Origin: Cyanophora paradoxa CCMP329
Taxonomy: Eukaryota > Plantae > Glaucophyta
Length of the DNA stretch: 58,689 nt
NCBI GenBank assembly: GCA_004431415.1
Contig: QPMI01000540.1
Location: 1 to 58,689, forward strand
Reading direction: 5' to 3'
Positions 1 to 58,689 of the stretch are shown here, in pieces. The notes beneath the pieces are model-generated. The model ran no database searches and was not told the DNA's origin. It saw only the letters and a program-made list of their open reading frames with translations. Both the position numbers and the translations under genes were made by a program. Numbering within the stretch: position 1 is the stretch's first letter; every line of letters begins with the position of its first letter.

Positions 1-252
1 TCGGCGCTGGGCCTCGCCGAGGCGGCGGTCCAGAGGCGCGGCTGCTGCTGGCGGACCGCGGGCTGCTGAGGGGCAGGAAGAGCGAGATTATCGTCGCCGG
101 CGCGCTCTACTACGCGGCGGCCTCGGCCGGCGCCCCCGCGCACCGTCGACGACGCGCTCGGCTGGCACCCGACCTGCTGCACCCGCCGCGCGGGCGCTCG
201 TCAGGATGGTCCGCGCGATCCACCGCCGCCAGCGGCGTCGGGCGCATCCCCC
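1..252 (+). pseudogene. Partial duplicate of the TFIIB-like gene, truncated by the repeat array
   Basis: Near-identical to ~2362-2612 apart from small indels and a few substitutions; runs directly into repeat array A. Confidence 0.8.
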
Positions 253-258
253 GCGCGG

Positions 259-1840
259 CGGCCGATTTACGGGACAAAGGGCGCGAGAACTAAGCAGAGG
301 GGTACGCACTCTCCCGACGCCGCTCATAGAGCCGCGATCGGCCGAGCTCTGTGCAAGGGGGGCAAGGGGGAGGGGCGGAGCGGGCGGGGTACGGATCAGG
401 AAGCGTCCGGCATCGCCCTACCCTCGGCGGCAGCGGCCCCCTGCGCAGAGCTCGGCCGATTACGGGACGAGAGCGAGGGCGAGAACAGACAGAGGGGTAC
501 GCACCGCTGCCGCCGCCGCTCATAGAGCCGCGATCGGCCGAGCTCTGTGCAGGGGGGCAAGGGGGGAGGGGCGGAGCGGACGGGGGTACGGATCAGGAAG
601 CGTCCGGTATCGCCCTACCCTCGCGGCAGCGGCCCCCTGCGCAGAGCTCGGCCGATTACGGACGAGAGAGAGAGGCGAAAAAACGGACAGAGGGGTACGC
701 ACCGCTGCCGCCCCGCTCATAGAGCCGCGAATCGGCCGAGCTCTGTGCAGGGGGGGCAAGGGGGAGAGGGCGGAGCGGACGGGGGTACGGATAGGAAGCG
801 TCCGGTATCGCCCTACCCTCGGCGGGCAGCGGCCCCCTGCGCAGAGCTCGGCCGATTACCGGACGAGAGCGAGGGCGAGAACAGACAGAGGGGTACGCAC
901 CGCTGCCGCCGCCGCTCATAGAGCCGCGATCGGCCGAGCTCTGTGCAGGGGGGGCAAGGGGGAGAGGGGCGGAGCGGGCGGGGTACGGGCCAAGGTGAGC
1001 GTCCGGTATCGCGGCCTACCCTCGGCGACAGCGGCCCCCTGCGCAGAGCTCGGCCGATTACCGGACGAGAGAGAGGGCGAGAACAGACAGAGGGGTACGC
1101 ACCGCTGCCGCCGCCGCTCATAGAGCCGCGATCGGCCGAGCTCTGTGCAGGGGGGGCAAGGGGGAGAGGGGCGGAGCGGGCGGGGTACGGACCAAGGTGA
1201 GCGTCCGGTATCGCGCCCTACCCTCGGCGGCAACGGCCCCCTGCGCAGAGCTCGGCCGATTACGGGACGAGAGAGAGGGCGAGAACAGACAGAGGGGTAC
1301 GCACCGCTGCCGCCGCCGATCAAGAGCCGCTATCGGCCGAGCTCTGTGCAGGTGGAGAAAGAGGGGGAGGGCGGAGCGGGCGGGGGTACGGATCAGGAAG
1401 CGTCGGCATCGCCCTACCCTCGGCGGCAGCGGCCCCCTGCGCAGAGCTCGGCCGATTTACGGGACAAAGGGCGCGAGAACTAAGCAGAGGGGTACGCACT
1501 CTCCCGACGCCGCTCATAGAGCCGCGATCGGCCGAGCTCTGTGCAAGGGGGGCAAGGGGGAGAGGGGCGGAGCGGGCGGGGGTACGGATCAGGAAGCGTC
1601 CGGCCCTTGGCGGCGGCAGTCCCTGCGCAGAGCTCGGCCGATTACGGGACGAGGTAGACAGAGAGGGGTACTCACCTCTGCCGCCGCCGCTCATAGAGCC
1701 GCTATCGGCCGAGCTCTGTGTAGGGGGGAAGAGGGGAAGGGGGAGCGGGCGGGGTACGGACCAAGGTGAGCGTCCGGTATCGCCCTACCCTCGGCGGCAG
1801 CGGCCCCCTGCGCAGAGCTCGGCCGATTACGGGACAAGGG
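259..1840. repeat. Tandem array A, ~8 units of 185-202 bp, each with an inverted pair of the core CAGAGCTCGGCCGAT
   Basis: GCAGAGCTCGGCCGAT starts at 445, 641, 841, 1043, 1245, 1441, 1627 and 1812, with ATCGGCCGAGCTCTG between them. Confidence 0.95.
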
Positions 1841-2169
1841 TGCGAGCGTGGGCAGCCATAGGGGTACGTAAGGTTTCGCTACGGCGGAAACGACAGATCC
1901 GGCAAAGGTCGAGCTCGTATCGGGCGGCCGTGCACGGGCATCTCACACGCGCCCGGCAAGTCGATCCGCGCGCCGACGCCGCCCGCCACCGGGAAGCCCG
2001 CACCGTACCCCCAAGCGCCAGAAAAAGGACCGATTCGCGCGACTCGGTCCCGACAAACGCATAAAGGGCCTCGCCCGCCGCCGTCGCGGTACTGCGGGCC
2101 GCCCCACCGCGCCCCTGATACGCAGCACATCGACAGCGCGCGCACCGACTCGCTGAGCGGGGGTGGAAC

Positions 2170-2840
2170 ATGTGCCGCGAGGGCCAGCTGGTCACGACGC
2201 GCGACGGGGAACGTGGTGTGCGATGCCTGCGGCGCGGCCGAGGCGGTCGTCGGGACCCTGGGGGCAGCGAGAAGCCGGGGGCCGACGAGAGCCCGCCCGC
2301 GTCGCCCCGCGAGCCCTCGCGGTCCGAGGTCCGCATGGGGCGGCTCCTGGAGGGCGCAGCGTCGGCGGCTGGGCCTCGCCGAGGCGCGGTCCACGAGGCG
2401 CGGCTGCTGCTGGCGGACCGCGGGCTGCTGAGGGGCAGGAAGAGCGAGATTATCGTCGCCGGCGCGCTCTACTACGCGGCGGCCTCGGCCGGCGCCCCGC
2501 GCACCGTCGACGACGCGCTCGGCTGGCACCCCGACCTGCGCACACGCCGCGCGGCGCTCGTCAGGATGGTCCGCGCGATCCACCGCCGCCGCGGCGTCGG
2601 GCGCATCCCCCGACGCGCCCGACTACGTCGACGCGCTCGCCCAGCGCGTGGGGCTGGACGGGCGGACCTGCGGGCGGCGCGGGTACGCGGAGCGGCACCG
2701 AGGACTCGGGAAGGAGCCGATCGTCGTCGCCGCGGCGGCGTTGGTGGAGGCGGGCGGCGCTTCGACGCGCGAGGCCGGCGCGGGCCGGCATTACGACCGT
2801 TGGCATCCAGGTCTGCATCAAGGCGCTCGCCGCCGCCTAG
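2170..2840 (+). CDS. TFIIB/BRF-like transcription initiation factor (frameshifted as assembled; start uncertain)
   Basis: Zn ribbon MCREGQLVTTRDGE..VVCDACG; cyclin repeat 1 RGRKSEIIVAGALYYAA..APRTVDD; repeat 2 GKEPIVVAAAAL..GITTVGIQVCIKAL. These match TFIIB motifs RGRsxxaxxAAxlYxAcR..PRT, GxsPxxxAAAxxY and GVtexTI. Requires frame changes. Confidence 0.75.
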
Positions 2841-3404
2841 AGGAGAGCAGCAGCGTCATCGCGTTCGCATGTTGTGTTTTGCGAATACTATGCGAAACTA
2901 AATGCCATTTGCGCGTGCGGGAATGGGGCGGGCGGTGCACCGCCGGATCGAGTTGCGGTCGGGTGGCTCGGCGGCTCGCGGCGGCCCAAGGCGCCTGGGC
3001 GCGGCTTAACGCGACTCTAGAGTCCTATTCCACAGCACGAGACCTAATTATGGCGTCGCTGCCGCTCCAGGTCGCCCGCCGCGACGCCGCGGTCAACCTG
3101 CGCCGCGCACGCAGCATGCGGGCCGCCGGGCCCGTGGCCGGGAGCCGGAATCTCGCAGTCGCGCAACTAGCAAAAGCCCCGAGAAGAATCTCGCAGCCGC
3201 CGCCGCGCGCGCTCGAAGCGATCGGTACTAGTACTGGTACCGAGCCGCCCCCTACCTCGGACTTGGGCGAATCCGAGTCGCCGAGTCCAAAGTCCAACTT
3301 TTGCGGCGGCGGCGGGCGCGCCTGACTCATCTTTGCCGGCATATAAGACCTCTATCAAGTTCATTAGCTGGGGCAAGCCGCCCGCGGCCCCGCGAAGGTA
3401 CTCG

Positions 3405-4055
3405 TCAAACCGAAACGATCAACGCACAGCACGGGAAAAAACCCACGGGTTCGAATGCGCCCGTCTCCGTCTTTTTGGAAAGCTCACACGTCCGCTCGCC
3501 TAGCCCTAGTTTTCTGCCGGCGCTGGCGCTAGAGGCCGCAGCCGCAGTCGCCGCGCATCCGCGAGCTCGCACCCGCGCGCGTGGCGACGAGCTCCCGGCC
3601 GCGGCTCGACGAGCTCTCCGCGGGCTCTCCGGCTCGTTAGCGCCTCTGTCGATCGTAGAGAGCCGACTAAGCCGCGTCCGAGGGACGGGCTCTCGCCCCT
3701 GCGTCGCCGCCGTCGGGGTTGACGTGGGACGGCGATCTGCGTGCCGCCGCCGGCGCTCCACTCGACGGCGAGCTTCTTCATGGCCTCCGATGCGCTTTGC
3801 AGAGGATCCGGTGCGCCCCTTGACCGCCATGTTCGTAACCTGGGCCAGGCTGCGGTTGGGAAACGGCGCAGCGACGGCGAGGAGCCGCCAGGGCCCGCGG
3901 CTCTTGGTGAACGAGCCGCGGATGGTGCCGCGCGAGTGCTCCTTGAACCGCCGCGCGAGGCTCGCCGTCTCGCCGCAGTAGAACATCCGGCCGTTGTGCA
4001 GCAGGTACACGACGTGCTGCTTCTCAAACTGGTGGTGGAACGGCCGGGCCTTGCC
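3405..4055 (-). CDS. GIY-YIG endonuclease domain (SLX1/UPF0213-like); may be the C-terminus of the upstream YR polyprotein
   Basis: HVVYLLHNGRMFYCGETASLARRFKEHSRG..GSFTKSRGPWRL matches VYxL..YxGxTxxlxRRxxxH..T..rPW. Confidence 0.8.
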   Translation of the reverse strand, partial: GKARPFHHQFEKQHVVYLLHNGRMFYCGETASLARRFKEHSRGTIRGSFTKSRGPWRLLAVAAPFPNRSLAQVTNMAVKGRTGSSAKRIGGHEEARRRVERRRRHADRRPTSTPTAATQGREPVPRTRLSRLSTIDRGANEPESPRRARRAAAGSSSPRARVRARGCAATAAAASSASAGRKLGLGERTCELSKKTETGAFEPVGFFPCCALIVSV

Positions 4056-4364
4056 GCCGCCGCACCACCGCCGCCGCCTCCCGCCGCGGCCTTTGCGCCG
4101 ACGCCGACGCCGCCGTCGCCCCGCTCCCGTCGGCGCTCCCCTTGTCCGCGTCGGAATTCGAATCCTCGTCGTCTCGCCGCCCCCGTCCCGCCGCTCCTGC
4201 CGCCCCTCGCCCCCGCCAACGGCGTGCGCAGACCTGGTGCGGCCGCGGCCAGCGACGTCGGCTCCGCCTCCATGCTCCCGAAGAAAGGCGCTCGCTCTGC
4301 TGGTTCGCGGTGCTGGCAGGTGCGCCCTGCCCTACACCCGGGGTGGGGCCCGGCCCGCATCGCT

Positions 4365-7300
4365 TTATGCGTTCAGCAGATGCCCTGCGGTACAGGAGCT
4401 GCGGCGACGGCGGGGGAGGCGGCGGCGGCGGGGCGGGGCTGGGCTTGAACCGCTTCGGCGCCCCCCGCTCGAGGGCTCGACGCGGCGACGGGCGCGGAGG
4501 ATGCCGTCGGGCGGGGCGCGCCGTGGGCGGCGCCGGTGCGCAGAGGAGGCCGGAGGGCAGGGATGCGGGGGGCGCGGCGTGTCGGGTCGTGCGCGCCCGT
4601 CCATCCCTCGCCGCTCCCCTGCCACGAGCCGTCGCCGACCCCGCTCCCATTTGCAGGATCGGAGCGCAGAGGGCCGGGGGCGCCGCCCTCAGCCAGGGGG
4701 CCGCGCCTTGGGCGGCCTCCCGCGCCGCCTCGCGGCGGGGCGCCCCGCCCGCCGCCGCCGCCCCCGCCGCGCGACGACGAGGAGGAAGAGGCCGGCGGCG
4801 GCGAGGACGCCGGCCGCGCAAAGCCCAGGAGCTCCAGCACCCGCTCGGCGCCGGTTCGGATCTCGACGGTGCCGTTGCGGCCCTCGTACTCGACTGGGAA
4901 GAGGGCGCTCACGCCCGTCCACTCGCGAGGTCCGCCCTCCTGGCTCGCCGTCCACGCCCCGCCGAACCGCTTCAGCAGGACCAAGCGGGACTCGAACTCG
5001 CCGCTCGGCAGGTCGATCGTCTGGACGAGGCGCGCGTACACCACGTTGGGCAGCGGGCTCGCCGCGTGCGTCGCCAGCGCCGCCACCACCTGCCCCGCCG
5101 CGTACGGCGAGGCCGACCGCCAGCGCAGGTGGTAGAGGGGCGGCGGCGGCCCCGCGCGGGCGCGGCGACGGGGGCGGGAACGGCGCCGCCGCGGCCCGGC
5201 CCGGGGCCCCGCCGGCGGCTGAGGCCACGCCGGTGGCCGCCGCGGATGAGCCCTCGGGAACAGTAGCTCGCGTGGTGCTTGGCCCCGGCCGCGTTCTTGA
5301 ACGCCTCGCGGTGCGTCGGGGGCGGTAAAGGCGGGAGGGCGCGGGGCGCGGGGCGGGCGCGGTCTCACCCGGTCGCAGGGCTCGCAGTAGCGCTGCTCGG
5401 CGATCGCCAGCGCCCGCTCGACGGCATAGTCGGCGTCCCAGGGCCGTCGAGGGCCCCCCGCGCTGCCGGTCCGGCGCCGCTTGGCCTCTTCCGCGCCGGC
5501 CGAGCCGCCCCCGTCCCCCTCGTCCTCTTCCTCTTCCTCCTCCTCCTCTTCCTCTTCCTCTTCGCCCAAGTCGAACGAGCTGGAGCTCCCGCCCTTGCCC
5601 GCCGGCTCCGGGCTCGTCGGCGGCGTCTGCGTCTGCGTCGCCGGCGCCGGCGCCGCCTCGCCCCCGTCCTCTTCCTCTTCCTCTTCCTCGCGCCCCTCGT
5701 TCTCCTCCCTCGCCGCCTTGTCGCCGCGGCGCCCGCCGCCCGTCCCCCGCCCCTTGTTCCGCCCACCTCCTCGGCGCGCCGCGCGGGGCGCCGCCGGGCG
5801 GGGCGCGGGGTCGGCCGTCGGCCCCTCCAGGAGCGGCGGATCGAGCCCGTCGGGGCTCTCCCGCGCGCGGCGCCTCTCCTCCCCGTGCTTCAGCGCCAGC
5901 TGCTCGAGGTACGCCACCGCCGAGGCCGCCGCGCGCGCGCGGGCCGAGTAGTCGTAATTCTGCGTCGCAGTGATGACGCTGTGCCCCAGCAGCTTGGCTG
6001 CGCGGGGAGTCGCGGTGACGGCGGGCGCAGCGGCGGGGCGCGGGAGCGGGGTACGGCGCACCCGTCCCCTCGACGACGGCGGCGGCGGTGTCGCCGGAGA
6101 TGCGGTTCGCGGCGGCCTCGTCCCGCACGTGCGTCGTGATGATGGCGCGGATGGCCTGCGCCGTCACCGGCACGCCCGTGTACTTTTCCGTCACCTGCGG
6201 TGCGTGAGTTTCTCCCCCTTCAGCCCGCCCGCCCCGCGCGCCTTTTTCACAAAGTTGCTCCAGCCGGCGTCGGAGAGGAGCGTTCCCGTCGGGCCGGTGA
6301 AGAGCCATCCCTCGTCGGCGGCGCCCGTCGTCGGCGGGAAGAGGAGGCGGCGGTAGCGCTCGACGTACAAGGTGAGCGGCTCCTGGACAAAACCGGGGAT
6401 CGGAAAGGTCATCGCGCCCGCAGTCTTGGCCGTCTTGGACGAGAGGACCGGCTCGGCGCCCCCGACGTCGATTCTCATCTTTGTGAGCGCGATCGCCCAC
6501 GCGCCCTGGTCCCGTCGGAGCGTGTGACCGATCCTGCGCAGGGCGCGCGGTGGCCATGGGGGCGGGGCGGGAGGGGCGGCGGAGTGGGGGTACGGCACCT
6601 GAGGCGGCGGACGATGCCGACGCGCGAGGGCGTCGAGACGAGGAGGGAGAGGAGGAGCCCCTCGCGGAGGGCGAGGGCCTTGTCGTACTCGAGCGGCGCA
6701 CGCTCCGCCGCCTCGAGCGCGTCCAGCCGCGCCGAGAGGAGCGTCTCGAACGGCACCCAGTTCGGTCCGCGCTCGCGCCACTTGACCCCCTCGCGCTTCT
6801 CCTTTCTCAGCTGGGCGAGCAGGTTGCGGAGGCCGCGGGCGTGGGGCCCCTCGGAGCCCGACGCCGCGCCCGACGTGCGCGCGTGGACAAAGGCGTGGGC
6901 CTGGAGCGCCGCCTGCGTGTACCCCGCCAAGGTGGCCGCCTGCACCTTGCGCTCCCCGCGGAGAAACGTGAGGAATCGCATCCACAGGTCGATGAAGTCG
7001 ACGCGGGCGCCGGAGAAGAGGTCGAGCGTCGGGGCGCCGTCGATCTTCTCGCGGAGGGCGCAGTACCCCAGGAAGCGCAGCAGCGTCGTCCGCTCGTTGG
7101 CCAGCGTCGAGGAGCGCTCGACGGCGGCGCCGGGGCGGTCGGGGTTGAGGGCCCGGGTACGCCACTCTTCGTACGCGGCGAGCTGCGCCTTGAGCTCCCG
7201 CGACTGATCCTCCTCGCGCAGGCCGTACGGGGCGGCGCGCTCGGCCGACGGCTCCTCGGCGGCCTCGGCGTCGGAGCCCGCGTCGCCCGGCGCCGGCAGC

Positions 7301-7444
7301 GGCGGCGGCGGCGGCGAGCTCGAGGGAGAGGACGACGGGCCGGCGCCGGGATCGCTCCCCTCGCTGCCGGAGCTCGTCGAGCTCTCCCCGAGGTCGACGG
7401 CTCGAATCCCCGCGGCGGCGCCCGGCGGAGCCTGGCGGGACGCT

Positions 7445-7478
<34 letters not shown>

Positions 7479-9175
7479 GGGGCCGCTCCTCGGCGGGGAG
7501 GACCACGCGCTCGGGGTCCGGCAGGGCGTCGGCGTCAAAGAGCGTGATCGACGGGTCGAGGATCATGCTCTCCAGCATCGACCGGTACGCCTGGCGCTTC
7601 TCCGCGATAAACTTGGCGTTGTCCTTGGCGACGGCGTCTGACATGGGGCCCCCGGGGCGGTAGAACATCAGCTCGCCGTGCGCCAGCTCGTCCGACCACG
7701 AGAAGCCCGTCGCCACCTCCAGCGTCGCGCCCTCGGCGAACCAGAGGATCCCTGCCGAGGGCCCTTAAAGGGGCGCGGCGGGGTGGGCGCCGAGGGAGAG
7801 GCGCGCACACGGCCCGCACTGGTACCCGTCCACCTGGAGCCGCCCGCCGCTCGTCTCGTCCACGTACTGGTGCGCGGGAAACGCCGCCTTGGCCGCGTAG
7901 ACGAGCGACGGGTCGCAGGGCTCGCCGAGCGAGTCCCAGTACCGCGTCTTCGCCCCGCCGAGCACGAGGAGGGTCCAGTGGCCGCCGCTCGCCGAGCGCT
8001 TCTCGGCCCCGCGGCGCACGAGGCTCGTCGAGACGGGGCAGATGACGGTGCCGCCCCTCGCCACGAGCGACAGTGCGCGCCGCTTACGGCGCTCCTCGCT
8101 CGCAGCCGCGTACCGGCGGAGGACCGAGGCGAGGATGTCGACGCTCATCGGGTAGAGGGCCGCACGCGGCCGTTGTTGGCCTTGCGCAGGATGAGGGTGA
8201 GCACGTTGGCGATGTGCGTGTCCGTGAGCCACTCGCGCGCGCCAAAGATCGGGACGCGGCGCGCAGGCGGGACGGGCGCGGGAACGGCGGCGGCGGCGGC
8301 GACGGGGTCGGCGCCCTCGAGGACGAGCCGCTGGCGCTTGAAGTCGGCGAGGAGGCTCGCGTCGCGCCCGGTAGGTCCTTCAGGAACATCTCCACGCCGA
8401 GCGCGCTGATGAAGCCCCAGGTGCGGGCAAAGCCGCGCGAGGCCTCGCCCTCGACCTCGGAGCCAAGGCCGGCGTACCGCGTCAGCGTCTGCGTGACGAG
8501 GCCGAAGCGCTCGCGGCCGATGCTCAGCGTCGTCACGTTCCAGCGGTGCGGCCCGTCCCGCGCGAGGTCGGGGAGGCGCTTCTCGATCTCTCGCCGCACG
8601 CAGTTTGTGTCGCGGGAGGAGCCGTAGAGGGCGTCGGCGAGCGAGGCCATCGGCACCCAGAGCTGCAGGTCCGGAACCTCGATCCGCTTGGCGCGCAGCG
8701 CGTACATGCGCTTGCCGCCGACGCGTATGACGTGCAGGTCGAGGCGCGCGAGGGTGCGGGGCCGGCGGCGCTCGTTGGCGGCGTAGAACGAGGCGGCGGC
8801 GGCGCGCTTGCGCTGCTCGTCCGTGACCTCCCAGGCCTCGGCGACCACGTCCAGCACGTAGCGCATCGCCACCATCCGCGGCGGCGACTCGGGCGTGCAC
8901 TCGCGCCGGCGGACGGCGCCCAGGGCCTCGAGCAGCAGGATGGCGTTCTCGTCGGGCAGCGGCCGCGTCGGCACTCCGTAGCGCGCGGTGAGGAGGTCCT
9001 CGGCCTCGGCCTCGGGCCCGTCGGGGTCGAGGCGCGGCTCGCCGAGGACGCGCGCCAGCTGGGCCGAGCACGCGGCGGGGCCCGCCGTCGTCGGGAGGAC
9101 GACGAGGCGCTCCGGCCCCCAGGGCCCCGCGTACTCGACGAGCTCGTAGGCGTCGTGCACCGTCGGAAAGGACAT
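4365..9175 (-). CDS. Multi-exon polyprotein: possible BRO-N-like region, Ulp1/C48 protease, tyrosine recombinase, acidic tract, CxxC..HxxxC Zn finger, unknown domain (3' end uncertain)
   Basis: Ulp1: WLTDTHI, HWTLLV, YWDSL, QVDGYQCG|PWILWFAE. Intron 7752-7808 joins it in frame to the YR ORF. YR: PSRVG (R), SSKTAK (K), QAIR (HxxR with H>Q), LLGHS, QNYD (Y), assembled via introns 6534-6598, 6195-6241 (GC-AG) and 5998-6061. Zn finger YCEPCDR|AFKNAAGAKHHASYC. Two single-base frameshifts near 8370 and 8160. Confidence 0.8.
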
Positions 9176-9708
9176 TGCGGCGGCGCAACCGATCGCGGGC
9201 GGCCGCGTGGGACGGGCCGCGGGGCAGCGGTGTGGGCCCCGCCAACTCTAGCCCCAAGGAGCAATGGGGCGCTTGGATTTATGTATCTGCCCTGCGCGAT
9301 TGCGAGCTCGAAGTAGATAGGGGTACAGTTTTCGGTGCTCTCTGCAGTAAGGGTACAGGCACCGCCCTCTCGCCCTCCCCCCCCCCCCCCCCCTTCTTTT
9401 TTGGGGGGACGGTCGCAGTCGGTTCATCCCTGCACGCCACGATGAAACAGTGTCACAGTGCTCGAGATTTCGTACCTGTTTTGATTTCAAATTCCCATCT
9501 TGGTTTTCAGGTTTCCCTTCAAAAAGCTTTGTGAAGCTTATAATTAAGCGATCGCAGCTCTAAATGTCTATCTCGAGTCAAATACAGAAATAGAGCCCCA
9601 CCGTGCTGCCATCTGTATCGTCAGGGAGATCTAGAGCTCGAGGCTATAGCTATAGCTAGTGGTCTGACGAGATCTATAGAGCGAACATCAACATTGATAT
9701 CGATATCG

Positions 9709-10167
9709 ATGAGGCTTCTGTGCTCAGACGGCGAGACGGTCGTGTGCCCGGGGGCCCTGGTCGCTGACAGCGAGCTCCTTGCCGACGTTTCCGAGTGCTC
9801 AGATGCTCACACAAACGCCATCCCCATGCCCATCACATCGACAGTTATCCTCGCGGCGGGCATCGCCCTCAACGACCGCTCGGCCTCCCGACCTTTCGCC
9901 TCGCTCCAAGTTCCGCACGGCGGGCCCGATTCGCGAGCGGCCCCCGCAATGGCCCTCATCGCCCGCCTCGGTGTCGCCGCAGAGTTTCTTCGCGCTCCAA
10001 AGCTCGCACACGCGTGCGCAAAGCTCTTTGAGGGCGCGATTACGCACGAGAAGGCTCTCGGGGAACTCTGGGAGGATCATGTTCGATTCGCGACCGGCGC
10101 CGCCCCGCGGCGGGTTCGGAAGCGCAAGATAGAGGAGACGGTCCCCTGTAAGAATCAGAGCGATTGA
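9709..10167 (+). CDS. Skp1-like (BTB/POZ fold) protein
   Basis: MRLLCSDGETVV..SELLAD..IPMPITSTVIL..AAEFLRAPKLAHACAK resembles Skp1 LxSSDGe..S..I..IPlpnVxsxiL..AAnYLxixxL; intact intronless ORF. Confidence 0.7.
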   Translation: MRLLCSDGETVVCPGALVADSELLADVSECSDAHTNAIPMPITSTVILAAGIALNDRSASRPFASLQVPHGGPDSRAAPAMALIARLGVAAEFLRAPKLAHACAKLFEGAITHEKALGELWEDHVRFATGAAPRRVRKRKIEETVPCKNQSD

Positions 10168-10728
10168 TCACACGCCATTACACCGCTCAGAGGCCTTTGC
10201 ACGGCAGTGGGTACCGCCGGTTCCATGGGCGATGCGAGGGCGCGTCCGGGGGGAGGGGACGGGCCCCGGGCCCCCTAGGGTTATTTTTAGAATCGATCCG
10301 GGTTCCGCACCAAAATTGTTTCTGATGTCTACGAGCCCTCCCAATTGCTTGCGATGCGTTGGTGCGGGGCCCTCATTTTATTTTTCCGGTTTTTTTGCAG
10401 GGTTGGGATCTGTATTGGACCTTTTGCTTTTCTGTTTTGGAAATTTAGAGGGCCGACCGGCACCGCACCTCTTTTGCATCCGAGTGTTTCGTGCATGCAC
10501 TAACTGCATTTGCGTGTTGGTGCGGCGCGAACCCAAATTATCGAGGTTGCCGCCTCCAGCCATTTCCATACATGGCCAAGTTTGGATTTTTTTTGTTGGC
10601 GCGGCAAGCTCGCTCATGATGCAGCATTCAGAGGGGTATGCCCCCGTATGTACACTCGCGCGGCGGGCTCTGTTCCTGCTCCTGTCGCGCTGGGGGCGGG
10701 CAGGTCGCCGACGGCGTCCGGCACGCTT

Positions 10729-11697
10729 TCACTCGTCCGTCCCGCGGATCTTTTTGCGGAGCTGCATGTCCTTGGGCTGGATTGTGATGCTGCGCGCCCC
10801 CGGCGGTTATGTGCCCCTGTACGGGGCGCTACAGAGTTTTGGAGGGGGGTGGAATATTAATGGGCGGCATATATACCGCTTGGCATGGATCGCGAGGAGG
10901 TTGCTCCCCTCGAACGTCTCGATGGCGTAACTGCGTCTCGACGATCAGTTGCAGAGGCGGCGTTCTATGAACTTGCAAATTTCGCGAACTGCTCAGTGGC
11001 CTCGCGGAGAGCGAGGACGGCCTGCCGGCACCAGCGAAGAGCGGTGGTGTCGGTCAGCCTCGCCTCGCGAAGCTCCTTCAGGACATCCTCGGTGATCTCC
11101 TTGACGGTGCGGGTGAATGGGGCGAGCGCAATGATGGGTTCGGTTCGCTTCTGCCACTTGCGAATCTCCCTGCGAGCGGTGGATTCACTGAGCCTCTGAT
11201 AGTGTTTATTGCACTTGAGACAACATCAACGTACCGGAGGGCAACCGTGCCTCCGCAAAGGCGTGCGCGGTTATAAACAAATTTAAATCAGATAGAGAAA
11301 CATTATGAATGATAGTCACTTCAAAAGGCTTTAAGATAGTAAGATCTAGAAAAAACGTTAATTTAGAAAAAACGTTAATTAAAATATAAGATCTAGAAAT
11401 GATAGTTGAATTCCGACTCGGCGAAGTTCGAAATCACTGACTAGAGTCACTTTAGTCACTTTAAAGTTAACCCTGCTATAGCGCTAGCTAGGCCTAGGTT
11501 CGCATACTGATCATGAATAAATATAAAAGTGAACTCGGACCTGGACGGTAACGGTGTGGCTTCTTGACGCCTCCTGCTGCAGGAGCCGCTCGACGGGCCG
11601 CCTTTGATGCGAGCTTCCGCTCGCCCATGTTTGCGAATCGCTTCCGCGGGGCCTTGCCCCCCGTGCTCTTTTGCCCCGTGTGCTTTGTCCGTGCCAT
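10729..11697 (-). CDS. Divergent histone H3 variant, 5 exons, intact
   Basis: Exons 11697-11541, 11250-11235, 11169-10990, 10930-10877 and 10789-10729 splice in phase (all GT-AG) to [155 protein letters not shown]. Confidence 0.93.
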
Positions 11698-11836
11698 CTG
11701 GCTATAGCTTGATCGGGCCGAAAGGCCCTGCGGCCTTGCCGGAGTGCGCACACGTGGGTGCTCTTATTTATATATTCGTATACACATGGAGTTTTTGCGT
11801 CGTGCATTTCAGATTCAGAGTCAAGAACTTCGGAAA

Positions 11837-13874
11837 TCAAGGGGCGTCGGACTCGGATTTCGAGCCGTCGGCGTCCGAGGCCCCGGGCCCGGCCGCCTTG
11901 ATGCGAAAGACGTTCTTCGGCATGCGAACGAGCGGCTCGCCCTTGCTGTCGACGAGCTTCTTCACGCGCTCATCGAGCCGCTTCTCGATCTCCTCGAGCG
12001 CCGCGTCGTCGGCGCGCTGCAGGTTGGGGAGAAAGGCGACAAAGTCCGCCGGGCTGACGCCGTCGCCCACCACGCGCGCGAGGCCCGGGAGGCGCTGCAG
12101 GACGCGGGCGCAGGCGGCCAGGTCCGAGTAGGCCTTGGCGCACACCGAGCGCTCCTCCAGGCGGAGGCCGCAGGCCTCGAGGATGTGGTTGTAGCGCGGC
12201 TCGACGCGGTCCCGCCGAAAGTAGCCCCAGCTGCGGGGGTTCCGCCCGTTGGCCTCGACGTAGCGCTCGTACGCCCCGAGGATGCCCGTCGAGGCGAGGA
12301 GGAGGCAGCGGATCCGCTCCCGCCCCGCGTGCTGGGCCCGCAGGAGGAGGGCCCGCCGCGCCGCGGGGTCCCCGTCGAGCTGGATCCCGACGAGGGCGGC
12401 GTCGACGCCGCGCCGCAGCCCCCGCTCGAGCTCACGGAGGGAGAGAGTCCCCTCGCTCCTCTCCGAGACCGCCTCTTCCCCCTCGCCGCCCTCGCCGCCA
12501 CCGCTGCCGCCGCCGCCGCCGCCGCCGCCCTCGTGCTCCGCGTCCGCATCCGAGCCCGAGTCCGACGTCCCCTCGCCGTCCCGATCGCGATCGGCCGCCT
12601 CGAGCTGGGTCTCGAACTCGGCCCGCTTCTGCTCCTCCCACTCGTTCATCGGCCCGTCTTCGCCGGCGGGCTCGCCTCCGCCTCCACCGCCGCCGCCCGC
12701 GCCGGGGGCCTCGGTCTCCTCGCCCTCGCCCTCGCCCTCGCCCGCGCCCTCCTCGTCGTCCTCCTCGTCAAAGTCCTCGCGCTTGCACGTGTAGGCGTCG
12801 TAGAGGATGCGCTGCAGCTTCTCGCTTTCCCACGGCGGCCGCCGCTCCGACGAGGCGGGGCGGCGCTGCCGCTTGGCCGGCGGGCCCTTGGGCGCCTCGA
12901 TGGCCAGCGGCGGCTCCTCGTCCTCGAGCTCGTCCTTGTCCTGGGCGGCGGCGGGGGCCATGCGCCTCGCGCGCGTCGCCCGGGCCGCGGCTGCCGGCGC
13001 CGGCGCCGGAGCTCCCTTGGCCGCCGACGCCGAGCTCCCCTCGGCCGCCGTCGAGGCCTGCGAGGCCCGGCGCGCCCCGAGCGGCGGGGCGTCGACGCGT
13101 TCGAGTCGGTCCCGCCCTTGTGCGCGGCCGCGGGCTGGGCGGCCGCGGGGGAGCCCGCGGCAGTAGGCTCCTGGGAGGCAGACTCGGCCGCTGGCGCCGC
13201 CTGTCCCCTGGACGAAGAGGGCCCCGCCCCGCCGCTCGTCGGGGGCGCGCGGCGGCACGAGGCAAGCGCGGCGAGCTGGATCGCGCGCGAGACGCCCTCG
13301 GCAGCCGTCCAGGACTCGGGGCGCTCGGCCTCGTGGACAAAGGCGCGGTAGGCGAGGTAGCCGTCGACGCGCGACGAGGGGACGAGGGTGGAGAGGGTCG
13401 GGTGCGGCTCGCTGCACGCATTCTGGAGCATGGGGCACTCGACCTCGCCCTCTTCGTCTCCGGCCGCGCCCGTGGGCGCCAGAACCTGCGCAGAAGGGGA
13501 CGTCGAGGGGGGCGGGGGGTACGGTGGGGGTATGGGCGCGGGGCTGGCACCTTGGGAACGCAGGCGAGGCACACGAGGCCGTGGCGCTGGAGCAGGTGGC
13601 CCGTCGGCTCGTCGTTGAGGTCGATCGCGCGGTCGAGGTCGCCCCCGCCGGCGAGCTCGGCGATGCTCCTGGCCAGGCATGCCGGCACGTACGCCGGCGG
13701 GAGGAGCCGCTCCGCAGCGCAGACGCTGCACCGGGGGCGCACGTCGAGCTCCAGCCAGGCCGAGATGTACTTGGGGCGGGCGATCCGCACGGGCCGCGCG
13801 TCGATCGGCGGGGCCCCCGACGCTGCCTCCTCCTGGGAGGACGCCGCCTGCTTGCCCTTGGCCTTGGCCCCCAT
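11837..13874 (-). CDS. RING-like Zn finger + acidic linker + unknown helical domain (paralog 1)
   Basis: CSVC..PAC..HGLVCLAC|..CPMLQNAC; intron ~13487-13550; D/E-rich linker; C-terminal YSDLAACARVLQRLPGLARVVG..EKRLDE. At least one frameshift. Confidence 0.6.
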
Positions 13875-14174
13875 CGAGACCGCGGGACCCGTGTTCCCGG
13901 TACCCTCCCCGCTCGAGTCGAGGGGGTACGCAGGCCCTTTCAATCCTGCACGCGGGAATGAGACGGACGGCGTGCGACGTGCAGCCATTTATGAATTCGG
14001 GAGATGCACGCCCCTCTCGCTTTTCCTTGGTGCGCATGCGCACCTGCGAACCGCGCGGCAGCGTCCAACAGGCCCGCGTGCGCTCGGCCTCTAGATCTGT
14101 GCCCGTTAAGGCCGGTGCGCCTCGCGACTCGTTCTAGCGGCGGCAGGCTTGTACCCCCGTTCACTTCACATGGA

Positions 14175-14970
14175 CCCGAAATCGGCCGGGCTCTGGTCGG
14201 GGAGGGGGGGGGAAGGGGGGGAGGGGGGAAGCGCGGCTAGGTGCGGGTCTTGCAAGGCGTACCCGGCCCTCTCGACTTGCCGGATTTCGAGAGCGGTTTC
14301 CGAAGTGGCTCCGTACCCCTGACCATACGGTACATAGACCTGGAATCGGCCGAGCTCTGGTCGGGGGAGCTCGAGTAGGGGGGGTAGAGGGTGAGGCCGC
14401 AAGGGTACCAGACGGACAAGGTCGCAAAAGACGCCGTTCCCCACACCCTCGGCAGAGCGACCAGAGCTCGGCCGATTTCAGGCCTAGAAAGAGGGGGCAG
14501 AACGATCTGTACCCCTCTTTCGCCGCCGACCAGAGCTCGGCCGATTTCAGGCCTAGAAAGGGGGGCAGAACGATCTGTACCCTTCTTTCGCCGCCGACCA
14601 GAGCTCGGCCGATCCCAGGTCTAGAAGAGGGGGACAGAACGATCTCGGCCTTTATCTTGAGGCTGTACCCCCCGATCGCGTGGTGCATCTAGACCGGGGA
14701 TTGGCCGAGCTCTGGTCAGTGCACGTGGTGGGGGGGGAATTCAAAGGGGTTATATATAGAGGGGAAGGGTTGAAGGAAACCGGTATACCCCCCTCCCCTC
14801 CCCTCCCCTCCCCTCCCCCCCCAAGGCCCGCAGACTGCAGAAGATCCAACCAGAGCTCGGCCGATTTCGCGACCAAATATAAAGGGGGCAAGGTTAAGAG
14901 AGCGCGTCAAAGACCACTACCCCTCAGAATCACCACAACTAGACCTGGAATCGGCCGAGCTCTGGTCAGC
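14175..14970. repeat. Cluster of ~8 copies of the core motif, including a ~68-bp tandem repeat at ~14457-14640
   Basis: GACCAGAGCTCGGCCGAT or its reverse complement near 14180, 14345, 14460, 14530, 14598, 14700, 14850 and 14950. Confidence 0.85.
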
Positions 14971-15219
14971 GGGGGGAGAGGGGATCCAAGGAAGATAACA
15001 CAGGACCACATACCGGGTTCGACTCTCGAGCGGATCCCTCCCGAGGGCGGCGCGAGCGACACGAGCAGCCTTCGTGAACTCGGCCCGCGCTCGTCTGGTA
15101 TCAGCGGGTGCTGCGGGACTCGTCGGCTGCGTACGTGGAGAGAGGGCGATCTGCGTAGCGATAGAAAGAGCATGAGCGACGCGCCGCAGCTGGGGTGCCG
15201 GCCGCCGCCGACCTGGGTA

Positions 15220-16415
15220 GAGAAAGAGGGGTACGCACCTCTGCCGCCGCCGCTCATAGAGCCGCGATCGGCCGAGCTCTGTGCAGGGGGAGGAAGAGGA
15301 GGGGGGGGGGAGCGGGCGGGGGTACGGATCAGGAAGCGTCCGGCACCGCGCAGCCCTGGCGGCAGCAGCCCCTGCGCAGAGCTCGGCCGATTAGGGGGCG
15401 AGGTAGACAGAGAGGGGTACGCACCTCTGCCGCCGCCGCTCATAGAGCCGCGATCGGCCGAGCTCTGTGCAGGGGGAGGAAGAGGAGGGGGGGGGAGCGG
15501 GCGGGGTACGGATCAGGAAGCGTCCGGCACCGCGCAGCCCTGGCGGCAGCAGTCCCTGCGCAGAGCTCGGCCGATTAGGGGCGAGGTAGACAGAGAGGGG
15601 TACGCACCTCTGCCGCCGCCGCTCATAGAGCCGCTTTCGGCCGAGCTCTGTGCAGGGGAAGGAAGAGGGGGAGGGGGGGAGCGGGCGGGGTACGGACCAA
15701 GGTGAGCGTCCGGTATCGCACCCTACCCTCGGCGGCAGCGGCCCCCTGTGCGCAGAGCTCGGCCGATTACGGGACGAGAGAGAGGGTGAGAAATAGACAG
15801 AGGGGTACGCACCGCTGCCGCCGCCGATCATAGAGCCGCTTTCGGCCGGGCTCTGTGCAGGGGAAGGAAGAGGGGGAGGGGCGGAGCGGGCGGGGGTACG
15901 GATCAGGAAGCGTCCGGCACCGCGCAGCCCTTGGCGGCAGCAGTCCCTGCGCAGAGCTCGGCCGATTAGGGGACGAGGTAGACAGAGAGGGGTACGCACC
16001 TCTGCCGCCGCCGCTCATAGAGCCGCGATCGGCCGAGCTCTGTGCAGGGGGAGAAGAGGGGGGAAGGGGCGGAGCGGGCGGGGGGTACTGATCAGGAAGC
16101 GTCCGGCACCGCGCAGCCCTTGGCGGCAGCAGCCCCTGCGCAGAGCTCGGCCGATCACGGGACGAGGTAGACAGAGAGGGGTACGCACCTCTGCCGCCGC
16201 CGCTCATAGAGCCGCGATCGGCCGAGCTCTGTGCAGGGGGAGGAAGAGGGGGGAGCGGGAGCGGGCGGGGGTACGGATCAGAAAGCGTCCGGCACCGCGC
16301 AGCCCTTGGCGGCAGCAGTCCCTGCACAGAGGTCAGAGATCTAGAGAGGGTAGCACCGCGAGAGAAATCAAACGGCAAATACCCCCCACCCCTGACCAGA
16401 GCTCGGCCGATTCCG
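15220..16415. repeat. Second tandem array of family A, ~6 units of ~185-200 bp
   Basis: Same unit as 259-1840 (GAGGGGTACGCACC..CTCATAGAGCCGCGATCGGCCGAGCTCTGTGCAGGGG..GGATCAGGAAGCGTCCGG), same orientation. Confidence 0.95.
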
Positions 16416-17220
16416 GGTCTATGCGAGACGCACCACCCAAAATCGACGACCGTGACGCAAACGCGCAACGGCCGACGCGCGCATCGAGTCCGCCGGAACC
16501 TATTCCGCACCCAGCGCGCGCAATACCTAGAGGGGCGGGGCGCACGCCCCACCTCGCTCCGGATCCAGAGCGATCGATATCGGAGCGCTCCCCGGCCCGG
16601 CCCGACTGCTGCGCCGACACTGAACGCATCAGCGAGCCTGCCAAGAGCGCGTTTCGAAGAAGCAGGCGAGACTCAAGACTCACCGTCCCCGGCGTGCGCG
16701 CGACGCGACTCTAGCTATACAGGTGACGAGCACGCCGGGCACGCTCCGGACGCGCAGAAGCGCCCGCACAGCTGGTCAAGCACTCGGATCGAAACCGGTG
16801 CACCGCAGGGGGCCGCAAGTTGCGCATCGGAACGGGTTCGCGGCCCGACGAGCCAGCGAGGCGTAGCTCGCGGCACGCAAAACCCGCCGAAAGAGCTGAG
16901 AGCGCAAAGCGCTCCACGCATCGTAGCCTGGCCTGAACGCGCGCACGAGCTCGCCGGCCGAGGTCGAACAAGAGCGGGTACGAGTTCTCACTGGCAAATA
17001 GCGTACCCAGAGATCAACCGAAAAGCGCCGCGCAAAAGAGCACCGCCACGTCTCTACACGGCACTTTGCCCGACATTGATCCTTGGGAGCGACCGTTTCG
17101 CATAGGCAGACCGCCGCCCCTCGTGCGCTTTGGTACTCGTTTTTCCGCAACAACCATCGCCTGCCAGACGGCCCCGGGTACACCGAACATCTGCGCCGTG
17201 CTTGAAAGCGAGGCGGCCGC

Positions 17221-19811
17221 ATGAGCGAGCCAGAAGCCGGCGAATCGGCGGTGGTGGTGCCGCAGAGGACGACCCCGCTCCTCGGCAAAGTGCAGCGGCT
17301 CGCCAAGGCGTTCGAGGCGAACAACTGGCTCGCGACGTGCGGCGTGTGCAAGTGGGGCTGCGTCAAGCCCGTCATCACGTCGTGCTTTGCGACGGCGCTG
17401 GCAAAGCTGCGGCGCGGAGACGGCGGTCCGCAGCAGCAGCAGCTCGAAGAAGCCTTCGGCTCGCCCGAGTTTCTCGCCGAGCTCGAATCGGCGCAGCCAG
17501 ACGGGCGTTCGGAGCTGTTTCAGCTTCTAAAGAGGGCGCTCGAACACGGCGCCGGCGTGCGATGCCTCTTCTGCATCTTCAAGGTCGCCGTGAGGGATGA
17601 CCAAGGTACGGATCAACACGCACGCGCGGGGGGGCCAGTGGGGGTCGGCGCCGAAGCGCCTAGCAACGCGCGAACAGAGCGCGCGCATCCTAGCAAGGCG
17701 GGGCGCGGCCCCGCCCCCCGTGACCGCTGCCGCCGCCGCCCCGCCGCCCCGCCCCGCCGCCGCGGCCGCCGCGCGCCGACCTTGCCTGCGAGCAGTTCGC
17801 TACCACACCTTTGGGACCCGGTCGTGCGAGGGTGCGGCTTGCACGCGTGCGCACCTCCCGCTGTGCCGACTATATCCGGGCAGATGTCACCAAGTGCACG
17901 TTCTGCGAGGACGAGCACGACGACTTTGACCGCTCCGAGCTGAAGGAGTTTCAGCCCTGCGACCTGCTCGAAGAGTGCATGTGGGCGCGGCGGTTCACCA
18001 GCGAACAGCACGAGCAGATTCGGGAGCAGGACGAGGGCGCGCGGCGGTCTCGCGAGTGCGTCACGCGGATCGCCCACCTCGTCCTCGACGCGTCCGCAGT
18101 ACACGAGCCCCTTCCGACGGGTGCGGCCCTGCTCCAAGCCGCGCCGTCTAGAAGCCTGCGACGCGCTGGACTGACGCGCGCCGCACACCCGTCGCCGCGC
18201 GCAGAGCGCCCGGCGATCACCGACACGCCGTCGCCCCCCGGAGGTGCGCCCGCGCGCCCCCTTTTCTTTCCCCGCCCCGCCCCGCCCGACGCCGGGATGC
18301 GCAGCGCCCTGCGGCGGCCCTGCGACGCCAGAGGTGCCGCCCCCGGAGCCCGAGGCTGGCCCGTCGGGCAAAGAGGGCGGTGAGCGCCTTGGCGCGGCGA
18401 GGGGCGCGCCGCGGCTCTCCCCGCCGTGCTGACCGACCCCCGCCCAGGCGAGACTCTGGATCCGCCGGCAACGCCCGAGGCGGGCGCATCGGGCGGAAAG
18501 GGCGCGTCGGGCAAGAAGGGCGGTGGGCGCCTCTTTGTGCAGCGTGGCGCGCCTTTCGCTGCTCCCGCCGCGCTGAGCGATTCTCGCCCCCAGAAGAGGC
18601 TCCGGCGGGCAAGAACAAGAAGGACGCATCGGGCAGGAATAGCAAAAAGGCCGCGTTGGACGGTGAGCGCCTCTAGATCTTTCTTTGGCGACGGGCGCCC
18701 CCGGGGCTCCCGCCGCGCCGAGCGATTCGATTCGCGCCCAGATCCCACTCTTCCGATCGTGGACGGTCCGCGGACAACGAGAAACACGACCCCGAACTAC
18801 GGCACGGGCGGGAGCGGCAGCTCCGGCCCAAAGGGCGGCAAGCACGGCAAGGCGCGCGCGCCGTCCGGCAAGGGCCGAACTTCCTCCAAGCGGGGGCGGG
18901 GCAAAGAGGTCGACGGCGATGCCGAACCCAGCGAGAGGGGCAGCGGCAGCGGCAGCGGCAGCGGCAGCGGTAGCGGCGGCGGCGGCGGCAGCGGCGACTC
19001 TGACGGCGAAGAGAGCGGCGAGTCCGGGCCGGAGCTGGCGGAGCTGGCGTACCCGGAGGACGGGTACGACTTGGAGCAAAAGGCGCCCAAGCAGGAGCGC
19101 GTCGGGAAGCGCCTGCGGCGCAAGCGCGTGCGGGCCGTGATGCGCGCCGCGTACATCGAGCCGGCGCCGGCGCCCGCCCAGGCCAAGCGGGCAAAGGGCA
19201 AGGGGCCGGTGAGGCGCAACGGGGCGGAAGCGGACGGGGGGGAGGACGAAGAGGTCGACGCAGCGACGCGGGAGGAGCTGAAGAGGTGCACCGAGGACCT
19301 CGAGGCGGGCGAGGAGGACGTCGCCGACATCGGCAAGCGCGTCGAAGGCCCCGTCCTGCGGGCGCTGGAGACCGGCTTCGGCGACGCGGAGCTGGAGAGA
19401 ACAAAGGCGGGCTTTCTCGTGGCGGCGGGCCTGCTGCACCTCAGCGAGAGCGTGGCGAGCAAGAAGAGGCCAGACTTCAAGTACCAGCGCGGCTCCCGCG
19501 GGCTGCGCGGCTGCGACATCAGGAGGCTCGGCCTGCACTGGGAGAAGATCGGGCCAGAGGTGGAGGAAAAGTTTGGCAAGGCGCTGCGGGCGGGCAACTT
19601 TCCGGTCAACCAGCGGACGTACAGCGTCATGCTCAACGTGGCGGCCCTCGTTCGCGAGCGCCGGGCCTTTGCCAAGGTCGTCGGCCGCGTCCGCGCCTCT
19701 GAGTTTTTCCGCACCCTCGCCCTCGTCGCCAAGGCCAACGAGAAGGAGCTGGTGGCGCTCCGCAAGCGGCTCGGGGATGGCATGCCCACCGCCCTCTTTG
19801 AGGACGAGTAG
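17221..19811 (+). CDS. RING-like Zn finger + low-complexity linker + unknown helical domain (paralog 2), multi-exon
   Basis: ATCGVCKWGCVKPVITSC..HGAGVRCLFC..|..KCTFC; C-terminal YSVMLNVAALVRERRAFAKVVG..RKRLGD aligns by eye with paralog 1. Internal exon structure not fully resolved. Confidence 0.6.
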
Positions 19812-19994
19812 GGCCCCCAACGTTTTATTCTGTAGCCCTCTCTGCAACACCCCCCCCTTTTTTCCTCTCCCTCCCCCCGCCCCTCCACGCCCTACCCCGC
19901 AGCCCTCTCCCCTCTTGTGTCGCTTTCATTTCGACGTCGATTCTTTTCACTTCCTGCAACCCCCCCGCCCCAGCGAGCCGCGTACGGGATGCTG

Positions 19995-20725
19995 CTCGCA
20001 CAGAGCTCGGCCGATAGAGGGTCTATCGCGCGGGTGTGGCAGGGGGTATAGCTTTTCAGTCCCTCGTGTGCGCCTCGCTCCATTATCGGCCGAGCTCTGT
20101 GCAGGGGCGCTGCCGTGGGAGCTGTACCCGGCGCTATTTCTGATTTCGTACCCCGTCCGCTCTCACCCCTCACCTTCCTCCATCCCGCGCAGAGCTCGGC
20201 CGGAAGCGGGTCTATCGTTGGCGGCGGTAGAGGGTGCGTACCCCCTTCTGACTGCCTCGGCCGCCCCGCTCGACCGTTGTACGATTATCGGCCGAGCTCT
20301 GTGCAGGGGCGCCGCCGTGGGAGCTGCACGGTACCCGGCGCTATTTCTGATTTCGTACCCCGTCCGCTCTCACCCCTCACCTTCCTCCACCCCGCGCAGA
20401 GCTCGGCCGGAAGCGGGTCTATCTATCGTTGGCGGCGGTAGAGAGTACATACCCCCTCTGACGGGCCGTTCTCCCGTATCCCCAAAAACCGGCTAGCCGC
20501 TTGCCGCCCGCCAGCCGCCACTAGCCGCTAGCGCGCGCCAGCCGCACCGCTCGCCCCCCGTTGTACAATTATCGGTCGAGCTCTGCGCAGGGGCGCCGCC
20601 GTGGAGAGCTGCACATGCACGGAATCGGGTACCATTCTGATTCGTATCCCACGTCTGCTCTCCACCTTTCCCCTACCCCCTATTCGCCCCTGCACAGAGC
20701 TCGGCCGAAAAGCGGTCTATCTATT
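19995..20725. repeat. Repeat family B, ~3 units of ~200 bp built on the same inverted core
   Basis: ATTATCGGCCGAGCTCTGTGCAGGGGCGC..CTATTTCTGATTTCGTACCCC..CAGAGCTCGGCCG at ~20082 and 20285, with a more diverged copy at ~20569. Confidence 0.85.
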
Positions 20726-20771
20726 CGAAGCACATGTACACTTCCTACCACCAACATGTACCTAAAAAAAG

Positions 20772-22588
20772 CTACGAAATTAAAGGGTGCGAAAATCCAC
20801 GTAGCAGAATCCATCCGAGGGAACGGGGCAAGGGCAGGCAGTGTACACCTGGGCATCGACGACCGTGATACCCCAGCACCCGAACAGCCCGAGGTCGGGA
20901 ACGGAAATCTCGCACTCTGCCGGCGCCGGGCCACTGGGCTCCGCGGCCGGCGCCGGCGGGGAGAGAGCCGGCGGGGGGGTCGCTGGCGGGGAGAGAGCCG
21001 GCGGGGGGGTCGCCTGCGGGGAGCGTCGGGACTTTCCGCGGCCGATCCCGAGCACCGAGGCGGCGTGCTTGAGGGCCGCCGCCGCCGAAATCTCGACGAT
21101 CCTGACGCCCCAGCGGGCGGCGAGGCCCAGCGTCCGGCGCCCGCGCCCCAGGCTCCTGCGGACGCTGGCCCCAAGGGGCCCTCGTCGCCGCTTCGTCACG
21201 CCAAAGGTGGCCCCGCTCCTGGGCTTGGCCTTGATCACGGGCGGCTTCACCCACCACTCTCCGTAGGGGCCGAGCGGGAACGGTTCGAGCGGATCCTCGG
21301 GGGTCAAGCCGGTAGGCCCCGAAGCCGGGCCCGGCGCCGCGCCCCCGAGCCCCTCCGGGGCGGCGGCGGATGCCTTGCCGCCCGAGCGGCCCTCCACCCG
21401 CTTGGTGCGCTCGGACCTCTCGACCGCCGAGCGGTCGCCGTAGCGGTGGAGGGTGCGCTTCTCGAGCACGGATAAGAGGCGCGGAAAGTAGCCGGCGCCT
21501 GGGAAAGCGAAATCAAAGCCGTCCGGAGGGGGCGGCGCGCGCGGCGCGTGGGACGCGGGGCGAGCGGCGCTCACCGTAGCTGGTGGCCAGGATCTGGAAG
21601 AGGGGGGACGTCGGTCGCGGCGGCCGGGAGAAAGTCAGACTTGACGATCGGGGTCGGGCCGCGGAAAGGGAGAGGGGACGGGGCCGGCCCCGCGCCGCTC
21701 ACCTCCATATTGTGCTTGATGGCCTTGATGGCGCGCAAGAGGGCGCCCTTCTTCCTCGTGTTCGACGAGAAGCGGGCGTTTGCCCGCGACGGGTCGGGGT
21801 AGGCGCAGTCGACGAAGCGCCCGAGAAAACTCTCCAGCGCCGCGTCGAGGTAGGTGAGCGAGTCGATCCGGAAGCAGTACCTGCGTGCACGCCCGTCGGC
21901 GCGCGCGCGCGCTCGCTCGCTCGCTCGCAGGGCGCGCCGGGGCCGCTCACGTCCAGTGCGCGGTCCTGTCCAGCTCCTCGAGCTCGTGGGGGGTCGGGTT
22001 GACCAGCAGGACCCTGCGCGCGAGCCCCGGGAGGGAAGAGGGGCAGGTCACGCCGAGAGGCGGGGCGGAAGCAGCCCCCGCAGGGACCGGCGCACCCCTC
22101 GTAGGGCATGATAAAGATGCGGGTCGTCGGGCCAAAGACCTCGACCTCGTCGGGCCGCCGCCCCTGCGCGGCCGCCCTCGCCAGCACCTCGGGCTGCGCG
22201 ACCGCGAACACGCCATCGCCCTTGCACACCGTGGACGGCCCGATCCGAAACTGCCCGACGCAGCGTGAGGAGGGGAAGCGCCAGCACTGCGCGACGGCGC
22301 CGCCGCGCGCACCCCGGCCCGCGCCAGGTGCTCCTCGCAGAACGGGGTCTTCCGCGTCGATGCCGCGCAGCCGCGCCAGACGCAGCGCCTCCAGCGTGTC
22401 AACTCGAACAGATGGCGCCGGAGCGTCTCGAGCTGGCCGCCGTCCGCCGACTCTAAGCGGGCCAGAACGAGCTCCGCCGGCGCCTCCGGTTCACCTGCTC
22501 CCTCCGCAGCGGGGCACGCGGAGGACGAGCGCGGCGGGTCTATCTCGATGCACGGAGACCAGGGCTGGATCGCGAGGCGGCCCGCCAT
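20772..22588 (-). CDS. SET-domain lysine methyltransferase (vSET-like) with N-terminal Cys/His finger; 3' end uncertain
   Basis: CVWRGC..FCEEH; FRIGPSTVCKGDGVFA; FIMPYEG; exon 21880-21703 YCFRIDSLTYLDAALESFLGRFVDCA..ANARF..LRAIKAIKHNME; exon 21593-21575 ILATSY; next exon from 21498 GAGYF. Follows the SET motif order GxGvFA / eYxG / DA..RFiN / I..gEEi..YG..Y. Confidence 0.8.
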
Positions 22589-22675
22589 GTTCGCGGCCGC
22601 AGTCGCCGAGCGTACCCCCCCGCATCCAAGGCCGCAAGGCGGCGAAGGCGCAGGCCAACGGCGGCCCCGCGGGCG

Positions 22676-25600
22676 ATGGCGAGCGCCGAGACTGCGATCA
22701 ACTTCTGGGGCATCAGTCTCGGCAGCCCAGAGGCCGTGCTGGGCATCGCCGCCACGCCGGCCGATCGTTCGGGCCGCGAGGTCGAGGCGGCGTACCGGCA
22801 GACGCTGCAGCGCTTGGAAGCTTGCGCAGAGGCCCTCCGGGTGCGCGGCTCCGCTCGCCGGGGCGCCGATTGAGCCCGCCGAGATTTGAACGGGCGCCCG
22901 CGCCGGCGCGCGCAGGACGGCGGCGAGCGGCTCGGCTCGCCGAGGCAGCACCAAGAGTGGTTCACAACGCTGAGGCACGTCGTCGCGCTCGGTGCGTCCC
23001 TCCCGCCGCGCCGGTGCTCGGGGCTCCCACGCGCGCCGCCGACGGTCTCGGCGCCCCCGCAGCGTACCGCGCGCTCCTCACGCCCGCCGTCGTCAAGGAG
23101 CTGGAGCAGCCGCTCGCTCCTCCGGAGGCGCGCCTCGTCGCCCTCATCGGCGGGATGGGCGTCGAGATCCGCGGGGCGGTGTGCGACAGCTGCCTCGCCG
23201 AGCCGCACGCGGAGCGGCCCCGGCGCGCCTTTCCCGAGGCCGCGTACGCCCAGTGGTGCGAGGCGCACAAGCTGGCGTTTGCGACCATCAAGGAGCTCGA
23301 TCCCAAGGCGATCCGCCACCTCTGCGTCCCGCCCACGCCGGGGGGCCGCCTCCGAACCGCCAGGGTCCCGCCGCCGGCCCAGGACCCGCCCCCGGGGGCC
23401 GCGCCCGCCGCTTCCGACCCCGGCCCCTCGCCGACCCCCGTCGACGCAGCCGCCCTTCTCGTTTCCCTCGCCGCCCCGGCCCCTCCCGCCCCCGAACACC
23501 CCTCTCCCGCATCCTCCCGCTCGGACTCGCCGCCGGTGGCGCCCCCGCGCTCCCCTGCGTCGCGGTGCGCGCCTCTGCGCCTCGTCCGTAAGACGCCGGG
23601 AGGCTCTGCCGGCGCTCACGCCCCGCTCGCGTCGCCCCGCAGAAGGGGGACCGCCCCGCAGCCCTCTGCCGAAGGGGCCCCCGCGCCGCCGCCGCCGCCG
23701 CCGCCCGAGGGGAGCCCCGCAAGCGCACCGCCGCGCGCGCAGCTTCAGCGGCCGCCGGGGCCGGCAGCAAGCGCCCGAGGTGCGCGCCGCTCGACCACGC
23801 GCCCGCTCGGCCCCCGCCCCCGCCGAGCCCCCCCGGCGCAGGGCCGAAGGCGACGGGCCCGAGCTCGCGGCGCCCTCCAAACCATCTCCGAGGCGCCTCT
23901 GCGGGCGGTGCGCCGCCGCCGGCCCGCCCGCCGCAGGGATGCGCGCGTGACGCGGGCCCCCTCTCGTGCGGGGGGTACAGCGGGGCACAGGACGCGGGCG
24001 CGCTGGGGCCGGCCGATCTCGACGCGTTCTGGACCTCCATCTCCGAACACGACGTCATCGACCTCCCGGTCGCGTGCGGGACCCCCCCCGCGCGCCGTAC
24101 CCCCCCCGCGCCGCTCGCGCTCATGTACCCCCCCTCCTCCTCCTCGAATGCAGGGCGGCGGCGTGGTCCGCCCCCGACTTTTTCATGGGCGGCGCGACGC
24201 AGCAGCGCGAGTTTCTCCGGCGGCACCTGCCCCGGGCGAACGAGCTCGCGGACCTGGCGCTCATGGGCTTCCAGGGGCTCACCGCCATCATCGTCCTTGC
24301 GGCCCGCAGGCTCGGTTTCCCCGCCATCGACGCGTGCGCCCCTCGCGCCCCGCGCCGCACCCGCCGCGCCGGCCGCGCCGCTCGCCAACGCCCCCACGCC
24401 GATCCCCCGCAGCGCCAAGCAACGTCGGGGCTCCAACTGGCTCGAGACGGCGCGGTCCAACAAGGACCTTCTGCAAATCCTGTACGCACCTCCCCCGGGG
24501 TCGCTGTTGCAGCCCTCGGCCGGCTGATCGCGCGCCCGACGCCGCCTCAGGGAAAAGGCCATCGCGTCCATCAACCAGGAGGTTCCCCAAGGCGCGCCGC
24601 CCCCGGCGGCCCTGCCCTGGTGACGGCGGCCACAGTACGGCGCGGCCGCTCCGAGAACGACGGCCCGCCCGTTCGAGCTAGCCATAGATGCGTGTCAATT
24701 AATCTTACGCGGCTCGTCCCGAGAGAAGCTTTTGCAGCGGGGGTGAGGGGCGGGCGAGGAGGCGCGTGCGGGGCGCGGGCTAGCGCTGACCTTGCGCAGG
24801 GTTCTGGCGCGTGCCGGCGGCGCTCCTGGGCCTGGCGGAGAGGTCGTTTGCAGGTTCGAATCCGACCCGACGCGCCGTCGATCACGTCGACGCTTCTACC
24901 CTCGCCCGCCCCCGACGCGTGTCGCGCAGAACGGAGGGCCAACGCGGAGCTCCGGGCCCGCTGGTGCTACGGGTTCGAATCCTTTGGCCCCGTCCGCTGG
25001 CGGGGCGAGACGATCTTTGTGCGCCCGCCCCCGCCCCCGCCTCCGGCCCCGGCCCCGGCCCCGGCCCCGGCCCCCCGCGGCGGACCTCGCGCCGCCGACG
25101 CCGGCCGCAGCTCCCGCGCGGACTCGTGCCCGAGGGCATGAGCGGCCCCCCGGAGCGCATGGCCGAGCTCCTCGGCGCCAAGCTGGGGCTCGAGCCGCGG
25201 CCCGTCGACCTGCTCGCGCTGCGCGCCATCGAGGCGGCATTTTTCGAGCGGCGGCACGGGCCGCCTCGCGTCGCCGAGGTGGCCTCCTGGGCGATGGTGC
25301 CGGAGCGGCGGGTCACCCTCAACTGCCACGCGCCGGGCGGCGGCGAGGTCGACGAGCGTTTCATCCGCGAGCACAAGCGCGCCAAGGCGCGCTCTCCCTG
25401 CCCCTCCCCCCACACGGACGCAATCCAATGTACCCCCCGCGCAGGGCAAGCTGGGCCCGTTTGTCAAGCCCCTCCCGCCGGGCTGCTCGGCGGCGGACGA
25501 GGCGCTGCACGACTACGTCCTGGACCGCGCCTCGCAGGCCTGCGTCTCCCTCTGCGGCGAGGTCGTCGCCGTCCACATGCCGGGCCTCTTCCAGCAGGGC

Positions 25601-26948
25601 CAAGGAATCGAGCGCGTCGCCGCCGCCGTCGCGTGCGGCTCGGTCGCGCTCCCCTTTGCCGAGCGTGCGAGCATCCGAAATAACAAGGCCATGGTCCGGC
25701 CCCCTCCCCGCCCCTTGCCCCGCCCGGACCGGGGCCCGACGGCCGCCGACGGATGAGTCCGGGCGCGCAGGACCAGCTCCTGCTGGAGGCGGCGCGCGAG
25801 GCCGCCGACGCGGCCCTGCGGACGGGCAGGCTCGACGTCATGCAGGCCAAGCTGGAGTCGCTCGAGGGGTACCTGCACGCGCGCTCCGGCTCCGGCCCGC
25901 AGGCGGCGGCCGAGCCGGGTGGGAAGAAAAAGGTGCGGTCCCGGCGGATCGCGACCGGCTTCCAGCGCTCGCAGGGCGCGACCATCCCGAAGCCGGTGCG
26001 CGCGCGCTCCCTCTGGATCTCGATCCGCCGGCCCCGCCGTGCCCCCCGCCCACCGACTCGGCTCTTCCTCGGCGCGCGGGGGCCCGGGGGATCAGGTTCG
26101 CCTGAACCTGCAGTTGGGCGCCGACCCGCACGAGAACCGCCGGCTGCACCTCTTTAACCACTACCTGTCGGGCGTGCTCGAGTACCTCTTCTCGGCGCTC
26201 TGCGTCGTGAACCTGGGGGCCGCCTGCAGCATGGCAGAGGTCGCGTTGAACCTCTTCGAGAGGCAGCCCTACAGTTACGGTCCGCTTTGCCCCCTCCTTT
26301 TCCGTCGCGCGTGCGCCCGATGTCGACGTCGCGCCCTCTCTTTGACCCCCGGCGGGTATAGGCTTCTGGACGCTTCATTGGATGAACGGCCCGGACAGGT
26401 GCTCCGACGCTCCTCTCCCGCCGCCGCCGGTACCCCCTTGCCGCGCACCGGTCGCTGAACTCGAGATCTCGGCGCAGGATTACGCCGGCGCACCGCGACT
26501 GCAACGACGCGCGCGAGTCCTACGCCGCCCTCGTCTACTTTCACCGCGACGGCGATCGCAACGGAAGGCTGCACCGCCTCCGGTTCCCCACGCTCGGCAT
26601 CGCCCTCGACCTCCGCCACGGTGACGTCGTCTTCATCAGGGTCCGTGCCCTCGCGGCGCCAGCGGGCCGTGCGCGGCCGTGTCCATTTCGCTTGCTTTGA
26701 AAGGGGGGCGATGGTGCGGGCGCAGGGAAACATCCTCGAGCACGAGGTGTTAGAGGACGACGACACGGACGGAAGGCGAGTAGGCGTTTTAATTTTGAAA
26801 ATCAAAATCAGCCTCGAGCTCCGAGGCTCCGCGGCTCGTCTATGGTTACAAAATCGATTCACGTGCACGTGCATCCGCATGCAGATACTGCATGGTCTTC
26901 ACCCTTGGGAACAATCTCAAGGTGGACGCAAAACCCAAGGCTTCATGA
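22676..26948 (+). CDS. Large multi-exon gene ending in a TET/JBP-like 2OG-Fe(II) dioxygenase domain (5' part could be a separate gene)
   Basis: Spliced C-terminus YSY|GFWTLHWMNGPDR|ITPAHRDCNDARESYAALVYF..LRFPTLGIALDLRHGDVVFIR|GNILEHEV..DGR|YCMVFTL..*. HxD at 26491-26499, distal H at 26741, 2OG-binding R across GC-AG intron 26776-26884, stop 26946-26948. N-terminus weakly J-domain-like without HPD. Confidence 0.75.
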
Positions 26949-27297
26949 TCATGAACCGCCCCGTGTACGTAGTTCTTATTTACAGAAATCGCCAAGCCGT
27001 TTATGTATAGATGCAAATGTACATGTACAGCCCTATGCGCGGCGAATGCTATTATTACAATTGGAATTGGAATACATAGCTGGAACCAGCTGCAGGCGCG
27101 AGCATGCGCACGCACACTCTGAGCACAAGAATTACATATACTGCAGGCACAATGAAATTTAAATACGAAATATATACAACTGAGCACGCAGCAGCATCAA
27201 CATGTACATGCAACAGATCGATGTCTGGCGATCGAGACACGTGAACACAACACTGTATAAGTTCATCATGGAATGTACATTTAGCAACGATAGCAAT

Positions 27298-27668
27298 TGT
27301 GCCGCCCACTTTCCGACTCCCAGCTAGCCCTGGTCGTCGGCTCTAAGCCGGCAGCTTGCCTTGCCTTGTACCCTTTGTAGCCTGCTATTCCTGGTGCCAC
27401 GTTGTTGCCAACTGGCCCGCTTATTTTAGCTCTGGGCCCTCGCTTGCCCTGCGCGGCGCTCGCTTGCTGGCTGTCGTTCTTGTCCCTGTTCTCTGTACTT
27501 ACTGTCTTACGCTGTACCTGTTACTTGCTGTCTTACGCCGGCTCTGCGCCTGCTGTGTACGTAATGGCACCCGCTTGCCGTCGCCCTACGGTGCTGTACG
27601 GGCCTGTCCCTCTCTGCTTGGGGCGCCTCTGGGCCTAGCCAACTGCTTAGCGCATCCCGCCCAGCGCA
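27298..27668 (+). repeat. 5' LTR
   Basis: TGTGCCGCCC...CCCAGCGCA; apparently identical to 29876-30246 (overlapping ORF translations match). Confidence 0.92.
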
Positions 27669-29875
27669 TGGGGGCTGCTGCGTTGGGCTTCGACTTTTTA
27701 GCTCGTATGCCTGGGGACGAACGCTGCGCTCTTGCCCGAACCCCTGGACAAGCACGCCATCGTTTGCCTCGGCTTGCGCGTACGGCCTCCACTCTCTTGT
27801 AGTGGGAAGCGCCTATGCGGCAGAGCTTAGCAATACGAACCGCATGGTTCATGCCTTTCTACCCGCCACTGCGCGCGCCTTTTCTTGCTTACGGCCCCGG
27901 CGCACCACTCTTTCGGTAGTGGGAAGCGTCCGCCAACCCGTCTATTGAGCCGCATGCGCTCACAGTCATCTAAACGTGCCGTGGCTGCGCTCAAGAACAG
28001 ATGCTGATGCAGCCCGCGCGCATGTCGAATGAAACTGTATTGTATTGTATCGAGAGACGACACCACAGCGTACTACTAAATGTATTGCAATGGTGGCGAG
28101 TGTATCTGAAGAACGCATGGAGTCAAACCGCTGCGACGTGAAAGCCCCTGGGATAACATGGCCCCAGTACGCGCCCGAGGTCTCACCTACGACGGCTGCG
28201 GTGGCGCCTGCGGACCGTCCGAGGCACGCTCAGCGGCGGCGAGTGGCATCCCTCGTGAGGATCACTCCACTTGACTCCACCCTGCATCCAGAGGACGTGC
28301 GGCTCCGCGTCTCTCTCGGCTCTGCGGGTTGCGTACGCGTCAGTGGAAGCCGGCGCAGCTCCACTTGACAGCGATCTCTATGCGAGGAAGCGCATCTATC
28401 TGTTGTCAATTCTACCGTGCGCGCTGTCGCACCGAGAAGGTAGACAAGATGCCAAGACCTTGCCCTGGCTCCGACGACGTAGCTGCCCTTCTCCGGGACG
28501 TCCAGCTCGTCAAGCCAGATGTCAGTCGCTTCACGCACATCTCAAGCGTGTGCGGACTGTCGTTTTCTACCTGTCGTGGGCGTTTGATCAGCGACCGAGG
28601 CCTGTTCAGCGGGCGGAGGTCTGACCGAGGCCTGTCCAGCGGGCGAAGGTCAACAGAAGCGTAAAGAATGCGCTCTGGAACGTCCTACGACGACATGAGC
28701 AGCCATAGCTAAAGTTGGACGGCGGACAGCGGACCTGTCTGTTGAGGAGCGTCAGCAAGCAGCACTGGGTGATGCCCCGCGACCAGTCTTCACGTTCGCG
28801 CGTCGACTGCGTCGGCCCGTCGGGTGATTCCCGTGCATCGGTTGAACCTGGCAGCTGGGTGATTCCAGCTGGACGCCAGCGCTGTTTCGGTCTGCTTAGC
28901 TGTGGGTGATTCCACGCTGACCAAGCCAACACGCACCGGCGCTCTAGTCCGGGTGCTTCCGACCAAGCCTCCGCTTGCGACTCTCCGCTGCTGAGAGGTC
29001 CATACGTCTTGCCTACGACTATCACGCGAGCACCGATGATCATTCCGGGCCGCGCTGATGCTGTCTCCTGTCCCGCGATGGTGGCCTGCCTAAGCCCCGG
29101 CTACGCACTGCATCTGCGTACACCGGCGGACTCGATGGCTGTATCCGTGGTTTGCCATCCCGTCCGATCGTGGAGGATCCTTGGCGATGGGTCTGTATGA
29201 TGCAACCAGTGGCCTGCCGCTGCTGTGGAGCCTGACCCCGTGCGACTGGCCCGCCGCCTCTACTCTTCATGGCTTGCCTGCTCTACGCTTACGCGGCTGC
29301 ACACGCTACTGTGCTGTCCGATCGCCCCGCCTTGTGACTCCGCCGGCCGAGTCACTTGGCAACGCAATGCGGCAAGCTGCGCCGAGCTTGGCCCGCAACG
29401 CGTACTCTGCCGCTGCGGCTCTGCTGATCGAGCCTGCGGTCCTACACTCCTACATTCTACGTCAAGTACCTTCTACACTGTGGAACTTTCGACCCGGCGC
29501 CGCCGCAGCCCGGCGGCTTGCGGCGCGGCGCCGGTTTCGAATTCGAGCTTAGTGCTAGCGCTAGCACTCGTTTTCCCCTCCGGCGGGATTTAGAGGGTTT
29601 GCCCCCGGTTGGCTGGCGGCGCTCCGCGCGCTCTGGCGTCAGGTCGTGGGTCCCTCACCCAACTTTCCTTGTTGGGCCCAGTTCCTCATACTGGTGCCGA
29701 CGGCCTGATGGATTTTAATTTGCCCCTCTGGCCCGCCCGCTGTGGCGCCGAGGACGGCTTTCTGTGCAGGGACGGTAGCCGGCTTTTGGCTCGTAGTCCG
29801 TTCAGCCTCGCCTACGCAGCTTTAGTTCAGCCTTTAGCTCGTAGCGCCGAGGACGGCTTTTTGTAGCGGGAAGCG

Positions 29876-30246
29876 TGTGCCGCCCACTTTCCGACTCCCA
29901 GCTAGCCCTGGTCGTCGGCTCTAAGCCGGCAGCTTGCCTTGCCTTGTACCCTTTGTAGCCTGCTATTCCTGGTGCCACGTTGTTGCCAACTGGCCCGCTT
30001 ATTTTAGCTCTGGGCCCTCGCTTGCCCTGCGCGGCGCTCGCTTGCTGGCTGTCGTTCTTGTCCCTGTTCTCTGTACTTACTGTCTTACGCTGTACCTGTT
30101 ACTTGCTGTCTTACGCCGGCTCTGCGCCTGCTGTGTACGTAATGGCACCCGCTTGCCGTCGCCCTACGGTGCTGTACGGGCCTGTCCCTCTCTGCTTGGG
30201 GCGCCTCTGGGCCTAGCCAACTGCTTAGCGCATCCCGCCCAGCGCA
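29876..30246 (+). repeat. 3' LTR
   Basis: Direct repeat of 27298-27668. Confidence 0.92.
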
Positions 30247-30362
30247 CAATGTTAGCTATTGGCTAGAAATAAATTAGATCTCCGATCCGAAAGCTCGACA
30301 TGCATACGCATGGCTATATAGCACATGTACATTTAGCTACAGAAGTACGGTAGCAATAATAT

Positions 30363-33300
30363 CTATAGGCGAGACATTAAAATCCGAGAACTCGAAAGAA
30401 AGCTGCCACTCTGATCAAGCTCGTTGGGATCAAAGAGCTTGCCCTCGGGGGGCGGAGGCGCAGACGTTGGAGCTTTGGCGGGAGCCGCGGGCGACGGACC
30501 CGCCGCGGCCGGCCGCGGGAAAAGCCTGCGCGGCAAACAGCGGCACGTGAGAAGGGGGAGCCCGCGCGCGCAGGCGAGCGCACGGCGCCGCGTACCCCAC
30601 CGCCCCGTGCCAGGCCGCCGCATTTGCGACCCCAGGGGGCGCCTGCCCGTTTCCGGGACGCTGCTCGCCGTGCAGGCCGCTTCCGGGCGAGTCAAAACGT
30701 AGACTCGGGCTCGGGCAGGAACAATTTTCGTACCCGTTTTGCGAAGAAGCGCCCCCTGCCGCGCGCTGCGGGCCAGGAGCCGTCCGCGGGGTGGCCACCT
30801 CGCCCCACGAGGAGGCCGTTGGCTCGGCGGGCGCCGCCGGGGCGGCCTCGGGCGCCTCCCTGAACGGAGCGCGCGCTCAGCGGGCTCGCGCGACAGATCG
30901 CGCGCCCGGGGAGAGCGTCGAGGCCTACCCCTCACAGACTCACCCCTGCATCTCGGCCCCGTCCTCGCCGCCAATCGCGGCGCCCGGCCGAGGGATCGGT
31001 GTCGGGCGCAGGCGGGGCGGCGCCTGCAGGCACGCCGCGGCGCCCTCCGACGGCCGCTTCGCCTGCTCCGCCGGGAGCCTCCCGCTCGGCGCCCTGCGTC
31101 GCGTGCCTCGGGCTTGGAACGAGGCGCGCTGGCGGCGTGGGGGGGCCGTGGGGCGGAGCGCACGTCGCCGACGACGTCGAGGGTGCCGCTGGCGGGGCCG
31201 AGGTTGCGCTGGGGTCGGTCGGCTCGGTTCGCGGCCGCTTGCCGCCTGGATCCTTTGCGCCGGGCGCCGGCTCGCCCGGGCGCTTCGTGCCCGCGCCCTG
31301 CAACTGATCACCGCTCCCCGAGGCCTGAGCTGGCTTGGCAGGCGCCTGTGGCGGGAGAATGCCGGCCCTGCGGCGCCGAGATCAGAACCCGATCGACGCA
31401 GACGCGAGTACGTCGCGACGACGTACTTGTCCAAGGGACACTCGACGGGGAGGGGCGGAGGATTCGGGGGGGGGTACATCTTGGACCTGCCGCGACGGAG
31501 CGCTGCACCGCGCGTCAGGGGTACGGCGCCGGGCGCGGGGGAGCAGCGCACGGGGCGACGCACCCGGCGGATGGGGTCGGCAGCGGAGAGCGGCGCGACG
31601 GCGAGGCGGGAAGCGGGCCCGCAGGGGTGCGCGCGGGGGCCGGCGCGGCCGGCGCCGACGGCGTGCCTGGAGGCTGCGAATTCGCCCGCGTCGACTTCTT
31701 GCGGGTATCCGGCTCGCTGCGCGGCTCAAGGTCGGAAGGCGCCGCGCCCCGGTCGAGGCACTCTGCGGGACGTACCCGACGGGGCGGGCGCGCTTCGCCT
31801 TCTTGGGGGCGGCGGCCTTCTCCAGCGACTCCTGGAACGCCAGGCACTGGGCGAGCGAGTCTCCCTTGGGGTCCGTGGGAGGCTGCCGAAGGACGGCCTC
31901 TGTGACGTGCGCCCTGCCGGCGGTGTACAGGTTCTCTTCTTGCCTGCCATGGGGGTGGGCCACGAGGCACACGGAGGCACGGCGCGCGCTTGGGTTTGCA
32001 AAATGACGCACATCTTCTCCCGAAGATCGTCCATGATGGCCTTCTGGATGCTCTCGTAGCCGAGCCCCCGGTCCACCGCCTGCTTGGCGAGCTCCTCGAG
32101 GTACTTGCTGCGGTCACGATGGTCCGCATCGTCGGGTCCAAGTTCGATCAGCGGTGCCGGCCTCCGATCGGCCATCTGCCAGTTGGGGTCCTCCCCCTGC
32201 ATCCGTTTATTGTAGGTGCAAAGGGCATCCTGCTCGGCTGCCGTGATGAAGTGCTCGATGAACGCGGTCACGTCTGCCGGGGATGGTGGCCGCATGTAGT
32301 GCCTGCGAGAGCACGGGGTTTTCAGGCGAGCCGCGCGGGGTAAGAAGTGGGGCCGGGGAAGCACACTTCAGTTCCATGCGGCGGAAGAGCTTTCCCTGGA
32401 GCTCCTTTGGGAAGTTGGTGGCGAAGATGAAGATGGGGCCGACCGGAGCATCACGGCCGTCCTTCTCCCGTTCCTGCGCGATCTTCTCCGCTTCATTCTT
32501 GATCTCCTGAATCCGTGTTGCAAACTGATACGCCGCCGTGCCCGTCGGTCAGAAGGAAAAGGAAGAGAAGGAAAAAAAGGAAGGTTTTCGCCACGGCGCA
32601 CGATGGTCACGGCCTGATCCATGGACGAGTTCGGCCGGTTGGTGCTGCAGAAAATTGTATCTGCTTCGCTGCACCCCCAGGGCCTTCAGCATCCCGGCAA
32701 AATATAGAGGATCCAAGGGGCCAGTTCTTCACTGGCACGCACTCGACAAAGAACACGATCTCCCGAGCGAGCCTGACGAACTCCATGGCCGTCTTGACAG
32801 TCGCCTCCGAGTTTCCTTGCTAGCACGCGCGCACCCAGAGAGGACGATCGGTTGCGTGTGTGAGGGCGCGGCGGTTGCGCACGCGCGAGGGCGGGTCGAA
32901 AGCCTGCGCACCCACATGCTCTGAAACGTCGAGTCGAATTCGAGGAGGGAAAATCCCAGCTTCTTCGCGATCGTTTTCGCCAGCAGCGACTTCCCCGTCC
33001 CCTGGGAAATCGCGATCGCAATCGAGCGTCAGGGTACGCACACGTGTCCCGGGGGGCTGTGCACGTCGAATAACGGCGAAATATACATATATACGCATTG
33101 AAAGCGACGCACCGGAGATCCGTAGAGCAAGCACGCGTACCTTGGTTTGCCGCTCGGAAGGTCGAGGTGCTCGTGCTTCTTATCGCGCGACGGGTCGAAC
33201 TTGAGCAGTAGATTGTCCACTATATCATCGTACCCAACTGTTCGAAAACGGCGGGTCAGTGTGAGAAGAAGCGGCGCTCGCAGGAATAGGGTGTGCGCAT

Positions 33301-35400
33301 GCGGGCGGGCGTGCACCAAAATCGTGCGGTACGATGATGTCCTTGTGTTTCACGAGCATGGATTGCCGCAGCCTTTTCTCGACGATGCCCATGCTCTCCG
33401 GGTCGCCGCCGTGCTTCCTGACCGCCTCGCTCAACGCTTCGTCCAGCAGGCGCTCCCTGGGACGCCGAGTGAGATACGTCGGCCAAGGGACGGCCGCGGG
33501 GGAGGGGCACCTGTCGCCGGGCGCGCTCTGAATGCACGCAGGCAACGGGGCCGCTCGCAGGATGTGGGGGAGCTGTCGATCCTCCTCGGTCTTGTTCGGC
33601 AGACGGAAAGCGAGCGCCTCCTCCACCCGCCCGACGAACGCCCGCGCCTTCTCCTTCTCCTCCTCGGTGCCGACCACGAGGGCTTTCGCGGCATCCAGAA
33701 GCCGGGAGGCCGACTGCTCCGTCTTGCCCTTGTTCTCCCCCATCTTCCGGATGAACATGGGGGTCATCCTGGGGCCGATGCGGCGGAGGCGCGGAAAGGC
33801 GAGGAGGAGGTAGCCTAATCTCCGAAAGGCGCCGAGCTGCACCCGGGAAACGAGGGCGGCGTCATTGAGCGGATACAAATAAACCCACAAAGTAATCGAT
33901 AACATGATCCGCACCTTGTTTGTTACTTGTTTCCTGCTTGGAAGCTTCCCTTTCTTTTCAGTCTGGCCTGTGGACTTGGACGTGAACAGTTTGAAAAAGT
34001 AAAGCCAGTTGATGCCGCCGTCGATGGGACCCGAGCCTTCTTGTTGGAGGGTCTCGCGGACACGCGTGGTGGTGGGACCCGATGCTTCTCCGCGGAGGGC
34101 CTCGAAGACGAAGTCGGTGAGTGCAGTTTTGTCGGCGCCGCTGGCGGAGGGCTTCGTTTCCAGAAGGGCTTTCTGCACTTTGGATCGAAAGAAGCGCGTC
34201 CATTCGGCGTCAAAGACCATGAAGAACTGCGCCGAACAACAAGGGAAATGAGGCCCCCTGCGGCAGGATCCGGAGCAGGATGGGGGGGGGGGGGGGGCGT
34301 GGAGCCACGGACTTGGAGAAACAGCATCAATGCCACGCTCTCCCTCGCCGCGCGCTCGTTGCCTGCGCTCTCCAGTGCGCTCTGCGCCTTCGAGAGGCAC
34401 GGCGCCGCGCGCGGCACCATCGGCGCAGCCGCCGCGGCGCCGCCTTCACCGGAGGTGCCTGCTTCGGCGCTCGTGGCCGCCGGGTAGCATCGGCTTGCGT
34501 CGAGATTGCACGAGGCGAAGAGGTCGCTTTCAAGCAGCTTGACCAGGTGGGGCGACGTCGACGCACCCGTCGCGTGCGCCGGTGCATCAACCAACGTCAA
34601 CGCCCCGGGGCGCGCCTCCGTCGGTTCTACGGTCACGGATTCTCGGAAGTTCACTCCAGTCCAACCTTGCTCCAGGAATCTTGCGGCGGACTGCGCTGCA
34701 GATCCGTCGGGGTCTGGATCGGCGCCGCCCTCGGCGCCGCTGTCGCTGTCCTCGTCGTCGCTGTCGCCGCCATCGTCCTCCTCCTCCGTTTCGCTCTCCT
34801 CGTCACTCTCCTCGCTCGCTTCTTTCGTTTTGTCTTCCTTGCTGCCGTCCTCCTCCGGCCGATCCAGGAAGGAGCCGGAACCGGCGTTGGAGGCGCTCTT
34901 CTTCTCTCGGCCGTGGATGAACACGGCCATGGCCGCGCCAAAGTCTTTCCACAACTTCTTGAAGCCGGCCCGCTGCGCCGCGGACTTCCAGGCGTCGAGG
35001 TCGATGTGACGCTGCAGCGTCGTCGCGCTGTTCTTCAGTTTCCCTGCGTCTGCGGCCGAGAGGCAACTGCGCGAGAGATAGGTCGCATGAGCCTTGACCG
35101 ATTTCATCGGCGGACGCGCGCGCGGCGAGCTCGAGGCCCGTTTCGCTCGCGCCGTGTTGGGCGGCGGGCGGGCGCACCACTTGGCCTTGGCCTTGAACTT
35201 CTCGAACTTGGCATCGTTGGAGAAGCACAGGAGACAGATCACATCACGATTCTTCCAGTGCGCGTCATCCTTGCCCTTGGCCGGCCGCTTACAGGTGGAC
35301 ATGGGGATGATGGCCGGGTCGCCGCAGACGCAGCAGGTCGCCGACCTTGCGGCCGAGCTGCGCGTCGACCCTGCGAGAGCACTTAGACCATTTCGAGCCG
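30363..35400 (-). CDS. Large multi-exon gene: RING-like finger, acidic linker, helical domain (paralog 3), AAA+ ATPase, low-complexity tail (both ends approximate)
   Basis: CCVCGDPAIIPMSTC..H..ICLLC. AAA assembled by splicing: VGYDDIVDNL; LLYGSP|GTGKSLLAKTIA (Walker A across intron 33002-33112); SMW|QGNSEATVK (pore loop); IVFFVD|EADTIF (Walker B); IFIFATNFPKELQGKLFRRMELK|HYMRPPS (sensor 1 and Arg finger). Confidence 0.8.
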
Positions 35401-36221
35401 CGCCGCGCGTCCCAGCGGGCACGGGATGGCAAAAGCCGACGCACTCTTTTCGGGTTGGGGGGTGCCGCCGGAGCCGACAGCCGGCCCGCCTGCGAGTTCC
35501 TGCTCCGACGAGCCATCTGGCGGGGCGCGCGTCATCGCTGGGCAGCGTGGAGCCGCGTGGGGAGCTCGGACCTGTCCCGAGCTCCTGACCCGTCCCGGCT
35601 GCGGGCGCTGGGGGGTCGCCTCCCGACCTGCAAAGGTCGCTTTCTGTGAGCGAAACGCATAGGCCTGATATGCAAAGCTTGAGCTAGATGGTAGCGTGAC
35701 CTACCCCGCCGCGCCGTCGGGGAGCGTCATTGCAGCGCGCCTCGGATGCTGTAAGTCGAAGCTGTTTTACGCAGCTTGCGATTGCCGCTGTTGCAGTGCG
35801 ATTGGTCGGCCCCGCGCTGGGCTCGTCTAGCGTACGCGTTGCACTGGGACGGAGGGGCCGGGGTATCTGGTATCTTTTGCCTCTTGGGTACATCGTCGAG
35901 GCCACGTTGCAACACGTTATTCGATTCATGAATTCGGAACCGATTTGGTTGATTCGGTCCAACTTTTTTTTGATTTTCCGAGAGTCCGCCCAGCTCGCCA
36001 TTTGAGGTTCACAGAACGTTTCATGCAACGGCCGTGGCCCGTGAGTGCGCCCGAACCTCTGCGTTCGCGATCGGCGCCCGAACCCCGGGCGGCGCCGCGC
36101 CGGCGCGGTGCCACGGTGGACCGTCGACCGACCGTCGGACGTCGAGGCGTCGTCGACGCCGGACGAGCGGCGAGCGCGCGATTTTTTTCAAGCCTTTGCC
36201 CCGCGCTGCCGGCGCCGCCCG

Positions 36222-36522
36222 GCACCGCGGGCGGTGCTCTGGCTCTGCGCATGCGCTAGCGCTCGCGCGAGCGCTTGCAAACTGGCCCCTGCGGCACCGC
36301 GTGCGGTGCTGTCGCAGTTTTTTTCTGGACGAAAAAACCGATGGGCCGCCGGCACCGCCGGCGGTGCTGGAGCTCGGTTCTTCCGGATCCGGCACCGCAG
36401 GCGGTGCCGGCGCAAGCGGGGCACTTGCAAACTGGCCCCTGCGGCACCGCGTGCGGTGCTGCGGCAGTTTTTTTTCAGTACTAGTCTGGCGCGCGCCGGC
36501 ACTGCGGCACCGCCGGCGGTGC
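36222..36522. repeat. Six copies of the palindrome GCACCGC-NN-GCGGTGC
   Basis: Copies start at 36222, 36294, 36352, 36392, 36444 and 36507. Confidence 0.9.
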
Positions 36523-36700
36523 TGCGGCTTTGCAGGGTACTGCGTGCGGCCGCGGTGCGCATGCATATGCATATGCTCGTACGTCTATACTGTCTTGGGT
36601 ACGTGAATCCTTTTCATTCTGGTACGCAAGGATGACTAAACACAGATCCGATGATCATGATCAGCATCAACACAGATCCGATGATCATGATCATGACAGC

Positions 36701-37386
36701 CTACATGCGGGGCAAGGCAAAGGCGGCGTGGGCGTGGATCTCCTGGATGCGGAGCAGGTCGCGGGCCAGCGGGAGGACCTCGATCATCGCCTCGTACAGG
36801 CGCCCGTCGTTGTCATAGTCATAGTCGTCGTCGCTGGGGAGCACGCGCGCGGAGAGGGCGCGCCACTCGACCTGCAGGCGCCGGACGGCCTGCGGCAGCC
36901 CGCCGCGCTCCGCGGCGCAGTCGAGCACGGTCCGCTCGAGGAGCGGGGCGTCGACGGGACCGCCGCCCGCCGTGCCCGCGACGGCGAGGCGGGTGCCGGT
37001 GAGGAGCGTCGCGCGGTTCACGGCGGCAAGGAGCGCGGCGCGCTTGGTCGCGACGATGTGCCCGGAGGTGGTCGCGACCCGGGCAGGAGCTGCCGGTACA
37101 TCTGGCGGAGGGCCGCGACCTCGCCGTCGGGGATCGCGGCGAGCTCCGAGGCCGACATCTGCTGGATGCAGCGCGAGTCGTCGAGGAACGTGAGGGTGCG
37201 CGTGCATTTGCCGTAGAGGTCGCGCGACTGGGCGTTGAAATCGTCGTAGCTTTCTCCAAAGAACCCGACGACGGCGCGGGCGCCGCGGACCAGCACGGTG
37301 CGGTTAAAGGCCATGGTGTAGCGGGTTGGATCCGTTGCGAGGGTGAGTGCGAGTGCGGCGCGGGCTTGGGCGGCGGCGCGCTCCAC
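36701..37386 (-). CDS. Hypothetical protein (one frameshift near 37080)
   Basis: ORFs 37018-37386 and 36701-37207 join into a protein-like sequence (MAFNRTVLVRG..YRQLLP / RVATTSGHIV..AFALPRM); no motif recognised. Confidence 0.5.
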
Positions 37387-37539
37387 CCGCCGCGCCGTAC
37401 CGATTCAACTAATTTTGCAGAGCCGGAGACGCCTTCATCTGTTTCGGCGCCTCGTCGGCGCGGGCCTACCCCCCTCGGCTGCGCAGGCGTGCACGGGGGG
37501 GTGGCGCGGCTGCCCCGGGTGCTGCGGGGGTACGCGCCC

Positions 37540-38430
37540 CCGCCCGCGGAGGAGGTCTAGGGGGGTAGAGCGGCGGGCAAGGCGTCTCGGTCCCGCCCTT
37601 TGTTCGTCTTGCCCCCTCACCCCCCTCTTTCACCCCCCCCGCACCCTCTCGTTGGCTACCGTACCCCATTTTCACACTCTCCCCCCGCACAGAGCTCGGC
37701 CATTTCCCGCTTCTATGTGGAGAAGGGGGGTACCGCGACCTCAAGGGCACGGCGAGAGGTAGGTGAGCGAGTCGATCCGGAAGCAGTACCTCCGTGCACG
37801 GCGTCGGCCGGTACGCGCCCCCGTCCCGCTCCCCGCATTGCCCGGTAATCGGACGAGCTCTGTGCAGGGGGGAGGAGGTCCAGGGGGGTAGAGCGGCGGG
37901 CAAGGCGTCTCGGTCCGCCCTTTTGTTCGTCTTGCCCCCATCTCCCCCCCTCTTTCACCGTACCCCCTTTTCACACTCCCCCCGTCCCGCTCCCCGCATT
38001 GCCCGGTAATCGGACGAGCTCTGTGCAGGGGGGAGGAGGTCCAGGGGGGTAGAGCGGCGGGCAAGGCGTCTCGGTCCCGCCCCTTTGTTCGTCTTGCCCC
38101 CCTCTCCCCCCCTCTTTCACCCCCCCGCACCCTCTCGTCGGCTACCGTACCCCCTTTTCACACCCTCCCCGTCCCGCTCCCCGCATTGCCCGGTAATCGG
38201 ACGAGCTCTGTGCAGGGGGGAGGAGGTCTAGGGGGGTAGAGCGGCGGGCAAGGCGTCTCGGTCCCGCCCCTTTGTTCGTCTTGCCCCCCTCTCCCCTCCT
38301 CTTCCACCCCCCTCCCCCCCCCGCACCTTTTCGTCGGCTACCGTACCCCCCTTTTCACACTCCCCCCCCCGCGCAGAGCTCGGCCATTTCCCGCTTCTAT
38401 GTGGAGAAAGGGGGCTACCGCAACCTCAAG
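37540..38430. repeat. Repeat family C, ~160-190 bp units with a variant core (ATCGGACGAGCTCTGTGCAGGGG)
   Basis: CCCCGTCCCGCTCCCCGCATTGCCCGGTAATCGGACGAGCTCTG at ~37819, 37979 and 38167; CAGAGCTCGGCCAT at ~37690 and 38376. Confidence 0.9.
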
Positions 38431-38631
38431 GGCACAGCGACGAGGCGCGCAAGGAAAAAAAAACCGCACCGATCCCGGGTACGCGTCCCCCACCCCTCTA
38501 ATATAATTCAAATACAATTCAAATTCGGTACGAGATATATATATGTTATATAACGCCCTGCGCAGGCCACAGGGGTACGTATATATACACACACATACAA
38601 GGGCAAGGCGCGAGGCGCGGCGCGCGCCGGC

Positions 38632-39242
38632 TCACGCGCTCGGCGCGGCGCCGTCTCGATCGGGCGGGGAGAGCCAGGCGGGATCGACGAAGCGCGCGCA
38701 GAGGGCCCGCGGGAGGGCCGGGTCCAGCCCCGCGGCGGCCTCGGCGAGCCGCGCCGCGTAGGCCTCGCGACCGGCCTCGTAGAGGCGCCGGTGCGCCGCC
38801 GCGAGCGGCACGATCTCGAGGCCCGGGTCGGCGCGGCAGAGGGGGCACCGGAGCGGCGCGATCGGAGGAGGCAGCCGAGGCAGAAGACGTGCCCGCACCC
38901 GAGGCGCGTCGGGCGGCACGGGAGCTGGAGGCAGACGGCGCACACGGCGTCGTCGTCGAGCGCGGCGCGCGCGGCGGGGCGCCACAGGTTGCTCGTGCAC
39001 GTCCAGGCGACGTGGGCGGCGCGGCCGACCGCCTCGTAGCGCGCCAGGGCGCCGGCGTCGCGGGTCGGGTCGCCCCCGGCGGGCGCCTCGACGATCTCGC
39101 TCACGATGCGGCTGGACTTGACGCCGAGCGCGAGCGGCGCGGCGATCACGCCCCGGGCGGCGTCGTAGGCGTGCCCGTCCAGATACTTCCACCGTCCGAG
39201 GTCGTAGGTGCGCTCGGGCGCGGGCGCAGCGGCAGAGGCCAT
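38632..39242 (-). CDS. C3HC4 RING finger protein (one frameshift near 38860)
   Basis: CAVCLQLPCRPTRLGCGHVFCLGC..CPLCR. Confidence 0.85.
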
Positions 39243-39900
39243 TCCGAGGGTGCTGGCGGGGGGTACGGGGGGGAGCCGGGCCGGTGTGGGGCACCCCTCT
39301 ACCTCCTAGGAGAATTCCCCGGGGGGTATTTAGCCGTTTGACCTCCCCCTCCCCCCCCGTACCCCCCTCCCTCACCTTGCCCCGCTACCCCCCAATCCCT
39401 CCCTTCTCTCCCTCCTTCCCCTCTACGCTCTTGCCCCCTTCCCCTCACGCCATCCCCCAGAGGGACGGGATTGGAGGACACGACACCATCACGGGAGGCG
39501 ACGGCGGCGGCGACGGGAGGGGAGGCCAGTAGCCCAACCTACTGGGGCTGGCAAGCTAGCTAGATACGAAACCCTCGAACCTTTCGTTCATTTTGCATCG
39601 TTTCTAAAGCACAGCATGCGACGATCCTCAGTAGTATCTAGTCGGAGAGATGTATTGGGCGATGTGAAACTCATTGTAGTTGTACATGTGTTGTGTGCGA
39701 ATGCAAGAGATTGAAATCTCCCTTGCCCCGCTCTGCGCTCTTGCCCCCTTCCCCCCCCCCACCCCACCCCACCCCCCTCCATCCCCTCCCCTCTCGCCGA
39801 TTCGGCCCAACGGACCGAATCGAGCGACTCGGCGGCCGGCGGCGCTCCAACGCATAAAAGAGAGGCGCCATGCGGTCGGGGCGTCAGTCTCGACTGCACG

Positions 39901-42186
39901 ATGAAACGCCCGGCGGACCACGATGCGTCCGAGGGTCCCACCGGCGACCGAACCGGAGTAGCACCGCCGGCGGTGCCACCGTGCAACGCAGCGGCACAAG
40001 TCACGATCAAGCGCGAGGGGGCGGCACCGCAGGCGGTGCCGCCGTGCGCCGCCGCGGCGCAGGCCAAGCGCGAGGGGCGGCACCGCCGGCGGTGCCGCTG
40101 CCGCCCAAGGAGGGCGCCGGCGCCGATGCAGAGGGCGACCTCGAGATGGAGGACAAGGCGCCGGCGGGCGCGACCGCGCCGCCCTCGGGCGCGCCCCTCC
40201 CCGCCCCCGCCGCGAACCAGATCGTGCGGACCACGGTCCTCGTCAAGAGCAACCCGCGCAAGGGCGCCGCGCGCGACGCGATCTTTGCCGTCCCTGGCAG
40301 CCCGCCGACGTGGAGAGGCTCGAGTCGCCGGTCGCGCGCCGCGCCGTCGTCCAGATCTCGCCCCAGATCCTCGTCGAGCACGCGGGCGGCGCCCGGCGCA
40401 CCCTCCGCGCGTTCAACGTCTTTGACTTTGACGTCCCCAACATCCGCTTCCCCGAGGCGCTGGAGGGCGGCTCGCTCGGGAGGGAGCAGCTGAAGAACGC
40501 CAAGAAAGAGTACCTCGCCGGCGTGCTGGCGCGGTGCGAGACCCTCGCCCAGTACTGGACCGAGGTCCCCGAGATCCTCGGCGTCGCCCGCCGCGCGCGC
40601 GACTTTGCCCGGGCCCTCCAGGCGCGCGGCGTCGCCGTCCTCGTCGTCTTCTCGGGCCTTAAGGGCTTCCACGTCTACGTGCGCGACGCCGACCTCGTCG
40701 CGGCGGTCGAGGGGCCCGGCGCCGCCGTGTACGCCAAGGAGGACCTCGACCAGTGGTGGGGCATTGTGCGCGCCAAGCTCAAGCGGCTCGAGGAGGACTC
40801 GGCGGCGGCGCTGCGCGACCCGTCGGTCCCGCAGGGGGAGAAGAGCCGCCTCCGCCGCTCCTTCTGGTCCAAGGCCACGCGCGCCGCTGGCCCGCGGCGC
40901 GTCCCCGGCATGTACAAGGCGGGACGGTGGGAGGGGCGCGAGGCCTTTGAGCGCGTCGTCGTCCCGTTTGCGGAGGAGCGCGGGATCGGGGCGATGGTGG
41001 AGCAGCTGGAAAGGGAGGGCGTCCTGGACCTCGCGCCGTTCCGCGTCAACAGCGGCTGCCGCTCCGACGAGCACCGCCACGGCTGGACCTCCTACTACCC
41101 GTGGCGGTACCCCTGGAGGCCGTCGACGACGCGGCGATCGCGGCGACGGTCCGCCTGCACGCCACGCGGCCCGACCCGCTCCTCGTCGCGTGGAACAGCG
41201 ACGAGTGGCGCTGGCTGCGCGAGCTCGCGCGCGAGATCGCCCCCAAGCACACCCTCCACGTGGCGGCCCCGCGGACGGCGCCCGCCCTCCGCCGCCCAAG
41301 CGCCCGCGCGCCCCCCGGGCCCCGGCCGCCGCCGACGCTCGATCGGGAGGGCGAGAAGGAGGAGGAGGAGGAGGAGGGCGGGAATGCGGAGGACGGGGAC
41401 GCCGAGGACGAGGCGACGATCAGCGAGGGCGTGGTGGAGCGCCTCGGGCTCCTCGCGTGCGGGGCGGGGCGCGGGCGGGGCTGGAGCGCCGCCCCGGCCG
41501 CGGCCGCGGCGGCCGTGGCGGCCCTCGATCTCCCACTTTGTTTCGCCGCCCGACGCGGACGGGGGCGAGCTCTGCCCCACGGCCGGGACCACGAGCGCGT
41601 GGAGACGAGCATGTGGGTGGCGGAGAGCGGCATCCGCGGCGTCCTCGCCGCGACGGCGCACTGCTACTCGCTCCGCTGCGCCGGCGAGCCGCTCCTGGGC
41701 GCCCTCGCGTGGGCCCAGCCGGGCGCCTTTGGCGGCGCCTCGACCCTCGCCCAGGCCGACGCGGCGCTCCTGGGGCTCCACGCCACCGTCGCCCGCATCG
41801 CCGACCGGAGCCTCCAGCTCGCGGAGAGGCTCGCGCGCGCGGCGGCGGCGGCGGCGGCGGCAGAGGCGCAGGCGGCAGCGGCGGCGGCAGAGGGGAGGGG
41901 GCAGGGGGACGGGCCCCAGGACGGCGCGCGCGGGGCGGCGCCGGCGCCGGCCGCCCCCGCCCTCCCGCAGCGGCCGGCGGGGGCGCTGCCCCCCGTCCGC
42001 GTCGCCTCGCACGTCGAGGGCCGCTCCTACTTTGTCCGCGTCCCCTGCTGGAGCTGCGGTCACCGCAAGGGGAAGCTCTTCATCGACCAGACGAGCGGGG
42101 AGGCCACACATATAAAAACAAATATTATTATCCCTCGCGTTCCGCTCAGGATAATAATATTTGTTTTTATATGTGTGTTATTATAA
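39901..42186 (+). CDS. Archaeo-eukaryotic primase (AEP/PrimPol-like) with Cys/His-containing C-terminus; about three frameshifts as assembled
   Basis: Motif I VFDFD, motif II VVFSGLKGFHVY, probable motif III VLDLAPF; C-terminal HCYSLRC..VPCWSCGH. Confidence 0.82.
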
Positions 42187-42432
42187 GTTATATAAAGATA
42201 TTAGCATTTTTATCATAGTGTATATCGATATATGATATGTATTCTATCGGTAGTTCGTAAATGAATCAATAAAAATAATATAAGTATCGTGGAATCTTTG
42301 TAAAATATGTATATATAATATGTAATCGCGATATAGCCGATATGTGTTTACGATGCGCGATGTGTATCTAAAACAACTACAATGTGCTGCTTGGGACGCG
42401 CCTCATATAGTCATGTGTATCACCTACGTAGC

Positions 42433-43450
42433 TTCGATAGGGTGGGGCGGGTGGGTGAGGTGGGGCATTTTTTGAATTCCCTAAAATGTTTCACTCCCAA
42501 AAATTCTTGGTCAAAAAGACCCCACCCAACCCCACTTACCCCACCCTGTATTATTCTCTTTATCTATGATTGATTTCAATGTAATTTAAATATAAATATG
42601 TATGATTGAGTATGTTAAATTAATACTGGGTGGGGTGTGAGGGTGGGGTGTGAGTGGTATCGGTATGGTAGTCCAATCTAAGATGGCACACATAAAATCA
42701 TGATGTGTTATTTTACTTCCGGTTTGATACTTATCGGACTTCGATAACTTCGATAGGGTGGGGCGGGTGGGGTGAGGTGGGGCATTTTTTTGAATTCCCT
42801 AAAATAATTCCCCTCAAAAATTCTTGGTCAAAAAAGACCCCACCCAACCCCACTTACCCCACCCTGTATCTTTTATTATATTTATGATTGATTTCAATGT
42901 GATTAATGTATAAAATATAGAGATTATGTATGTTAAATTAATACCGGGTGGGGTGTGAGGGTGGGGTGTGAAAGTGGTATCAGCCAACCATTTAATAATT
43001 ACGATATTGAACCGACGTGATACCGACGAGATATGATATATTCAGATCGTATTAGAACGGCGCGATCACTAAGAAAAACAAGTATCATGTGCTGTATATT
43101 TCGCGATCCCTGAATCGCGAATCGATAGGGTGGGGTGAGAAAGTGGGGCACCACCCTCACTGTATACACTGTGATATGATCGCAATCCCGATGTAGCCTA
43201 CTATGATATCGTGCGGACTTCGATAGGGTGGGGTAAGTGGGGTGAGGTGGGGCATTTTTTTGAATCCCTTAAATTTTTGGGGGGTCAAATATTTTTGGGC
43301 AAAAAAGACCCCACCCAACCCCACCCTCCCCACCCTGTATTACTTATCGATACACCTCACTTATTTCAATGTATAAACTCTAATTAAAATAGATAGTAAA
43401 TATGTATAGAAATAACGTGAATGTGGTATAGGGTGGGGTGTAGGGTGGGG
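42433..43450. repeat. AT-rich region with three ~110-bp hairpin units (~34-bp imperfect inverted arms of G4-type tracts) and partial copies
   Basis: AGGGTGGGG..GGTGGGGCATTTTTT ... AAAAAGACCCCACCCAACCCCAC..CCCCACCCT at ~42439-42548, 42755-42866 and 43225-43337. Confidence 0.85.
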
Positions 43451-44638
43451 GCAAAATGCAAACTGAATCAGTGCGATATAATTTAGTGAACACAAAGTGG
43501 ATATGAAGTGGATACGAAGTGGATACGAAGGGGATAAGTGCGCCCCGCCCACTATGCAAGATACATGCAAACTACATGCGAGTTCTATGAAAACAATAAC
43601 GATTTAGTCATGTATATATTTCGTATATATGTCCGCACCTCCGTGTGTGTGATCCCGCACAACTTTGCTTTTTTGTGTTTTTTTTGTTTTTTTTCGCATA
43701 TCACGACTGTTGCCACTGTAGTTTAGCTTGCATTCAGGCCTTCGAGCCACTCTGTAGTATAGTGCTAGTGCGCGGGCTGAGGCTGTAGCACTTCTCAATA
43801 GCTCATAGACTTGCCGGTACCTCCGCAGTACCTAGGACTCCTCCGGCGTTGCCGGTTCGTAGACAGATTCTGTACCCCCCCCACGTTGTTCGATACCCCC
43901 TCAGTCCTGTAAGAAGCCCAGCTGCGACCCGTTCGTGCTACGCCTGCGCGCCTGCTGCCTAGGCATGGGGCTGGGATCACATTGGGACACTAACTAAGCC
44001 TATTTGACCCTCGCCGGGACGATCGCTGGCCTGACGGCGGTTCGACAACGACCCGCCGCCACCTGGCGTGAACCCGCGGGAGGAGAGTGCGTCATCCTCG
44101 ACGGACGTGCTAGACTACACGACCGCGTGCCCGCTGGACGCGCCGACCGGCCGGAGCACGACCTAACTGACGGAGCTGACTTCCTTGTCCTTCGCCAAAC
44201 TTGTCGCGCGGCGTGCCTTGCTCTACGCAGGACACGTGCGGGAACGAACACTCGCTGCAGGCAGTGACCCGTGTCTTGCGGCTCGCTGCCCAGTGCAGGA
44301 GAGAGTGAGGCGAAATCACTCGACCTTTACGTGTAGCGACCCGTGACTTGCGGCTCGTTACGCCTAAAGGGCAACGTGTATCGGTGCGCGATCTGCACTG
44401 CACGTTGCTGTCGCTGTCGTGTCGTACTCTCGTCGCGATCGTCGTGCTCGTGCACGCGCGCTGAGAGCTCCGCAGCTGTTGACAACACTGTCAGCAGCTC
44501 GGCCAACGACACGCAGTGACTGCTCGACTGCCCTCGCCCTCGTAGTCGGCCACACGGCGGCCGCGATCGCGACGCAGTACGTTACGGACACACCGGCATA
44601 CGCCGCGTACGTGACACGCAGGACGTAAACGAGCAACC

Positions 44639-45295
44639 TGTACGGATCGCACCCGCTCACGTAGCGGCTGAAATCTGTACGTCGATCTTCAGAGCACCCC
44701 GCTCAGAAGGTCACCGTCAACCCCGTCGTCAACTTGTACGGATCGCACCCGCTCACGTAGCGGCTGAAATCTGTACGTCGATCTTCAGAGCACCCCGCTC
44801 AGAAGATCACCGTCAACCCCGTCGTCAACTTGTACGGATCGCACCCGCTCACGTAGCGGCTGAAATCTGTACGTCGATCTTCAGAGCACCCCGCTCAGAA
44901 GATCACCGTCAACCCCTCGTCAACTTGTACGGATCGCACCCGCTCACGTAGCGGCTGAGATCTGTGCGTCGTCGATCTTCAGAGCACCTCAGCTCAGAAG
45001 ATCATCAACCCCGTCATCTATTTTTACAGATCACACCCGCTCACGTAGCGGCTGAGATCTGTGCGTCGTCGATCTTCAGAGCACCTCAGCTCAGAAGATC
45101 ATCCACCCCGTCATCTATTTTTACAGATCACACCCGCTCACGTAGCGGCTGAGATCTGTGCGTCGTCGATCTTCAGAGCACCCCGCTCAGAAGATCATCC
45201 TCGACTTCGTCGCCGGTCTACGGAGCACCTCAGCTCTCAGGACCATCACCACCGTACATCTTACTTCAGATCACACCCGCTCACGCAGCGGCTGC
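44639..45295 (+). repeat. ~96-bp tandem repeat (~7 units) in the retroelement leader
   Basis: TGTACGGATCGCACCCGCTCACGTAGCGGCTGAAATCTG..ATCTTCAGAGCACCCCGCTCAGAAG at 44639, 44735, 44831 and 44926, then diverging copies. Confidence 0.92.
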
Positions 45296-45346
45296 GCTCC
45301 GTTCACCGACGGTCTTCGAAATCACTCAGAGACCATCAACGTCAAC

Positions 45347-48144
45347 ATGAACCGCGACGAGCATGGCGGCTCCCGCATCCGGAACCCGGTGCCGACGCAC
45401 GCGTACGGCGACTCGGCTGAGATTGCGGCGACCAACCGTGCGGAGTCCTCGCAGCTACGCGGCGGAGTCGACGCAGAGCCCCGACGCGCGTGAAGATTGC
45501 GGAGGGCTCATCGCCACCAGCCCCGGCCAGCCCTCAAACCTGAGGGCGTCATTACTCATATCAACGACGGCCGCGCCATTGCTGCATCGGACCCCAAGAA
45601 GTACTCGACCGAGAACGACGGCTCTCAGAAGAGCCTCGCCCTCCTCCTTGTTCTACTGCAAGCCCTGTCGGCAGGCCTCAGGTCCATCGTATCGACCCTT
45701 GTGCAAGGCACCGCTGTCAAGGTCAACGCCAAGGAGGCGGCCGACGAGAGATGCCAGGAGCTCGGCAAGCGCATCTTGGCCATGAGCAAGACGGAGAGGC
45801 AGAGCTTCAACGGGCAGCGGTTACTGGAACGCCTTAAGAAGGCCAACGCCGAACTTGAGAGCGCTGAAGCCGCGCTCGATCAACCCGGCACGATCAAGGG
45901 CCTCCCCTCATACATGCGATTCCTCATCAGCAAGATTAGCCCCGAGGAGAGTGAGGCCTTGGACACGCGCCTCAAGTCACCTTACGACGGCAGTCCTTTA
46001 CCCGACGCGCTGAAGGCCGTACACGACTTACTCCCATCCTCGACCCTCCTCCCAGACGGACAGAAGATGAAGCCCATCGACATTGTGAAGACGCTGGAGA
46101 GCCAGATCAACCGACGCGCTGGGCACAGTGGGGGATCTTACACCAACATGAACACCCAGGAGGGTCACAACCGTACCGTAACTTCCTGAACGCCCGCGAC
46201 AAGATACCTGAATTGAAGCGGATCGCCCTCGAACACGAACCCGAGGACGACGCTTCAGCAGACTTCAGGGAAATGAAGCTTGCTTCTTTCATGACCGACG
46301 CCTTCGCCGCTATACCACCTGGCCTCTTCGTCGAGGTCCGCTCGGCATCGACTGGGGAGGCTAAGTCTTCCAAGAAGATCTCTCGAGTCGAGCGGGAACA
46401 GCGCCGGAACAACGACGGGAGCAACGTGCACGACGGCAATCGCAGAGCTCAGACGACTCTGACGGCTCTGACTCCAGCTCGGGACATTCGAAGCGTAGGA
46501 AGAGTTCAAGCCGGGCACCCCTCGGGGCGTCCGCGGTTTACACTCATCCAAGCTCCGGACAACCGAACCCGAACTCGGCATACACGGCAGCTATACCTGC
46601 ACCGGCCAACGACAAGAAGCAGACGGGGAAACCCAATTACAATTACCCGCGCGTTGAGAAGATTACTGCAATTAAACAACGGGAAGGTTACCACCGAGCA
46701 GAGAAGCCTAAACACCGCGGTACCAACCACGACTTCTACTGCTGGCGGTGCCCTGACAATTTACCGCCGGCCGAACGCCACCATTACGCTGACGATTACC
46801 TGGAATGCCCACGGCATGACTACCGGTATAAGCTACTGGAGATGATCCAGAGCGGCGACAACAACCCAATTGTACGAATGGCGGCAGAAACCTGCAAGAT
46901 TCCCACTGGCTCAAACGGACAGACGGCGCCGACGCAGCCCACGCAAAATGCAGCGGCTAACCCGACGTCGAACCTCCAATGCTTTAACTGTCAAGGTTAC
47001 GGACATCGCCAATCGGAATGCACTCAACCCAAGAAGTGCCGACTTTGTAACTCAACTGAACACCTCCAAGCAAACTGCCCCGGAACGGCAACCGTGACGG
47101 CGGTGGCGGCGCAGGAGGCGGTAATAAGGACACCTACCCCTGGGGTCGCGGTGACCGTGGTGGCCGCGGTGGACGAGGTGGCGGACGAGGCGGCGGACGA
47201 GGCGGCGGTCGCGGCGGTGGTGGAGGACCTTCATCGCGCCCCCCCTCGGCATCACTGCCAATGACAATCCTACAACGACGACGGACGCACCAAAGACCCC
47301 GGCCACGACGCCGGCGCCTACGTGCCCGTCTGACACCACTACGCCCCTCACAACAGGTGTACCACAGACCCCGGCCACGACGCCGGCGCCCGTGGGCCCA
47401 CCTGGAACTACGGCTTCATTACACACGCCGACAGTGCCAACCACTGCAACGCAGGCCCCGGCCACGATGCCGGCGCCGACGAACCCAGTGGAGACACCAG
47501 TCTTGCAAACTGTGCCGGTACACGTCGCACAGCCAGTTCCAATGGGAGAAGTGCCAGCCCCGACCACGACGTCGGCGCCAGCACCTACCTCCACGCCTAC
47601 GGAACAGCAAATCGCAGAACTGGTGCAAGAAGCTAGAACGCGGGCTACTAAACCACACTTCCAGCCCAGACCTGTTAACGTAACACAAGCTCTATACGAC
47701 TTGCAGCGAGAAGAAGTACGAGTGTCGGCAGTGACATCGACCGTCCTCGACAAGGTCAACAGAGCACTGGCTAAAATGGCCAACCTTGGAGCGCGAGCTG
47801 CCACCCCAACCCGCCCCAAGAGCAACAAGTATACAACCAAATTTGGCTTCATTCGGGAACGTATCTCTGCAATTACACAAGCCGCGGCAATCCCAGTACG
47901 GCGGATCGAAGTCGACAAGAACGCGACAAAGACCTGCTGGAACACGGACACGTGCGCTGAACACCTCCAAGGGCCTCTGGTAAAGACGCTGCAGGACGTT
48001 ACGGCGCGGGCCGCCAACCTCGGTCTCGAGATCGCGGCAACGAAGGCGGCACTTACCAGCAAAGGGGGCAAGACCACAAACGTCTCGACGGCAAAGGCTC
48101 ATGACGGCCAGCCACCGTTGCCTCGACGGCGCAGAAGCCGGTAG
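45347..48144 (+). CDS. Gag-like polyprotein region with two CCHC zinc knuckles and RGG tract (frameshifted)
   Basis: CFNCQGYGHRQSEC and CRLCNSTEHLQANC at ~46980-47080, followed in another frame by RGGRGGGRGGGRGG, then a Pro/Thr-rich segment. Confidence 0.7.
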
Positions 48145-51100
48145 TGGAGCACGCAACACCGGTCATCTCGCCTACGGTGAACCAGATCGTGGAGCCGGCC
48201 GAATGTATCGCTGAGTACGTAGGGCCGCTCACGACGTACCTACGAGAAGTACTGGGCTACATGCACAGACGACGCCTCGCAAACCCCGTCTACTTTCGCG
48301 AAGTGCCCGGAAGTGCATGGTTCACACATGGCTTCCCTGGCTGCGACTTCCGACAGGCGTTCATCGACGCTGTCCTCTATTGCCCCAACTGAAGCACATT
48401 ACCATACTCTTCGGACACAAGGGTGCGGGACTGTGTGCGACAGCAGCGGGTGCAAGAGAGCAGGCACTGCAGAACGGCAGTACCGACGTCGATGACGTAA
48501 CGATGCTTCATCGGTACCCTATCCCTCACGAACATGTACGGCCCATCTTTCACCACGCTCTTGACTACAACGTCAACAAATTAGCTGCACCTCAACGCCA
48601 ACACCACCCGTTAGCGGAAACGGCTGGGGAGAGCGACCTTTCCACATTCCCAGACGTGGTTCAGTACGAGCCTCACGGTGACGTTGGCGGCGAGACAACT
48701 TTCATTCACGAGTGCTGTGACCGGTGCAAGCCGATAACAATCCAGCAGTCGGCAGCCGGAGCACTGGAACCGCGCGAGATTCACGGTCAGAGTCGGCAGC
48801 CTTCGAACGGACCGGCGGACCGTGCACTCCACTTGCATCTCACGACGCTTGTGGATTCACTTCGCAGCTTGGGCCAGGCCCACCAGCCAACGCAGCCGCG
48901 GGCCGACCTCAGTACATCACACTACTTAAACGCACGGCAGTGCAAGCATTCTGGAACGGCAACCCAGTTGCGGGAACTGACATGGATCGACCTTGCGTAC
49001 CGGACGCTCGACCCCTCAGTGGTGACCGTGATCACGAACACTGGGATACGTTAGCTGAACATCCAGTCCAGCAACCCCCAGACTTGACAGATCGACTTAA
49101 TTTGACGACAGCTATCCGGGCTACAATCCTCAGGCGCACAACCTCCGCTGACCTCATACTGCTCAATGAGTGGGCGAAGCGGACGGCCAATGCAATCAAC
49201 ACTGGTGCATGGCAGCAGGCCGTGAATTGGACACGGCGGGACCGACCATCCGACAACTACAACTTGGAACGAACACTTGCCCGGCCACGGCCGGCGCAGT
49301 ACCAGTTCCTACGACACGAGATATTACACCCGCCCGGCCACGGCCGGCGCGATCACCGTCCCTACTGCGCGAGACTCAGTACCTGCCCCGACCACGGCCG
49401 GCGCAGTACATGTCCCGCCTCCACCACACTCGACACCCACACCAGCAATAGCTGACGGGGTAGCCCAGCCTCCTCCGACATCACTTGAAATGCCATTGGA
49501 CCGCGGTACCCAATGGACTTCAGAACAAGTATCACTGATACGAGGATGGGCCGAATCAGTACATAATCGCACACGGCGAGAAAACGTTGATCTTTGGGAA
49601 CTCTACAACTGCAGCCCAACGGCGGCACTCACATGGATCGTCACCATGATGCCCCCCACGACATACCCACGATAGCTCAAGCAGTTCTTGACGCTTATCT
49701 GGAAACGTACCCACGGAACTCGCTCGTGCCAGAGCCGACGAACTCCTCTGTCAAATGGATGCTCGCAACTCGGAACCGGAGTCGCAACGCGAAACCTTCC
49801 ATGAGCTACATGCGAAGCCAAGCTAAATGCCTGACCACGGACGCTGTCAGCATCCTGCGGCAGCGATTCCGGGCCGGAAGCAATGGTGACTATAACATGT
49901 TTGGAGGCGATAGCTTCTTTACCAAACAGACGGTGAACAGCGTCTTTGTGAGCCCTGGCGCCCAGCAAATCTACATCCGCTGCGAGGCGGTTGGCTTTCC
50001 CGGACCATGCCCGGCAACGCCAGTCGCCCGAACGGCGCCATCACAAGGGCACGCAGCCACATGTCACCACCACTGCCAACAGCTGAACATGTTATTTTAC
50101 CGACGGCACCTTTACAACCCCGACGGACAGTTCACCAGCACTCGCGTCGAGATGACTATGAACTGTGGACGTGTGGCAAGTACCCACTCGTGTCTTATTG
50201 CAACTACCCAGACGCCGAGGTGACAGGCTTGTACCCCATCCGACGCCTGTGGGCCCGGACGGCCCCTTGGACCGGAGAGTAACAACTCGAGCCGAGGAGA
50301 CGTTCAATGCAATCATCATGGAAGCGCTCGCTTGGTGGCCCGAGAGCCAGCTCGCCTGCAAGCATGGCTATGCCAATGTTTACGACCGCTTCATCAACCT
50401 TAACATGGAGCCGTTCGACGTACGTGCGTACAGAGTCCACGCCAACACAGAATGGTCCAGCACGCGACCCAACCAGCGGTTCAACTACGGGACCCTACGC
50501 ACGGCAACTCGAACTCCAACCAGGACCGGGGACACGCGCAGCGCACCCCCGACACCGGCTCACGGCCCATTGGTCAGCCTCACGACGCAACCACAGCAGC
50601 ACTGGCCTGAGGAAGCTCGCAATCCCCCGCGGCTGTTGAAGCCAACGACGGTCATCTCGTACCAGTCTCACGAGGCCGGAGTGGTAGACAGCCGTGGCTG
50701 CACCATTCCTTACTTCGGCATCGGCGAGCACGGATCCGCCTACGAGTATTTCAATCCAATCCGAGTCACAGCCATCTTGCGCCGAATTTACGACCCGGAC
50801 GAGCAGCGGAAGTATAAGGAAGCCATGAAGATCATCCCTGAGTCATATGACTTCATTGCAGCCCAGCTGGAGACCAGTACAACCTGGCCCCCCTCATGGA
50901 CATACCCGACTGACGACGACAAGCGTAACTTTATCGATCTTATGTACGAGCGGGAACGACGCCCGAGCCGAGCGCCTCAACGACCAGCTGGAACCAAACC
51001 CGAACGGCGCCTGGATCCGTGGATCTGACGGCGAGCGTGAACACGGCGTACGACGCCGATTACGCCTTGGGTGAGGGCAAAGGTCCTTACATGGCGGCGG

Positions 51101-54100
51101 CGCTTACTGGTTACGCTCGAGCACGGGGACGCGAAGCGAACAGGACCGCCTCGAGCGCTACGCGGAAATACAAGCCACGACAAGTCCGGGTACAGACCAT
51201 CGCGAACAAGATGGAAGATACACCACCGACGTCGTCATCTGAGACCCCGGAACGGACACCTTCACCCCCGTTCAGGGCGACCTCGGCCGACCCCAAGCCC
51301 CAACTCTGGACGATCCCGGAGTGTGTCCTCAGCCCCAGCGACAGCGTGGCCCTTGTTATGGCACTACGAATCCCTCCAGTCTCATTACCGTCGCCCCGGC
51401 CACGGCCGGCGCGCCGCAAACTGAGACGAATGCTACCAACGTAACAATCAACCCGAGCCCTGCATCTCCGACCTTACGACGCCCCTGGAAGCCGCCCGGC
51501 CACGGCTGGCGTGGCTCAACCCGGCGTTATAGCTTCAGAGCAAGCGACTCCGGACATGACCATAACTGTCAGGGAGCAGACTTTGACACTGCCAACTGAC
51601 AACGAATCGACCACGACCCCCGCAACTACCGCCCCGGCCACGGCCGGCGAGGTAGACAGGTCGAACGTTGAGCCCACGGACACGCCCAGCATGACAAACC
51701 CCGCCGATCACAGCCCTACGGCAAGGCCGGATGACTTCATCGTTGAGTCCGAAAGCCCTCCAGGACCCGACTGGATTGAATGCCCAGGGGATTGCCGTCC
51801 CCGACTGTGGGCTCGCCCACACTCGCGCGCGTGGATATATGCACGTGAATACTGGCGATCCTGGAACGAGGAGGAGCCAACGGCAGAGGAAGATGGCTCG
51901 GGACCAATTCACATTTCCCGGACTTACCCTACTGTCACTGAGGATCCCAGCGTTACATCCAAGTCGGCGACATTCCCGTCCCGATTCCGGAACCTGAACC
52001 GCCACTTCCAGTCCCGCCGGAGACCGGCGCAATCGTGAGAACCACACACTTGGGCGAGGTCACTGCTGCAGTTTCACAGCGCCTCGGAGACTGTGGGTCA
52101 TACCAAGCACAATGCCCGGCTACGCAGAGGCAGCGGCTGCGGTCGACAATCCCAACCTGTTTGCAACCTATCGCAAGTACACGCCATGGAATGCAAGTAC
52201 GGACCCGTCCAAGACCGCCTCTACCTCACAACATTTCCACGCTGCCTGACGGACTCACGGAGCTGAACCCGGCTAACCGGCACGTCCTCGACAGACTCGT
52301 CACGTACGTCGATGTCGAGGAGCAATCAGCGATTTTGCTCAAACATACCGCCCATCTCCGCGCTGTCGCTTATGCGATCATGAGAATTGCGGGCACAGCC
52401 GACACTACGGATAGCTTGGAAGAGACGCTGCGTCACGCATCTGTCCTCGAGCTGCTGGGCCTTGATGCACAACAAGCAATAACCCTGACGACTTCACGGC
52501 AAGGAATATTGCCTTGGCTCTTCGACGTCATGATCTCGTATGGCCGAAGCATGCGGGCACAATTCCCTACTTACTTCGAACCGCACGGGGACTACTATGC
52601 GCCTTTCCCCACTCTCGCCGACGCGCTGACGGTCCGCATGACGGCACTGGAACGCTTAATCCTCGAGTCGCACCTGCCGCCGCCCTTCGACGACGAATTC
52701 GCGCCTTACCCCACGGCGACACCTCCAGCGCTCGATCGAGACATCGCCCTCGAGATGCGGGTGACAGCCCTGGCCAACGCAATTCACATTGCAGCGGCTG
52801 GAGCACGCATCTACTTCCACTCGAAGCCTCGGGAGTTGGAACGGCATCACTCATGGCGCAGCCCTTGGCTTCGCTGTTCGGATCCGTTCTCGCAAAGCCA
52901 AATAGGCTGCTGTGGCCGACAAGCCCAGACTTCTACTTCACAATGGGAGTCGAAATGGTGGAGTACATCACGCGCGTGCTCAACCTGCCCTTCGGAGCCA
53001 CTTCGCGAATAGCCCCAACAGCTGGCTGGCTACCGTCGACCGGTACCTTGACCGGACACAGACGCCCCGGAACAGGGGACCTTGGACGTTCCCCGGAAGC
53101 CCTTCGAGCTCCACGGTGTATTACTCGACGAGTACAAACTAGCGGTGATTGAATGTAACGAGCGACGCCTCGACTACTCCGAAGACCCGCTTTCTCCACT
53201 CTGGAGAGGTCTTCAGGCGTTCCGGACCGGTGCCGAGAACTCCGGCAACGTGTTCGTGACCCATCTCTCCGCGAGGACAGCCTTAGGGCGTGCCCGCGAG
53301 CTCGGCGACGTAGCAGCATTCCGACAGGCCCTGCGGCTCCATCTGGACCGTTACCCGGAGAGAGTACATGAGCGCGTCGGTGCTCGTAGCTACCCGAGCA
53401 GCTTCGAGCTCAGCCGCGTGGAACGGGACCTGACCTGCAACTGTCACTGGTTGAAGGCTACCCTGAGGGCCCGTACACCATCCGTATTCAACATCAGGAG
53501 GCGGTACTCCTCTCCAACCCCACGTTGTGGCACGCCACTGTTCTCGACGCATTGTATTGGGCGTTGAAGCGTAAATACAACGGGACAAATGGACGGATGC
53601 GGAGGATGGCAGGCTCAGTGCCTGGCATACGAATGACAAACCGCCTTCGACTGATCGACTCCCAGCCGAACACCCTAGTCCGGCTCTCCTCGTCCGGGCG
53701 ATCATGTTCGGGGCCGACAAGATTCTCGGAATTTTCCAGTACTGGAACAAGTCGAAGGAGAACCTACTTGCGGATCTTACACCCTGCGTACCGAACGATT
53801 ACGTGAATCCAAGCACGGCAACCATCGACATTATGCAGGCGTACAACGTCCCATTTCCCCCGATACGTCAGAGGATCACGGAGTACGGCCTCAATTGGGA
53901 CACCCGCTTCCTCCTGCGTTGGGCAGAACTGACCACGCTCCGAATCCACGATTCCATGTTCTTTACGGCCGACGACGAGACCACACTGCGGAGTCACCCC
54001 CTCATGTTCTCAGGACGGAAACGACCGCCCCGGCACCGGTGCAGCAACCACGTAGCACAACTTCAGGCTCAACTGCTAAACGCGTGGGCCTGAAAAAGGG

Positions 54101-57100
54101 CCGCAAGACAGTAATATCGGAAGACGAGGCTGGTGACGATTGGTTTTACGAAACTGTCGACCTCAGCCGGACGCCCGGCCATATTCGGTACCCGATATTA
54201 CTACAAGTTCTTCGGTGCCGACATCATCGAGAACGGCTACGTTACCGACAAGTTCGAACGCGTCGGATGGTGGGCGACCCCAGGAACGCATCCACCGCAA
54301 GCAATCATACTCAAGTGCGGGGACTCGACGACAGCGTCGATACTCAGTGGGCATTTGAGGCGGGGCACTCGGCCTCCAGCACGGGAGGGACAACACAACG
54401 ACTTCCGCTTGTTCACGCTGTCTTACCACAAGGATCTGCCGGCACTCGAACGTCTGGAGGACCCCACTATCCCCGAGGATAGTACGGTGCAACTCTACGA
54501 CGTGACACGCTCAGACACGCGCAACGAAGTATACACGATCAACAAACAGCCGCTCGCATTCCGAGGCGTCGAATTCTTTCTCAGTACTCTCAGCTCCGCG
54601 ATGGCCGAGAACATGAGATACACTCCGTGGTCTGCCGTCCTCGTGGCAGAAATGTGCAGTGCCTCACAACCTCGGTCCTCGTTCACGCGTGACTTGACGG
54701 CATTGGAGGAGTACGTGAATACGAAGCCTGAATGGGAACACCCACTGGCAGAGAGCCAAATTCAGTACTTCATGCACGGCGACACGAACATGGACAAGTT
54801 CATGCGGAAGCTTCCAGAGTTCAGACCGATCCACGCGCTTAACCAGCTTCGTTGGCGCGGAGCACTACAGGCGCTCGACGGCGTGGTACGCCATCGGCAC
54901 GCAATCGTTCCAACCCGTACCTGCACGGGTGCAGACCGTGACAGATGACGGCAATACCCGCAAGAACCGTTGCGAGATCAAGTTTACCACTTGACAATCG
55001 CTCCCGCCAATGAGCACAACCCGTTGAATGAGCTCGGTAACTACCTCACAGCGTTCCGAAGCCCACTCGAGCGGCCTCAGGGACATGAAATGGCTCCCCG
55101 CTTGGCAACGGCGGACCCCATGCTGGCACGTTCCACGAGTTCAACTCCCCGACGATACTGAGCGACACCCTGGAAGTCTTCGCCAACGGCGGCCCGCGAA
55201 TTTACACAAAGACGCGACCAGGGACACCCAGGCTGTCGTTCACGTGTTCGATGCCAACACCGTGACACTTGGCTCCAAATCGCCCGTTCGAACAGGCCAC
55301 AACGGCCCGCGGACCAGCCTGCATACTTCGACTACAATCGCATACCAATTCTGCTTGAGGAGACGATCCTACCGCGGCGTCTGGAAGACCATCGAGAGGC
55401 CTACTAGGCCGACGGAGGGTGCATTCATCCACGTTATCCCTTCAAGCCGGAAGTACATCACTGGTCCACCACTTCGCACATCACGTAGCAGCTTCAATCC
55501 GTTTGTACACGCGTTCCCGTCGAAACAGATGCCAATCCACGACGGCCTGCTGGAGATTCTCGACGAATACGTGACTTCGAATGCGAGCCTACTACACTTC
55601 CGTGTCGACGACGACGGCAACATGACCGTGTCTCAGGAACTGCAAGACTGGTACGCCCGGGATTTTGGCACGGCAACACCACCACCCGGCGCCATGTTTG
55701 CAACGGCCTTCATGGCACTACTAGTCACGGCGATTACAACGCAACTCGCGGCAGTTGTCCGCCACGGGGCCTCGCAATGCCGGGCGCGCCTCCACAACAG
55801 CCAAGGAGACATGGCAACGCTACGAAGATCGCCAGTCGCAGCATGCACACTTTCCCGCTGCCTTCGACCTCCTGTCAACGTCATCGAGATGTTTGGACAC
55901 GACGGAACCATGGTCGGCAACAGGGGCATGGACAACCTCGGCATGGGCGTGAGCCAATACACTTCAACAGGAACGAGTTCGAACGGTCCTGGCGTCATTA
56001 CGAACAGCACGTGGGTCCGGAGGTACTCCTACAGTACAATGAGATCCACGCGTCCGAGGAAGATTCGATTCCCGAATTGTTTCTCCTTGACTACGGCGCA
56101 ATACTGTCTCCGACGACCTCGTGGAGCATCGTACGCGCTGGATAACGCTGGCTTACAACGCTTCCGGCACGTCACGGGACGACCGCATCACCATGACAGC
56201 TGAACTGGCACCCCCTTGCGTACAGCGGAGGTCTCACAGAAGCCGACGGAGCAAATCCTAGCCGTTTCGGGCCCACCTCTACATCGGTGACGACGAGGAC
56301 GGAGCTCCTCCCGGACCATTTGAGGGCGTCGGGTTGTCCATCAACCCGCTGCGCGGCGCTCTACAAGTCGACCCCGATACCCGCGGACGTACCTGTACGA
56401 CCAGGCGACGGGGACGATGGAGCAGCCCAGGCTGGTACGACGGCAGAACGCGGCCGCCGCGAATCCAAGTCTAGCCGTACGAAGCCGAGGCCGAAGCGCA
56501 TGAAGGAGACAGACCTCCCGAACGACGGCGAGAAGGAGCACAAATGGGCCCTGTGGATCACACCGCGAACAATTGACGGTGCTCGGGTCGGCGGCAAGAC
56601 GCCCGTCGTGATTGACAGGGGTGACACGGCTCGGGCACTTCGCCTTTGTCGCTTCGACGTCGCACCCGAGTTCAAGCCCCGTCTGCCCAAACAGGAGTTC
56701 ACCGCGTTCGCTTCCGGCGCGTCGCCGAACACCACGGTAGCGGGCAGCGACAGCGACACCACAAGCACGACTTCTCGAACTTCGCACTAGCTCCACGCGG
56801 AAGTAAGGAGCCCTCCGCCTACCTTCTACTTCCGTGCACACTACCGTGACCTCTCCCAAACGCCTGTGGACACCTCGTACACGGAGTACAGCTGGGAACG
56901 CTTCGCGGCACACGGTCAGTCTCACGAGTCCATCCCGTACTCTGGCCAGACCTCTGGGACGAAGACGGAACGAACTTCAGGACTGAATACGATTGTATGA
57001 CTGGAGCGCATTCCGAACACCGCATCAGCTCAATGCTGAGCCCTCGTGTCATTGGCTGAGGATCTGCGAGCACGGCCGCTGACTCTCCAACTCGGCGGGA

Positions 57101-58689
57101 GCCTCCTTGGACGTCGTGCGCACACGCGCCCTGTTCACTCGCATGGCGTTCATCATGAACACTTTGGGTTCACCGCGTGGGACGCGGTCAAACACGCCTC
57201 GCTCGCTCCATCCATCGGGACCGCGCTCGATTTACTTCAACTCATCCTGCAGGGCGACACCGCCTACCTCACAAGTGGAAGACGCTGGTCAGCTACTTGC
57301 GCGAGGGCCTCAGTCGCCACGGCCATCATTACGCGGAATACGACACGCTCGTCGACTTCGATCCAACCCTGACTCGGATGAGAGCATCGCTTACATCTGG
57401 TTTGGCCGAAGACCAGCGTACACGCCCATACTCACAACATCCCCGAGACGAGGACTCGGATTCAGCCGGCAGGACCACAGCACTCGTCTAGCAGCGGCCC
57501 GTGCCGTCCAACAGCACCGCCTGATTCCAACCGACCTCGAACCTTCGCGGCGGTACATGTTTTCAACAGAGCACATGAATCGGTCTCCAAGGTGGAGAAG
57601 ACTGCCCGCATCCGGGTTGCCCGCCTCCCACCTGACGCCATCTCATCGTCACGACCTTTGACGACGCCAGTGGAACGGAGCTACCAGACAGCACTTCGTG
57701 TCCGACGGCAAGAATGCTCGGTTGGCTGGTGACATCGTGTCTCCTAACGACATACCTACAGCCGAGGATACGGCAATTGACGTCGAATCGCTCAGCTGAC
57801 AAAACCCGACCGGACAATGAAGCAACGGATTGCAGATGGTCGCATCTGCGTGTCGGTGCGACTCGGGTCCTATGCACCAGGACGGAAAGTCGGACCGTCC
57901 GTCAAAACTCTGGCGTTGTGGATACGGCGCCGCAGCTGACGTGATTGACGAGACCTCGCTGCGCGCATCGAGGGCCTCCGTTACAGCCGCGCGCCGCCAG
58001 TACAACTGACCGGATTTGGCGACGACATGACGGCTTACGCTCGCATCGCCTACATGGCGGTCATGATTGGTCCCGTACGGTCGGTGAGAGAGGTCCTAGT
58101 GGTGGACAAGGGCCTCATGGGGTCTACTCAAATGCTCCTTGGATTGGCGACGCTCATTGCCATGAACGCTCACATCTCGCTCGACCCGACTAACTGGGGA
58201 ATGACGATCACGGCACCTGACGCCGACAATGGCGAACGATACCATGTCCCTTTTTGCTTGCGGACCAGACCGACGGGGGCGTTCTGGTCCGCCTCGCCCA
58301 AGATGTCACCGTCGGGCCAGGCGAAGCTCTCGTTCGCTGTTACGTCTCGACGGGCCCTCAAGACGCGACTGACGATGCGCCGGAGATGCTCCTCACGCCG
58401 CCGCCGCACATTGTTGGAGACGACGACGGAGCCGACGACCCCGGTGAAGGAGATGAACCGCGTCATCTTGTCCCTCACCAAATACATCGACGTCCTCGAG
58501 GAGGAGCTTTCCTCGCTCAGGTCTGCAATCCACAACGCCGACCCGTCCGCTTGAAAGCGGGGACCGTCATCGCGGAGGCGGAATTCGGCAAGTGGCCCGA
58601 GAGCGAGTTCCGACCCCACGACGACGTCCATCGATACCCGACGGGTACTTACAAGACCTGGTCGAGTGACGAGAAGCGCAAGTTCCCCA
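48144..58689 (+). pseudogene. Long, repeatedly frameshifted coding region of unknown function within the retroelement-like insertion
   Basis: Chain of overlapping + strand ORFs with globular-looking composition (e.g. 49594-50223, 50165-51028, 52035-53012, 54133-54948, 55028-56203); no protease, RT, RNase H or integrase motif recognised. Confidence 0.5.

Follow-up and report, generated by a model that had tools for sequence, protein, structure and literature searches.

In other organisms, the region spanning helix 1, loop 1 and helix 2 targets the histone H3 variant CenH3 (CENP-A/Cse4/CENH3) to its own chaperone. CenH3 proteins are recognized by an extended loop 1 and by the loss of conserved Q, F and T residues in the histone fold (PMC4359364, in which the third diagnostic position is printed as 118). 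An N-terminal tail that diverges strongly is another standard criterion (PMC4359364). Duplication of the CenH3 gene has precedents (PMC5435080, PMC4476163, PMC8603533). In Drosophila (Cid1-5), Fabeae, cereals, cowpea and Caenorhabditis, CenH3 paralogs have arisen by repeated duplication and rapid divergence within one lineage; these proteins have been shown to be centromeric, and their tails are divergent. Families of CenH3 paralogs are known, but not with H3-like tails. No report of a Cyanophora CenH3 was found in our literature search. Here we analyzed a stretch of 58,689 nucleotides from Cyanophora paradoxa CCMP329 (contig QPMI01000540.1), which is referred to as the window. It contains an intact five-exon gene for an unusual H3 variant, in which an H3-like tail is joined to a fold with the features used to recognize CenH3.

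The H3-variant gene occupies positions 10729-11697 on the minus strand, with its ATG at 11697 and its TGA at 10731-10729. Together, the exons comprise 468 nt (155 codons and the stop codon), and all four introns are bounded by GT and AG. Exon 1 (11541-11697; 157 nt, 52 codons and one base) encodes the H3-like N-terminal tail with its insertion and the K27R/S28A substitutions. Intron 1 (11251-11540) separates it from exon 2 (11235-11250), a 16-nt micro-exon that completes a Gly codon, encodes TVAL and begins an Arg codon. In the alignment, TVAL is also found between RYRPG and REIRK in canonical H3 and in two C. paradoxa paralogs (P0017 and P0024). The chance expectation of such a micro-exon in the 371-nt gap, computed from local base frequencies, is 1.2e-7. 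Exon 3 (10990-11169; 180 nt) encodes helix N, helix 1 with a Q>T change, the extended loop 1, an RW pair and most of helix 2. Exon 4 (10877-10930; 54 nt) encodes the end of helix 2 and loop 2 with a T>S change, and exon 5 (10729-10789; 61 nt including the stop codon) encodes helix 3 and an acidic C-terminal end. The exon 3/4 and exon 4/5 junctions agree with those of a public gene model, P0001, whose sequence shows 100% identity across exons 3-5, and the helix 2 register of the paralogs is preserved across both junctions. Exons 1 and 2 are absent from the public gene models of this copy.

The C. paradoxa genome has a GC content of 67.6% and a mean intron length of 86 bp, and is probably haploid (PMC6704402). 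The base composition of the window and the shortness of its introns agree with these values. Intron 1, with 290 nt, 35% GC and a perfect 17-nt tandem duplication, is long and AT-rich by comparison, and a self-comparison found nothing similar to it elsewhere in the window. The locus as a whole is a lower-GC island (0.53-0.58 versus ~0.75 in its neighbors); depletion of CpG, measured as observed over expected, was not seen there. No histone 3' stem-loop was found in the Rfam search, which is expected if the gene encodes a replacement variant. A search for tRNA genes also found none. A palindromic 9-mer, AGCTATAGC, is located on the minus strand at 11701-11709, 4 nt upstream of the ATG (4 matches versus 0.13 expected). 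The only other AGCTATAGC site in the window is at 9643-9657, 1.07 kb past the H3 stop codon; AGATGGCA occurs within 40 nt after each AGCTATAGC site, and the two sites flank the low-GC island containing the gene.

Alignment of the exon 1-encoded tail to canonical H3 in many PDB entries covers residues 1-44 (E 3e-12), and 36 of these 44 positions are identical. This is the alignable N-terminal tail of the H3 family and not the highly divergent tail of CenH3. The residues R2, T3, K4, K9, S10, K14, K18, K23, K36 and K37 are retained. K27 is replaced by R and S28 by A, and one 8-residue insertion is located after PRK. The two residues preceding K9 are changed as well, giving GQKS instead of the canonical ARKS, so that both ARKS motifs are altered; the change before K9 was not mentioned in the initial annotation of this locus. 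The tail is 75% identical to that of P0024. In comparisons with the paralogs, conservation is higher in the tail (63-75%) than in the fold (47-50%).

Exon 3 alone matches the Pfam histone family (PF00125; E 1.4e-6, 29 bits versus a cut-off of 26.4). The exons were searched individually. Alignment to canonical-type sequences identified a Q>T change in PF-x-R, an F>W change in LR-x and a T>S change in ED-x-NL; T>S is conservative, and the T in the VTI motif is retained. A spacer of 19 residues separates helix 1 from the RW/RF pair, versus 8 in 71 canonical-type matches, making loop 1 longer by 11 residues. Identity to the 71 canonical-type folds averages 52-54% and reaches at most 57%, which differs from the near-identity to H3.1/H3.3 that marks the canonical and replacement histones. 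In a PDB sequence search with exon 3, the top matches were yeast Cse4 chains, slightly ahead of H3. The initial annotation had described an intact five-exon gene with a 16-nt micro-exon, a tail that keeps K4, K9, K14, K18 and K36 but carries K27R/S28A and an 8-residue insertion, and a fold with Q68>T, F84>W, T107>S and a loop 1 about 11 residues longer. The gene structure is borne out by the open frame, the GT-AG splice sites and the low chance expectation of the micro-exon, the tail by the exon 1 alignment, and the fold by the alignment and the spacer count. Its statement that these fold changes are the usual CenH3 diagnostics agrees with the published criteria (PMC4359364).

An AlphaFold model was built with a 49-sequence alignment for the gene model P0002, which differs from the window copy at 2 residues. 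The model (pLDDT 83.7) predicts a normal H3 fold, in which a 21-residue helix 1 is followed by a 12-residue loop. The loop 1 extension is modelled partly as two additional turns of helix 1. In a Foldseek search with this model, the best matches were nucleosomal H3 chains, many of which were among the top 50 with a probability of 1.0 and a TM-score of about 0.71. The search did not separate H3 from CENP-A. An H3-type three-dimensional fold is thus predicted for the variant.

The product matches the EukProt C. paradoxa model tig00000849_g4783; g4783 is absent from the supplements of two papers. Its 90% cluster contains two forms that are two residues apart and have two EukProt accessions each, giving four near-identical gene entries in a probably haploid genome (PMC6704402). 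To identify more distant relatives, 1.84 billion cluster representatives were searched exhaustively with phmmer, and the best 150 matches were considered. Among the matches listed, the nearest single-domain proteins are four from C. paradoxa that are encoded on four other contigs (P0017, P0019, P0024 and P0034). The long loop 1 and the RW pair are common to all four, and the H3-like tail is complete in P0017 and P0024. The tail insertion and K27R/S28A recur in P0024, and P0017 retains K27 and S28. Their folds are 48-55% identical to that of the window gene, compared with 52-54% for canonical H3. The next matches listed after the C. paradoxa models are fungal proteins named Cse4, cnp1 or CENP-A, followed by canonical H3. 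No close relative outside C. paradoxa was found among the best 150 matches. Word-based homolog searches recovered the gene's own models and one fragment, and nothing further, and scans of viral contigs and metagenomes recovered ordinary H3 loci only, with no more than 52% identity over the whole fold. Two H3-like genes on environmental viral contigs were also noted, neither of which is a close relative. One is on a giant-virus MAG contig (L001, 281-529; 44% identical); its match covers a stretch with fewer residues than the query range, as would fit a shorter loop 1. The match on the other contig (L002, 8001-8441; 31% identical) is not shortened in this way.

Whether the insertion columns are included or removed, five family members group together as a single clade in 200 of 200 NJ bootstraps. 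The tree is small, includes members with a full-length fold match but not P0034, and may be affected by long branches. The window gene is on the longest branch of the family. The family is placed as a long-branched clade apart from canonical H3, among long-loop RW sequences, a placement that comes from small sampling and has no measured support. As judged from these sequences, the H3 variant is one of at least five divergent members of a family that has so far been found only in C. paradoxa. The initial annotation had read the gene as encoded by a mobile element, had proposed a phylogeny as a check, and had named a conserved host variant as the outcome that would contradict this reading. The monophyly of the five Cyanophora variants comes near to that outcome, although the multi-copy state leaves room for an origin in an element. 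It had also named the case in which the gene is the host's sole CenH3, which does not apply in the presence of at least four divergent paralogs.

Combining these data, we tentatively favor, at a little under an even chance, that the H3 variants of this lineage-specific family are of the CenH3 type and that the gene is a member which has been duplicated and evolves fast. Its similarity to CenH3 lies in an H3-type fold that is about 50% identical to canonical H3, with the extended loop 1, the lost helix 1 Q and the F to W change. The Cse4 chains retrieved by exon 3 and the fungal Cse4/cnp1 proteins, which are the nearest named relatives outside the family among the matches listed, point in the same direction. 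The longest branch in the family and the presence of several genomic copies fit the rapid duplication and divergence of CenH3. The canonical and replacement histones (H3.1, H3.2 and H3.3) share with the variant the ten retained tail sites named above and, according to the model, the same overall fold. They differ from it in the fold sequence, the 11 additional residues in loop 1, K27R/S28A, the change in the first ARKS motif and the 8-residue insertion.

A CenH3-type variant of this kind would replace H3 in the nucleosome and pair with H4 like any H3. The extended helix 1/loop 1 and helix 2 could give it a separate deposition route, and the variant may then mark a special chromatin domain, most probably a centromeric one, as a CenH3 paralog. 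Its tail retains most of the H3 modification sites, with both ARKS contexts lost. We propose that, owing to this loss, readers of K9/K27-methyl silencing would bind the variant poorly.

Some features distinguish the variant from known CenH3 proteins. Its tail aligns with canonical H3 over 44 residues, whereas CenH3 tails are highly divergent. In sequence comparisons, the fold has diverged further than the tail; this reverses the standard CenH3 pattern and counts against the CenH3 assignment. In addition, loop 1 is predicted to consist partly of helix 1 turns, the C-terminal end is acidic, and there are at least five divergent paralogs in place of one gene. The CenH3 paralog families described above offer a parallel for repeated duplication and rapid divergence in one lineage. 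However, centromeric localization has been demonstrated for those proteins, and their tails are divergent, whereas the Cyanophora proteins are putative CenH3 paralogs with H3-like tails. The Cyanophora paralogs are also as distant from each other (48-69%) as from canonical H3, unlike the members of those families. To our knowledge, the precedents for CenH3 duplication have fewer than five divergent paralogs.

These differences bear on the main rival among the host-gene readings, which we consider somewhat unlikely: a lineage-specific H3 variant that is not centromeric, serving for example in repeat-rich or silent chromatin or at a cell-cycle or life stage, and resembling CenH3 through convergent changes in loop 1. 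The H3-like tail, which does not have the divergence expected of CenH3, and the many family members would suit such a variant, and lineage-specific H3 variants that bear modifications are common across eukaryotes (10.1101/2021.11.30.470311). However, an extended loop 1 together with the lost Q and the F>W change is the very combination by which CenH3 is recognized (PMC4359364), and it is CenH3 proteins that are the nearest named relatives outside the family among the matches listed.

The neighborhood of the gene raises the possibility of a mobile origin. The frames with strong codon periodicity from 13939 down to 3843 are all on the minus strand. The upstream neighbor (11840-13939) is an orphan frame that has strong GC at third codon positions and stops 140 nt short of the H3 ATG; it has no match in Pfam, PHROGs, NCBIfam, PDB or the viral contigs. 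The downstream neighbor (8087-9247, minus strand) is likewise an orphan frame for which the Pfam, PHROGs, NCBIfam, PDB and viral searches were blank. Further downstream (5850-7764, minus strand), motifs resembling those of tyrosine recombinases were recognized by eye. They are spread over three reading frames, which would involve introns or frameshifts. A faint match to a PHROG integrase (E 0.32) was obtained for this region, with no significant match in Pfam, NCBIfam, PDB or the homolog search, and a single-sequence structure model of the recombinase-like piece (pLDDT 48) was too poor for a structure search. A GIY-YIG nuclease domain (3843-4010, minus strand; Pfam PF01541, E 2.3e-5, 25 bits versus a cut-off of 22.6), 6.7 kb from the H3 gene, is the sole significant domain of mobile-element type. 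GIY-YIG domains occur in host genes too. Apart from this domain, the Pfam, PHROGs, NCBIfam and PDB searches of the neighboring frames gave only chance matches to glycine-rich linkers, and genes for a transposase, a reverse transcriptase or a capsid were not found.

The 13-kb block containing these frames has repeats on both sides. On one side is a tandem array with units of about 200 nt (259-1868). On the other side, the repeat family recurs as a cluster and tandem array (14181-16411) with units of 186-189 nt. The flanking arrays, 259-1868 and 15189-16331, are only 60-79% alike. A 15-mer, CAGAGCTCGGCCGAT, occurs 48 times (0.27 expected), with its orientation alternating every 90-110 nt, in tandem units of 186-202 nt that form four clusters (337-1827, 14181-16411, 20001-20709 and 37690-38388). 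The CAGAGCTCGGCCGAT repeat looks like a dispersed satellite or a MITE-like family. Since the signature 15-mer is present in four clusters of the window, the arrays represent a dispersed repeat and not the termini of the 13-kb block. No terminal inverted repeats, long terminal repeats or target-site duplication bracketing the block were found, and self-comparison found no second copy of the block within the window. Separately, copies of a ~190-nt repeat flank the first tandem array at 6-193 and 2368-2554 (identities of 95% and 87%), and a plus-strand frame over the 2368-2554 copy has a weak, sub-threshold match to the TFIIB repeat.

Other features of the window are located outside this block. 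Two 300-nt direct repeats (27298-27597 and 29876-30175) are 100% identical, 2578 nt apart and each beside a low-GC island; they resemble long terminal repeats, as if a small element had inserted recently. At 42051-43800, the GC content is 0.40-0.47, which makes this segment an AT-rich island given the 70% GC of the genome; it contains repeated 13-mers and direct repeats spaced by 318 nt. The segment from 44600 to 58689 is a compositionally distinct domain, in which the GC content is about 0.6 and the GC skew is steadily negative. This domain opens with a 96-nt tandem array (44634-45197) and contains an ORF (46365-47261) with a zinc-knuckle (zf-CCHC) match; nine other long frames in this domain gave no significant Pfam match.

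Starships are a known case of elements that are driven by a recombinase and carry cargo (PMC10104507). The locus resembles these fungal elements and Cryptons in having a possibly recombinase-like frame followed by unrelated genes on the same strand. It differs from them in that no element ends were found and the recombinase is only putative. The 13-kb same-strand block could be a transposon-like unit carrying its own H3 variant, which would mark or package the chromatin of the element and resist silencing. We regard this as unlikely. The lower-GC locus, lying among orphan, recombinase-like and nuclease frames, would fit a mobile origin and counts against the favored reading, and the four near-identical gene entries in a probably haploid genome, the shared strand of the frames from 13939 down to 3843, the significant GIY-YIG domain and the alteration of both ARKS motifs are also consistent with this idea. 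Orphan neighbors are found at a second locus of the family: P0019 corresponds to tig00000104_g4815, and both neighboring models, g4814 and g4816, are in Table S5 of PMC6704402, without a match in the older proteome and without an nr hit. Against a mobile unit, the block has no recognizable termini, the recombinase call has no significant support from the search tools, and the arrays on its two sides are diverged copies of a repeat that occurs in two further clusters of the window. Four spliceosomal introns, as in host genes, and relatives that form a host-wide family also argue for a gene of the host. The description of the gene as element-encoded in the initial annotation is therefore unproven: the searches revealed neither element boundaries nor a gene for a transposase, reverse transcriptase or capsid, and the flanking arrays belong to a dispersed repeat. 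A stronger version of this idea is distinctly unlikely. It would have a glaucophyte mobile unit, equipped with a recombinase or a nuclease, carry an H3 variant with a CenH3-type fold and thereby confer a private centromere-like or silencing-resistant identity on the chromatin of the element or on the adjacent ~190-200 bp arrays, the family then representing several element lineages. No report of a transposon-encoded histone was found in a literature phrase search.

It is very unlikely that the gene is a silent or decaying duplicate that has gone out of use. Methylation and silencing affect about 21% of the genes of C. paradoxa (PMC12344493), and the public models that omit exons 1 and 2, the oddly long and AT-rich intron 1 and the longest branch in the family could be taken as signs of decay. 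However, the frame is open over five exons, the splice sites are intact, including those of the micro-exon, the tail still matches canonical H3 at 36 of 44 positions, and the locus is not depleted of CpG.

The K27R/S28A substitutions led the initial annotation to suggest a Polycomb-proof histone, in which these changes would have evolved to escape PRC2-mediated H3K27 methylation of the gene's own locus. The substitutions are real, but this explanation is weak and, in our view, highly improbable. Two studies, which used an older draft genome, detected none of E(z), ESC and Suz12 in this alga, and an H3K27me3 blot was inconclusive (PMC5405695, PMC5725981). K27R/S28A is also present in a distant paralog on another contig, P0024, and P0017 keeps K27 and S28. 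Since the first ARKS motif is changed too, the substitutions point to a general divergence of the tail and not to a change specific to K27. We rejected K27R as a Polycomb-specific escape on these grounds. A giant-virus source of the histone, with the gene lying in an endogenous viral region of the type reported in C. paradoxa (PMC12344493), was likewise rejected as exceedingly improbable, because the best viral-contig matches (44% and 31% identical) are weaker than those to cellular H3, the viral-contig searches gave no relatives of the neighboring frames, the gene is interrupted by four spliceosomal introns, and its closest relatives among the matches listed are other C. paradoxa genes.

Our analysis has several implications. 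The truncated public gene models of this H3-variant copy need to be corrected. CenH3 is recognized partly by tails that cannot be aligned, and the Cyanophora family joins a CenH3-type core with a well-conserved H3 tail. If the variants are centromeric, the chemistry of the H3 tail (T3, K4, S10 and K36) would enter the centromeric nucleosome. The family would then represent an unusually large radiation of paralogs in an early-branching alga, which would bear on the origin of CenH3 from H3. Should the variants not be centromeric, they would show that the usual sequence-based criteria for CenH3 can be misleading.
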